Origin: Pocillopora damicornis
Lineage: Eukaryota
Reading direction: 5' to 3'
Assembly (NCBI RefSeq): GCF_003704095.1
Contig: NW_020847687.1
Coordinates: forward strand, 1 to 64,000
DNA length: 64,000 nucleotides
In this document: positions 1-64,000 of the stretch, piece by piece
Layout: the number at the start of each line of letters is the position of its first letter
How positions within the stretch are numbered: position 1 is the first letter of the stretch
Made by a program: the position numbers and the translations under genes
Notes under the pieces: generated by a model
What the model saw: the letters and a program-made list of their open reading frames with translations, nothing else
The model's database searches: none
Told to the model about the DNA's origin: nothing

Positions 1-1052
1 TGAGAAGACCTATTTCATTGCAAATTACACGCACGCTAAAGATAAGAAGTCTGATGCTGTAGATCGAGCCGCCCTTGACATCTTGGATTCTGTTCTGTTG
101 TCTGCCGAAAGGTTTATCAGAATCCGTAAACAGCGAGAGAAAAATAAGATGGAGAGAGATGTGATGGCAGGAGGTAACAGATTTTGTCTTAGCTATTGGT
201 AAATGTGAGAAAATGAAATGGATGCTTAATGTATGTTACTCCTAATCCGAGCAGTATATGCAGAACAATTTTTTACGATAAGTCCCGTATATGGCCCAAG
301 CCACCAACGAGTTTTCTGTAGCTAAGCGATAGAGTATTCCGCAAGGAGGAACCGAAGGTTCCAATACGCTTCGAAGACACTTTTTTTTTCACACTCGACA
401 AATATGTTGAACATATGTCTTCCTGACACCAAAAAAAAAACCCCAATAGTATTGGTAACGTGGTGGGCATGGGAGATGAAAGCAAATCAGGATACAGATA
501 GAGGGTTGATGATTTTAGAATCTTCAGGCTTTTAGAATTCGTATTATGATAATAACCGACAAAAATGCTTAATGTAACTCAAGAGAGGTTCCTGGTTGGC
601 AAGCTAAGCACAACGTTTTACATCAATATTCAACGACAAAATGAAATCTAGATTTTCTCACTTACTCCAATCCTTGAAGTGTACCAAAAAAACAGTTGTC
701 TTCTACTAAAGATTCAAAGATTTTAACTTTAGTGTACAAACGGCTAAACACAGACGGCGAGTGTGCCTTTGTTGTTAATGTCCTCCTCAACTGCTCCTCA
801 GTGCCCTTCTTATTTTTTCCGTCGTCAGGACCATCCCTTAGTGGGGAAACCATTGAGCAGTTCTTGGCCCGTCTGCAGCATAAACACCACTGGTCTGACC
901 AGGGTAAGATGAAAACTTTGAAGGAACACCTGAAGAAAGAAGAGATCAACACCCTAGCGGTGCTGAAGGAAATGTGGGAAGATATCAAGTCGAGTCTGCC
1001 ATTGTCCATTGGAATGAAGATAGTCTTGGAGGAGGAGATGCAGAGCTTGTGA
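1..1052 (+). CDS. 3' end of an IFI44-like P-loop GTPase with a C-terminal SAM-like domain (exons <1-173 and 829-1052)
   Basis: The first exon reads EKTYFIANYTHAKDKKSDAVDRAALDILDSVLLSAERFI, resembling the IFI44 C-terminal 'xxxxNY...L..L..A..F' segment. A phase-1 GT/AG splice joins it to GPSLSGETIEQFLARL...LKKEEINTLAVLKEMWEDIKSSLPLSIGMKIVLEEE*, a SAM-like pattern. Confidence 0.6.
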
Positions 1053-1990
1053 AAGGCATTGATTGGGATTGAAAGGGATTGATTGATTTAGTTTAGGTCA
1101 TTTAAAAAATGGTCGAAGACTTGCGCATAAAAAAATATGTAACCAGATTGGGTAGATTTCTGATTGCAGTTCTTTCCAATATTTTTTTTGGAAAATCTGC
1201 GGGACAAGGGTTTCTTTGCCCACGAAAAAGTCCTAGGTCTTAAGCAAAGTGAGCTGGGGAGAGGTCTGTTAGGGATTTGGCACTAACTGGTCCTTAGTAT
1301 CAGAGAAAGATTCCCAGCAGGGTCTGACTGAGCTAAATTGAGCTATTTTCATCGAGGTCCAGCTCGCTCCGCGGAAGAAAAAACGTTTGTGCCACAGTCC
1401 TAATGAAAAGGGCCTGCTATCAGAACATAGTTTGCTTTTTCCATGTTTTCTAGGAACTATATTTCATATATTAGTGTTGTTTATGTATTGTGTTCTTCAA
1501 AAGCCAGTCGATAAGAAAGATGGCCAGAAAACGAATGCCGCTAGGTGAAAACGAAGGAATCTTTGTTTTCAACATATCAACTGCGATAAACTGCAAGGGC
1601 CTGTTATTTAAACAAAGTTTAGCTGTAGTTTAACAAAACTGCGCTCTAAGTCATCTTGAATTTAGCCAAACCTTTTATCTGAACTTTTGTTTTTTTGAGA
1701 ACAGCGTCAAAGGGGCAGAAAGCTTATAGTGGAAGCAATTAATTCAATGAATCAACCCTATTAAAGAGAATCTCCGAGGCTCACTGCTGGCGTGAAACCA
1801 CGGTTTGGGTTAGACCCCGTGGAGATAACCGGCCCTGACAGCTTTGTTCAGCAGAAAATAAAAAACAGTTGTACGCTTGATTAAACGCCATTAAAAAGAG
1901 ATGAACTACCTTTCTGTGGATGTCGTCATTTTAAACGAGGTATTTCATTTACAATGACAGGGGTCTGGGGGTAAATAAAGGTACTGTTAG

Positions 1991-2197
1991 AATATTAAAA
2001 ATAACGAAGAAGATTGCAAGAGAAAGATTGAAAGAGGAAGACGCATTCTTGAACTCCAAAAGAAACTGATGGACTACCATTTTCAGACTTGCCCATGGAT
2101 CAAGAAAGAACCTTCACAGGTCTGCCTGTGGACGACATTGATGCGAATCGCATTGCCTTGATCGGCCCTTCGGGTTCTGGGAAAACTAGTTTTATCG
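1991..2197 (+). pseudogene. Frameshifted IFI44-like GTPase exon fragment with a P-loop
   Basis: NIKNNEEDCKRKIERGRRILELQKKLMDYHF continues, after a frameshift near 2083, as SDLPMDQERTFTGLPVDDIDANRIALIGPSGSGKTSFI followed by a GTAAG donor. No downstream exons were found before RBBP5. Confidence 0.55.
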
Positions 2198-2882
2198 GTA
2201 AGAACAAAAGTTTACTTTTTGAATCAACATCTGATGCTTCTATCACTGTTGTGATTAAGAAATAAACACGAGTTTTTCCAAAGAGTATTTATAAAATTAA
2301 ACAAGGGCCAAGAATGAAAATTGGTCCTTGTAAATTCGCTATTTAACGAATTTTCAAAAGATGGGTTAATAGAAAGCTAATCAGGGGTTATTCTGTGTTT
2401 TTTGGCTTGTTTTCTGATCGGTACGCTTTTTTAGGTTTATCTCACTGATGTACCTGATTAACGTTAAATTAAACGATAAAATGGAAATGATTGGAAATGT
2501 AGTTGACTTTAACATTTAGAATATTTTCAAACGATAGAACAACGAATGCTTATTTTCGTGATATTCCACAATAGCTGAAAGCAGCCATAGAAACTATCAC
2601 ATCTCCTACCTATATCGGGCCGCATGCAGCTGACGCAAGCTCAATTACAGATTGCTGAGACGCAAAACAGCCGGGTGCATGCGATATTGCCCTCCCGAGG
2701 GTCATAAATCGTCCGAACAGATTAATAGAACGATTCACAGTCATGAATCCACCGTGCAAACCTCTATAAATCGCGCATCAAACAACGTTCACCTATTTAC
2801 TCATAGTTCCTCCCCTACCATGGAGGTATGGATAGGACTGAAAAATTTACAAGGTGAAATGAAGGGGTAGGAGGCGGAGGGA

Positions 2883-2956
2883 AGTCTCGTACCCAAACCT
2901 TTCACGGCCAAGCGGTTGATACATTTCAGTTACAGGTTGGGATCTGGGTACGAGAT
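2883..2956. mobile_element. Short TIR element (MITE)
   Basis: Inverted ends agtctcgtaccca ... tgggtacgagatt. Confidence 0.6.
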
Positions 2957-3649
2957 TAGGGAAGGGGACAGTGAAGCAAACGGCCTAGAAAGAAAGCGGG
3001 GCATATCATTCGCCCAAGTGACGACAGCAAAACGATCATGATCAATGTTTTTTTCTTTCGAATTTAATGTTATTTTTATGTGCACCATTTCCGAGAATGA
3101 GTTGGAGCACGTTCGTTACCTAATTGTCTGTCAAAGTCGTTTTTCAACATATCTCAGACAAAAGTCGTCTGGGTATGTGTCCCTGAAATAAATTAGACAG
3201 TTAGTTACCGGGCGCTTTTCTGGCCGAACGGAAAGAACTCATTCCTCGCGAACACACGCGTATACTTGTGCAAATATACGGCGCACAAAACCCCATGCAT
3301 TTCGCGATTAGTCCACTTATAGCGTGCAAACTAACTACCTCTGATCCATTCCATTTACGCACTCGACGTTCGACTGGTCTATTTTGGGAAATAGGCGAAG
3401 TGATCGAAATTTCCTGAATTAGCCTTTTAAAAGAAGAAAGCCTTCAGTTCTTAAAGAATAAAAATACGTAAATAATGTTCAGTAGCATCAGGAGACATTT
3501 AAGTGTCGCCTGAACACGAGAAGCGTTTCCAATTTCTTTCCAATCAATTTTGCCTCTACACTTTTCATCAGTTGATGTCCCACTCTGCAAATGTTCTTCT
3601 GCCTGTTCAAATATGGTTTCAAGTTCTCCACGCTTTAGTGTGAGTGGAG

Positions 3650-6600
3650 TTATTCAAATGCAGAATCTGTGTCTAAATCCGTGGACAAGTCCGGCGGGAT
3701 CGCGCTTAGTTCGGTGGCGACAGTTTCCGGCACTGTGGGTGGGGTATCAACAGAAGGAGGATCTTTCTGGATGGAGGGTTCCTTGGGCTGACCTGTAGAA
3801 AAGAATGGATATAGAGCATGAGTGTTATCATAACAAAGGCCGCAGTGCATTCGAGGAAAGAGTCATGAGAGCTAGCGGCTAACATCCACCTAATCTTACC
3901 TTGGTTTTTCTATATTAAGCAGCTGAGGAAGTGGGTATTTTCACAACAAGAGATGCTGGTATATGACAGGTGATCTCTAGTCATTTGAGAAGTTTCGCTA
4001 AAATTTCACTAGTTGCCAAAACTTTAGGCTGAAGTGAGAAACTGAGAATGAATCGTCCCAGCGTTCCCAGTCCATGCTAGAGCGCAGACCCACAAACTTG
4101 GTCGCAAAGGTTGCAAGCTTATATCACTCATGACTTTTGCCCCCTATCTTAGCCCTCGTGCAAGATTGAAAGACTTTTTTGTTACAGTGGCCTGCATTCA
4201 AATAACATTCAACGCTATATGAGGGTGCTGAAACTTATTTTTGTGGGTTTTGGGTCAAAATAGTATGTTCCTACGAATTTTCCAACACAAGTTGTTCAAA
4301 ATTGTAGACCGTGCTTTATTAGTAAGATCACAACGACTCCCTTAGGAAGAAACAAAGGCCCTTTTTTTTTTCAACGTTATTCATTCTTGCATATAATATA
4401 CACAGAGCGTGTCACATGCTAGTCTGAGTACTACCGTCCGATAGTTAAGCACCTCACGTATGACGCAAAGAATTTGGACAACCCTGTGAGCGCCTTAAGT
4501 GTGGGGAGGGGAAGGGAGGGGGGGGGAAGGTAGGGAATCTCTTCCCCAAGGGCGCTGAGGGTGGGGTGAGGTTGAGATAATTCCAATCTAACTTACCGAA
4601 GCCCTTACTCTCCTGGTGGACTTCACTTGAACTGTGTCGAATGTCAATCACTTTCACCTTCTTCTTCGATGATTCAGCTCCAGTCTCTTGAGAAGCGCGC
4701 CTCTTGTTCTCAGAATCGTGGGGACGAATTTCAGTCTGAAAGCAAGACATATAAATTTTTGTTTGGAAATTCGTCTCAATTCTTTAGCTTGCGAAGAATT
4801 AGTCCCAACTAAACGCCATATAACATTAGAGGAAAGAAGGGCGAGTTCTGGTAAATGCATGGGTCTTAAGTGGAAAAACCCACTGTACTTTTCGGAAAAG
4901 CTTCACACAGAAGTTTCTTGAGCGTCGAAAGTCTTACGAGATAGCAATGACTTGCCCCCAATCAGATGCAAAACTTGAGCCAATCGCAAATTGACCACTC
5001 GCGTTTTCCCGCGCTTTTAATAGTTTGTTTGTTTCCCCTTTAATTTCTGATTGGTTCCATGCGATCTTTTTTTTTTGTTCTGATTGGCTGATTGTGATAA
5101 ATCTCGTCATGGTTTTTCCATTACTAAACCAAATGCACAGCATAAGAGAAAGTATTTTAACATACTTCTTGAGTCCAACCGGTCTCTTCTGGGTCGTCAA
5201 CTTCAGGTGCCACAGGAAGGTAGTACACGGAGTCCAAATCTTCATCGTTCTCCTCGTCACTGAAATAATTTAGCAGCAACATTCATGTCAAATTGTTCAA
5301 TCATTCACACCCTAACATCAGTAGGCATATTCTCCATACTGTTCTCAATACATTTTCAAAAGTAAAGACAAGGAGAATTTGTTTAAATATCAAGAGCTTC
5401 TTTAGTCGATGATTGTTTACCTCATTCTCATGACCTCAATGTTTGATTCAGGGGTGATATTGTGAGGAGAAATTAGATGTTAGTCACTCTTAGGGTCAAA
5501 GGATTAAAGGAGAACAATCTTCCTAATGTGACTCTAAATTAAGAATTTGCATAAAAATAAATAAGTATAGAAAAGATTGTACCTGCTGCACAAAGCTGGA
5601 ATTCTCTCCACTGCACACACATCAACTTCATCTTCCTCTCCTGCTTCAGTTTCGGATGGAACTTCAGCTTCTTCGTCTTCATCCTCCTACAAGTTAGAAC
5701 CAACACTCAGCCCAACCCCTAGTATCTCCGCTTGGCTCAATTAGCACTTTCCGCCCTTTGCACCCATTGTATTTCCCTCTCTTCACACCAAAATCATTTT
5801 TCTTACAGAATTTTCATTGCATACAAAAAGGGTACTCTGTAGACAGAAGATAATTCCCACCAATCAACTTTTAATGAAAAATAGAGTAACAATAGCTCAT
5901 GCTTAGCAATCAGACTCGCAGCAAAACATATACTTACTATATCAAACTCATTCTCCTTCTCTTCATATTCGACATTTTCATCCAACTCTTTAAAATCTGG
6001 TGCAAATGCACTCCAGTTTTCCTACGCAAGAGAGACAAAATCGGATGATAAGTTTAAAATAAACTTATTTCACTGCAACCAGAAGGAAGGAAATTACAAA
6101 TGTTGTATGACCAATCTGAACGAGTAAAGAGACCTTAAACAATCATCTGAATTGAAATTTGGATTAAATTAATTTAATCAGTCTAGGTCTATGTGCCACC
6201 AATAATGAATTGATATCACTTTAAATAGCTACAAATTAATTATTAATTAGTGATTCTCCAGTCTAATACAACAACTATCAACACAATTTTAATATTCTAA
6301 AAAACTTACCACGTGATTTTGAGCCCAAATCGAGACAACTCCACTTGAAATCGAAGCTATTATGGGTCTGATAGGGTGCCACTAATCATGGAAAAAAAAA
6401 ATGAATAATAGAGAGGTTATGTTCATCATTCCACAAGGGGAACACAGTCAGCCAATTGAAAAAATTTTCCTCTTTGAAGACATGTACCACAACAAGAAGG
6501 GGATGTTGAAGAAAATTGCAGTCATATGTCAGCCTTTAAACAGTCTTTGTTATAGTTTCTAACAGTCCGTTTGACCAACAAAATAATATTCCAATCTTAC

Positions 6601-9600
6601 CACGACTTCCAACAACAGTTCGCCCTTGGTACCATGAAGAATTTTAACAAGATTTCCGACTCCTTTTTCCCAAATGTACAATGCATGAGTGCGAGATGAT
6701 CCTGTCATAACACAACACATTTAGTATGAAAAACCAGCAAGAACACCACCAATGTAACATTGCATCTTGAATTAGATATTTTGCTACAGGAGTGAAAGAA
6801 CAGTGGATTGTTCAAACTTCAATTGTTACCACAAGTTAGCAATTCAATCAGTCGCATTACATTTAAGTATACATAATTTACATTCAGGANNNNNNNNNNN
6901 NNNNNNNNNNNNNNNNNNNNNNNNNNNNNNNNNNNNNNNNNNNNNNNNNNNNNNNNNNNNNNNNNNNNNNNNNNNNNNNNNNNNNNNNNNNNNNNNNNNN
7001 NNNNNNNNNNNNNNNNNNNNNNNNNNNNNNNNNNNNNNNNNNNNNNNNNNNNNNNNNNNNNNNNNNNNNNNNNNNNNNNNNNNNNNNNNNNNNNNNNNNN
7101 NNNNNNNNNNNNNNNNNNNNNNNNNNNNNNNNNNNNNNNNNNNNNNNNNNNNNNNNNNNNNNNNNNNNNNNNNNNNNNNNNNNNNNNNAAACCTTGCAGA
7201 ATTCAGTACCTTGCAACAATTTCTGAAGCAAGCAAAAAGCATTATACCAAGCAAGAAAATGCTTCAACATCATAGGGTTATGTGCAACATTAATCAGATT
7301 CTAGTAAGTTCATCCAAATTAACCACATATAAAATTAGCAGGAAGAAATATTTTTTTTACCTGCACAGATATATTCTCCATCGCCTGAGAAGCAACACTT
7401 TTTCCAGAGTGTCCTGCCAATCAAATGAAGCTACATGAAAAAACTACTCTCATTCCCATATATGACTTTCTCAGATCAATATCAGTATCTGGGCAACTGC
7501 CAACCTACCCCTCCCCTAACTCAACAACAGGCAATTGACGACAAGATAAGGTTAATGTTGGGTTAGGGGAGGGGTAGGTGGGCAGTTGCCCAGACACTGA
7601 TACTGATCTACTTTCTCCTTTGCAAAGTATAGAGCCACCTCTTATTCATAACGGTAACAGGATGAAGCAGGATCCATCATGAGGAAACTTTCTCACACTG
7701 TTCTATCTTTGCCCATGTCACCCTCACCTTCATATGTATGATGCTAGTGACAAAATTACATTTAAAAAAACACCATTTATCACCTATTAACAAGATCTTG
7801 GAGTTTCTGTATTGGTTCAGGCTCAGCTCCTTCTGTTCCTTGGCAGGACAGCACAATTTGACTGTCAAATACTCTTATTATCCTGTCTTGAGAGTTTATC
7901 AGGAAGGCACTGAAGGTAAAAAAACACAATTCCATTACTGTTAACCCTTTAACCATGAGAATCCAGTGGATTAAAAAATCTCCCTTCTAGAAGGCCTGCA
8001 TTTTATTGAAAAAAGTTCAAGAGTATCTAGTTTTCCATCAAGAAAACACCCACTAACTCATCTACTTGTCTTTTCTTGTCACCTGCTCATTGGATAATGT
8101 CTTGAAGTTGCAAGGAGAAGTTGCATGTTGATCAAAGATTAAAGAAATAACTGTAGTAGCTGTCAAGTGCCCCACGAATCTAACAGAGTCATACAGACTG
8201 ACTTGGGACCATTCGAAAATCTTGGATGGTTTTGGGATAATTGGATGATGGAACCATCTAATGCTCTTTCAGTTTCATTGACCAAGAAATGTTTAATTGG
8301 CAGTTAGCATCTTAAACAAGTGTATGAGCTGCCTATCCTTATCTGTAACACACCTGCCTCTGCGGGCAAATTCTATCCCCTTGATAGCTGTATTAGCACT
8401 TGTTCCTGTTTGTATTCTGAAGGAGGTCACCACCTGCAGTTTGTACAATGTTGCAAAATCTACCTTAACAATAAAATTAGAGAAATAAAAGACTGAATTC
8501 CTCACAAAAGTCACTTTCACATGCAGTAGAAAGAGAATGAAATGAAAAATCTTGACAAAAAATAACAATGAAGACAATAATTTTCTTCCACACAATTTGA
8601 GGATGAAATTCTGTTCTGAATTAAATTATAGTCCCAGGATTAAAACACTTCCTGATTTGACAGTGAAATATATTTTCTAGTACAACTGACTTTTACCTGA
8701 AGAGTCTCTGCTTCAATTACCAGTACCTGCAGGAAAGATACAAAAATATTCTTAAGTATAAAGCCATATATAGTTTCCACTTATGTTGTTTATCCCAACT
8801 ATTGTAATGAAGTTTTTGAGGTACGGGTAACTCACAACAACATTTCACCAAGTGCTATGTTTGGGTCAAAGTAGTTAAACAATCCTCCATACCTACTGAG
8901 GTTAGACAGCCAGAAGAGATTGCAACTGTCATTTCTCTCTCCAATTTAGTTTTTAATCATATTTTAGTCCGTCTTTAACCCTTGCACCCCTAAGAGTGAC
9001 TAACATCTAATTTCTCCTTGCAATATACTCCCTGAATCACACATTAAGCTCACAAGAATAAAGGAAATGATCACCAACTTTTTAAAGAAGCATTTGATTG
9101 TTAAACAAATTCTCCTTGTCAGCACCCTAAGAAATGTATGATGAACAGTATGGAGAATATGAATTCTGATGTTAGAGTGTAAAGGGTTAACATAAGTTAT
9201 TCTATCATTCTATTAATCGCCCTTTGTTTCCTTTTCCCTAAACTTTCCTTCTCCCTTATGACTGCAACATAATGTTCTCATGATTAAAAAAAAAAGTGTA
9301 TAATGAAAGAAGTCATACTAACCTTTCCCTTTGAATTCCCTGTGTAAATGTATTCTCCTTTTCTATCAAAAGATGCCACAATGTTCTGTTCAGACTAAGC
9401 AAACACAAATTTGGTATTTTAGTTCAGATATTCAGTCACCACATTCATGTTTATTTGCTGAATTGTAAGTTTTCCAAATGTTTACAAACAAGTCACAGGA
9501 CTCTTTGGTGTGACACTTAGCAGCAATGTACAAACCATTTAACTCCCATGAGTGACCAAAACAGAATTTCTCCTTACAATATCAATACAGTACCTCAATA

Positions 9601-12600
9601 CAATACCAAGCCACTGAGTGACAAGAAGAAAAGGGATTATTAGTTAATCTAAAACCAAATTCTTTTCACTAACATCATAATAATTGTATGGCATCCAGTA
9701 AGGAGAATTACTTAAAAGATCTTGGGAGTGATGGGGTTAATAAAACAAGAGTAGCAGTGATGAGGGGAGGAAAAAAAGGAGCTGACCATTGGATTTTCCT
9801 TCATCATGTTCTTCTCAGTCTCTTTATGGTTAATCAGTGGTCTTTTACCATGGGAAAGTTTTCTCCCTCTCTTTAAGACATTTATCGTTCCTTTTGATGT
9901 CATTTTTCTTGTCCTTGAAGACTCCTTAGCTGAAGCAACTCTTGGGTATAGTGAAAAGGTGCTCAAGGAATTATTGATGTGTGAAAACAAGGAAGAATCT
10001 GAAGAGGGATTCTTTCCCAGAACTTATTAAGACATTAGTCCTCTTGCCAACAAACAACTCCCAGCATTTCACACTTTGTAAAAGTGTTTTTATTTCTCAT
10101 TTCTTGCATAATTGTCACTTTGCTTGGTTAAATCAACTTTAACAAAGATCTTTAGTATCACCATTAGGCCACTAGGCTTTGGGAACAAAGGATGTCATCT
10201 TGGAAATTAAATGATTTTGAATTATGAGTTTGAGGGCATGATGCAAAGTCCCAGTTTTTAAAATATTACTTGCAGAAAAATAGCTTGAAATTAAGTCTCC
10301 AGCATTCATGTAATAGTAATGTTAAAAATACATTCACAAACAGCCAAATAAAAAAATGGATCACCATCTTTAGCTAGATGAACAAAAGAGACTCAGAGAG
10401 CGCAATTCTCGACCTAAATTTTGAAGGCCTTGATGGATAAACTCACATCACTATACCACAATCTCCTGTTCTGACATTTCTTAATGGAAATGCTGCTCAA
10501 TAAGTATCACAAGTTATGATGTTATAGCTATGTAGCCTAAGGCAGACTCTCTGTTGGTGGAAACTAGCAAAATTGGTGATGGCCTGAAAAGAAGTAATGA
10601 AGAGCAGGCCAAGTGGTGAGGTTCCTTCCAACTTTCCTTCCAATTTTTTCTTTTTTGCTCACCCAGATTTTTTGCTTGCTACTGAAAACTTACAGTTTAA
10701 AACAGGTTGATAGCCATGCAATGAATCAAATGAATGTGCAGCCTTTCTTGATATTACTGTAATTCTAAATTTTGAAGTTGCAAAATCCCATCCTGTGTGA
10801 GGATGTTACGCAATGAAACATGATTCTTGTGCAGCTCTTTCTCATAATAAGTGATCTGAGGAGGAAACCACTGCTGTAAATCTTCAAAGCATTTACTAAA
10901 TTTACAACACTGTTCTTCATTTCTGCTGCATTTTATTGCAATGTACAAAATAATGCTGACTGGACTAAAAAGCAGATCTCCTTCAGCAAGAATGGCAATG
11001 AAGCTGGAATCGATGCTGGAGAAGTGTTCAGCTTCTTTTCTTGTTATGACCACAGCACATGACCAATGACACAGATTACGAAGATTGCTGAGGTCAGAAT
11101 ACAACTTGTCACATTCTTCGTTGCACAAATCAGTTGCTCTTTTTTTGTCTCCATTAGTGTAATAAAACAGACACTTTACAGCACTGCTATGAATTCCACC
11201 ATCTTCAAATCCAGATGGGTGCTTCAATACTCCTGCCTTTGAAATCCAACTTTCAGCTTGAGCTAACAACCCCTGCTGCTGTTCAGCACTTGAGCCACAT
11301 GTTGATAATGCCATTAGATGATAGCTGTCACCAAGGGAAAGAAACAGCAGCTTCTCATAAGCACTTTGGAAACTTGGGTCTGTGATAACCCTTGGCAAAT
11401 CATCTAAAATCACTTTTGCAACATGCTCGACTTTACCACTTTCTAATCTGCGGAAGAAAAAGTGTTTGAACTCCTGCAAGGTTTCAGTTAGATGCATTGA
11501 TTCAAAGTAGTTCTCATTGTTTTGGAAATGATTTAGGCTGTTGTGTGAATTAACTTGTGCTAACTGAGATTCCGCATTGCTGGGGGAATCAGAATTCTTC
11601 AAGACCAGGTACAGAGTAACAAAGTCACCACTTGACCTGAACGTGTCTGCAGCAAGTTGCGACTGTAAGATGGCAAGGGGAAGATCGCTCACCATAGATT
11701 CAAGAATGGATATTGCATCCTTTCGTTGCTCAAAATCCAAGTGATCCATCATGTTATTTGATACTACAAAGTAATTTGGGCATGTCCCACTTGTCGTGTA
11801 GGACAGCAGTTCTTCAATTATGACTAAAATGCACTCCAGAATTCTCTCCTCATCCCAAGAACTCTCAGGCATTCTTTCGGAAAGCCAAAAAATAGCAGTC
11901 TTAATGAAATAAGAGCAAATCACTTTTGGCTCTGCGCTTAAGTTTTCTTTGCACAGAGATTTCACTGCGATGTAACATTTGATCTTCACGTCACTCCAAC
12001 ATCGGATTAGTGTTTTTTCTGCTAGAGAGAAAGACAATCGCCATTCTTTGCCTCGATCTTCACTGCACGGATGACCGACACCGACGTACAAGCACCCTTT
12101 AGAAACGATTTTCTCTATAATTTCCGGACTAGGTTGGTTAAATTCTCTCGGGCGAGAAGCAAATTCAGAGGCGATGTCAGGCCATTCGCAACACGGTAAC
12201 GCACAAACAAAGTCTTGATTGTGGGCATCATCTGTTAGCGCAGGACCATGTTCTGTAAGATCACCAAAAAAATCGTCATCATTTTCGGTCTCTTCTGGGT
12301 CCGATTCCAACATGAACGCCTTCACGACATCACTTCTGAGAAATCCGTCATTTTCAGTTAGCTTAAAATCATTATGTCCGCTTTTGACGTTATTTCGACG
12401 TAAATGCACATAGCCTGGGTGGAGATCACTAGCGATGAAATAAGAAACTTCTTTCTCTTCTTCAATGATACTTGTAGACTGATTAACGACTCGAAAATTG
12501 TGGTTAACAAACATGAAATCATCGTCGGCTGCTCGCTCTATTCCTTCAGCTTTGCTGCCAGTGTAGTGAAACGTAACTAGCGTTTGCGAGTCATCCATGG

Positions 12601-15600
12601 ACTTAAAGTTGTACAAGTATTCGCTTAAATCACAACCACATCTCACCGGTTGACAGCCAATTAAAAATCCTGATAATATAAAATTTATCGTGTCATTCAG
12701 TGCAGGAGATGACAATGGCAGACAATTAGTCGATTCGTCAAGAGAAGTCGAAGCTTCGTTGCTCTCCTCTTGAGCTTCCGCCATTTTGTTTTGCTGTTTG
12801 GAGTCTGGGAGATATGGGAAAGGGTGGCGTTGCGTGACATCACAGCAAAGGGGAGTGATAAAAAGACAGTGTTATGACGGGTTTCTCGCTCAGGATTTCC
12901 GTCTCGTTCACGCAAAAAATAGTAAATAAATAATAAAAATTAAAATAAATTGCAATGTAACCATACATTCATGATGTTGGAATTTTGGTAGCCAGGTCGT
13001 TTTTTTTTTTTAAATATATGGAATAACCACTTACGGATGTAGAGGAGTGAACAGCGCACTTAAAAAAATGGCACTATTCCAAGATTTCCTACAAGCTAGC
13101 TCTCACACAAGGTTCAGGCTGAGATTCAGAGAGGAGTATAAAGGAGCTTGCAAAAGGAGAGCTCATACACAAGCTAACTCAAAGAAGCATAGGGAAGTCA
13201 CCTGCCTGATGCTAGTTAGGATACACTCTAGTGTCAAACCAAGTAGCAGCTGGAAATGTTGAAATTCGCCTTTACCTAACAGTCCCCTCTGATCCAGTGA
13301 ATGTTGTTATCAATCGTTTGTTTTTCTTATTCCAAATTCATTTATCTTCTTTTTCTTGTTCATTAACCCTTTTACTCCCACAAGTGACTAAGACAGAATT
13401 TCTCCTTACAATGTCAATACAATATCAACCAGATAGGTGATGAGAATAAAGAAAAATATCAATTTGGGGATAATTAGTTGATCCAATACTAAATTCTCTG
13501 AACTACCATTATAAGAATTGTATGGTTGACAGTAAGGAGAATTACAAATTTGATCTGGGATTTAAAGGGTTACCTCATAACATCTTTACACACTATCTAA
13601 ATTCAATCATCTAAATCATGCTCATCTCAGTTAGTCCCTTTTCCTCCCTACCAACTGGTGGCTAAAGAGCCTGGCCTTACAGGCCATTTGAAACTCAAGT
13701 GGGGTACCATAGAACCATGGATACAGGTACAAGGAAATGTGTGCATGTTAGAGGGAAGAACTGAAAATCAGATCTTGGAAGTAAAAAAGGTTAAGTAAAA
13801 GAGAGTGCACTTACAGGAAAATCTCTTGTTTTCAAATGAAGAGGTCGTCAGAGGTATGACATTCCCGGGCTAGGTTGTTAGATAAGTGGGTCATTGTTTA
13901 TTTACACTGATGTTAATACAAAGATGTATGTAGTAGCTAAGCAAAGTGTGATACAGTTTCACTGAACGTACGGTTGATCACTCAGGAAAACCTTGCCAAG
14001 AAGCTAACATTTTTTTGGGCAAGAAAAGGATGAAAGCAAGATAAGGATAACCTTTGTTTTACTCCCTGTTCCCTTTAAATTGCATTTGCTATGTTCCCTT
14101 TAGTCATCACCCTGATTGGGTGCCTGTTTGCAGACTGGTTTGTGCATGGAGCACTTTATCAAAAAGGAGAAGGTCTTTTTTTTGGTTTCTCTTTTCACTG
14201 ACATTGTATGCAGCTGAGAAACATTCTGTATCAAATAGTTACCTTACAATTTCAAATTACCTAAAATATTGAGAAAGTTCCTTTAGAGCAAGTATTTTTA
14301 ATTCATAATTAACATTTTACCAATATTTAAAAATATAACCTTTATGAATACATTAAAATGTTGAATTACCTCTCCACCATTTGGCAGAGAAAAGTGCTGT
14401 CCATCCAGCTTGACAAGTACTGGTGAATGTTTCATAGGACACACAAGTATGATGTTACTACAACAAGAACAAAATGTGTTTGGAATCAGTCTTGATGAAC
14501 TGTTCTCAAAGGAGTAATTTCTTTCCTCGCCACACACACTTGCTTGGCTGAGTTCAAAATACTTTTCCCATGGAAAATAGCTATCAAGAAACTCTAAAAA
14601 AAACCCATTCAGAGAAATCATTGTGAAGAATTTGTTAGAAATTTGATCAATTTTTTTTAGATTGCTGTTATGAATTGTGATCATCACACTATCAAATGAT
14701 CCACAGTCAAATTCAGACTGCCTAGCTCTTTAACTCCCATGAGTGACCAAGACAGAATTTCTCCTTACAATATCAATACAATATCAACCAGACAAGTGAT
14801 GAGAATAAAGAAAACTACCAATTTGAGGATAATTAGTTGATCCGATAATAAATTCTCTGAACTAACATTATAAAAATTGTATGGTTGACAGTAAGGAGAA
14901 TTACAAATTTGGTCTAAGAGTTAAAGGGTCAACCCTTGATATCCTAACATCAGTAGGCATATTCTCCATACTGCTCTCATTACATTTCCTAAGATGCTAG
15001 CAAGGAGAATTTGTGTAACAATCAAGAGCTTCCTCAGTTGTTGATCAATAAGTGTATTCTCAAGTCATTGTGATTCAGGTGTGATAGCATAAGGAGAAAT
15101 TAGTTGCTAGTCATGCCTAGGAGTGAAATTTGAGCAATTTTGGTTCATACTCCCTTTTAACCCTTTAACTCCCAAGATCTCATTAGCAATTCTCCTAACT
15201 GTCTGCCAAATGATTCTCATTATGTTAGTTTGGAGAATTTGGTATTGAATCAATAAGTAATCCCTTAATTGATAAGGTGAAGTTCTGTCTTGGTCACTCA
15301 CAGGAGTTAAAGGGTTAAGGAGATTCCAAGGTTTGATTGATTCAGGTATATGAAGCAGGCATATGTGGGGACTTAGTGAGGTGTGCAATGGAACAGTTAG
15401 TACATGCAAGATCAAAATCTGAGGCACAAACTTGTTGCGAGGATGGAACTGGACTTTGGTGACTGGAGATTGAAAACGGTACTTCTGATCACACTCGCCA
15501 GACAGAACATCCCACACAGACACATTCCAGTCATTTGAACCACTCAGTAGTTTGCGTCCATTTCGACTCCAGCTGAATGACACAAATAATGAAAACATGT

Positions 15601-17903
15601 AACAATTAAGAGACTATTTTCAATTAAATCAATTAAGACCACACTCAATCAAAAGAATTATAGCCAATAAACATATTTTTTGCGATGTAATTTGACTTCT
15701 GATAGGGTTATGTTGTATCTTACATTTTTGTACATGAAATCAGGAAGACTCATGAAAAATTGTCTAAACTTATCAGTTTTATATTGAAAAGTTATATTTA
15801 CCCATAGAAAAAATAGCAACATTTTAAGCTTGCTTGGCTGCCCCTTGTGCAGTAAAGGGATAAAAATGTTTTGCATTAACTTTGTTGTTAAAATCTAATA
15901 CTTCCCTGTTCAAACTTTTCAAGTGTTTGATGAACAGAAAGAAAGAACAGAAGTAAATTTTCCAATTGAATTGCAGTAAAAATCATAGTATGTCATATAC
16001 ACATAATTAATGTAATGCCTCATTATAGAATCAAAACCTAAAGAATGCAATTTATTCTGTAAACTTCGTGCTGAATTACTATTACTTGTCATTGGACAAT
16101 ACTTGCTATGCCATATTGTCCTTACCTGACAGATGTGACAGGATGGACATGAGCACTTATAATTTTTGCAATTCCTCTTGTCAAAAAATCCCAGATGACA
16201 ATGCGTCCATCATTGCAGCCGACAGCTAGGAGAGAACCTCTTCTATTGAATGATGCTGTTCCAGCAACACTAACAGAGTCCAAGCTACCATCATATTCCT
16301 GTGATCAAAGTGTAAAGGTTAAAAAGAGTAACATAGTCAAAGCTCCTCACACCACCCCTCTTGTCAATCATTTTTGGTTCCTACTGACGGCATGAGTCAT
16401 AATCACTGGACTCTGTTGCAAGGAACCATCTCTTATAAGTGAATGCAAACATTTGTGATTATCATCTTTGGCTTAAATTTTCTTGCTTTTTATACTTTCC
16501 ATATATCTTCTTGCAATATTTATGGTTTTACTCAGGGAAATGAAATGTTTATCAATATTCTGTAAAAGCCCTTATTATGTGATTGAAGTTAGCTTTATGA
16601 TCATGTCTATTGGTTTATAAACATAACCCTACTTAGTTAACCCTTTACAACCTAACATCAGTATGCATATTCTCCATACTGTTCTCTATACATTTCCTCA
16701 GGTGCTGATAAGGAGAATTAGCTTAACAATCCAGAGCTTCTGTAATTGTTGATTATTTCCATTGTTCTCATGACTCTTGTGTGGGATTCAGGGGTGATAT
16801 TGTAAGGAGAAATTAGATTCTGGTCACTCTTAGAGGTTAAAGGGTTAAAGCATTTCTGGTGTCTGAATGGATTTTTTGCATTTATGATGACCCTGAGGCA
16901 ACCACACTAAGGCCATGACTGAAAATCATGACATTCAAAGGTCTAAGCTCTCAAAACAGGCCATCTCCTGTGAATAACGCACGCTTAACATATCAATTAA
17001 TTGCAGTCACCCAGTTGAGAAACAATTTCTTTCAACTTAGAATTGTCTTCAGTAGAGGAACTCATTCTTACCTCAGGATAGCTTTGCCCGAAAGACTCTG
17101 AAATTTGATAAAACCACTTCAATTTATATATCACTGACTAGTAAACTGTAACATACTCACACAAGTCAACACCTTTTATTAACTGAGTTTGAGATCTCTA
17201 CTATAAATTATAGACCAGGTTTTCTCCACTCAGATTTATGGCCTAGGCATGAAGCAAGCAGGCCTTAACTCTAAGTGGAAAAATGGTGTTCCCATACTAG
17301 TAGGACAGACTGAGGAAACAAGGTCAGTAAGATATTTATCATACCACTAGGTTCAAATAGAGCGGGCCATAAAGCTAAATACAGTCTGCTTAATTAACCA
17401 ATCATAGGGCCTGTACTAACTGAGAGGTAAAAGAAATCAGAATTTTTTTCCATAGGGTACACTCCTCATCGTGTGGTTAAATGACGTCTGTATCTTCATA
17501 GCAACACGAACATCACAAACTTCAGTGGACCATATCTGACATAGGTTTGGAGTGATCAACAGTTACCAGAGAGCCAGGTTTGGGAAAAATCAGTTCTCTG
17601 AGGAACAGATAAAGTCCATGGACAAGTATATGAAAACTTTTTTTCTCCAAGTAGAAGGATATGTAGTTGGGCGTTTATCATTGATTAATCTCTACGAGAT
17701 GAGCTTTACACTGCCGTCACAGAGAGCTTTAAGAGGTTATCAATTAGCAAGCAATCAACCAAAACAACATACACTGAAGGCCATAGATTACATGATAACA
17801 AATAGAATTAACACAGGCCTAGAAAACTTGCAAATAAACGACTAAGACCTGCGCAGTTTTGACAGAAACTGGTGTCATACTCACGAAGAAGTTCAAGATT
17901 CAT
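3650..17903 (-). CDS. RBBP5: Retinoblastoma-binding protein 5 (COMPASS/MLL WD40 subunit), 17 coding exons
   Basis: Exons: 17885-17903, 17072-17097, 16126-16298, 15432-15572, 14370-14457, 9323-9394, 8697-8726, 8354-8433, 7784-7909, 7361-7413, 6601-6701, 6310-6381, 5938-6021, 5583-5686, 5166-5259, 4597-4735, 3650-3792. They translate to [15 protein letters not shown]...[23 protein letters not shown]...[13 protein letters not shown]...[52 protein letters not shown], with GT-AG introns in consistent phases. Confidence 0.97.
6890..7188. other. Assembly gap (N run) within an RBBP5 intron
   Basis: N run. The flanking RBBP5 exons are consecutive, so no coding exon is lost. Confidence 0.99.
7474..7608. 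mobile_element. Foldback (palindromic) MITE
   Basis: gatcaatatcagtatctgggcaactgccaacctacccctcccctaac pairs with gttaggggaggggtaggtgggcagttgcccagacactgatactgatc. Confidence 0.8.
8975..9190. mobile_element. TTAA-flanked piggyBac-type MITE (subfamily B)
   Basis: TTAA|CCCTT...AAAGGG|TTAA. The internal sequence is shared, in either orientation, with copies near 5305, 16637, 19607, 30783 and 54094. Confidence 0.8.
10754..12784 (-). CDS. Intronless Mab-21/cGAS-like receptor (cGLR) nucleotidyltransferase, 676 aa, nested in RBBP5 intron 9395-14369
   Basis: Motifs: YTGSKAEG...ADDDFMFV (GS plus DxD), HGPA...DFVCALPC (third acidic residue), [43 protein letters not shown] helical C-terminal extension follows. 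Confidence 0.92.
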   Translation of the reverse strand: MAEAQEESNEASTSLDESTNCLPLSSPALNDTINFILSGFLIGCQPVRCGCDLSEYLYNFKSMDDSQTLVTFHYTGSKAEGIERAADDDFMFVNHNFRVVNQSTSIIEEEKEVSYFIASDLHPGYVHLRRNNVKSGHNDFKLTENDGFLRSDVVKAFMLESDPEETENDDDFFGDLTEHGPALTDDAHNQDFVCALPCCEWPDIASEFASRPREFNQPSPEIIEKIVSKGCLYVGVGHPCSEDRGKEWRLSFSLAEKTLIRCWSDVKIKCYIAVKSLCKENLSAEPKVICSYFIKTAIFWLSERMPESSWDEERILECILVIIEELLSYTTSGTCPNYFVVSNNMMDHLDFEQRKDAISILESMVSDLPLAILQSQLAADTFRSSGDFVTLYLVLKNSDSPSNAESQLAQVNSHNSLNHFQNNENYFESMHLTETLQEFKHFFFRRLESGKVEHVAKVILDDLPRVITDPSFQSAYEKLLFLSLGDSYHLMALSTCGSSAEQQQGLLAQAESWISKAGVLKHPSGFEDGGIHSSAVKCLFYYTNGDKKRATDLCNEECDKLYSDLSNLRNLCHWSCAVVITRKEAEHFSSIDSSFIAILAEGDLLFSPVSIILYIAIKCSRNEEQCCKFSKCFEDLQQWFPPQITYYEKELHKNHVSLRNILTQDGILQLQNLELQ
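13363..13572. mobile_element. TTAA-flanked piggyBac-type MITE (subfamily A)
   Basis: ttaacccttttactccc...gatctgggatttaaagggtta. Closely similar to copies near 9539, 14730, 15157 and 34194. Confidence 0.8.
15157..15318. mobile_element. piggyBac-type MITE (subfamily A, reverse orientation, internally deleted)
   Basis: TTAACCCTTTAACTCC ... GGAGTTAAAGGGTTAA, perfect TIRs. Confidence 0.8.
16637..16848. mobile_element. piggyBac-type MITE (subfamily B)
   Basis: TTAACCCTTTA ... TAAAGGGTTAA, with internal catcagtatgcatattctccatactg. Confidence 0.8.
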
Positions 17904-18220
17904 GGCAGATTTCTGTTTGTATTCCTATTACCGCATAAATGATCACATGAACACGACGCTATTTACGTGATGCTCGAGGATCCATATATTCCTTTCAAAA
18001 AGTTTCCAATAGTAAGTACGACTTTGCCGCCTCGCGTGTCGATCAAAGCGATTAATTTATCTTTTGTTGTCAGCGCCAGCGGTTTTCCATCTTAAAGGTG
18101 CGCACGCTCCCGTTAGGACGCCGCTCGACGCTCGACGGGGAGACGTGTGAAAAACGCTTTGCTTTGGCTTTTACTTAAGTGCCGTTTTCATCTATGTTTC
18201 ATTAAAATCACTGATTTGAG
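17904..18220. promoter_or_regulatory. Bidirectional CpG-rich promoter between RBBP5 and SNAPC2
   Basis: Divergent ATGs about 317 bp apart, with high local CpG density compared with both gene bodies. Confidence 0.75.
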
Positions 18221-21200
18221 ATGTCACGTCGACGAAAGGTAAGACCGTTATTAATTTGTAAACACGATAAACCGTTTTGTGTGGGCGGTCGTTCGCAGAA
18301 ATGTCAAAGGGAAAAAGTAGCTGAGTTGAAACTTCGGCAATAAGCCAAGTGGAAATTAACAGATCGAAGATTTGACAACGTAGTCTAGAATCTGCAGTGT
18401 AAAAATTCCCAGTAGATTTCGCGATCTCCTTAAAAAGACATACTTCAATTAATAAATAGATTCGTTTTCGGGGCCTGAAGTTACGGTAAAGAAATTATGA
18501 AAGGGTTCGTACGCTGATAATTTGATCGGCATAATTAATGCCAGTTCAGCCTCATTGAAAATGAAACGTTTTATTTTTTTAGAGATCAGCTCTTCCGAAT
18601 TATGAGCTTCTGTGGTACATTTTTTTATCACAAGCTAATACAGAACCAGATCAAAACCTTAGTTCTTTTAATACCACATGATCATCAGTTAATTTATGTG
18701 CATTTCACGAAAAGCATCTAAACCGATGAATCAATCGAAAAATACTGTACAAGAATTAATTATATCTACAGAATTAATGAACTTGTAGATTGCACAGTTT
18801 AGTAGATTTTTTACTGCAAAGCGATTCCAGCTCTCAATTATGGTTTTGGTCAAAATCCTTTTAGGACAGCAAGATCTGACTTGACGTGACCACCTCTCTG
18901 GTCTAAACATTAGTCGCTGTTTTTTTTTTTGCCATGTTTGTTTTGACTGAATCTAATCTAGCGATTTTATTGTAGATTAGGACAAAGGTGCACACCCCAA
19001 ATCTACTCTCTCGCCAGTTCCAGTTTTCTTATCTTGTGATTGGCTTGTGACTTATTTTTACCTTTTATCTTCTGAGTTTGTCTTGACATGTTTTTTTTGT
19101 TCTTTTAGAAAAATATGTATAACATCCTAGCAGTGAGTCTCTTGTTCTCATTCCTTCCTATTTTTGAAATTCCAGTTTTGCTCCATGCTTTCTTTAAGTG
19201 GTTTGGATTCTTGAGATCCTCATCCTTTTTTCCGGGATATAATCAAGTTTTCCTCCTTGGGGTTGTAAACATTTATTGTCATTTCAGAAATGGAACATAT
19301 ATATTCATGGCACTTCATGTTTTCTAAGTCTTTCAAATGAAAGTGAAAAAGGTCCTAATACCAGACAGTTTAGTGCCAGGAAATTACTGTTTTTATTATC
19401 AAGTTAAGAGCTGAATTTGGCAGTGATAAATTTAGCTCTGCACACATTTATTTTCATCCTCTTTTTGGAGCAGAGTGGAGCAATTGAAACGACATCCAAG
19501 GATCAGAAAGCTGATAATGATGACGATAAATTAACAATGAATGATTCCAAGGTGGAATGGAGTGATCAGGAGAAGAGACGTCTTTTAGATGCTTTAAAAA
19601 AGTATGTTAACCCTCTAAACCCCTAAGAGTGACTGGCATCTAATTTATCCTCACAATATCACCCCTGAATAAAACATTAAGGTCATGAGAATAAGGGAAA
19701 TGATCACCAACTAAAGAAGCTTGTGATTGTTAAACAAATTCTCCTTTTCAGAACCTTAAGAAAATGTATAGAGAAAGTATGGAGAATATGCATACTGATG
19801 TTAGAGTGTAAGTGGGCCTAACCCTTTGACTCCAAAGATCTGATTGTCGATTCTCCCCATAAACTGCTATACATCTCTTAACCTTATAAATTAGCTAAAA
19901 GAATTTGGTTTTTTTAGATCAAGAGAACAATCTCTACCTGAGGGGTTGGAATATTTTCATTACATGTTTGCTGGATAAGTTAGCGAGATGGTACATGTTA
20001 ATCACTTCTAGGAGTTTAAGGGTTTAGATGCAATCATTGAAAACAAATGCGTATTGCATAAGGGCCCCCTTAATTTTTTTGGTCATTTTGGAAAGATCAA
20101 TCATTGTAAGTTACTGAAGTTCTGCCAATGCCTTTGCTTGTTTTAGCATAACTATCATTTGCTATCTCCAAGCAGCTGTGTATTCCCTCCTTTTTCTAGT
20201 AATTAAGCTATGAGTAACTTAATATTGTTTTTATTTTTCTTGTTTTAACCTTTTTGTCATTTATCAGATATAAAGAGCAAAAATAATAAGCCATATTAAT
20301 GGTTTTCAAATTTATTTCTGTCTCAATAATGCTTTTTATTTAACCAGCTGGAGGCTGACAGTTATGTTGTTAACATACTTCAGGGTAATGTGTGTGAAAT
20401 ATTGCTTTCATTCAATTTGACACAGAGATGAGGGAAAAAACAACTGGCGTTGGATTGCAAGACAAGTGAAAACAAGAACAACAGCACAGGTTAATTAGAA
20501 TGCATAGCATTTTGAATTTTGTTGTTTAATTTTCTTGGCTGATGAATTGAGCTGCTGATTGACATTGATGAATTGAGCTGCTGATTGACATTCTGTCAAT
20601 CAAGTTAAAAATGCTATCTAACCATCAGTATTTCTACATCCATGTTTTGTGTCTGAGTAACAGGCAAGAGAAGCTTATGAAATATTTTTCTACAGGTGAA
20701 AGACTTTGCTTCAAAACTCAGGACAGAAAAGCAAGGTTTGTTAACTTAACAAGTGAAGAAGTTATATTGAAATTTTGAAAATCATGCCTTAAAATTTCCT
20801 CATTTGTCGGTCTTCTGTGTTTTCTTGTTCAGCATCCAACAAGAGACCAATTGCACCAAAAGATGACAGTCCACTTGAGGTATTAAAAAACTTATTTCAT
20901 GGAAAATGACATGACTTTGTGTAACTTTCTGTGCTGCTGAATTTGAATGTTATTTTTTTATTATTATGTTGTGTGTCAAGGCATGGATTAATGTGACAAA
21001 GAGACTGAGAGGTGACAGTGATGTAGATGGGACTTGTATTCCTCAGGTATGAATTCTCCATTTGGCTTGTTAAACATTTACAGTACAAATAAGCTTAGTA
21101 CATGTGAAGATTCAAGTTATTCTTTCACATTCCTGCATCAAGCTTCTCAATGATGGTTTTGGTAGATTTCTGTATTGATCTTGAATTATCAAGCTGATTA

Positions 21201-24200
21201 AAGGATTGTTAACTGCAAATTCTGTGAACTTTTTGGATTTTTAAGCGTATCCACTAGGAATGACTAAGATCTCTCGTATGGGTGGGAGGTAGTATTCTTA
21301 ATTAATCTCATGCATTGCTCCTTTGTATGGCATTTTTTGTGAGAGTGTGAAATAATGTAGAGATTTAATTAAATTTTAGCTCACAATGATTTAAATCTAT
21401 TTGACCTATATGTCCAACAAAATTTTACATGTTGTTGTATATTGGCATTAAGTCAAACACAGTGGTACATGATGTTGTAGGTTCAGATTAAGTATAGTCT
21501 CAAATGGGTGTAGTCATTTTTAATTTCATATCATTTTGTTTGTTTTTCCCTATTAAGTACTTTATTTGCAAAAAAATCTGAGCGACATTGCCAACAAGAC
21601 ATATATGCAACTGCAAGCATAATCTCCAAAAGGAAAAAAAGTATTATGCAATGTTGCATGACATACTATCACTACTTTCTTACCCTTATATAGTAAGTGA
21701 GAGGACTTATAGCATAGTGGTGTGCCAATGAAGTTTACCTTAAATTCTTTCTTTACTATAATTTTTTAGTTACTTTATTACAAGACTGTATACATTTCCC
21801 TGATGAAAAAATTTTTGGAAATTCTAAGACCAATTGGTGACTGATTTGGTTCAAACTGTGTGCTCCTGCTGCTAATTTAAGGTTAAAGTTATAGATATAA
21901 GGTAGACTAAATTTATATGAGAAGCCACTGAGAATGGAAAGGCATCCTCCCAATGCCTTTTACAACAGAATCAAACTGCAGAAACAACACCATCGGAAGA
22001 ATTGTTGGAAAAGGAAGTTAACAGCTGCAACAACCATGTTGACCCTGGTATGGAGAAAAGTGACGAAAATAAAGAGGAATCACAGGATCCAGCAGGTGAA
22101 AGCACAGATGAAAATCAAACTGGTCCAGTATCCAAAATCGACCATGACAAAAACAACCATGAGATAGACTATATTATGGTAAGACTATGAGGATATCAAA
22201 CCTAACTGCACCAAGCAAAATACTCATCAGTGCCAAAATTTTTCCATTTAGAATTTAGTGCTGATCGGGTTCACTTCATACATGGTCTATGTGATGTTAT
22301 AAGAATGTAGAAAAAACTACATACCAGTACTTCATGGTTTAAAGCTGCAGTTGAAATAGGCAAAATGAGTAAAGTGATTTTAAAACTATGGGGCCTGTTG
22401 GTTCTTTTTTTTTACCTCTTCTGTGTTGGAGAGGGAATACTCTCTTTCACCAATTCAGTGTTTGTGCCCTATCCCTGTATTAGACCTACCACACTGTCAT
22501 CTTGAATATTTGCAGGAACATCAAATACAAAATGCCCATCTTACATGATTTCTTTCAGGTTATTTTAGAGCTAAATTAATTTTATAATCCCAAGTCACAG
22601 ATAAGGTCTTGGAAAAGGTAATGGAATTGAACGATTTCTAAAGATTGCAAACCCTGAGTGACACAAAGGTTCTTCTTGTCATTCTTTAATTTTTTGTTTT
22701 TGTTTTTTGCAGAAGGACATTTTGACTAATCAGAGACAAATGATGGAGAAAATTGATGTTTTAGACTCCAAACTTGAAAAGCTGCAGTCTAATAACCAAT
22801 CCTCACCATCAACTGTAATGGAATTGTTGGCTAAGATCAATGAAAGACTCGATCAGCTCAGCAAGAATGCATCCCATGCTTGTTGTAGTGGACCTATCAT
22901 TCTTCAAACAACTCGTCATGCCAATGTTGTACATCAACCTGTCCTTGATCCCTGTCTATCTTGTAGAGACATGATAAGAAACGACAGAACTGAAATTTTA
23001 CCAGTAGCTCCTTCAGAAGATAATATCTCAAGCATCTCATGTCCTTTAAACACAAATTCTGAATCAACAAAAGCTTCAAATGTAAATAGCACAGGGAATG
23101 ATTCTTCTAAGTGTGTTTCTGGGCAACAACATTGTGTGGATTTTGTCTCCGACAAGCAGAATGATTCTTACCCTGAACCACAAATTATGGTTACCAGCCA
23201 TCACACATCTTCTCCAAGAGTTACCTCAAGTGTTCATGGTGCACCTCCTGAAGATCTCTCTGAACCACCAAAAAACAATAAAGGTAGCGTTCTGAAAAAG
23301 GTGTCTTGTGTATCAGAAAGTGAGGACATTTCACCAAGTATGTCAAGTGAACAAACTTCGCCAGCCACTAAACATTCTTCAAAGACAGATGCTTATATTT
23401 TTCTCAGTAAAGAAAGTAGCTCCATGCCAAAGGGATCCCATTGTAAAACTGTAATTGTTAGTCAACCTTCAATCAGTGCGATAAACAACTCTCCTCCATC
23501 AGCAAAAGAAGTTTCAAATTTTTCAAGACAACAGCGAATTTCATCCTCTCAAGCTGAGTGCAGAAATGTGTCTTCTCCTTCATGTACTCAACATTTTATA
23601 ACAGCATCCACACATGTTCCTTCTGTAAACAGGTCACAAGTGCGAATTACACCCTTATCCCAGCCGTCTTTCAGTGGTGGTGAGATTGTGTTATCTAACA
23701 GCCATGCTGTTGGAAAAAATCCATCATCACATGCAACAGAAATGCAGCTTGATTATAAATCCACGGCAACAGTTTTTCCAGACACTTCATGTACTGTCTC
23801 CAGCCTGTCATCTGGACAGAGCCATTTTACTCCACAACGGGCCATCTTGGTGGCTAATGGCTCTACCAGCAGTACACCATCACATAATACATGTGATAAA
23901 CCCTCTTCAGGTGTTCAAGTGCTTCAAGAACCTTCACCTCCAGAGCAAAAGAACATTCCGCCAGGTTACATAGCCCTTTCACACACTCCAACTGTTCCCC
24001 CATCTCCAAGCACACCAAACAACACAACTGCATGGCAGCCTCAAACAGTGATGTCAACAGGGTCTAGTCATGCCATGCATCAAAGAACAGAGTTCCACAG
24101 TTCTCCAGCCTCACATGCCATTCTTTCAACACCTGGTGAGTGAATTTAGACATGCATGCAGGTAATAGGTACACATTAAGACATGTGACTCTAATCTTTT

Positions 24201-27200
24201 TCAAGCCCAATATTTCTGGTAGAATCATACAAAAAAGAAAATGGAAGTCAATTTAAATGCCAAATTAAATAATGAAATAAAACTAATAATGCTTATCATA
24301 TCTCTTTATGAGGGCAGATACACTTGTTACAACCAAATTAATTATATATAAATTATTTTTAACCTTGTTTCAGTCTTTGTCAAAATAAAAAGAATGTGGA
24401 TTATCCTTTGGTTTATCAAAATATTATATTTTGCAAGATTTGGTAGAAATGGGTGTTCTTAATTCAAATTTACAGGACATCTAAGTTGCAGAAATAAGTC
24501 ATCAACTGAAAATGGTTCTAAACCCATATTAAAGACATTTGAAAAATTTGCAGAGAGATGAATCTTATGCATTGATGCCAATTTTTATTTAAAAAAAAAA
24601 AAAAAAAAGTAAAAGAAAAATGAATGGACAGGACTTTTCTTTGACTTTTATTTCTTGTGCTAATGGATTTTTTTTTTGCTCTCCAGATGAAGTTAGTGGT
24701 AGACAAGACAAAGTCTCAAGACGGGATGTTCTCAGTGCAGGTACATCTATTATCAGTTTATCCCTTAAACTCCAAGTAGTGATTAACATGTAACTTCTCC
24801 CTTTAATATCCATACATTATCCAACAAATAGGTAATGAGAATATTGAAAATATACAGATAAAAGTTGTTATCTGGATTTAAAACTAAATTCTCATCACTA
24901 ATTTATAAGGAAATGTTTAGAATCACAATCAGATCTTGTGAGTGAGAGGGTTAACATTTATGTTGACTAAGTTTTGCATTCAGTTACTTGAAAGAGTGAG
25001 AAAAAAGTGGGAACAGTCTACCTTTGATATTTTTAGGCAAGATTTAGAATGAGAAGCTCAAACCTTAGACTTTCTGTTAAAGATTTTTAAATTAAAGTAA
25101 CTGATTCCTGTTATTGTTCCCCCTTTCAGCCATGTTACTCAGTACCTATGTCTCAGAACATCCTAATCAACAGGATCAATTACACTGGCAGTCCTGCCTC
25201 AATGCAATAATCGCAGATAATCAAGGAAAAAACCAAGATCAGCCCAGACAAGATCTTTCACAGCTTGGTAAGAGTGTCATTTTTTTGGAGCATGTCATGT
25301 CAGTGTATGATCATGTTCCCATAACCAAAGAGGTTATTTTATTCCAGTTTCAGTGGGTGGTAGTCCACATGTCCTGATGATTCAACATGAACTAGAAGAT
25401 GTCTACAAGAAATGCAGAACTCGTCCACAGTTCTTTTCCCTGCGCTTGGCTGAGAGGCTATTTGGACTTGATGTAATGATGAAATCCACGCCTAATGGGA
25501 TTGGAGGAAAAGCAGCTCTAAACCCAACAATTTTGGATGCAATCAAAAGTAATTACTTATATCTTAACCCTCTATCTCCCAAAAGTGATTAACATGAAAC
25601 TTCTCCCCATAATATCCCATACATTATTCAGCAAACAGGTGATGATAATATTCAAACTTATCAGGTAGAAGCTGCTATCCTGATCTAGCACCAAGTTCTC
25701 ATAACTAATTTTCAAGGAAATGTGTAGGAGCTAGTGGGAAAAATTAAAAGAATTAACAATCAGATCTTGGGAGTTAAAGGGTTAAGTGAAGTAAAGTCTC
25801 AACAAACATTTGCATAAGCACACGACTAAAACTACAGCCTGGCCAGCTTGAAAAATCCTGTTTTTAATTAACCCCTAAAATCACAAGATCTGATTGTTGA
25901 TTCTCCCTTGTAGCTGCTACACAATTTTTTTGTCAATAAGTTATGAGAATTTGATGTTAGATCAAGGTAACAACTTCAACCTGATAATTTTGAGTATTCT
26001 CAGTACCTGTTTACTGGATATTGTATAGATATTATAGGGAGAGGTTACATGTTAATCACTTCTGGGAGTTAAAGAGTTATTAAGTAAAAGAGTAAATACC
26101 TTCATTGGACCCTCAGAAGAAGGCCTTAGGTTATTGCCAGTACTCAGTTTTGATAGACAGGGTGAAAGACAAATGAATACAAGGGGAGATTTGGTGTCAG
26201 ATCAAGATAACAACTTCTACCTAATAACTTTGAGTATTCTCATTACCTGTTTTCTGAACAATGTATGGATATTTTAGGGAGAAATTACATGCTAATCACC
26301 TCTGGTAGTTAAAGGGTCAATAAGACCAAATTATCTCATAGGGTTAAAGACAGACAGGCAGAAAGATGAACTGTTTAACTGATTGACTAATTGACAGATC
26401 ATTGGATCAAAACTAATCATCTAATTATAATAATACCCTCAGTTTTCTAACTTTGTTTGGATCAAATGTTTGAAAAAGAAGCAAATATCTGTAGGTACTG
26501 GTATATTACTCTTGAAGTTGTGAAAAATGTTAACTTGGTTTCTCTGTTTATCTCTTTTTAGCTGAAGTCCTTCAGAGGTTTGGTTCAGGAGTGTCTCCTG
26601 AACAACAGACTGAGATGTGGAAAGGCTGCATGACCAGTATTGCTCAGAGGTGCAAAAGACTCCGAAATCCACGGAGGAACAGGTCACCAATGGTCACAGT
26701 AATCAGTAATGACAATGAAGGGCCCCCTTCTATGGCAGTGGGCAACGAATTGTGTCTTAACATGGCTGGAAATCCTCAAACTGAGTCAGATGATGAAGAT
26801 GAGGAATTTGATATGGATAATTTGAATCATCCAAGTTCACATAAAACTCCAACTCTAGTCAGATTGTCATCTGACAGTGAACAAGAGGATTCACATGGCA
26901 GCATTCACAATGTTTCTTGTAGGAGTGGAAACATTAAGATTCACAACGTGAAACAATTGGAAGACTCTGGAAAGCAGATGAAGCCAGCTGTTAATTCAAG
27001 GGAAGAATCTGGGGATGAGGGAGCAGCTGTACATGTTCCTCCAGGCATCGACCCAGACATAACAGTTGTTCACTTGCCATCCACTCTGGAAACAGCATTA
27101 CAGCCTAAAGAATTAAACAAACAACTGGGCATAGCTCTCTCTCGAGCCAATGGAGCAGACACCTTTATCAGATTGAAAGAAAGTGAAAGTTCTGATGCTC

Positions 27201-30200
27201 ATCCCACACATATTCAGGAACCCTATATGCAGACAAGAGACACTGTGTCACCTGGGCATAATTTACCTGTTGCTTGCAAATATTCTGGAGACCGTCCACC
27301 TGTAGAAGGAAATATTTACAAGCCTGGTGGGACATCTGCTGAAAATATCATAGTGTCCGGCATTAAAATGACTCCAGACTGTAAGTTTATGTAAATTATA
27401 GGCCAATATTTTACAGTGAATGTACTATAACCACTTAAAATACTTAGAGTAACAGTACTGCTCAGGAATTTGAAACCCAAATAATTTGACTGGATTCAAC
27501 AGGGTTGGTATGGGTCCTGGAAAACCTGGAAAATCCTGGAATTTTATTTTGACATCTCCAGGACTGGAAAAAGACTGGGTACTGGAAAGTCCTGAAAATC
27601 TTCTTAACTCAAGGGATAGAGTTTTTAGAATTTTGCATGTCCAAAATGTATTTTAGACCATAAGGAGGATTGATTTTGAACTCTTGGGAATGAAAGGGTT
27701 GAAGGTGACCTGGAAAAATTAATCTGAGTCCAGGAAAGGTCCTTGAAATTTCTTCCTGAAAAAGGGTACAAACCCTGCACATGTGTGAGAGTATTGTGCA
27801 CATCCACCAAATGTATGCAAACTTGAACAATGTTTGCTCTTTGGCTTTGATTTAGCTGACTTTCTCTTTCCTAAAGATCTACATGTATTTTGCTGTGCAG
27901 CTATGTTATGTGGTGCTTTTATCCGTGAAGTTTCTTGCTTCATGGTTCAGACATTTTTGTGCAAAGGCAGCACTTAGAGCTGCAGTTCAATGTTTTCAGT
28001 TCAACCATCCACCTTTATTCTGTGCTCATTAATCTTTAAGAGACCTAAAATTTGACAATACGAATGGCTTGAGTGCAAATACTGTGTGTTGAAGGTTGTC
28101 CTTCTTTTTAGCTGTCATGGTTAACTGTCTGGTTCTGGATTGATGTTATCTTTTCCAAAATGCATAAGTTGAGTAGACAAGTAAGTTAGCAGCCTCAACA
28201 ATTGGCTGATGAGTTATTCCATTAACAAGAATTTATGTTTCTTGAACAACTGTGACAGGCCCTTTCATCATGATTTTGATCCAACTACAAAATGGTGTCA
28301 ATAAATCTTTTGTAACAGGCTGTGCTCTTGCTGAAACTTTCACAAGGTAGCATACTTGTTCAACGACATGTGCCAATGGCCAATCTGAAAGTACCAAAAT
28401 ACAGTCTTTTCTATTTCCCAGTAGATCATACTACAAGTATTATCCCCCACAAAAATATCCCAAAAGTTGTTCAGGAAGAGTTGAAAAGTCAAGGTCAACA
28501 TGCAGAGATTCTCCGAATAAAGGGTACGTGTCTAATCTCTTGCTTTAATTGTTATTTTATTTTATATTTTCATTGTGCACATCTGAATTTATGGCAGATG
28601 TACCGTAGACGTATTATTGGGTATTTGTTTTTTTTTTTAAAGTTATTTTCATTGTCCTTTTGAGATTGCAGTGCTTCCCTCTCAGAAGGATTGACTAATT
28701 GAGACTGTTTTTTATGTTAATTTCTTCTCTAGATGATTCTTCTAAATTGAGTCAAATAAAAGTAAAGTATATTTACCTGGAGGATTCTGGAAATGCCCGT
28801 CTTTTCATACAGCAAGACCAGGCCATGGAGACACCAGGTGAGGCAAACGCCACACCAGAAAAGCCCCATGTGCATTTGCAACAGCCATCTACTCAACCAG
28901 CACCTCAGGAATTAGCAAAAGATGATGATGCTACACTCCTTTTACTTCACTCACGGTCAGCATCAGAGCAAAACTTTGCAGTGCAATTGCTGCGTCATTT
29001 CTTTAAGCCACATGAACTTGATGGCCGAAATGTTAGAGGAGTTGGAGGAAAGCTTGCCTTAAATCCTGAAAAAATCAGTAAAATCAAAGGAATTGTATTT
29101 AGGTTTTTTCCATCCTCTCTTGCACAGCAAGAACTGTTGTGGCGTGATTGTCGAAGAGCAATTGACGCATATCTACGTAATAGAAAGCCCAGGACTTCTG
29201 TTGGGTCAAAGCTTTCTTCTTGAGCATTTTTTTAAGTTTGATTGTTTAATTTAAGCTATATTATCATTTAGTTCCCAATGCAATCTAGAAGTGAGCCTAG
29301 GAATTTTGTTAGGTCAAAGTTTTATTCTTAAGCATTTTATACAGTTTGTTTGTCTGTAAAAGTAATTTTCACTAAATCTTAATAAAAATTAAAGTTATCA
29401 TCATTTTGTGAGGTTATTTTCTTGCCATATTTCCTTAGTAAAATTTGATACAAGTTTGCCTCATAACTGAGGCAAACTTGTGGTTGCACCTTTTTTACAC
29501 TCTATCTGTTTGTTACTCTGACAAATGGCTAATGCTGGAAACATCTTTCAAAGTTCTTTACAGTGGCCAATTTACTTTGTCAATGCAGATGAAATGCCAA
29601 ATTTTCTTGTATTACCCCTACTGACGCAGAACCTAAGTTTCTGTAGAAACTTTCTTCCTTAATTCATTTATGCATCTTTTTGTCTTTCTGGTAGATGGTT
29701 ACTTCTTTAATTCATTGCCATATGGTAGCATCAACCTTTTTCTTTAAAACTAGATGCTAGCATTCACCTGCTACTCTGGTTTGTTTCTTATGAAAAGAGC
29801 AACTGATTGAGTTGTTAAGGGTAGTTTGTGTATGTCACCTGCTGTTGGTGACATACTATGGTACTTCATCATTGTTGTTTGGACTTGTCACTTAGAAATT
29901 GATGAATTTTTTATGAGGGCATCCCTTACTCAATATTAGTCTTATTAAAAAGTCAAAATACCAACAGCAAAAGGTCAGGCAAATTCCTTTTTTACGTAAT
30001 GAGTATAACCACAATGAACTGCCACCAGCATTATTTTGTGAAAATTTTCATTCTGGTTAACCAGTTTACCACACCCCAAGGAATGAAAAGTCTTATGTAT
30101 TGACTGTGTTTGTTTGGGTGACATGATTTGCAATTAACAAACATCTGAGCAGTGCTGTTACTGAAATAAACTAATATTCCTACAGTAATTATCATACAGC

Positions 30201-33200
30201 TATTGCAACTCAATAACAAGGCATTTGAGATTTTATAATGTCCTTGTTAGGGATTCTGTTTAGTAGACTGCTTACCTGGATTGAAGGGTGGCTTATTGAC
30301 AAAGGAGGTCATATGTGTAGCAGATGAATGAACAACATTGCATGCCATGTGCATAAAAACACATGAAACAAAGATTTTAGTTGATAAAATCCTACCATAA
30401 CCTGCAATTGTAATACCAATTATTTAACTCTACAGTATAATTGATGCTGCAGTTTAGGGATAAGGTGTGTAACAGAAATTTCAGGAGTTACTTCTAGATA
30501 GGGGAGGTTGACACTTGGGAAGAATCAATATTTTAATTGAGCTTGGTTCTGAGACTCGTACATATTTCACATGTGGTAATTTTTAACAAACACTGAATTT
30601 TATGGTAACTTAATTTTAAAAATCTTGAATGGTCAGTACTGTTGCTATGGTGTTGGGTATTGTAATTGTGATTTAAAAGGATGATGATAATAACTGTGAT
30701 GGGATGATTATGGTTGTCGTAGGGGTGGCAGTTGCAGTGGTAGTATTGATAATAATGGATAACATTTCTGAGTCTTCAATACTTAACCTTTCACACTCTA
30801 ACATCACTATGCATATTCTCCATACTGTCCTTTATACATTTCTTAAAGTGCAGACAAAGAGAATTTGTATAACAATCAAGGGCTTCTTTAGTTGTTGATT
30901 ATTTCCTTATACTATATTATTTATATAACCTTCATGTTTGATTCAGGGTGATTCTGTTGGGAGAAATTAGATGTTAATCACTCTTATGGGTTAATGGGTT
31001 AACTTGTCTTTTGTTTATTGATTTACATGTCAAATAGACTCCTATGTGCTGGTTGGAGGAAACCCAAATGTGGCTCTGCCACGTCAGAAGTATCTTGATT
31101 CACTCACAAGATCAGGGCAGCCAACACACTTTGCTGTCCGTCTGGCAGAGTTGACTTTTGGAGATGAGGTTCTTAGGGCATCAACAGTGACAGGAGCCAA
31201 ACCTGGCACTTTACAGTTAGATCCAGCAGTCATTGATGCCATTCAAAGTAGGTTAATGATGTTCACTTCTTAATGCTACAACAGGATATTAATTGAGCAT
31301 TCTTGAATAGTTTCCAAGTTCCCAAAAGATTATTGTATGGGGCTGCTTGATTCTCTCAAAAATTGTACATGTCGGTGATCCTTGACAATAAGGCTGGAAA
31401 GTTTATGACACCCTCTCAACCAATTGGATTTAAATCTTACACCAGTTGTTACTTCATCACTCCTGTTTTGATGTCCCTGAGACCAGGTATGAGTCTGTGT
31501 TTAAAGATACTAATTATTTTTTGATGGTTTTTAATTTTTTCATGCATTAGCTGAGGTGATCGACAGGTTTTTAAAAGACCTAAACAAAGAACAGCAAGCA
31601 GTAGTTTGGCGGAAGTGTGTCACAAGTATAGCCACAAGGTGTAAAACCCTTCGGTACAACAGATCCAAGGTGCAGATGGCACAAGGCGAACATCAGTGGA
31701 CAATTCATCCTAGCCATGTTACAGATGACAAACCACAGTAGACAAAGGAATGGCAACTTGTAGAACTGTTTTCCCTTAAGAAGCTACCAATACATGCAGT
31801 TTCTCAACTTTCAAAGAAAATTTCATTCTACTATCCTATGAAAATGATCATTACTTAGTGATATTTATTCATATCTAATAGCACTTTGTTCGTAACTTAC
31901 ACTTCATAAATTTCATTTGAGTTTTTGTTTGAAATAAATTAGGTGGTATTCTGTGAGTATTTTTTAGGGACATGGAAAATTTCCTAGCTGGTCAAACAAG
32001 GCAATCTGCTTAGTGGTAGGGAAGTTTGAGTGTGTTGTCAAAAATGGCAGTGTGGTAGCAGAAATAGCATAGATGTGAGCAATGAATGATATCTGGTTTG
32101 CATGGCAGGTTGTTGGTGAGCCTGTGTACTTGCTAATTTAAAAAAAAAATGAAAGCAAACTAATTTTCTTGGTATTGTGAATGTTTTTAGAGGGTTGAAG
32201 TGTGAGATGTGCATCAAACAGCAGATACAAAAATTATTTACTTTTTAATTATGAAATGAAGGCGTAGAAGTTTATGATGCTTACTTTCAAGAGAAAATAA
32301 TTTCATATCACAATTTTAAAGTCATAGAGTCTTAAAAAGAGGCTTTATTTAATTTTTTTTTTTTTTGAGTCTTTAGTTGTACCCATAGTGTCACCATTGT
32401 TATGGACAATAATTTTAATAGCTTAGCTCTTAAGAAATTATATATTAATCTGTGTTAAGTTGAGCAGTGTCCAATATAGGAGGGGACCTAAAGCTAATTC
32501 TAAGTTATTTGTTGACCCACTTCAAAATAATTATAATTTCAGATGAATGTGGCATAAGTTAAATTTCCTTTATAAGTAAGGAAGTAAATCTTAAATTGAA
32601 ACAAAGCTAACTTTCAGTGTCATTCTTTTTTCTGTATTGAATTAATATTAAGGTAGTATCTTTTGAACAGTTTTAGCTTACTACAAAATGACGAGATGAG
32701 AGGATTCATCAGAATGAGAGAATGTGAGGGATGATTTTGTCAATTTAATGTCAAATGAAGGTGTTTGGTTTTTTTCTCTTTTTTCACTGGAAAGGCAAAT
32801 CAGAATAGTTTTAGGTGGCTTATACTTTTGACTTTCAGGGGCCCCCAGGGCTCATTTAAGTTATTTGTAGCCTCTCTTTAAAAGAATTATAATTTCAGAT
32901 GACTGCTGCACAAGTTAATTTTTTTTTAAATAAGGAAGTAAATCTTGTAATAACAACAAAGCCAGCTTTTAATGTTATAATTTTTGCCTGTTTTGAAGCA
33001 ATAATAAGTATTCATTGAATAGCTATAGCCTACTCTATGCACATTCATTTTTCACATAATAAGGTGAGAGGATTCAACAGAATGAGAGAAAGTGAGGTGT
33101 CATTTTTTCAATTTCATTGTTTAAAAAAGGATTGGGTTTTTTTTGTTTGTTTTTCACTGGAAAGGCAAGTACAGTTTTGAGTTTGTGTTTGTTTGAATTG

Positions 33201-35998
33201 ATTATAAAGGGAGAAACATTTAGTCCCTGTGACGACCAGTTTCTTGTTCCAGTTCCTTTTATGATAGAAACTCGGAATAATCTCCTGCAACTATAAAAAC
33301 TAGAACTGGAAAAAGCTTCTGAATAAAGTACATGTTACTTAAATGCACTTTTAATAGATGTACAGGTCTTAAGAAACATTTGTTTTTGCACACACTGATG
33401 CAATAAAAAGACCAGTTTAATTTGTGAAGTTGGTAATAGCTGTCTGAAATTCATGCACTGAATGCTGCTGAAAAGTTTTTGATTATGTACTTCCTTACAA
33501 TTAGTTAACTTAACTTACCAAAACCAAGGAAGGAATGTGTGGGGGAAGCACAGGGGCACCCCACTCTTCCAATAAGATTTTTAATAACTAGGTAGTTTCC
33601 AAAGGAAAATTGGAGACCTAAACCCTATCCCCCCAAAACTTTGAACAAAATTAGGAAAAAAATTATTTACCTGATAAAGCACATCACAATTCAGCTACCC
33701 CTAGACAAGAGCCCCCCCCCTTTCCATATGATCAGCTTAAAAGGACTAAATTTTTGAACAATTTTTATGGTACTTAACTGTAGGAAGTACTGCATACTAA
33801 AGGAAATAAGCAGAAAAGGGTTGATGTAGGTTTTAATTAAGTGTCATCAAACTGGGCACAAATTGTACTTATCATGGCTGATCAGAATGAAATAAGACAT
33901 TGCAAGGAATCAGCAAGATGCTGATGTGTGTAAAAATATAGGTGACTAAGCAAGTTGTAATGGGTTTCAGCTACCCCTCAGATTGGTCAAGATTTTTCTT
34001 AAGGTTAACAGATAGAATATATATTCCTTTTGACTCTCAATTGAAACTTGCTCTGTTGCTGCATACCTTCTGAAGAAAATTAAGTTATGCTTAAAATGCC
34101 TGATATCCTTTTTTACATCCATACAGATTATGACAATTGCAGCCATGGAGCCAGTGCAACCTGGAGATGGTAAGAAAACATTTTGAAATGTCTTTAACCC
34201 TTTAACTCCCATGAGTGACCAAGAGAGTTTTTCTCGTTACAATATCAACACAATGTCAACTAGATAAGTGATGGGAATAAAGAAAAATATCAATTGGGGG
34301 ATAATTAGTTGATCCCATACTAAATTCTCTGAACTAACATTGAAAGAACTGTATGGTTGACAGTAAGGAGAATTACAAAATTTTATCTGGGAGTTAAAGG
34401 GTTAATGTATCTAGCCAGAGTTAAAGAAATTATGCATAAGAGATTTCAAAGACATTGCATCCTGAACTAGGAAATGAAAATTGTGAATGAGAAATCTCGA
34501 GTTCTTTTTCAAACCTTCCTCCAGAAGTTTTTGGCTCAGCCTTGAGACAAAGCACTTTTAAATTAATTTTCAAATTAACCAAATAGAGTCTAACTATTGT
34601 AAATCATTTGTTGAGTGACAAGTAAATAAATGTTTCTCTTAAGCTCAGGCATTAATTTTCTCATTTTGGTGTGCATGAAATGTATTTACCAAGACTATCT
34701 GTGAAACTGGATTAAATTCTGGGGAGGGGGTAGGGATAGGCTGTAATGAACTAGCACCCCATCCAGGGGCAATAGACATACTCCTTGTCACTATATGCTA
34801 TGGAAGGCAGGGTGTGCGCCAAGGATGTGCCACCTGATCTTAGAGTGGCCACAATTTCATTATTAAAAACATGTTGCATGATTTGATGCACAGGGGAGGC
34901 TTCATCACCAGATTACAGTCAGATATATACCTTGCTAAGTAGAGTGATGCGAGGTCAGCCACCTCCTGACCTCACCCCTCTTAGTAAGTAATGTTCTGAA
35001 TAAATATAATTTTAGGCCATATCTAAGGAATACCGGTACATCCCCAACCTTAGAAAAGTCTATCATGGAGAAATCTTATACATAGAGCTAGCTCCTCGGG
35101 TTGTGTTCTTTAATAAGGTTTTTTATTCATTCAGTTTTCTACTTCATCTAGGGCTGTTAATGAGAAAATGCCAAGGACACTCCTGACAAATTGTTGAGGA
35201 ATTATGTGTTATGGACTGACAGGCTATTGTGCTGTAAATACCCCCTATAATTTCACGGCGTTTCAGGCTTATTTTTAAGTACCCCACTCTTAGAACTAAA
35301 GACTTGCTCTGGGTTTTCATTTTTAGAGGAAGTTAGCACTTTTCTATCTTGCACTTTATCCTCATTTTTTGAGCAACAACAACACTTACATACTTTGAGC
35401 TCAACGTTTGTCCCAGAATTGAAAGAATTATTTGCTGCATACTAAGAAGTGCTTGAGATGTTTCTAAATCCATAGCTTTTGTGTTCAACTCATTTACTTT
35501 AAATTGTTGATTTTATTTTTATTTGTCTACATAACCTTGTAGCTCTCAATAACATTCTCATATGAACAACTTTTTCATTCACCATCACACACAGGATTCT
35601 GAACAAAGACTCGTTAATGTTTACATTCTTGACCCCAAATGTAAAACTCTAATCAATATAATGAGTCTTTTCCTTCTTTTTTCACTGCAGGTGCTCGAGT
35701 TATCTTGGACTTGATGGCAGACCTTGATCAACGTCTTGCAGGTCATGACATTAGTAGCCAAGTAAACTTTATCACTAACAAGTACAAAGAAGTGATGCAG
35801 AGTCAGGATACTGCCTTATCTTCAGAGCAGACACAAGTTCCTTCAGGTCAAGCTGAAGCAGCATGCAGCACCTCTGATCCAGGTGCAAGTAGTTCTGGCA
35901 AACCAAAGACACCACTGTCTTCTCTAAACCCCTTGAATGTTCCAGTAAAATTACTTAATCTGAAGAAATCAACTCCAGTTTCCAGCTCACAGTCATAA
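18221..35998 (+). CDS. SNAPC2: snRNA-activating protein complex subunit 2 (SNAP45)-like, Myb/SANT N-terminus
   Basis: Exons: 18221-18238, 19474-19601, 20426-20489, 20696-20735, 20833-20879, 20981-21046, then 34127-34169, 34894-34983, 35691-35998. Spliced product: [40 protein letters not shown] (Myb)...[13 protein letters not shown]...IPQ|IMTIAAMEP...[16 protein letters not shown]...SARVILDLM...[11 protein letters not shown]. This matches SNAPC2 motifs as I recall them (PIEVW, QVLTIAATEP, DFEKIYKYLS, SAVVLDLL, LNPFLVPLELL). Confidence 0.85.
20541..20592. repeat. 26-bp direct tandem duplication
   Basis: gatgaattgagctgctgattgacatt occurs twice in tandem. Confidence 0.9.
21969..29223 (+). CDS. 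Coiled-coil, low-complexity and two-BEN-domain coding unit inside the SNAPC2 intron
   Basis: Exons: 21969-22178, 22713-24135, 24687-24740, 25130-25267, ~25348-25548, 26562-27380, ~28422-28523, 28733-29223 (stop), all phase-consistent. BEN1: [12 protein letters not shown]...[17 protein letters not shown]|TEV...[17 protein letters not shown]2: [11 protein letters not shown]...[17 protein letters not shown]...[20 protein letters not shown] at 29381. Confidence 0.85.
25564..25785. mobile_element. piggyBac-type MITE (subfamily C)
   Basis: TTAACCC...GGGAGTTAAAGGGTTAA. Related copies near 24760, 25868, 26190, 19820 and 57150. Confidence 0.75.
27500..27777. mobile_element. Non-autonomous DNA transposon with CAGGGTT TIRs
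   Basis: cagggttggta ... tacaaaccctg, with internal cctggaaaa repeats. Confidence 0.65.
29516..29652 (+). repeat. Decayed short interspersed repeat with a hammerhead-like core (copy 1)
   Basis: Aligns by eye with 54405-54550 (ctctgacaaa..gctaatgc...gtggc.aattta...ctga.gcag..cc..agttt...tagaaa). Confidence 0.55.
31038..31741 (+). CDS. Alternative terminal BEN-domain module (exons 31038-31247 and 31551-31741)
   Basis: [23 protein letters not shown]...[11 protein letters not shown]|TEVIDRF...[17 protein letters not shown]. It has a phase-1 acceptor and no ATG of its own. Confidence 0.82.
32490..33170. repeat. Diverged ~370-bp tandem duplication downstream of the BEN3 stop
   Basis: aattataatttcagatga...taaggaagtaaatctt...gagaggattca.cagaatgagagaa...ttttcactggaaaggcaa occurs twice. 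Confidence 0.85.
34194..34405. mobile_element. piggyBac-type MITE (subfamily A, full length)
   Basis: TTAACCCTTTAACTCCC ... GGGAGTTAAAGGGTTAA. Confidence 0.85.
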
Positions 35999-36256
35999 TC
36001 AGTTGAAGTAAATATGTAAAAACTATGTAGCTTTTAAACTCTTCACACATTTTTGTCTATTATACTCTAAGGTTCTCAAACAACAATTATTTCTGACAAA
36101 TACTTTATGTTCTCTCCTTCAATACTCAATGAGTGATGTGGCATTTCAGTTCATGTAATTGTATTGAATCCATTTCTTTCAATTTGAAAGAAGCATTTGT
36201 TGTCTCATTAGTTCGACAATTTCATACACTCCATCCCTTTCTTGGTGGGGTGTTGT

Positions 36257-36757
36257 TTAAGCTAAGGAAGGATTACTTGAATAAAGATTTGATTTCTCAG
36301 CTTGTTCTAAGGCTTTCTGTAGGTTGGTATCAAATAGTTCACACCTGCAAGAAGAGAGACAGTAATACGTAAGCCTCTAGGTTACCCTAATCACAGTTTT
36401 TTTAAAAAATTGAGTTTTGTAGATACTTAATTTCGAGGGGAAGGCAATTGAATATTTTACACGCTTCATACTTACAAAGAGATCTTGTTTAATAAGAAAA
36501 GAAAACTTCAGAATGTGTGACAAGAGTAAGATGATACTTTTCCTGGAAAAAGGCTAATAAAAAATATAATTTTTTGGCCCTTATGCTAAGTTATGGTGCA
36601 ACACTGTCCATTCTTTACTGGCAATTGTACCTTATTGGCATGTCCAGTGAGTAGAATGGGTTCTTCAGGGCAAAGTCTGAATACAGCTCATAAATTTTTT
36701 TGAGGAAAATATCCATTCCAAGTTGTTTTGGGTCTGTTAATACAATGAACTTCAAGC
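36257..36757 (-). CDS. TRAPPC4: TRAPPC4, last two exons (36631-36757 and 36257-36344)
   Basis: [43 protein letters not shown]|[17 protein letters not shown]...*. Confidence 0.93.
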
Positions 36758-37124
36758 CTGTAGGGAGTTCACAGAGAATGAGTAATANNNNNNNNNNNNN
36801 NNNNNNNNNNNNNNNNNNNNNNNNNNNNNNNNNNNNNNNNNNNNNNNNNNNNNNNNNNNNNNNNNNNNNNNNNNNNNNNNNNNNNNNCTTATTACCAACA
36901 AAAAATCCTGATAGTCTATGGAATCATTGACATTTTCGATGCCCTAACCGTAAAAAAGTACGCTTCTGTCTCTACTATTTTGCCGCTGGTAAGCTTGTTT
37001 AATGTTGCCTAAGCAACGAACGATAATTTTTTTCAAATTTTTTGTTTCACCTCACATATCAAGACCTGGAATTTTTTCTTTAATTTTCTAAGACCAAGAG
37101 CTATTTTATTTACTTCTAATTTAC

Positions 37125-37307
37125 CTCCGAGGAATTTTCCAATTCTAAGGTGGGAATACTGGCTTGAATATCGGCAAAAATATTTTCAAACACCGACTTG
37201 AGTTTACATGCACCAGCGCCTGCCTCAAAGTTTCCTGAATTCCTCACGGAAACTTCTTCCTCAAAGCTTTCGTCGCTACTGGAAGCAGACTCTTCTGGCT
37301 TCCACAT
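37125..37307 (-). CDS. Probable first exon of the DNAAF8-like gene (on the inverted contig)
   Basis: MWKPEESASSSDESFEEE...VFENIFADIQASIPTLELENSSE followed by a GT donor. It resembles the C16orf71/DNAAF8 N-terminal motif (ILKAVKDQLPSLDSDS, from memory). Confidence 0.65.
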
Positions 37308-37447
37308 GTTTTATCAAAGGCAGCACCCTAGCAGTCGGTCTATTTCCTAGAAAAAGCACAATGACACAAGAAAGGTTTCACAGCTTGGAAGAAGTCTGAC
37401 GCCATTTTAGGCTCAAACTGTCGCCAGGCCTTCACTCGTCATTCAAG
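37308..37447. promoter_or_regulatory. Compact bidirectional promoter between TRAPPC4 and the DNAAF8-like gene
   Basis: Divergent ATGs 140 bp apart. YY1-like motifs on both strands: gacgccatttt and aagatggcg. Confidence 0.65.
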
Positions 37448-37865
37448 ATGGCGATCTTTAGTGTATACATTCTAAATCGAGCAGGAGGACTTATTTATCA
37501 TTACGATCATTTTACACCCAAAAGCGAGGTGGAAAAGACATTTAGCTACCCTTTAGATATAATGCTTCGCGAAGATGATAAGTTGGTCGTAATATTTGGT
37601 GAAAGAGATGGCATAAAAGGTAATGATTTTTTCCTTCACCTTGTCTCGCTTTTTTTAAACCACTGCTAATGAAATACTCTTTTCTGTTAGTTGGCCATGC
37701 TTTGCTGGCAATAAACGGTGAACCTGTAACAGGGAAACGCTTGCCCGACGGAAGAGAGGCAATGGAAGTCATAAAAAACCAAGATAACTACCCAATATCC
37801 TTGAAGTTTGGTCGTCCAAAATTGACAACAAATGAACGGATCATGTTAGCAAGCATGTTTCATCC
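37448..37865 (+). CDS. TRAPPC4: TRAPPC4, first two exons (37448-37619 and 37691-37865)
   Basis: [20 protein letters not shown]...[11 protein letters not shown]...FGERDGIK|[10 protein letters not shown]...[26 protein letters not shown]. Confidence 0.95.
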
Positions 37866-38052
37866 GTAAGTTATTCAAGTCCTAAAAACACATGTGAAAA
37901 ACTAACTAATTTCATGAGAACGAATCTTAGATCACGTTCCCGCTGTTTTGAGNNNNNNNNNNNNNNNNNNNNNNNNNNNNNNNNNNNNNNNNNNNNNNNN
38001 NNNNNNNNNNNNNNNNNNNNNNNNNNNNNNNNNNNNNNNNNNNNNNNNNNNN

Positions 38053-41000
38053 GTGCTTTAAGTTCATCTAGTAGCTCAGATGAAGATGACGACCATCAAT
38101 CATGGCAGAATCAGAGACGAAAAGCTAAAGAGGCTTCCCTGTCGTGTTCAAGACAGAACAATGGTAATTTTGTTCAGAAGAAACCTCCAGAGAGGCTGAA
38201 AATTGCTTTGGACGAAATTAAACCTGGGCAGAGCAACAGGGATGACATGTCAAACGAAAAAGTCACAGACGAACCAATTTCACAGCAAGTGAATTGTAGT
38301 GAGCAACGAAGTGGACAGACAGCGATAAAGCGTGGTACATTGATCACCATGCAAGATGAAAAGCTAGATTTGATTAACAAAGCTGAAATGTCCACAGGTC
38401 AAAGAACATACACAGTCAAGCATGCTTTAGGAGCTGCGTCTCAAGTAGATACAGACAGACTTGTAAATGATGGCGTCTTTATAGGAGACGACACAACACC
38501 AGAAAAAGACTATAATTTATCATCACCTGAGGAGAGAGACAGTGCTATTTTGAGTGAGATGTCTTCTCCAATCAAGAGAGATCTTTTGCAGAGTATCCAA
38601 AACGAGGTAAAAAAGGATTTAAGCTCTGCCGTGGGTACCGAGATAAAGAAAAACAACGTGAAACACAAGCAAGTGTTGACTGACGAAGAGAGAGCTAGAA
38701 GACAAAGACTTCATAAGAGTTTACAAAATTTGAAACCACAGCTGTCTTCTCACAAGCATCACCCTGTCGCTCCTTGTACACCAGTGCTCTTTCATGAGGT
38801 AACTTGTCATCTTGAAGGAGTCACATAACCGTGTTTTCAGTCATGCTTTAGAAAATTCTGTATTTTTCATTATTTTAAGATGTGCACTCTTTCCTTTCAG
38901 GAAGCCTCTTACGAAAACCATTTTCAGAGTCTACCAAACGTTGGTGCAGATGCATCATATCTCCTGCTGACTGCCAAGCTTTCAAGCTGTGGTGAGCTGA
39001 GTGTTATTCGCCAGGGAGTGAGAGGAGCCGTCAGCTCGGATACACACTGCTTCTCACACCTAATAGCTTGGCTTGCGTGTTTGGTTAGTCCCGTTATGAA
39101 CACTACAGACTATGCCGAGATCTGTGGAGCACCATTCTATGTTGTTAGCTTGCAGCAAAGTTGGCACGAGGGACAGCTGAAGGTTGATGTCGGTATTATA
39201 AGTCGAACTGAGAATGGAGATCTTTTAAGTGCACAGCACGCAAACGGGAAACTTGAAATGAAAGCGAACAATTCTTTTAGGCACGTAGTAAGTAAGTTCC
39301 TTTCCACAAATACGCTTCAAAGTGTATACAATCGCCTGTTGGAGCACACGCCCTGTTTGCCTCCACATCTGAAAGAGACGCAAATGAGCAAGAAGAATTT
39401 ATCAACATCGTTGACTGTAAATCCTGATCCTGAGGCCATGTGGCGTGTGTTTGGAGCCAAACCTGGCTTCTTTTGGCAGACAATGGAGATGGACGATGCA
39501 CCTGTGGACGACAAAACTGGTGAGAGGTTGTTTCAAGGACCAGAAATACACAATGCATTTATGCTTATGCACTCTGCTGTGTTCCGCCAGCCCTTTTGCT
39601 TGCTCGATGTGTTGATTCGCGCTCGCTGCAATGCTCTGGACATTGCTGGTATCAGATTGGTGTACCCACAGAACGAAGTGCTTGAGGAGAAACCAGGTAG
39701 GTGATAGTGTTTTACTGCAGCATATTAGCGTTTTGTCCCAACTTTCCACAATTTTGAACGTCTTACCGTAATCAAAAGTCACATATTCCTTACCCCATCA
39801 CCATGCACACAAACCAGTTATATAGTTCGCAACCCTCTCATAACATAAACCTTTGTGTGTTTTTTATTATTATCATTTTTTGATAAGCTTGTTTCGGTGT
39901 GGTTTAAAGGTTTGGATCTTTTCCATAGGCTTTATTCGAAGTAGGTAGTGACACTATAAATTGGCGCTATTGTTACCCTAGTTCACTGGTGTAACAAAAT
40001 CCGTTTTGCTGCCAACAACGATTGATTTCCTATTTAGCAAGACATTCTCTTTTATTCTTATGCGTCTTTTTTTGTTTTGTTTTGGTTTTTTTGTTTGTTT
40101 GTTTTTACTTTGGATTCTTTGTCGCAGCGCATGGATTTCACCTCCCAAACGACTTATTACAGGATGGAGTTTATACCAGTTCCCAAATGCTCGTTCTGGT
40201 TCTCGCGTTACGTGGGCCCCATGCTATCTCAAAGTGGCAAGACGAGGTGGGGCCTGTAGATGCCAAATTAGCTCAACGAACAGACCCTAACTCATTACGA
40301 GCCGTGTATAGTGGGGGGGCTAAGGAAGACCATCTATTTTGGTGCCCACGAAGTACACAAGGTGTTGTTTCAGAACTATCCCGTTGGTTTGGTGGCCGTG
40401 TCCCGGATAGTGGTGTGATCAACATTGGCTGTAGAGAACCTTTTGTCACATATGACGAGAAACCTAAAGATTCCTCCTCCGGAAGAGCTCGAAATCACAA
40501 TAGCCAGTTGTTGACGAGCTCACTTCACGGAACCTTCAGACCGCCGCCTTATTTCCTTACAGCCTCCACCGACACCAGCATATTCCTATTCGTGTCACCA
40601 GCACTGCCTGTAAAATACCTCGGGAACGTCTTAAGCGCTTGCTTTGAGACTGGTTTTTGTACTCAAGGCATTAAACGCATTCATTTGAATGCAATGCGTC
40701 TCAGCGGGCTTGGACTCTCTCCGGAACAGCTCTCCTTGTTCTGTCGTGAGCGTGATAATCAGTCCTTAACACCAGTAGCTTCCACAGTGCTGTTACTCAG
40801 AAGGGAAAATGCATTACACCACTCACTGTCTGTGATTGAATCAATCGTTGTCTCTGTATCGCATTCCGACGTGTCTCAATCGTGTTTTTTAGCCGTTCCT
40901 TACAGTGATTCTTTGCTTAAGCAGCTCGGCGGACCTTTTTCTGTCACCCCTGATCCTGCAGCTTATCCCGTGGATCTGCTGAGGCACGCTTTTCATTCCA

Positions 41001-44000
41001 ATCCCGAACTAGAGCAGGTTTGTGTCGTGACTCTATGGAAAGAGAAAGCTACTGTCTCAGCAGGGAAGATTCTGAGCGAGCTTCTTCTCATTAAAGAACC
41101 ACAGGAAGGGTCAAATCCTAGCTGCGGTTTTGAACTCTTAGGGCTTAAGCTTCTCACTTCGTTGTCCATGCAGCACGCTAAGGAGTTTACGCCGTGTAAA
41201 ATCGGAGACAAAATGTGGAAGAAAAGTCTCAAGATTCTGACATCCAGTCCTGCTTTAGTTCTAGCCCTCAGAGGTGTTAACGCATTTGTGCGGCTAAGGC
41301 GCTTTCTGGATTCTTATTCAGATTTGTCAAAGCAAAAACTTGCCAACGACAGCGTCCCCCTGGACGTACTCATATCATGCACACCCGAACTTGCCTGTAG
41401 ACAGCTATCAGTGATCTTCTTTGACAGGGAGCTCTTTTCTGATCAGTCCGCGCGGCGAAATCTTCACCTTCTTCCCCCTCCTCGTCGGGTAATCAACGGT
41501 CTCTGCAGCGGAAGTAGTGAGTCGTTAAACGAGGCGGACACGCGGGATTCTTCTGCCGAAAGGAAGGCAAGGAGTAGACGAGTGGGTCTCGGTAAGTCTC
41601 CTGGGAAAACGTCTCTTAGCAGTGTGGAGACTTTGTGCTACGCCGACACGTCTGTCGTTCAGAGTTTGCTAGAAAAGCCCCGCGTCATACCTACAGTATG
41701 TGTGTTGAAGCCTCGAACTGCAAGTAAACACCTTGGTAAGGTGTTAAAGAGATTGGGTCAAGAAGGATTCTCTGTGATTGCCTTGAAAATGATATCTCTT
41801 TCGTCTAAAGACGTTTCCACACTAATGACTGAGAAGGTAAGGTCAACAAGAATGAGCTCGGTAAAGAAATAGAGAAAGATTTTCGTCTTGTCACGAACGT
41901 GGGACAAAGAAAAAAATTCTTGGTCTCCATGAGGAATCGAACCTCAGATCTTCGGACTCCGCGCTCCGAAGCTCTACCACTAAGCCACAGAGACTCTACG
42001 GTGAGCGAGGTCTATTACGAAGTTCATATGACACGCGTCCTGCATACTGCTAGGATCAGAAATGTCGGTAGTGTCATGTGTAAATAGAATAAGAGAGATG
42101 GCAATTTTTTAGCTCGGTAAAGAAATAGAGAAAGATGTTTCTCGTCTTGTCACGAGCGTGGAACAAAGAAAAAATTTCTAGTCCCCATGAGGTTCGATTC
42201 CTCGTGGGGTTCGTTTGCAGCACCAAACGGACCATAGTCCCCTTTACTTAAATGTGCTCTAGACTTGTCATAATCTGTTTTGTTTTCTCCTACGCTCGAA
42301 CGAACGTGAGGGGAAAGAAAGCGAATGATTGACGGCGCCGAGCTAGGATTACAAAAAAAATTGGCGCGACACACCTGTCTCGTCAATTTTTCTCGTCTCA
42401 ATCTCTTCTCGCCTACAGCACTCGCTCCATATCCAGGAAAAGACCGACTGTTTGTTATCTTACTGCTTTCTTCCTGTTTATACTGAGTGCAAACTTATCG
42501 TATCACTTTTAAAATCTATCGCATGATTTCAGGAAGAACTAGAACGTCACATAAGTCACATGACTTCCGGTCCTTCGGTGGTGCTATGTCTTCACCGTGA
42601 GAACGCTGTCGGGCGCCTTCTTGACGTACTCGGTCCCAGTGATGCTCGTGCTGCAAAGAAACAGTCTCAGTTCTATTTGAGGGGTTCGTTTGGTGAGGAT
42701 TCGATTAAAAATGGCTTTTACGGTAAGGTCTTAAAAAACTGGGCAAGTCTTTGGTATACTGTGTTCATCAATTAATTTACTTTCCTCGAGAGATCATCAA
42801 CTCATGGTCTCTTGTTGTACTTTGTGCTGTGTTGTAATTAGTTGTGCTGTCTTTCCGCCTCTTTGTGGAAAAAACGTGGTTTGTTTTCTCTCCCTGCCAG
42901 TGAAAGGTTGATATTCACGGTTCAATTAGGCCAGACATAGCGAAATGTAATATCGGAAACATTCTTGCTTCGGAAGACCATCCTATACTCGAAGCAACTT
43001 CGGAGATATCTGCAAGATTTTAACCTTTCAAGTGAGTGTCTGTTGTTTGTGAGGTTGAAGTAAAGGAACTGGCCTCGCTAATTTATTAATCGTGTGCCGT
43101 AGGATCTGAAACGTACGAAAAGGCGATCAGAGATATCAAGATTCTGTTTCCTGAAGGTGTTTGTTGTTCCCCCTCCGTTGACCTCAAGGCTGAGGAGGTA
43201 TGTTCTTTTCTAAAGTAAACCATGGCCTTTAGGGATTACAAAACTCTGCTATACCCCCTGTTCGAGTAGAAACAGAAGTGATACACCTCGAGTGCATGAT
43301 GGGTAAATTCATCCCTTCGATCCGTATTGTTTCAAAAAAGTTAAAATTTTACGAAGGGTACTTTTCATGATATTGTAGTTTTTGATACCTGAGGTTTTCC
43401 TTAACTTAACGTGAACAGGGCTGATTGAAACAATTCCTAGGACTCTTAATCTTTCTCCAAGTTTCTTTGTATCTAGCTAGAACAAATGCCTGACTCTCTT
43501 ACGCTTCCCTTCATGTGTTAAAAGGTGTAGTCTGTAAACGAGACTAACTCTTAATCTAAATCGAGTTCAACGTGCAAACCGTGAGACCACGACGTTGCAC
43601 GCGCCAATTTTACTACCCTTGGACTTCTTCTTTTAGATTCCATGTCTAGCTCTAGATGAAGTTTTCAGCGTGACGGCCAATAGATCGCTCGTGGAACTCT
43701 CCACAGAAGAGCAGAGTAAGGTGGAAACCAGCCCGGGCATGACCCTCCTGCCGAGTTCTTTACTGGAGATCAACTGCTTGCTGTTATTGCCACAGCTGTT
43801 GGTTAGCCGTGCTCAGACAGGACGGCGGGGTAACATCAGTTACGCTGAGGTCATAGAGGCCTTGTTGACTGCAGGGTTTCACTTCATCGGGCTTCGTATG
43901 GTGCTCCTAGGAGTGGTTGAAGCAGCGGATTGTGCTAAGTTGTACAGTGGTTGCCTTCCCGAGGATTGGAAACCTCATCATTTAGTAGGAATTTTCGTCA

Positions 44001-46009
44001 TTCTTGATAATTCTTATCTTTTTTATGTCAACTTTTTTTAATTTTGTCCGTGCCCTCGGTTTGGATCATGTGCATGGTTTATGTTTGCGCATCATATTAT
44101 CTTTTTATCCCAGGGCATTTTAACCTTAACCCTAACTTGCCATCCTGCTTTTCGCCTTTTGAAATTTGAATTTGCTGTAAATCCCTTGTTTTTCAATATT
44201 TCTTTCAGTTAGGACTTCAAACTCTATGACTATCTTAGCGATTGATTGGACTGAATTATTGGCTCTGATGTACAGCAGTATAACACTGTAAATGTTTTTC
44301 AAGAATTGGGGTTCCATGAATTTTCATCCATCTCCTCAAATCCTTATTTGGATATTGATGTTTGGGCGGATAGAAATTTAATATTAAGGATGGTTAAAAT
44401 AAGTAGAATTCCGAAATCTAAAGAGTATATCAAACGTAGACTTGAAGACTGATAGTTTGTTGTACAGTCTACAATGTTGAAGTGACAGGAAGTTTTTGCA
44501 TACCGAATTGAGTGTATAGGAAATGGCTTGCTGCCATGCCCCTAAAAATGTCGGTAATTGTTGTGCCCTCGCTTGCTCAAACGAAAAAATAGAGATGAGT
44601 GCTTTTAAGTTATGATACGTGTTCACTTTGTGTTTCAATGATTAGGCAATACTGAAGCTTACGTTTTACAGGCTGGTCAACTCTCCAAGTCACCCTGTCT
44701 TGTCATGGCTGTCTTGCGTGACGGTGCTGTCACCTGTTACGACTCTTTGTGTGACAGGTAGGCATGTCTTCTTGATGTCGATAAGTAAGAAAATAACACA
44801 AACAAGTCGATTTTCAGGACATTTTTTTTCATTAAAACTCTCAAATCCTCTTGTCTATTCCTCATACATAATCTTTGGGCAATTTGAGAGAATTCGAAAT
44901 TACTTTTTTGGTTTCTTTATTCCCAAAACTTTCAAACAAAAATTTGAATCGATTTTTTTACAGAATATTTTTCTCTTAAATCAATTTGATGGCTTGACCA
45001 GTGGAGGCGTCTTGCCCACCAGGTACCCAAGGGCAGACTATCATATTGTTTGGTGTCAACTGTTTTGTGCATTTCCCACTTCTCATTTAAGTGCACCCGT
45101 CAAGAAAATGGTGTTCGTGGTATTCATTAGCGAAGAAAACCTGTCAAAGGCAAAAAACAGGAAAAACTGGGAAGTCCTCTTGTGACGTCTTCTCCGGTGT
45201 CAAACTTCGCCTCGGCGAAGTTTTTCCTCGACAATGTTCCTACATGTCAATTTGTCGGGATGTATTTGTAGTTTGTAAAGTCAGGTCAGGTGTAAATAAA
45301 TTGACTCTGAGATCGCTTGTAGAGAGACATTAACGGCAAAATTTGTCACATTTCATTTTCCAAGCTAACTTAGTAATTCTTAAAATACTTCACCTTGATA
45401 TTATTTTGTTTAAGTGTCACTATAGTGTTCGGATCTACTTTACGTATACAAAGACAAATAGGAAGATCATAACATCATGATCTTATGATCTTTTTCCGCG
45501 TTTTTCGTTCTTCAGTTTAGTGGAACTAACATGCAGGTATCACGACAATCTTACTTTTTCAACTCTAACATTCTTCTGTTGTCACTCCTAGCTCTCCGAA
45601 ACTGAAATCGTTGTACGCAAATTCCGGAAAGTTCATGTTGGCAGGGAAGACGTTGAAAGAGGTTTGTTTTTAGAGAATTTCAAGAATGTACCACAATTTA
45701 CCAACTCCCTCATAATCACTTTACCATTTTGTGTACAGAGATGGATTTATGCCACGAAGTAGCTTTGGGTTTGACTGAACTCTTTTAGATACATTACGCC
45801 ATTTCATGTATTTCTGGGAGAGTTATTACTTCTGTCATTCACGTTTGCGATCGAAACCTAGATGTTTCGTCTTCCTCTCTGACGTATGTTAAGGCCGGGT
45901 GATTTTAAACTCTATCTCTAGATTGCATGGAAAAATTATCCCAAAGATACGACATGAAACGCAGGAAAGATCAGGATCGTGATCGTTAAAAATGTAAAGT
46001 TCTTGCAAG

Positions 46010-46050
<41 letters not shown>

Positions 46051-46202
46051 GTGAAAGAATCAAAGAGGACGCGTCGATTCTCTGTTCAGAACAGAGAATC
46101 GGTGCGTCCTCTTTGATTCTTTCACTTATATATACTCAGCTTTGCTACTACAGCATTGAGCACTTTATGCCAAGGTAGACTCTACCCCCACATTTATACG
46201 TG

Positions 46203-46233
<31 letters not shown>

Positions 46234-46770
46234 GTATGTATATATGTATAAAATGAAAACTAAATGTGTATTGTGTATGGCGTGACAAATGAAAGTGTAT
46301 CTGTCCATCTGTTTAATTCCTCTAACCACTAGGGGGCTTCGTTGCAATATTTCGTTTTAATTTCAGTTACGACGTGCGAAAATACCTTCAACTTGAGAGA
46401 GACTTTGGTAGTATTAAAAAAAAAAACAGTTAGACGCTGACATAAACAAAGAAGGAAAAAGAACGGCTTGGAAAGGAAAAGATTAGAGACGATTTCAAAT
46501 GACGAACTGAACAATTTAAATCAAATCTTATGTTTCACAAACGTTTTTCTTTCATCGAAGACTAGAACCACTGGGCGCTTATTTTAGAAGGGAAATCAGT
46601 CTTAGCTATCGTAGACCTCTCGGGTTATGTTTCTCGTAGGATGATTAACTCTAAGACATAATCTATGGTTCTTTGTATTTTTATGTTTACAGGCTAAGCG
46701 CCTGGTGGAATGTTTCTTTGATCATCTGATTCCCAACAGAAAAGCCCGGATAGAGCTGGACGCTTCCTAA
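38053..46770 (+). CDS. DNAAF8/Daap1(C16orf71)-like protein: disordered N-terminus plus several NDK-like domains (partial; exons are lost in the gap)
   Basis: Exons: <38053-38798, 38901-39696, 40128-41836, 42533-42722, 43103-43197, 43637-43984, 44672-44757, 45516-45536, 45591-45661, 46693-46770 (stop). NDK-like motifs: VLALRGPHAISKWQDEVGPVDAKLAQRTDPNSLRAVY; TVCVLKP...LGKVLKRLGQEGFSVIALKM; MTSGPSVVLCLHRENAV...LGPSD...LRGSFGEDSIKNGFYGSETYEKAIRDIKILF. Confidence 0.75.
41853..42210 (-). mobile_element. tRNA-derived SINE-like repeat, one ~258-bp unit plus a partial second unit
   Basis: The minus strand of ~41920-41990 has an A box (TGGCTTAGTGG) and a B box (GGTTCGATTCC). The direct repeat agctcggtaaagaaatagagaaagat recurs near 41855 and 42111. 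Confidence 0.75.
46041..46134. repeat. Near-perfect palindrome (~46-bp arms) next to (TA)n microsatellites
   Basis: tatataagtgaaagaatcaaagaggacgcgtcgattctctgttc-a-gaacagagaatcggtgcgtcctctttgattctttcacttatata. Confidence 0.92.
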
Positions 46771-49700
46771 TCTCCTGCCCTTTACAGACTGGGTCAAGGG
46801 AAATTGTACAGATTACTACGAACGGATGACTTCGGTGGGAAAATTGATGCTAACTCGGACATTTTTTTCGGTATATTAGAGAATAATAGATGAAGACGTA
46901 GCCTAAAAATATTTTCCGGATATCTACACTTTTACCTTGTGTTTCTTTTGAAATTAAGCCCATTTGGAAACAGTGGAAGTCGGGTGTTGATCAAATTAGA
47001 ATTACTGTTCCTTTATATAAGAGGTTTGTAAAAGACTTCCGGTTAATTGTGGAGCGGATTCGTTGCATGAAGTCCTTGATGTTAACTCTGAAACTGAACT
47101 TCTTTTGCCTTATGTTTTTTCTCTAAATGTAATTTTTTTATGGCTACGTGTAAGGCGTTAGTTTCCTCGCCAAAGTAAACAACCGCTCGCCCACCGAATT
47201 TTTCCGTACAGAGAAACAGGCAAAACATGTTGATGTTTCATTCACATAACGTGAATGCGTGTTCTCTTTGCTGTATGTCTCAGCTCTCTCTGTATCCAAA
47301 CATCTTCTTCAGCCTATTTTTTGCCTTTAGTGTGTACAATTCCTATGTGACGAGGCGGATTTTGGCTATGTTTGACGTGAGTCTGGTGTCTCCAACTTTA
47401 GATCATTCAAATGCCTATACGCTCTTGACTTGTACTTGAGCAAAGTTTGAAAAGTGTCTCCTGTTCTTTTGTGAGCAGATAATTTACTTTTTACCACAGT
47501 GACGAAGATGCATTCTTGCGGTTTTCTTCTATCTTCTACGGGTCAGTTGGTTTCCAGGCGTCTGTTGAAGAATTAAGGAACTGCAGTGTGCCCACGACCC
47601 TCAATTAAATTATTTAAAATCACGCTTGTTCTCAAAGAGGAAATTTATTTATCATTGTGCGTGTGAAACCGTTTCAAAAGTTTACTTGGATTAGACTTAA
47701 CTTTTGATAAGTTAAATTATTAAATTCATGCTTTTGCTACTTGAAGCGGACAGCGTTAAATTGATTACCCTTTTTATACTTGACCATTTGTACATTTGAC
47801 GTAATTGTAAAAACACTGAATTAAATACCTAAAACGGGTAAGTTTATGACGTCTTTCTTTCGTAGTCTGAACTATTCTCAGGAAAAATTATTGTTACAAG
47901 CGCAAGTGATAGTGAATTATTTTTCTGTACTTACGTGTTTGTCCAGAATAAAAATATTGCTTGGTGCCATTTAAATATAAAAGACATTCCTTTTTATGTT
48001 CTATTCTGGGATATTTTTTAGAAGTATTTTGAACATCAGTGGAACGTTTTGAAATCCGTAGCTTAATCGTTTGTCTCGCAATGTATAACCGTGACGACAA
48101 GCGATCAATATATCAGTTAGCCTCGCTTTACATTAAAGACAAACTATTATATTTTTTATTTATCTACTTAACCACGATGAAAAACAACTGACCATTTTTT
48201 TTTATAACAATCTATAATCTACATTGAAGGCTCTTAAAAACTGCTGCGGTGATTTTTCTAGAACGTGATTAGTGTTGTGACCTTTCAGCGACATGGGAAC
48301 ACGGGGCAATGAAGCAGGGAAATTTTTATAGTCGCTAAGATTACTTTCATTTTTTATCCGACTTTAGATTCGTTGCCAAGAATTTAGACCTGCTTTTGCG
48401 AGATAAATAAGTGGTGTTAGCAATATCATGTTGAGGCTTATTTGTCCATAGATAATTCCTCGCCGCATTTCCAAAAATAGGCATAAACTTTATCTCGAAT
48501 ATATATGAGAACGATAGCGGTAAAACGCACTAGGAAGTCTCAAGATAAACAACATAGGCAAGCCGAAAAGTTTTTCAAGCCTCCATGACCGAAAGGTGAC
48601 CATGAAACGGGGTAACCAGTTAGAGAGAGTGCTTCTTGGCGTTTAGGATAACCACAGGTACTTAAATAACAATTTACGCTGTCAATATCCTCAAACAGCT
48701 TTTTAAAGCAGTTTTACCGATTCGCGGTATCGATCATTTGGGAGTGAAGTGTCGTTTTGCGTGGGCTGCGCGATCGGTCGCGCGAGGAGTGTCCGAAGCG
48801 ATCAGCTTACCGGCAAACACGCCCGCCCATAATGGTGTTGACTGCATTACCCATATTCGAGAATGTACGTGTGAAAATAATTGCATCCGACACTCCCTCG
48901 ATAACCTTGAGAATTTAGATTGTACGGCAATCTCTGTTTCCTTTCGTTGGTGCCTTAAGCACACTTAAAGTATTAGAGTTGACTAGGAAGCCGTGAGAGA
49001 GAGTTGATCATTCTGCAAACTGGTAAAACAACGCTGTATTCAGGATTGTAAAGAATTTTAAAACGATCCATTTATCCGATCAGACATTTGAAATCCGAAT
49101 TCAGTACAGGTAAGTTGGGCCGATATGTTTATGAATTAGAGGGTAAGTGATGGGGTATATCTTCGCTTTCGAAGTAAGACTGATTTGTTTCATGACGATC
49201 ACATTATTCAGATCGCCCGCCCGGGGGACTTTTTACCGCCCTGAAGATGGAGGTCCAGGCCGGTGTCGCAGGCTTGGACGACCTCAGTTGTTGATAGAAA
49301 GACACGCCGACAGGAAATTTATTCTTCTAATTTTTCTAAAAAATTCTTTCTGAAGAGAGTGAAACTTACAGGTCAGGAACTTCAAGTGTTTATATCGCTT
49401 GATTGATATTACACATAGGTGATAACATTTTGCAGGATTTTTAACCGAGAGGTGATTATTTTTTCGTTTGATAGGTAATCAGGAAACAGAATCCAGTATC
49501 CTGGAACTGTTTCACTTTTGAAAGGAAGCACGCAGCTGTACAGACGGCTACGTCATCACGCAAAGAAAGAAGGCGTATATTTAGAAGTTTGCTGTATCCG
49601 GCTGGAATCAGACACGGTCACAGAGGATCAGCTTTCATAGATTATTCCATCAATTTGCGTAGGAATTGATTATTGAAATCAGCGACAGTGGATAGGGGTG

Positions 49701-49907
49701 GAAGCTTGACCGTATGACTAATTTTATGTTTACGACCTAGTGAAGAGCATCTGGAAGAGCAGTAGTAAGATAAATATTTGAAATAAACGTTAGATTAGGA
49801 AAATTATCACACTTACAAAACTATCACCCGTCATGATTGGCTGTATGATGGCGTCACGTGACCAAAGACATCGTCGAACACGGAAATTGTCGAGCAACTG
49901 GCTCAAA

Positions 49908-52900
49908 ATGGCTGCTCCTCCTAGTCGTGGAACACGGTTTTTTAGTCGAATACAAGATGCCCTCACACATGCTGTGACTCCACGTTTGCAGATCGACAGA
50001 AAAACTATCGAGAAGACGTGGAAACTGATGGACAAAGTGGTGAAACATTGTCAAAACCAACGGCTGTCGTTGAAGAATAGCCCCCCTTACATCTTAGATA
50101 TTTTGCCCGATACCTACCAACATTTGAAGTTGATTATCTCGAAATACGAGGATAGGATGCACATTTTGAACGACTGTGAGTATTTTAGGATTTACATAGA
50201 AAACCTCATCAAGCAATCGAAGCTGGCTATCAAGCTTTTCAAAGATGGAAAAGAAAAAATGTACGACGAAAACTCCACGTATCGACGCAGCTTGACCAAG
50301 CTGAGTTTAGTTTTCAGTCACATGCTGGCCGAGGTGAAGGCAATATTTCCTCAAGGAACTTATATAGGAGACGGCTTCAGGATCACAAAATACGATGCAG
50401 CCGAATTCTGGAGAAAGAATTTTGGGATTGGGTAAGTCTGATGTTAAGTTAATTTTCTTGGGCTTCATGTATTGTTTTGATAAACGAAAGTGATCAATGG
50501 TCGCTACATACACAACCATGACAGCTCGTTTTCAAAATCTTGTTCTTCGCTTTTGTTAATCTCCCTTCGCGCGGGTGGCCAGGCCACTATTTGCTTCGTT
50601 TCCAAAATGTGTCGTCAAATTTTATAACATATCACAAGGAAAAAAATAACTTCTTGACGTTTATTAATTAATTGCGTGCTTCCCCCGACTTTTAATTTAA
50701 AGATCTTGCATTATATCACCTTTAATTCCTCACTCTAAAATCACGAAAAGACCGCGTTTTCCTTTCGATGGCGTCCTTTGAGCTTTCCAAGAAGGCTATA
50801 CAAGAAACCCAAAACATCCTTAATTTTTTTCCCTTTCCAAGTAAATTTAGAACTTAATTGTCCATTGGAAACTGTGTTTACAAATACAAAGAAAACCATC
50901 ATAATTTTCGTCATATATTCATGGTGAAACACGTAAAGATCTGACTTAAATTGTGATGTTAGATGCATTTCAGACGAGCTGAAACTTTTAAATATCGTAT
51001 CATCTTGTCTATGTTACTTGAAAAATATCCAATCTATTTGTTTGGTTATGCATCACTGCTATCATAGACCTCAGAATATTATTCCTAAACTTAATTTGCT
51101 GTACTCTACCCGGTGCGTTTTTAGTTCTCGTACTCAAATTTTCTCTCGGCTCTGATTGAGAACAAATAGCTGAACATTTAAGTAGCGAAGCGAATGAAAT
51201 TGTAATTGGTGTTTATATTTTATTTCCTTCTCTAATTGAAAAGAGATCAAGGAAATTTTATTTTCTCCTTTGCTGAAGGAAAGCTGTATGTTGCAAGAAA
51301 AAACCCGGACCAACTGTTTATGAATTTCAATAAGTCTTAAGTTGCAATACGTGATGTGGCTCAGAATTTGTTAATTCATAGTTATTATGGCCTTTGAAAG
51401 GTAATGTACCCATATATAGCCTGTATGATTCTGTGGTTTCACAGGAAAAGCCTCTACTATGATGTAGAAAGAGAAACAACAATTTTCTTTTTAAAGGAAA
51501 TTAGAACATATGCACGTAACAATTAGGTTTTGAGAAGTGACTGTCAGATCTTAAAAGTGATTTTGAGGTCAATGGATCAATAGATAACCTGCATATGATT
51601 TTTGGGAAATATAGCTTTTAAGTCTTGAGTAGATCATATGTATATAGGCTTTAAAAGGTAGATAACACTAAGTGTGTGTTTTGGAGTTTATGTTCTGCCC
51701 TGACATGGGAATGAAAAACATGTTTTTGATTACCAGTTATCTCACAGCTAGTTATTCTGAAATGTTGTGTTATCCTCCAAGAATTACTAGACATGCATTC
51801 CTATATTAAGAATTTAAATAGCTCTTCCGGGAAGTAATGTGACAATGAAATGTCTAACTAAACGTAGAATTTTGTTGAGTTTTTTCATGGCCAACAAGCT
51901 GTTCTCACATTGTCTTTATGGTTTAGTCTTGATGCATAATTCAATAGAATTTATGTTCAATGAGGTGAAAAAAGAAGCATCATTGATGATATTTTGAAAT
52001 TGAGCTTGAGTGGTAATCTATCTGTGAATATGCCTTTTTCTTGATTCTACTTCACTGGACAAGTGTTTATATTTTGACACCAAAATGTACCTAGTGCACT
52101 CAGCTGAATAACTTGCTATCACCACCAGGAACATCAAAACAGACTGCAAAATATCACTCAACACAGACTAAGTGTGTGAGGCTTTTAACTAAGATATTCC
52201 CTAAGGAGAGGCAAATTTTTTTGTGCAAAAAAACATAATGGAATATTGTTGAGAGTAACCTTAACATCCAAGTGCTGATGAGGGGTATGACAGGTACAAT
52301 CTCCAACTTCGAGAGCAGACCAAGATTTTTAGTGAATTTTTTGTGAAAGGTAATGGATTTTATTACTCTTCATTCTCTTCAGGAAAACAACGGTTTCATG
52401 GAAGCAATTTCGTCAAACTCTCCAAACAGTACACCATATCAGCTCAGGTTTGGAAGCAATGGCCTTAAAGTCAACAATAGATCTGACATGTAATGACCAC
52501 ATCTCCATATTTGAATACGATGTCTTTACAAGATTGTTTCAGCCATGGTCGCATCTGCTTCAGAACTGGAATCTCCTTGCCGTGACACACCCTGGTTACT
52601 GTGCTTTTATGACTTATGATGAAGTGAAGGCAAGATTGTGTAAACACATGGATAAACCTGGAAGGTTTGTTTTATTCCAATCAAGGGTTAATATTGTATC
52701 AAAGCAGTCTATTGAAACTTTGAATTTTTGCCACCAAAAGCATCGTTGATGAAAACTAAAAGAAAACAGTCTTAGTGTACCAATGGGTATTACAATGTTT
52801 AAACTGGTAAGTGAATGGGTTAATTACGTCATTTGACTGAAAACTAGACCATTCTATACCTGAAGAAAGTTTTAACCTGGGAGTCAATAAATAAAGGGAA

Positions 52901-55900
52901 AGTTTTGTTACAGAATAAGAAATTAATTTGCACACTGATAAGGCTGGATAAGAGGACACTCAAGGGTCTTCATTTTATAGTGAATGGATGGTATCTTTGG
53001 GCAAATATCCACCAAAGAAAACAATTTAAAAGTTGGTGTAGAGCTGTATTGTGCAACTGATTCATTTACCACTTGCATCTTTTTTCTGTTGTTGTTGTTC
53101 CAGCCTGTAATTTGACTTGTGATTTCTTTTTCTACAGTTACATTTTCAGGTTAAGTTGTACAAGACTGGGGCAGTGGGCCATAGGATATGTTACACCTGA
53201 GCATACGATTCTTCAAACCATTCCTCAGAACAAGTCACTCTGTCAGGCACTTATTGATGGAGCTAGAGAGGGCTAGTAAGTGCTCCTGAATTCTCACCCA
53301 GAAGAACTTAAGATGTTTAAACTTCAACCTTTCAAAAAAAAAAATCCAGACCTGATATTTTTCAAGTCTCTCATTTGCAATCAATTTTAATCTTCTATCA
53401 GCACAAATTTTTTCCTAGCATTTTGGGTATGATTTGATCATTTCAATTCTTAACAATTGCTAGCTCTTCAGTATCTGTTGGCAGTCATAAGTTCTTTATG
53501 ATATTGGAAATTCCTAATTTTCAAGTCTAATCATCAACACAAGGAAATCCCTTTTATATTAAAATCTATTTCCATTAGCAATATATTTCTTTGAGATTTT
53601 GATCACAAAGATTGTGTAGAAATTAAAGTAACAATTAGAGTTAACATTTCAAACTTAACTTTTCTTTTTTATTATTTTCCTTAGCTACCTTTACCCTGAT
53701 GGAAATTCAGACAACCCTGATGTTAGCCATCATCTCATCACCCCTCCTGATGAGCACATCACTGTCACTGAAGAGCAATATGAGTTGTACTGTGAGATGG
53801 GATCCACCTTTCAGCTTTGCAAGATCTGTGCAGAGAATAATAAAGATGTGCGCTTGGAGCCCTGTGGTCATTTGATGTGTCACATGTGCTTAGACCAGTG
53901 GCAAGAAACTGGGGGGGAAGGGTGTCCATTTTGCCGTTCTGAAATCAAAGATATGCAGGCCATTGTTGTGGATCCATTTGTACCACATCTTGAGGAGGAG
54001 ACAATGGCAGTAAGAGCAGCAGAGAACCAAGAGAATCACTTGGACGGGGAAGACGATGAAATCATGGAGGTTTGAGATTTATAAAATGCATAATTAACCC
54101 TGTGCACCCTAACATCAGTACACAAGTTTTCCCTAAATTGCTAAATACATTTTCTATGGTATGTGCTAGGAAAATTTGCCTAAAAAATTGAGAGCTTCTA
54201 GAGTTTGTGAACATTTCTTTTTATTCTCATGACCTTGAAGTTTGTTTCAAGGGGTGATACAGTTGAGAGAAATTAAATGCAAATAATTCTAAGGATGTAC
54301 ACGGTTTAATTATTGCGAAAGAGATTGTCACTTTCACCCTCCTGTTCTCCACTTGAGGGATCCTCTTTGCCTACTTGACTACCTTTCTGTGTGACTCTTT
54401 ATCACTCTGACAAAGGGCTAATGCCCAAAATGTCAGCCATTAAACTCTTTATGGTGGCTAATTTACATTTTCAACTCAGTTGTTAATACTAAATTACCTG
54501 TTATACTCTTCCACTGATGCAGCACCACAGTTTTTTTAGAAATTTACCCCCTCTATTCATTTATCTTTTTGTCTGTCTACTTACCTACTGAATCTATTTC
54601 AAAAGCTAACCCTGAGTGGTAATTTTTTTTCTTTCCTCAGGATCCTAGTCAGTGGGTTTCCACAATTGATTCTAGACCTCATGGTACTCAACAAGGAAGA
54701 TATCCCCATTTACAGCAGGAGAACACTGAGCAGTCTCGGTCATCTGAAGATGCTCCTCCGCCCTTGCCCCAGCGGCGAAACCTCCAGTTCAACTCACAGT
54801 CACCTACCTCTCCAACCCTCGTAGTCACCCATGTGTCACCATTTGCTTCTCCTGGGACATCTTCAAGGTCGTCACCTTTAAGTTCTCCATGGAACTCTCC
54901 AAGGAACTCGCCACGTGCATCTCCTAATGTGTCACCCCACAACTCTCCTCATGTGTCTCCATGTGGCTCACCACATAACTCTCCTTCACTGTTAAGAAAG
55001 GTACCACCACCGCCGCCACCATCAACCTTAGATGAGGACAGTCCTCCTGCAGTACCAGAGAGGAGGTATAAACACAGAGGGACCAATGTGGAAAATAAAG
55101 AGAATAAACCAGGAACTAAGACATCTAAGCATGAAAGCAACAGAAGGGATACAGTGGGATATGCAGACATAGCTGCTGCAAATGTCACACATGACTCATT
55201 TGGTCAAAACCAGAATAAAACAAATTATGCTCAGCTAACTTACCCTCATCCTGATGCAGCTGAGTCTACTGACAGGGAAAGAAGCAGACCAGGAGAAGCC
55301 ACGATGGCTGAAATTTGTGCAAATGAAGAGGCAACTTCATATGATTTTCCTCTACCCATAATAGCTGAAAGAGAACGTTCACGGGGTGAGAAATCTAACA
55401 AAGAGAATGGTTTAAGGGACAATACCACTGACCTTCAATCAGTTGCAGATCCTTTTGCTGAAGACCCATTTGAATCGAATGGTAAATCAAAAAATGCCCC
55501 GTTTGATGATGATTTTGTAAAAGGCCCTTTGGTTGTAGCATTGCCACCAACACGTTCACAAAGCTATAATTCTGGGATGCCACGCAAAACCCATGCTCAT
55601 AGCGACAAAAATACTCTACCTTCAAGGGTGTTCACCAAGGCAAGATCCACTGATGATGTGCTTGAGGATCCCACTTATTCAAATGTTCGTCGAGACCATG
55701 GCAGACATCCTGGTCAAACCAATGACTTTGAGAGCAACGGAAATCCCACTTCAAACAGTCACCATGATAGAACTTTACGCCCAGCCCTGCTTACACGAAA
55801 CAGCTGGGCTGGAGCAGAAGCAAAAAATTTCAGCAATCCAACATATGGTTCCCAGGGTTTAGATCCAAATAAGTTAGAGGGGAAGGGAGAACACAGACCA

Positions 55901-56092
55901 ACACGATCCAGATTGCCAGATGAAGATCCAAACCTTGATGCTATGCAGTTTTATGAAGAGGATTTTACAATTCTGCAGGCACAGGGCTACAGTCGTGAGG
56001 AGATCACTAGAGCCCTTATTGTAGCTGATAACAACTTTGCTTTGGCAAGGAAGATTCTCCGTGAGTTCTCTCAAGGGACAAGAAAGCTATGA
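49908..56092 (+). CDS. CBL: E3 ubiquitin ligase CBL (TKB, linker, RING, Pro-rich, UBA)
   Basis: Exons: 49908-50431, 52383-52664, 53138-53275, 53685-54069, 54641-56092. Motifs: [33 protein letters not shown]; [17 protein letters not shown]; [18 protein letters not shown]; [37 protein letters not shown]; C-terminal [21 protein letters not shown]. Confidence 0.98.
54405..54550 (+). repeat. Decayed short interspersed repeat with a hammerhead-like core (copy 2)
   Basis: ctctgacaaagggctaatgcccaaaatgtcagc... reads CTGACGA-stem-CGAAA once CpG decay is reversed. Confidence 0.6.
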
Positions 56093-59000
56093 ACTTTTGG
56101 TTACAGTTGAATAGTAATGTAATATGCTGAGAAAGTTGGAATTAAGGTTGAGTTTTTCCCCTTGTAGAGTTGCTAAAGAAAGGAGAGTTTTGTTGAATTT
56201 TGATACGATAGCCACATAATGAATTATCAAGTAGTTTTTTATTTTTTAGTTTTCAGGTTTTAATTTTAAGTTTTTAGTTGTTTAGTTTTTCAAGTAACTA
56301 AAGTTTTTAAGGTAATTAATCTAAACCTTTGAAATGTGCACCACAAGAATTAATTCCCACAGAGGAAATTTTTTGACATCTATGCAGTTTCCTTAATTTG
56401 AAATTCTTTATAACCCAGCCTGACAAATCAGTGAAAATCTTGATCAGTCAATTTAAATTGACCCCAGTTTATCTATTGAAAAAAATTGTGACATTTAACA
56501 TGATAACCTTTTCATTACTTTTTATGGACTTCTAATTTTGATCGGTTGCTTTCCAATGATATTCTTCCATAATACAACAGCTCAACAAGTTAGGTTAGAA
56601 AATGCAATCAGCAATATATATGAGACAGTAGACAGCACCAATAGGGACAAATGTAAAGTGACTTGTTACTTGGCTGACTAAGAAAGAAGGCAAGGTCATG
56701 CTTTGACTGGCTCTTGAAGCAGGTGAGATTGGCTTGTGTTACACACTCTGGATTGTCCATTTTTTCCCCCTCTGTGAATTGCTTACATGTTTTTTCTCAA
56801 AGAGATTATTTTGTATAATCTTTTTGCCAGGTTATAAACTGACCAAGCTTGTTCCTCAAGTTGGCTAAGCTGTAAAAGGGTTTTAAAAATATTTCCCAAA
56901 ATCAAATCTTCTTGAACTCATGTTTGGTTGTGGTGCATCTGAACATGTAACTATTACCTGGTTATAGATTGTTGGCAACACAACATCAATTTACAAATAC
57001 AGGTTGATTTTTTAATTTATTCATTTCATGATTAATGACTTGATCAGTCAGACCTGGTGGTAGGTTAATCATAGTAGGGAATGACAGTAATTGTTTAGCT
57101 TATGAAGCAGTAATTACCCAGTTTTCTCAAGTCATAATCAATCAACTCTCATCAACCCTTAAACCCCCAAAACTTAAGTTGGAATCCCACCATATATTTC
57201 CTTCTGGATAAGTGAAGAGAATTCACTGTTTTATCAAACACCTTGCTGATGTGTTTTTCAATTCTCACCACATATTTGCTGGATAATGTATAGATGTAGT
57301 AAAGAGAAGTTATATATCAATTAACTTTGGGAGTTGAAGGGTAAATAAAGCTTTCAGTTACTCGCTAACTTTTTGGTCAGGAGAAAAAATTGCTGTCAGA
57401 ATTTTGCTGGTGGTCCTAACAAGATTAAAGGTTCTTTTTCAAAACTTATTTGGTACATGTTATGTGTTCAGAAAAGAGAGTGGTAATCAGCAATTAATGG
57501 AAAAATGAATATTCCTTTATTTCCACATTGGGGAATAATTTTTTTTTTTTTTTTTTTTTTTTCATGTCACTTCTTTGTCATTTCTATTCAGGTTGTAGAG
57601 CTATAAAGGGAAACTTTGTTGTCAGCCTGTGGCTTGTTGTGTCTTTGTTAAAGCTTTGTTGGGGTGTTAACGTAAATGTGATACTCTATAATTTTAAGTC
57701 CTATTTACAATTCCCTATGGGAAAAGTTAATTGTCAAGTTTATAATTACCAGTGCAACAATTCAGGGTTTAAGGATGAATCATTGAATGATTTTGCAAAA
57801 TTGAATGTAAAAAGACAAGCCTGGTCAGGTAATGGCAGTTTTTTACTGCCAAAGTATTTGTAAAAGTGAACAGAATTCAGACCTGTAAATAAAGCAACAC
57901 AAGAAAAAAAAAGCTTGGAAACAATCAAGCTTGTAAAGATTATTACATTTTTAGAATTATCCAAATTTCTGGACTTAAAAAAGAGCGACAAATAAGTAAA
58001 CATAAGGGTATTAGTCTAGAATATGGTAATTAAATAAACATTTTTTGGGGGAAGTAATTTTTTTTGGATCAATAATTCTCTTTTTTTATCATAGAATTGA
58101 ATTCAGAAACTGATTTCTTATTTATTCTCCTTCCTGAAAATTTTTCATTGTGTTAAGCAGCACTTTAAGACAAATACTTTGTTGCCATAGAAGAATGTTT
58201 TTTTCTTTTTGAAATAAATCAATTATGACTATATCTTGTTAGCTTTGATCTTCCTGAATCAAACCTCCAAGCAAAAGATATTAAAAATAATTCCAAAAAC
58301 CACGGTTCAAAATAGTCACCTTGAGGAGATCAAAACTCATCATAAAATGTGTATTATTGAAAACCTGCAGAGACAAACTCAAAGATGTGATACAAAGATT
58401 TACATACAATACATAGTTGTTCTGAGAAGTGTAGGGAATTACATAATCATTGCTAATCTGTCCAGAGCCAATTTGGTCTGCGACAATTTTTTACTTGGAA
58501 GGTGACACTCAGAAGAAAATTACAGTGATGGTTGAAAGCCTTGAATTCAGTGACAGAATTGACCACTGAATGGTGGGCTTAGTTGAGTGAATTTAATCAG
58601 CCAATAATCTTTATCTTCAATTTTCACTGACATACACATAACTACCTTCCTAACCCCTCTATATATCAGAGGGCTTTACTGGAATATTTCTGATCAGTGA
58701 TTTGGTATGAAATGTTTCACATTACCAAGATCCATTTTGTCTCTATGAGCCAGCCTATTCAAACATCAATATTTCCAAGTGCCAAATACAATAAAAATGA
58801 GTTGGAAGGAAAGTATTGGTTCATTTTTCTAGTAGCTAGGGAAAGAAAAATTTCCTTGTGATTTTTGTAAGTGTTAGCTCATCAGTTTTGAAAATTGCAT
58901 GCATCTCTGTACATAAATTCCCTTGTCAATGAACCTCACTTGGTAAAGTGATAGAAATATAAAGAATTTTTTTAGCATATATTGCTATGTAAATGAAAAC

Positions 59001-60053
59001 TTCAAATCAGTTATAGAACAGATATACCACATGATAATGTAAATGCCTATATCAGGAGAACTATTTAAATGCTATAAAGATACCAATATATTTCACAGGA
59101 ACCCACTCTATTTTAAGAGTAGTTGTGTTGCAAAGTTTATGCCTCTCTTTTAAGTTAAAAATAAAATGTTGTGTTAGGAAGACTTTGTAAATTTGAAAAT
59201 CTTTTTGTGTCTTAAGAATAAGAGGGTGTATGAAAGACTCAGAATGAATATGTAAATATTCTAGAACAGGAAATGGGCAAATCAGGCTCAGTGTTTAAGC
59301 GCTGTTGTGTTCAGGAAAGAGCACTCCAGCTGAAGGGCCTCCTCAAAGGGGGAACAAAGACTGGATGTGTGACAGGCTTGGAAACTGAGCCATCTAAAGA
59401 ATGCAACCCATCACACCACTTCCTCCTTGACAAACGTTTCCTGAACATTAGCTATTACTATTGCCTTAACATTTCTAGAGGCAAAGCTACACCTTCATGG
59501 AAGCATGCAAGTACACAAAGATTACCTTTTTCTGCTCAAACATATCACTAGACCAGCCTTAGGCATACTGCCAGAATTAATATTACAATCTTTTTTTAAG
59601 TGCACTGTGTCCATCAAACTAAGATTCCACTACAAATGAAATATTACCACGAGATGTCATCAAAACAATGACCATCCACATCTGGAAGAGACAAAGAACT
59701 TACTTATCCATACAATTACAATACACTATTAACAAGACAGGTAATGAGAGTAAAGGAAAAGGGAAATGATGATATTGTTGCTTTTACACCAAATTCTCAG
59801 AGCTAAAATATCAGAATGTAGAGTAGACTGTGCTGAGACCTTGGGAGTAAAGTGGTTACACATTCAAGGGTTGGGAACCCCAGATTTCTAAGACAATAGT
59901 TATTGGGCTCCTGGAGATTCCTCTTGAGAGTAGAGCTTTGGGATCTGATTGAATAATACAATGACAATAGTTTGTAAGTTATTTATTGCCAAGAATACTT
60001 CCACAGCACAGATGAAATCAAAGTTCAATAGTTGACATAATAAAGCCAATGAG

Positions 60054-62865
<2,812 letters not shown>

Positions 62866-63021
62866 ATGGCGGGCGAAGATGCGACCATGGAAGATCTCGA
62901 TTCGCCATCACAGTGGTTAGTCGAACGAGCTCGGCAAAGCTTGAGAGAGAATAATCCTTATGAAGCTAAAGCGTGGCTAATAACTGCTAAGACACTATAT
63001 CCCAAAGATTTTGGGATTCAG
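62866..63021 (+). CDS. INTS10: Integrator complex subunit 10, first exon (gene continues beyond the window)
   Basis: [36 protein letters not shown] followed by a GT donor matches the INTS10 N-terminus (FLVQRAREL...[20 protein letters not shown]). Confidence 0.9.
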
Positions 63022-64000
63022 GTAGGCTCAGAGCTTGCAATTATTTGTCCATTGATTTGTAAGTTTCTGTACCAGTTGTCATGTTTTCTTTTCAGTCTGC
63101 GTCTATGATTGTCTAGCGGCGTCTTTGGTCAATACTTATAGAACGATCCATAGATTTAAGTGAGTTATCATCGTGCCTCGCACTCAAAACTACAGTGTTT
63201 GATCACTTAGGATTTTTTTTTATATATATTAAATTGTTACATAAGTTTTATTTAACCTTAAATGCGGGTGATTTAGGGAGTAAAGTTAAAATTAAGATTT
63301 CTAATTAAGTCACATAGATACTACTATTCTTGGATGGGATCATCATCCCAGTTAGAAAGATAACATTGTGTAGTCTGATTGTCCAGGTGAGAGTAGTCAT
63401 GGGAAGGACTGTTGTTTGTAGGAGTGACTGATGCTTTGATGACCTCAGTAGAAGTCTTTATTAGTGATGAGACTTCTGCTAGGGTCATTAACACGTCAGT
63501 CTCTACAACAGACAACAGTGCTTCTCTGGATTCTGTGGACAATCAGACCACACAATCAAATGTTACTTCAAGGTTGCTGTTTTAGAAGTTTAGAGGCTCT
63601 CCTTGGTATCTTATGGCAAAATAAGTTGGGAAGTTTTGCCATTCAGTCTCATATATACTTCATTATCTTTGTCTCTTGAAGCTTGTTTTTGCAGGAGCCA
63701 TTATGATAATGCAGAGAGACTTTTTACCATTTTGAAACAATCACTTGTGCTTGGCATCTTGATGTATGTACCATTTCACTTATGTGAAGCATTTCATTTC
63801 AGTATGAGGCTTACAGTATCGAGAGAAATGCTGAGCGAGTTCAGGAGTCTGCCAAGCTTTTCTATATTATGTGAGTTTGTTGATTTTAGATTCCCTCTTG
63901 TCAGAAACTTGGGGAGTGGAATAGTTAAAGAGGAAGAGAAGGCATTGTCTTCACTGAGAAATGTAGTCACAGGAGATTAGTGTAAAGTAATGAAGGAAGA

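Follow-up and report, generated by a model that had tools for sequence, protein, structure and literature searches.

In the Drosophila genes lola and mod(mdg4), common N-terminal exons are joined to alternative downstream modules encoding C-terminal DNA-binding domains, with 20 or more alternative C-termini; the shared module is a BTB domain, and mod(mdg4) makes use of trans-splicing. Proteins in which a coiled coil precedes BEN domains include BEND5, BEND6 and Insensitive, and no vertebrate SNAPC2 isoform that carries a BEN domain is known to us. In a further arrangement, CSB-PGBD3, splicing links exons 1–5 of ERCC6 to the piggyBac transposase that intron 5 of this gene contains (PMC2268245, PMC3459987). 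SNAPC2 is the least understood subunit of SNAPc. The human protein, SNAP45, has been called non-conserved, the complex having five subunits in vertebrates and three in fly, worm and Arabidopsis (PMC9652321), and its residues 25–85 are predicted to contact residues 668–760 of SNAPC4 (PMC11696126). The coral locus described here is a shared-N-terminus arrangement of the CSB-PGBD3 or lola kind, in which the Myb-like 5′ exons of a SNAPC2 gene are spliced in frame either to a BEN-encoding unit or to the SNAPC2 3′ exons, a conclusion supported by the RNA contigs, the gene order in other corals and the Montipora RefSeq models set out below.

Shared exons and the splice choice at exon 6

Within the 64,000-nucleotide stretch of Pocillopora damicornis DNA that was analysed (the window), a SNAPC2-like gene of nine exons occupies positions 18221–35998 of the + strand, on which all features given below lie. 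It is interrupted by a 13-kb intron (21047–34126), and inside this intron are exons on the same strand that encode an acidic linker, a coiled coil, a Ser-rich region and BEN domains. Both the interruption and the BEN exons within it had been reported by the first-pass annotation, whose coordinates for the locus were verified throughout. The sole CpG-rich stretch near the locus (17900–18500, observed/expected 1.6–1.9) includes the putative promoter and 5′ UTR region at 17900–18220, and contigs assembled from RNA runs reach back to 18103.

Six shared exons follow, and all five of the joints between them are present in the RNA-run contigs. Exon 1 (18221–18238) opens with the ATG at 18221 (MSRRRK) and is confirmed by a frame check and by contigs of runs X1, X5 and X10 that carry the joint 18238>19474. 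The SANT/Myb-like domain starts in exon 2 (19474–19601), which has orthologous exons in the coral loci L001 and L002, and its second part is encoded by exon 3 (20426–20489); the joint 19601>20426 between them was found in 4/4 runs, as were the joints of exons 4 (20696–20735) and 5 (20833–20879). Exon 3 is 76–100% identical to its orthologues in other corals and on its own matches Myb_DNA-binding PF00249 with 15 bits (E 0.028), while the Montipora orthologue passes the cut-off of 24.4 with 24.9 bits (residues 22–64). A search of PDB with the same Montipora protein gave weak SANT matches and found no BEN structure. Exon 6 (20981–21046), also supported by RNA joints, shows 81–100% amino-acid identity in six other loci (L001, L002, L003, L012, L014 and L015) and ends in phase 0 at 21046 (..CIPQ|gtatga).

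The exon 6 donor is the branch point between the SNAPC2 and BEN products. It had been proposed from the sequence that this phase-0 donor would fit acceptors at both 21969 and 34127, and this is borne out, since both predicted spliced forms have open frames (1,184 aa and 267 aa, respectively). The RNA evidence consists of assembled contigs rather than raw reads, and contig depths cannot rank the isoforms. A GT..AG joint 21046>21969, its shorter side spanning just 21–26 nt, is present in contigs from three studies (runs X1, X5 and X10). It is not listed for run X7, in which a loose end at 21046 matches 34127–34153, the opening 27 nt of the distal exon. Both of the junctions that had been put forward for checking were therefore recovered, and the RNA joint, the loose end and the frames together give one donor with two in-frame downstream acceptors, as expected of a shared N-terminus.

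The proximal intron (21047–21968) is also retained unspliced in polyA RNA contigs, with a continuous contig at 21017–21994 in X5 and pieces in X1, X7 and X10, unlike the other introns, whose depth is near 0. Read-through from exon 6 into this intron meets a stop after one codon, after residue 122. Retention of these 922 nt would be explained if the proximal acceptor were used slowly or under regulation. The intron is 70.5% identical to that of L003, with many gaps, and near its 3′ end a candidate hairpin at 21938–21960 (GGCAU / 7-nt pyrimidine-rich loop / AUGCC) overlies the pyrimidine tract of the acceptor. Across seven coral loci its 5-bp core is invariant, its loop is variable and one outer pair changes from A-U to G-C; the element may have a role in the use of the proximal acceptor.

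Three exons, with predicted joints 34169>34894 and 34983>35691 between them, are specific to SNAPC2. Exon 7 (34127–34169, acceptor acag|ATTATGACA at 34127), of which the first 27 nt are those joined to 21046 in X7, has orthologues in L002, L012, L013 and L014; exon 8 (34894–34983) agrees with the frame check and is 85–92% identical in L012, L013 and L014. The last exon (35691–35998, stop codon at 35996–35998) is single copy in the genome and matches PF11035 over profile positions 255–332 of 334 (21.4 bits, E 3.2e-4). This score lies under the cut-off of 25.5, as does that of the L012 orthologue (21.5 bits), because exons were searched one by one. A genome-wide exon-by-exon search with PF11035 returned nothing and missed even the window's own exon, and is thus insensitive; ESM Atlas gave no usable match for the last exon. 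The assignment as SNAPC2 is based on this sub-threshold match of the last exon, to which the N-terminal Myb/SANT match adds support.

The BEN exons and a probable nested BEN2 gene

The BEN unit begins with exon B1 (21969–22178), an acidic linker of 70 codons that runs from phase 0 to phase 0 and is supported by RNA joints. Its acceptor (ttttacaacag|AAT at 21969) is in phase 0, and the frame is open from there to the donor at 22178, passing an in-frame ATG at 22050. Other species do not conserve this ATG, whereas every species compared keeps the phase-0 acceptor and an open frame. There are zero indels between B1 and its counterpart in L003, but the exon is only weakly constrained, with a dN/dS of about 0.5 both before and after the ATG. 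The B1>B2 joint (22178>22713) is present in RNA contigs of 4/4 runs. B2 (22713–24135) starts with the coiled coil and continues into a Ser/Thr/Pro-rich region; it is covered by RNA contigs, its orthologous ORFs are 29–73% identical, and a Met-Met early in the exon (..QMMEKI..) is common to the window and Montipora. Orthologues of B3 (25130–25267) are 51–73% identical, and the Montipora isoforms X1–X3 differ by alternative acceptors inside this exon.

The first half of BEN1 is encoded by B4 (25348–25548), which is 62–80% identical in other corals, and the second half, together with an acidic region, by B5 (26562–27380), whose orthologues are 34–64% identical and whose donor at 27380 is in phase 1. 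BEN1 has no Pfam match when the exon is searched by itself; it is nonetheless a paralogue of BEN3, as tblastn with B7 retrieves B4 in other loci with E 5e-9 to 6e-10 and in the genome-wide P. damicornis search with E 4.7e-4. B7 (31038–31247), the first half of BEN3, is the most conserved part of the locus, with 69/69 residues identical in L001 and 77–90% elsewhere, and is single copy in the genome, BEN1 aside. B8 (31551–31741), which encodes the second half of BEN3 and the stop codon, agrees with the frame check, has orthologues of 58–78% identity and is followed after ~200 nt by AATAAA. Against a PF10523 cut-off of 23.2 bits, the first half-exon of the window's BEN3 scores 17.3 by itself, BEN3 of the Montipora protein P0049 43.1 and the BEN2 exon 34.4. 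BEN1 and BEN3 are single copy, the multi-copy DNA between the BEN exons consists of short SINE-like repeats only, and Pfam searches found no transposase family in any B exon, i.e. nothing to mark the nested unit as transposase-derived.

The same order of exons (SNAPC2 5′, BEN, SNAPC2 3′) recurs in L001, L002, L003, L012, L014 and L015, so that the suggested check for BEN exons in the orthologous intron is borne out in other stony-coral loci. RefSeq models of Montipora foliosa and M. capricornis (1,108–1,137 aa) run from the SNAPC2 N-terminus to the BEN1–BEN3 end, uniting the Myb N-terminus (residues 22–64), the coiled coil, BEN1 and BEN3 (BEN 1047–1119) in a single protein, and B5 passes directly to BEN3 (..IKMTPD-Y-..VLVGGNPNV). 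The shared N-terminus is present in 3/3 isoforms in these two species, and in a Desmophyllum model it is joined to BEN3. The conserved product is thus predicted to be Myb-CC-BEN1-BEN3, about 1,184 aa in the window by frame arithmetic, with the P. damicornis joint 27380>31038 inferred from orthology and phase. The first-pass annotation had proposed SNAPC2 and two Myb-BEN forms, one ending in BEN1 and BEN2 and the other in BEN3; SNAPC2 and a Myb-BEN fusion stand, but BEN1 and BEN3 are not alternatives in Montipora, which has both in one protein. Its statement that no description of the arrangement was known holds for the literature searched, in which no paper linking SNAPC2 to BEN domains, corals or cnidarians turned up. 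RefSeq, on the other hand, already contains the fusion, misleadingly named "mucin-4-like" or "serine-rich adhesin for platelets-like", and public annotation is corrected in this respect.

BEN2 had also been read as a tail of the shared N-terminus, which is not sustained: it has its own ATG exon and was not found in the five loci that span the BEN1–BEN3 interval (L001, L002, L012, L014 and L015). Its first coding exon (28376–28523, ATG at 28376) is joined to a second (28733–29223, with the stop codon and the PF10523 match) in the spliced contig L016 of a relative (88% nucleotide identity), giving a product of 212 aa; 5′ of the ATG, this contig follows the genome without a break in collinearity. 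About 20 paralogues are present in this genome, and on these comparisons BEN2 (28376–29223) is probably a separate, lineage-specific nested gene of two exons. A recent transposon origin of the BEN2 exon was rejected, because the BEN2 DNA is single copy and just the flanking SINE-like repeats are multi-copy. A Myb-CC-BEN1-BEN2 isoform would be in frame, yet is unsupported since BEN2 has its own first exon; a Myb-CC-BEN3 isoform that skips BEN1 is likewise in frame, yet unsupported.

A probable single transcription unit and the alternatives to it

We consider it likely that 18.2–36.0 kb is a single transcription unit that yields two proteins via the splice choice at exon 6. Its promoter is probably the CpG-rich one around 18.0–18.2 kb, and both products would presumably use one start site and share a 121-residue N-terminus with the SANT/Myb-like domain. 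Use of the proximal acceptor (21969) would add B1–B5 and the two BEN3 exons, ending at the polyA signal near 31.9 kb, and the resulting protein would comprise SANT/Myb, acidic linker, coiled coil, Ser-rich region, BEN1, acidic region and BEN3. Use of the distal acceptor (34127) would skip the entire BEN block and give the 267-aa SNAPC2. The hairpin-like element on the proximal acceptor tract is possibly involved in the slow or regulated use of that site. The first-pass annotation was right that no CpG-rich promoter precedes the BEN exons (observed/expected 0.27 or less at 20450–22850), although the absence of a CpG island is weak evidence for the absence of a promoter, because the BEN2 unit is likewise without one.

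If the BEN unit were instead an ordinary same-strand nested gene, transcribed from a separate promoter within the 21.0–22.0 kb intron and translated from the ATG at 22050 or the conserved Met-Met of early B2, the joints of exon 6 to B1 would represent minor chimeras produced by read-through, with no role at the protein level. Transcript starts are invisible in contigs, the B1–B2 contig is at least as deep as the shared exons in X7 and X10, the BEN2 unit is a transcript that arises here without a CpG island, and the Met-Met is kept between the window and Montipora, all of which would fit such a gene. However, 21046>21969 occurs in runs of three studies at a depth of 16.8–28.1, compared to 37–58 for the B1–B2 contig, and the unspliced contig is continuous into exon 6; orthologues lack the ATG at 22050 while keeping the acceptor, phase 0 and the indel-free frame of 70 codons; and RefSeq places the shared N-terminus on every Montipora isoform in two species. 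We therefore regard an independent nested gene as highly improbable. An extra internal promoter is possible, and a fused Myb-BEN mRNA from the SNAPC2 promoter may coexist with a BEN-only mRNA from an internal start, in which case some BEN proteins would carry the SANT/Myb module and others would lack it. The depth of B1–B2 in X10 (46.5) exceeds that of the spliced and retained forms (16.8 + 12.8), but contig depths are unreliable; the conserved Met-Met of B2 is compatible with this reading and could start an independent BEN protein, while no contig starts within the intron apart from exon 6 and the BEN unit has no CpG island. Coexistence of the two mRNAs thus seems unlikely, if conceivable.

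It might also be argued that splicing to the BEN block acts mainly as a brake on SNAPC2 output, through competition between splicing and polyadenylation together with intron retention, and that the long fusion protein is of little importance. The substantial retention of 21047–21968, with its immediate stop codon, and the conserved element on the proximal acceptor would both be expected of a brake. Against this, strong constraint acts on the BEN exons at the protein level (the first half of BEN3 remains 69/69 identical where B2 is 50%), no stop interrupts the frame between the shared exons and the end of BEN3, and Montipora annotation records the product as a protein, which makes a predominantly braking role most improbable. 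We thus favour the single transcription unit with two protein products.

A possible link to SNAPc and comparison with known systems

On the analogy with human SNAPC2, the BEN isoform probably retains the SNAPC4-docking module, and therefore could bring BEN DNA-binding domains to SNAPc; alternatively, it could compete with SNAPC2 for SNAPC4. It may be speculated that stony corals make two versions of SNAPC2 by splice choice, perhaps under control of the conserved hairpin at the 21969 acceptor, the large one keeping the SANT docking module with its tail replaced by a coiled coil and two BEN domains, and that this version would place on SNAPc a sequence-specific, probably repressive BEN module which regulates snRNA transcription. 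We hold this scenario as a whole to be rather unlikely. The locus itself offers a concrete and testable link between the basal snRNA-promoter complex and sequence-specific chromatin regulators: a far larger BEN-domain protein makes second use of the N-terminal module of the cnidarian SNAPC2 orthologue, and coral loci whose B2 identity has dropped to 29–35% still have this arrangement.

Outside the Scleractinia, the closest match to BEN3 is Nematostella LOC5512772 (P0048), in which a coiled coil also precedes BEN domains. Unlike the coral fusion, its N-terminus does not resemble that of SNAPC2, and it matches BEN3 in seven stretches; to our knowledge, exon sharing with SNAPC2 is not described for P0048, BEND5, BEND6 or Insensitive. 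The predicted 267-aa coral product, with an N-terminal SANT/Myb-like region and a C-terminal region that matches Pfam SNAPC2 below the cut-off, resembles human SNAPC2/SNAP45 (PMC11696126, PMC9652321), and a coral SNAPC2 orthologue with a second, much larger product is at odds with the picture of SNAP45 as non-conserved (PMC9652321).

As in lola and mod(mdg4), shared N-terminal exons are joined to alternative downstream 3′ modules, but the coral locus has two supported outcomes, the SNAPC2 tail or the BEN block, both BEN domains lie in one product (in Montipora, and by inference in P. damicornis), and the shared module is SANT/Myb-like rather than BTB. As in CSB-PGBD3, a DNA-binding coding unit that has a 3′ splice site and a polyA site of its own lies in a host intron on the same strand, the full host protein and an N-terminal fusion both arise by alternative splicing, and the arrangement has long been conserved. 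Unlike CSB-PGBD3, the coral host is a small SNAPc subunit, and the nested unit is a multi-exon coiled coil and BEN block with no transposase domain, in which terminal repeats were not found and BEN1 and BEN3 are single copy. While CSB-PGBD3 is confined to higher primates, the coral arrangement spans loci of very different similarity to the window and Montipora. It is an example, of long standing in animals, of how alternative splicing lets a host gene capture a DNA-binding unit nested within it.

The SNAPC2 gene and the BEN exons in its long intron

Reading of 18.1-36.2 kb, together with a listing of open segments, yielded a nine-exon gene on the + strand, in which six 5' exons (E1-E6; 18221-18238, 19474-19601, 20426-20489, 20696-20735, 20833-20879 and 20981-21046) are separated by a 13,080-nt gap from three 3' exons (E7-E9; 34127-34169, 34894-34983 and 35691-35998). 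Every splice site is GT..AG and, by local frame count, the spliced form comprises 267 codons with zero internal stops. The last exon is the sole piece of the gene to match a named family, Pfam SNAPC2 (PF11035; 21.4 bits, E 3.2e-4, profile positions 255-332 of 334); its score lies under the 25.5-bit cut-off because the query was one exon, and the orthologous last exon of another coral scores equally. The SANT/Myb-like N-terminus scores 15 bits with PF00249 on exon 3 alone and 24.9 bits, over the cut-off, on the Montipora orthologue. The 234-Mb assembly searched contains the SNAPC2 3' exon only once.

Within the long intron (21047-34126) lie the BEN-block exons, all on the same (+) strand: B1 (21969-22178; acidic linker, phase 0 to 0), B2 (22713-24135; the start of a coiled coil, then a Ser/Thr/Pro-rich region), B3 (25130-25267), B4 (25348-25548; first half of BEN1), B5 (26562-27380; second half of BEN1 and an acidic region), the BEN2 exon (28733-29223; BEN2 with a stop), B7 (31038-31247; first half of BEN3) and B8 (31551-31741; second half of BEN3, with a stop). 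With the Pfam BEN profile (PF10523), BEN2 reaches 34.4 bits, BEN3 of a Montipora protein 43.1 bits and the first half of the window's BEN3 17.3 bits. BEN1 has no Pfam match and is a clear paralogue of BEN3; in this genome the two match nothing but each other. Exon B4 has tandem acceptors 6 nt apart (25348 and 25354), either of which would preserve frame. Short interspersed repeats occur at three places. At 19620-20030 the contigs reach a depth of 10^4 and leave many loose ends in each RNA run; the sequences at 27497-27787 and 30783-31008 recur dozens of times across the genome at 75-82% identity.

Splice junctions in RNA contigs

RNA contigs from four runs in four studies were aligned over 18000-23999; as assembled contigs rather than reads, they can establish that a form exists but give neither proportions nor transcript ends. 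All five joints between E1 and E6 are present, and B1 is joined to B2 in 4/4 runs. The first-pass annotation had predicted that the donor of E6 would be used with both the BEN acceptor and the distal SNAPC2 exon, and both junctions were recovered. The former, 21046>21969, is present in runs X1, X5 and X10 (depths 28.1, 22.7 and 16.8), reported as 21043>21966, which is GT..AG when cut 3 nt to the right; the latter, 21046>34127, appears in run X7, where a contig reaches 21046 and its next 27 nt are those of 34127-34153. The E6>B1 joint has 21-26 nt on its shorter side, the length expected where a k=31 graph branches, and since only 3 nt are ambiguous at the joint it is unlikely to be a repeat artefact. 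A third form consists of unspliced contigs from 21017 to 21994, a single stretch in X5 and fragmented in the remaining runs; compared with a contig depth of ~0-2 in other introns, these indicate that the 922-nt intron is retained at a noticeable level. The reading frame from exon 6 into this intron meets a stop after one codon.

The arrangement in other corals and in public gene models

The open frames of B2 and B5 match exon-sized ORFs in many coral assemblies, and seven coral loci were retrieved and searched with the exon peptides of the window. The order E(2-6), B1-B5, B7, B8, E7(-E9) is found on one strand in four of them (L001, L002, L012 and L014), and two more (L003 and L015) cover part of this order, in agreement. 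Across loci B2 identity drops from 73% to 29%, while B7 (BEN3a) retains 77-100% (69/69 in L001). L012, L014 and L015 resemble Montipora more than they do the window, and L001-L003 lie nearer to the window, thus the arrangement spans loci of very different similarity. The L015 locus yielded neither B8 (BEN3b) nor the SNAPC2 3' exons. After its BEN3a exon, L015 carries a minus-strand ORF block (12716-20915) with matches to an rve integrase and a Pox_A32-type ATPase and a 1,250-aa ORF, which looks like a Polinton/Maverick-type element. In Desmophyllum pertusum (L017, MU827811.1) 5' SNAPC2-like exons lie upstream of BEN3. A 10-kb span of this locus, which includes 500 N, yielded no match to B2, B5 or the SNAPC2 3' exons; their absence may reflect divergence, assembly gaps or real loss.

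A search with BEN3a without length filter recovered a 1,128-aa protein of Montipora foliosa, XP_068686789.1, which opens with the SNAPC2 N-terminus and continues through the acidic linker, coiled coil, Ser-rich region and BEN1 directly into BEN3. Five sister models come from M. foliosa and M. capricornis. These Montipora models (XP_068686788-90 and XP_068732665-67; P0049, P0068-P0072) carry SANT/Myb and BEN domains, with an N-terminus common to SNAPC2, and are named "mucin-4-like", "serine-rich adhesin for platelets-like" or "uncharacterized", the first two names reflecting the Ser-rich region only. Each species has three isoforms, which differ only by the B3 acceptor (differences of 9 and 29 residues, as in P0049, P0069 and P0070). 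KAJ7323750.1 of D. pertusum likewise joins the Myb N-terminus to BEN3. The closest non-scleractinian match is a Nematostella protein (LOC5512772), which matches BEN3 in seven stretches and has an N-terminus unlike SNAPC2. The SNAPC2-BEN arrangement is real and conserved. The earlier remark that no description of it was known holds for the literature searched, about 8.4 million papers and preprints, none of which was found to combine SNAPC2 with BEN, coral or cnidaria; it does not extend to RefSeq, which already includes the fusion under wrong names.

Possible alternative starts, acceptor choice and function

A search with BEN2 led to a contig from a relative, 928 nt long and carrying a 212-aa ORF, in which the counterparts of 28271-28523 and 28732-29246 of the window are joined, at 88% identity. 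The contig is spliced, is collinear with the genome upstream of the ATG equivalent to 28376, and has an in-frame stop preceding that ATG; the best reading of BEN2 is thus a nested gene of two exons (28376-28523 and 28733-29223, 212 aa) between the BEN1 and BEN3 exons. This one contig may instead represent a processed copy. This genome holds ~20 BEN2 paralogues, of which some contain stop codons (e.g. C1759) and others lie in frames of 578-607 aa. Apart from two SINE-like repeats, the surrounding DNA of BEN2 occurs once in the genome, and the BEN2 exon was not found in five other coral loci spanning the BEN1-BEN3 interval. By local frame count, splicing of B5 to BEN2 would preserve the frame.

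Conservation of B1 bears on whether it is an internal coding exon or a first exon. Its in-frame ATG (22050) is not conserved, the Met of other species lying elsewhere or only at the end of B1. What every species keeps is the B1 acceptor with the ~30 nt that precede it, phase 0, and an open frame 68-75 codons long. In the comparison with L003, the closest relative, B1 shows no indels, compared with 86-158 gap positions in both flanking introns. Its dN/dS is ~0.5 either side of the ATG, which points to weak constraint, equal on both sides. In favour of an internal start, a Met-Met (..QMMEKI..) is conserved where B2 begins. The claim that a CpG island marks the SNAPC2 start and is missing before the BEN exons was borne out (observed/expected 1.6-1.9 at 17.9-18.5 kb; at most 0.27 between 20.45 and 22.85 kb), but is weak promoter evidence because the BEN2 unit, apparently its own transcript, also has no CpG island.

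The single donor at 21046 probably picks a near or a far acceptor: the near acceptor would commit the transcript to the BEN block and the polyA signal near 31.9 kb, and the far acceptor would require polymerase to pass the ~31.9-kb polyA site and the BEN2 unit with the transcript still uncleaved. A conserved element (21938-21960) lies 9-12 nt upstream of the proximal acceptor, and recurs in L001 (9388-9410), L002 (8739-8761), L003 (1469-1491), L012 (~3241-3263), L014 (~1957-1979) and L015 (~1678-1700). Its core stem GGCAU/AUGCC is invariant, its 7-nt pyrimidine-rich loop is variable and one outer pair changes from A-U to G-C between clades; judging from this pattern, it may be a hairpin governing near-acceptor use. 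The retained intron and the conserved element together suggest that near-acceptor use is held back or regulated, the role of the element being one that we infer.

Human SNAPC2 residues 25-85 and 95-323 are predicted to contact SNAPC4 residues 668-760 and 1270-1401, respectively, both predictions being backed by crosslinks (PMC11696126). The coral shared exons encode 121 aa covering the SANT-like module equivalent to the first of these interfaces, so the BEN isoform could, by analogy, dock on SNAPC4 or compete with SNAPC2. Among known systems CSB-PGBD3 (PMC2268245, PMC3459987) comes closest, and the resemblance to Drosophila lola and mod(mdg4) is looser; the coral locus differs from these systems in having no transposase, in offering two outcomes rather than many, and in that its host is a SNAPc subunit.

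Follow-up and report, generated by a model that had tools for sequence, protein, structure and literature searches.

Two alternative last BEN domains in a pocilloporid coral gene: an apparently ancestral ending and a probable captured copy of a BEN-solo gene

A gene of the reef coral Pocillopora damicornis raises the question of how a BEN domain that lies behind a stop codon can be part of a protein, and which of two possible C-termini the gene owned first. The window, by which we mean the whole stretch of 64,000 nucleotides that was analysed (positions 1 to 64,000 of contig NW_020847687.1, assembly GCF_003704095.1), holds three BEN modules, and the third, BEN3, lies downstream of the stop codon at 29223 that closes the second. 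The gene itself codes for a coral nuclear protein with a Myb/SANT domain, a coiled coil, a disordered region, BEN1, a linker and a C-terminal BEN domain, and its part upstream of the two endings includes the following exons:

19471 to 19602, plus strand: exon of the Myb/SANT-like N-terminal domain (tblastn with Stylophora LOC111338659 proteins, 84% identity).
22713 to 24135, plus strand: large exon with the coiled coil and a Ser/Thr-rich disordered region (open frame; 71% identity to the Stylophora protein).
25348 to 25548, plus strand: BEN1a, first half of BEN1 (donor after DAIK plus one base; 36% identity to BEN3a, E 6e-12).
26562 to 27380, plus strand: second half of BEN1 and linker exon (frame check; last ten residues not shown, then |GTAAGT).

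In the Montipora ortholog the Pfam Myb_DNA-binding domain spans residues 22-64. BEN1a is kept at all orthologous loci, and its acceptor is either 25348 or 25333, both of them candidate sites that give phase 1. Phase-1 donors had been proposed at five places, and the frame check upheld 24135 (context G|GTGAGT), 25267, 27380 and 28523; the site at 24740 has its GT and stays a candidate. Donor 27380, in phase 1, is common to both endings, and it is conserved together with its peptide in seven assemblies. Searches of the own genome with BEN3a and BEN2 found no further BEN cassettes within the window.

The module behind the stop is made of two exons and a long untranslated region:

31038 to 31247, plus strand: BEN3a, first half of BEN3, phase 1 in and out (acceptor AG 31036-31037, donor GT 31248).
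31551 to 31741, plus strand: BEN3b, second half of BEN3 and C-terminus, T-EVIDRF...KPQ (acceptor AG 31549-31550; TAG 31739-31741).
31742 to 33402, plus strand: presumed extent of the 3' UTR of the BEN3 isoform (candidate signals AATAAA at 31933, 33322 and 33402).

Together 31038-31247 and 31551-31741 encode a complete BEN-type module. BEN3a consists of two codon-completing bases, 69 full codons (SYVLVGG...DAIQ) and one base, and the absence of a start codon and the phase-1 entry that had been described for it are borne out by the sequence. Its internal intron was said to sit as in BEN1, and it does, at the same residue and in the same phase (DAIK|T|EV versus DAIQ|T|EV). BEN3b shares 51% identity with BEN1b over 37 residues, BEN1a is the sole match of BEN3a in the own genome, and BEN1 and BEN3 are each other's only relatives there, a pattern consistent with intragenic cassette duplication.

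Queried against Pfam BEN (PF10523), the BEN3a exon alone scored 17.3 bits (E 0.0057) as a half-domain, below the cut-off of 23.2, and single-exon queries with the BEN1 exons and BEN3b gave no match; the spliced Montipora ortholog, which stood in for the joined exons and is 82% identical over both halves, reached 43.1 bits at residues 1047-1119. The BEN3-type fold was modelled on a stand-in paralog, P0049 (69% identity, for the exon A part), with a mean pLDDT of 55.6 and a core of 70-81. The first 11 matches of this model in the PDB were all BEN domains, if weak ones (best BANP, E 0.11, probability 0.98). A sequence search of solved structures found no match for the BEN2 exon or BEN3a, and a profile of the full-length ortholog found a weak SANT match only. 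With BEN3a as query, a word-based protein search gave, owing to its length filter, nothing but prokaryote-style ORF calls from coral genomic contigs, which served as locus handles.

The competing ending, BEN2, belongs to a unit between the linker exon and BEN3a:

28376 to 28421, plus strand: 5' part of what was probably the first coding exon of a captured BEN-solo gene (ATG 28376; 15 residues not shown).
28422 to 28523, plus strand: mini exon, the rest of that putative captured exon 1, phase 1 in and out (RNA joints, frame check, homology).
28733 to 29223, plus strand: BEN2 terminal coding exon, probably the start of captured exon 2 fused to the BEN part of exon 3 (TGA 29221-29223; covered by RNA contigs).
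29381 to 29386, plus strand: AATAAA of the BEN2 isoform (signal search).

The RNA evidence on both endings comes from de Bruijn contigs, not raw reads, in which each branch junction has 30 letters on its short side. The joint 27380>31038 (GT..AG) was found in contigs of runs X1, X5 and X18, from three independent studies, and 31247>31551 in runs X5 and X18, where contig 19 of run X18 covers both BEN3 exons. All four runs contained 27380>28422 (GT..AG) and 28523>28733; the two joints from 27380 occur in the same runs, and run X13 has the BEN2 route alone. Because one donor, 27380, joins both 31038 and 28422, the BEN2 and BEN3 endings are true alternative last exons. Both routes are in frame (..MTPD-L-DHTTS.. 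into BEN2 and ..MTPD-Y-SYVLVGG.. into BEN3), and each ending has its own stop and signal (TGA 29221-29223 with AATAAA 29381; TAG 31739-31741 with AATAAA 31933, 33322 and 33402). A mutually exclusive internal cassette of the Dscam type was ruled out, both alternatives being terminal and each having its own stop. Alternative splicing, as the original prediction had it, is thus seen in the RNA contigs and in the Stylophora isoforms X1-X3. The junction into 31038 was detected in three runs of three studies; of the donors proposed for it, 27380 is used, and no joint from 28523 or from the BEN2 exon to 31038 was found among those listed. On the BEN2 side, contigs end at 29438 (run X1) and 29416 (run X13), ends that are not proof of cleavage, and others extend to 29719-29810. 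On the BEN3 side, contigs run unbroken from the coding sequence to 32085 and 32263, and others cover 32152-33299.

These contigs also bear on whether BEN3 could be a separate unit, driven from a promoter within 29.4-31 kb, or the 5' part of a downstream SNAPC2-like gene. A Stylophora GenBank SNAPC2 model that begins about 250 bp upstream of BEN3a, and the coverage of 32846-33299 but not of the BEN3 exons in run X13, would fit such a unit. However, BEN3a lacks a start codon and enters in phase 1, contigs connect it to 27380, the conserved stop of BEN3b is followed by an unbroken run into the 3' UTR contigs with no onward splice, and annotated orthologs have BEN3 as the C-terminus of a long protein. 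BEN3 is expressed and spliced from the host gene, and we give a separate unit next to no credence.

The orthologs tell which ending is the older. Seven coral assemblies besides the window keep BEN3a, downstream of the place of the 29223 stop, with its acceptor, donor and phase; amino-acid identity is 75-100%, with 100% between the window and Stylophora, and the comparison of dN/dS across corals, proposed as a check, gave 0.06-0.15 for BEN3a in six of the seven. Ortholog stops lie within about 20-30 residues of the BEN3b end point, and the exon pattern of BEN3 is far beyond chance. Five assemblies without BEN2 (L003, L004, L006, L019, L020) have the linker exon, an intron of roughly 150-890 bp, BEN3a, BEN3b and a stop, with no match to the mini exon or BEN2; both of these are present in L021, L028 and L031. 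Annotated proteins of Acropora, Montipora and Oculina have BEN3 as their C-terminus. The Stylophora locus is colinear with the window, and its RefSeq models include isoforms X1 and X2, which end in the mini exon and BEN2, and isoform X3, which ends in BEN3. Judged from these comparisons, the ancestral C-terminus is BEN3, and every other coral examined has it constitutively. On this point the original prediction, which regarded BEN3 as an orphan add-on behind the real stop, did not hold: BEN3 is the sole ending in corals that lack BEN2, and it is BEN2 with the 29223 stop that appears to be derived.

A recent duplication of the BEN1 cassette behind a true stop, newly recruited as an optional ending, would account for the common intron position and phase of BEN1 and BEN3 and for their being each other's only relative in the genome. 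We nevertheless consider it highly improbable: BEN1a and BEN3a share only 36% identity, every coral ortholog examined has both modules, BEN3 is the only ending where BEN2 is absent, a Nematostella protein has 6-7 modules of the BEN1/BEN3 type, and it is BEN2, restricted to Pocillopora and Stylophora, that is younger. BEN1 and BEN3 are more probably old tandem duplicates. The proposed intragenic cassette duplication fits, and it predates the divergence of the corals sampled. Exact-protein look-ups for P0020 and for Stylophora isoform X3 (P0082) had nothing on record. Literature searches on coral BEN domains, and on BEN genes with alternative terminal exons, gave nothing relevant, and no paper was found on the two endings of this gene, though Stylophora RefSeq models list both.

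The BEN2 exon scores 34.4 bits against the Pfam BEN cut-off of 23.2 (E 2.5e-8, profile positions 1-75 of 76). Its model has a pLDDT of 87-94 over residues 70-150, and the top PDB matches are BEND3 BEN4 with DNA (E 2.7e-4), BEND3 BEN3, BANP, BEND6, NACC1 and Insv. The BEN part has a dN/dS of 0.12 versus Stylophora. BEN2 is under constraint and has the helical BEN fold, and purifying selection was shown on both the BEN2 and the BEN3 domain.

The BEN2 exon pair is the newcomer, found only in Pocillopora and Stylophora. In the own genome BEN2 has 32 matches to a dispersed family, in a tree it falls among BEN-solo ORFs from other corals and at a great distance from BEN1 and BEN3, and BLASTP found no similarity between BEN2 and BEN3a. 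The BEN-solo gene in question has an N-terminal exon, an acidic/NLS exon and an exon with coiled coil and BEN; in the copy of L030, each of the three matches homologous sequence within 28379-29187. The stretch 28376-28421 is homologous to exon 1 of that gene and to own-genome contig C429, where the syntenic parental locus lies, and the acceptor of the mini exon is a NAGNAG site (cag|TAG) within old coding sequence. Assembly ERZ25067879 has the BEN2-less host gene (L020) and a BEN-solo ORF (L029) on different contigs; the latter is a member of the family with which BEN2 groups, and its match is limited to its BEN exon. Homology thus points to an unlinked three-exon BEN-solo gene, of which the BEN2 pair, now inside the host's last intron, is a rearranged copy. 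The date of insertion is coarse because sampling is thin between Pocilloporidae and their next relatives. A retrocopy was rejected, as one parental intron (28524-28732) is retained; the second parental intron is missing from the unit, which may be a partly processed or deleted copy. A transposon origin is without support, the insert being single copy at the DNA level apart from two young small repeats, and Pfam found BEN only, and no transposase, on the insert. Near the parental gene in L029 and L030 we observed Tc1/mariner relics on the other strand; the window intron has none.

The intron also contains two repeats:

27496 to 27785, no strand assigned: high-copy intronic repeat of ~285 bp (many own-genome copies at 75-77%).
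30783 to 31005, no strand assigned: high-copy SINE/MITE-like repeat of ~220 bp (many copies at 79-82%).

A query with the whole intron gave thousands of first-look candidates (4330). The first repeat is absent at the colinear Stylophora site and the second is absent in Stylophora, which makes both of them Pocillopora-only insertions. The second ends 32 bp upstream of the BEN3a acceptor and has very high depth in RNA contigs.

It could also be that BEN2 is mainly an independent nested gene, which makes a short BEN-solo protein from the ATG at 28376 and an intron promoter; BEN3 would then be the sole functional C-terminus of the host, and the host-BEN2 junction a by-product of read-in splicing. 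The frame is open from 28316, the start MANLKVPKY is kept in Stylophora and matches the start of parental exon 1, and a Stylophora RNA contig (L028) is spliced at 28523|28733 and unspliced through acceptor 28422 and upstream. Depth over 27351-28451 is 13-25 in runs X1 and X5 and 3-7 in X13 and X18, with 6-10 for the remaining introns of runs X1 and X5; 27381-28421, the intron that precedes the mini exon, has about one fifth of exon depth. Because this intron is covered and the Stylophora contig is unspliced at 28422, an internal promoter may account for some of the BEN2 expression, and an autonomous BEN2 transcript may begin with 28376-28421, which is intronic in the host transcript. Yet 27380>28422 is in frame and present in all four runs, in contigs about as deep as those of the BEN3 junction. 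Stylophora has the same acceptor and frame, and its RefSeq models X1 and X2 join host exons to BEN2; the intron contigs reach back to the host donor, which a retained intron fits equally well. The nested-gene and fusion readings are not exclusive, and we judge BEN2 unlikely to be mainly a gene of its own.

We consider it very probable that BEN3 is the ancestral ending and that pocilloporid capture of a BEN-solo copy gave the gene two alternative last BEN domains. In the pocilloporid lineage a rearranged BEN-solo copy would have landed downstream of the linker exon, in the intron that leads to BEN3a. Donor 27380 now has two routes. One splices to acceptor 28422, inside the former first coding exon of the captured gene, and continues through 28523>28733 into BEN2, to end at the captured stop 29223 and poly(A) signal 29381; the other skips the BEN2 unit and joins 31038, which yields the ancestral BEN3 C-terminus followed by a long 3' UTR. 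The choice of ending would be a competition of splicing and cleavage at the proximal unit with splicing to the distal acceptor. The two isoforms may direct one shared chromatin-factor body to separate DNA sites or separate partners, and the endings may thereby differ in DNA-binding specificity; BEN2 and BEN3 appear to belong to very different BEN subfamilies, which fits differing targets but is not proof of them.

A more elaborate version of the capture, which we put forward tentatively and as a whole, is that in the pocilloporid ancestor the BEN-solo gene had in effect moved house, to the last intron of the SANT-BEN-BEN host. The parental locus on C429 would keep exons 1-2 and the coiled coil, with its BEN domain lost, and the nested copy would have two roles, as an alternative C-terminal module of the host and as an autonomous BEN-solo protein from an internal promoter. 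The host factor would be retargeted through a regulated splice and poly(A) choice, which weakening of the BEN3 acceptor would aid. If this were true, the locus would show a gene fusion while it is still under way.

Drosophila lola and mod(mdg4) join a common N-terminal body to alternative 3' exons, each with a different DNA-binding domain. Their zinc-finger or FLYWCH exon sets arose by tandem duplication and number in the tens, and trans-splicing is used in part. The coral gene also joins a common body to alternative 3' exons, but it has only two endings, and these are of unrelated origins. Alternative last exons gained by gene capture are a known phenomenon, as in CSB-PGBD3. In primates, the gene of a DNA-binding protein lies inside an intron of a chromatin-factor gene, host exons are alternatively spliced to the acceptor of the inserted ORF, the insert brings its own stop and poly(A) site, and the full-length host and the fusion are co-expressed, with the insert possibly also expressed alone (PMC2268245, PMC3459987). 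The coral host exons are likewise spliced to an acceptor in an intron-borne unit with its own stop and poly(A) signal. Unlike CSB-PGBD3, the captured unit in reef corals is probably a copy of a cellular BEN-solo gene, with no transposase, terminal repeats or target-site duplication seen, and the swap concerns the last domain only, BEN for BEN, whereas CSB-PGBD3 replaces most of the host protein. In host-transposase fusions the splice acceptor of an inserted DNA-binding module creates an alternative 3' exon and a new transcription-factor architecture (bioRxiv 10.1101/2020.05.07.082677). The BEN2 module also supplies an acceptor and serves as an alternative 3' exon, but its donor is not demonstrably a transposon, and donor and host were both BEN carriers already.

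Known BEN-solo factors and multi-BEN proteins include Insv, Elba1/2, BEND3 and BANP (PMC4281564, PMC8887127, PMC11472053). BEN2 is laid out as the C-terminus of a BEN-solo protein, and the coral host resembles BEND3 in being a multi-BEN protein; the coral BEN domains have no sequence-level match to any of the solved ones. The papers on these proteins (PMC4281564, PMC8887127, PMC11472053) report no swap of BEN domains by alternative last exons. Not every BEN domain binds DNA (PMC8887127, PMC5737856), and BEND3 BD1 binds proteins instead (PMC5737856).

The general mechanism is not new, and Stylophora RefSeq models already carry both endings. Our analysis corrects a likely annotation bias, in that the 29223 stop is the derived ending and the downstream exons the conserved one. 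Captures of this kind are well documented for vertebrate transposases; for ordinary cellular genes, or in cnidarians, the documentation is far thinner. The locus would show how a neighbourless gene copy in an intron, with an acceptor in its old coding exon, lets a host splice it in, and it offers a tractable isoform pair in a heavily sampled reef-coral genus and a clean, datable case in which a chromatin or transcription factor probably gained an alternative domain of DNA-binding type.

Reading and translating the sequence bore out the anatomy proposed for this region in the original prediction, in which a third BEN module lies behind the stop codon of the second. The features of the three modules are the following.

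BEN1, first exon up to 25548 and second from 26562: the module is split as ..ILDAIK, T, EVLQRF.., as in BEN3.
BEN2, 28733-29223: a single exon, with the stop codon TGA at 29221-29223 and AATAAA at 29381.
BEN3a, 31038-31247: acceptor ..caaatag/AC, with two bases completing the codon cut by the intron, then SYVLVGG...DAIQ (69 complete codons), a single further base and the GTAGGT donor.
BEN3b, 31551-31741: TAG stop codon at 31739-31741.

BEN3a matches BEN1a with 36% identity (BLASTP, E 6e-12) and BEN3b matches BEN1b with 51% (E 6e-13), and no similarity between BEN2 and BEN3a was found by BLASTP. The window has the composition of AT-rich eukaryotic DNA; its exons were searched singly, and annotated orthologous proteins were used for whole-domain tests. 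When the whole assembly of the species (234,350,878 bases, 4,393 contigs) was searched, BEN1a, in the same gene, was the sole relative of BEN3a. Since the published Pocillopora damicornis assembly, at 234 Mbp, is reported as probably under-assembled (PMC9646523), this and all other claims of absence from the genome carry that caveat. When the BEN3-type fold was modelled on the stand-in paralog P0049, confidence was low and the top matches, although all BEN domains, were weak.

RNA contigs from four public runs, belonging to four studies, were aligned to 27300-33299, and both endings were found joined to the linker exon that ends at 27380. The joint 27380>28422, which leads into a mini exon (28422-28523), and the joint 28523>28733 into the BEN2 exon were present in all four runs. 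Three runs, each from a different study, contained 27380>31038 (GT..AG), two contained 31247>31551, and a single contig covers BEN3a, BEN3b and 350 bases of 3' UTR. At both branch junctions the short side is 30 letters long, which is the usual output of de Bruijn unitigs at a branch point, so that the branch itself is a signature of alternative splicing; isoform ratios, transcript starts and cleavage sites are beyond the reach of such contigs. The frame is kept on both routes, the T at 27380 joining TA to give Leu followed by DHTTS.., or AC to give Tyr followed by SYVLVGG... BEN3 had been predicted to be expressed by splicing from upstream exons, rather than to be silent or to start from its own promoter, and the 27380>31038 joints in RNA bear this out: BEN3 is expressed, and not from a separate promoter. 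Further downstream, 32846-33299 was covered at depth 16 in one run (X13) without a contig on the BEN3 exons, and is either a piece of distal UTR or an independent transcript. The presumed BEN3 3' UTR also contains a sequence duplicated in tandem and since diverged (period ~360 bp; 32480-32600 and 32840-32960), across which the RNA contigs show many indels relative to the window.

Coral loci that lack BEN2, together with annotated proteins that end in BEN3, show that BEN3 is the constitutive ancestral C-terminus of the host gene. A word-based protein search returned 14 ORF fragments from other assemblies with 75-97% identity to BEN3a, their similarity breaking off exactly at ..AIQ, the donor, and six of these loci were compared along with the Stylophora locus. 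Five assemblies (L003, L004/L005, L006, L019 and L020) have the exons in the following order: coiled-coil exon, BEN1a, BEN1b with linker, BEN3a, and BEN3b with stop; in all five the gap of ~150-890 bp between linker exon and BEN3a holds no mini-exon-like or BEN2-like sequence. The linker exon ends with the same peptide before /GTAAGT in every species compared; the acceptor, phase and donor of BEN3a and the acceptor of BEN3b are conserved across the compared loci, and BEN3a has pairwise dN/dS values of 0.06-0.15 at dS 0.06-2.6. In an exhaustive representative search, the BEN3 ortholog formed the C-terminus of proteins from Montipora foliosa (XP_068686789.1; Pfam BEN 43.1 bits, Myb/SANT domain N-terminal), Acropora millepora (XP_029186100.2) and Oculina patagonica (XP_078380047.1). 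The BEN1/BEN3 duplication is older than the divergence of the sampled corals. In the sea anemone Nematostella vectensis this type of cassette is amplified in series, LOC5512772 (XP_048581668.1, P0046) having six to seven tandem BEN1/BEN3-type modules that each match both exon halves.

The downstream neighbours at 34800-37900, a SNAPC2-like gene and TRAPP-subunit (Sybindin-type) genes, are shared with Stylophora and Acropora-like loci; N runs near 36.8 kb and 37.95 kb mark gaps in the assembly. The Stylophora GenBank SNAPC2 model (L031:17726-22552) begins inside the host gene, ~250 bp upstream of BEN3a, which is probably a prediction artefact.

BEN2 was present in three places only: a Tara metagenome scaffold near-identical to the window (L021), a Stylophora RNA contig with 88% nucleotide identity (L028), and the Stylophora pistillata genome (L031), where the locus is colinear with the window across exons and introns. 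The BEN2 family is dispersed, with 32 matches in the genome of the species, several being the C-terminal BEN of long single-exon ORFs, and BEN2 is closest to BEN-solo ORFs from other corals (60-77% identity over the BEN part). In the ML tree, the BEN2 sequences of Pocillopora and Stylophora pair with support 97/97 and are placed, without resolution, among these ORFs, separate from three long-branch own-genome paralogs and very distant from the host BEN1/BEN3 pair. In ERZ25067879 a BEN2-less host gene and a BEN-solo ORF of the BEN2 family, with only its BEN exon recognisable, are on separate contigs. BEN2 is under purifying selection, with dN/dS against Stylophora of 0.12 in the BEN part and 0.32 outside it, and constraint on the mini exon looks relaxed. 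In the AlphaFold model of BEN2, the confidently predicted core matches BEND3 BEN4, BEND3 BEN3, BANP, BEND6, NACC1 and Insv.

The workings of the fusion can be read from L030, a BEN-solo locus. Its exon 1 (MSLRASLKLPKYGLFYFPIDQTTSVIP...) corresponds to 28379-28525 of the window, the start of exon 2 (DDCSKLREMETTFLEDPENAHLF..) to the first ~40 codons of the BEN2 exon, and exon 3, from just past the coiled coil, to the remainder; therefore, of the parental introns, the captured unit retains the first (28524-28732) but not the second, and it has also lost the coiled coil and the NLS-rich end of exon 2. What was once exon 1 contains the host acceptor at 28422, which falls in the F-Y-F-P-V codons (ttctatttcccag/TA), and is a tandem NAGNAG (cag/tag/, 28419-28427), which explains why the Stylophora RefSeq isoforms X1 and X2 (XP_022800911/2; ..GIKMTPD-L/Y-(D)HTTS...BEN2) differ by exactly one residue (..MTPD-L-D-HTTS vs ..MTPD-Y-HTTS). 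The parental BEN-solo locus persists in the Pocillopora genome (contig C429, 20108-21054; L034), with an exon 1 86% identical to that of L030, exon 2 and the coiled-coil start retained, and a syntenic upstream relic. Its ORF ends in an unrelated tail, and no BEN domain was detectable in the next 13 kb downstream. With the same under-assembly caveat, no BEN of this orthogroup is better preserved in this genome than BEN2 of the host intron. Tc1/mariner-like relics (DDE_3, HTH), conserved between two coral species, lie on the opposite strand at L029:7472-8655 and L030:6146-6409, 1.3-3.6 kb upstream of the BEN ORFs P0031 and P0018; no similar relic was found in the window intron.

Among described systems the closest is CSB-PGBD3 and, more broadly, transposase capture by alternative splicing (10.1101/2020.05.07.082677). 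Unlike those cases, the donor here is a cellular BEN-solo gene and not a transposon, and one BEN is swapped for another at the extreme C-terminus, in reef corals. The locus has a functional resemblance to lola and mod(mdg4). Both isoforms are already known as automatic RefSeq models in Stylophora, where X3 (XP_022800913.1) has the BEN3 ending, and we found no literature discussing them.

The two endings would be chosen by an alternative-last-exon switch, in which splicing from 27380 to 28422, followed by cleavage past 29381, would compete with a skip to 31038. The pyrimidine tract of the BEN3a acceptor is poor (0.55-0.60 in the window and Stylophora, 0.75-0.9 at other acceptors of the gene) and looks visibly stronger by eye in several BEN2-less species, and Pocillopora gained a 220-bp high-copy repeat (30783-31005) that ends 32 bp upstream of this acceptor. 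The weak tract and the repeat fit a tunable competition between the endings, but are only suggestive. This repeat and another at 27496-27785 are short and high-copy, with many genome copies at 75-82%, and are absent from the colinear Stylophora sites; the former is massively represented in RNA contigs (summed depth up to ~36,000). Alongside the fusion, an internal promoter may also drive an autonomous BEN2-solo transcript, since the frame is open from 28316 with a MANLKVPKY start that Stylophora retains, contig L028 of that genus crosses 28422 without splicing, and RNA coverage of intron 27381-28421 is deeper than in other introns. A like case is the solitary PGBD3 transcript of the CSB gene (PMC2268245).

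Several BEN domains are known as sequence-specific (PMC4281564, PMC8887127, PMC11472053), and some bind protein instead (PMC5737856). As BEN2 and BEN3 represent very different subfamilies, both domains are constrained and sequence specificity is known among BEN domains, the choice between these endings may direct one SANT/coiled-coil/BEN1 body to different DNA sites or partners.
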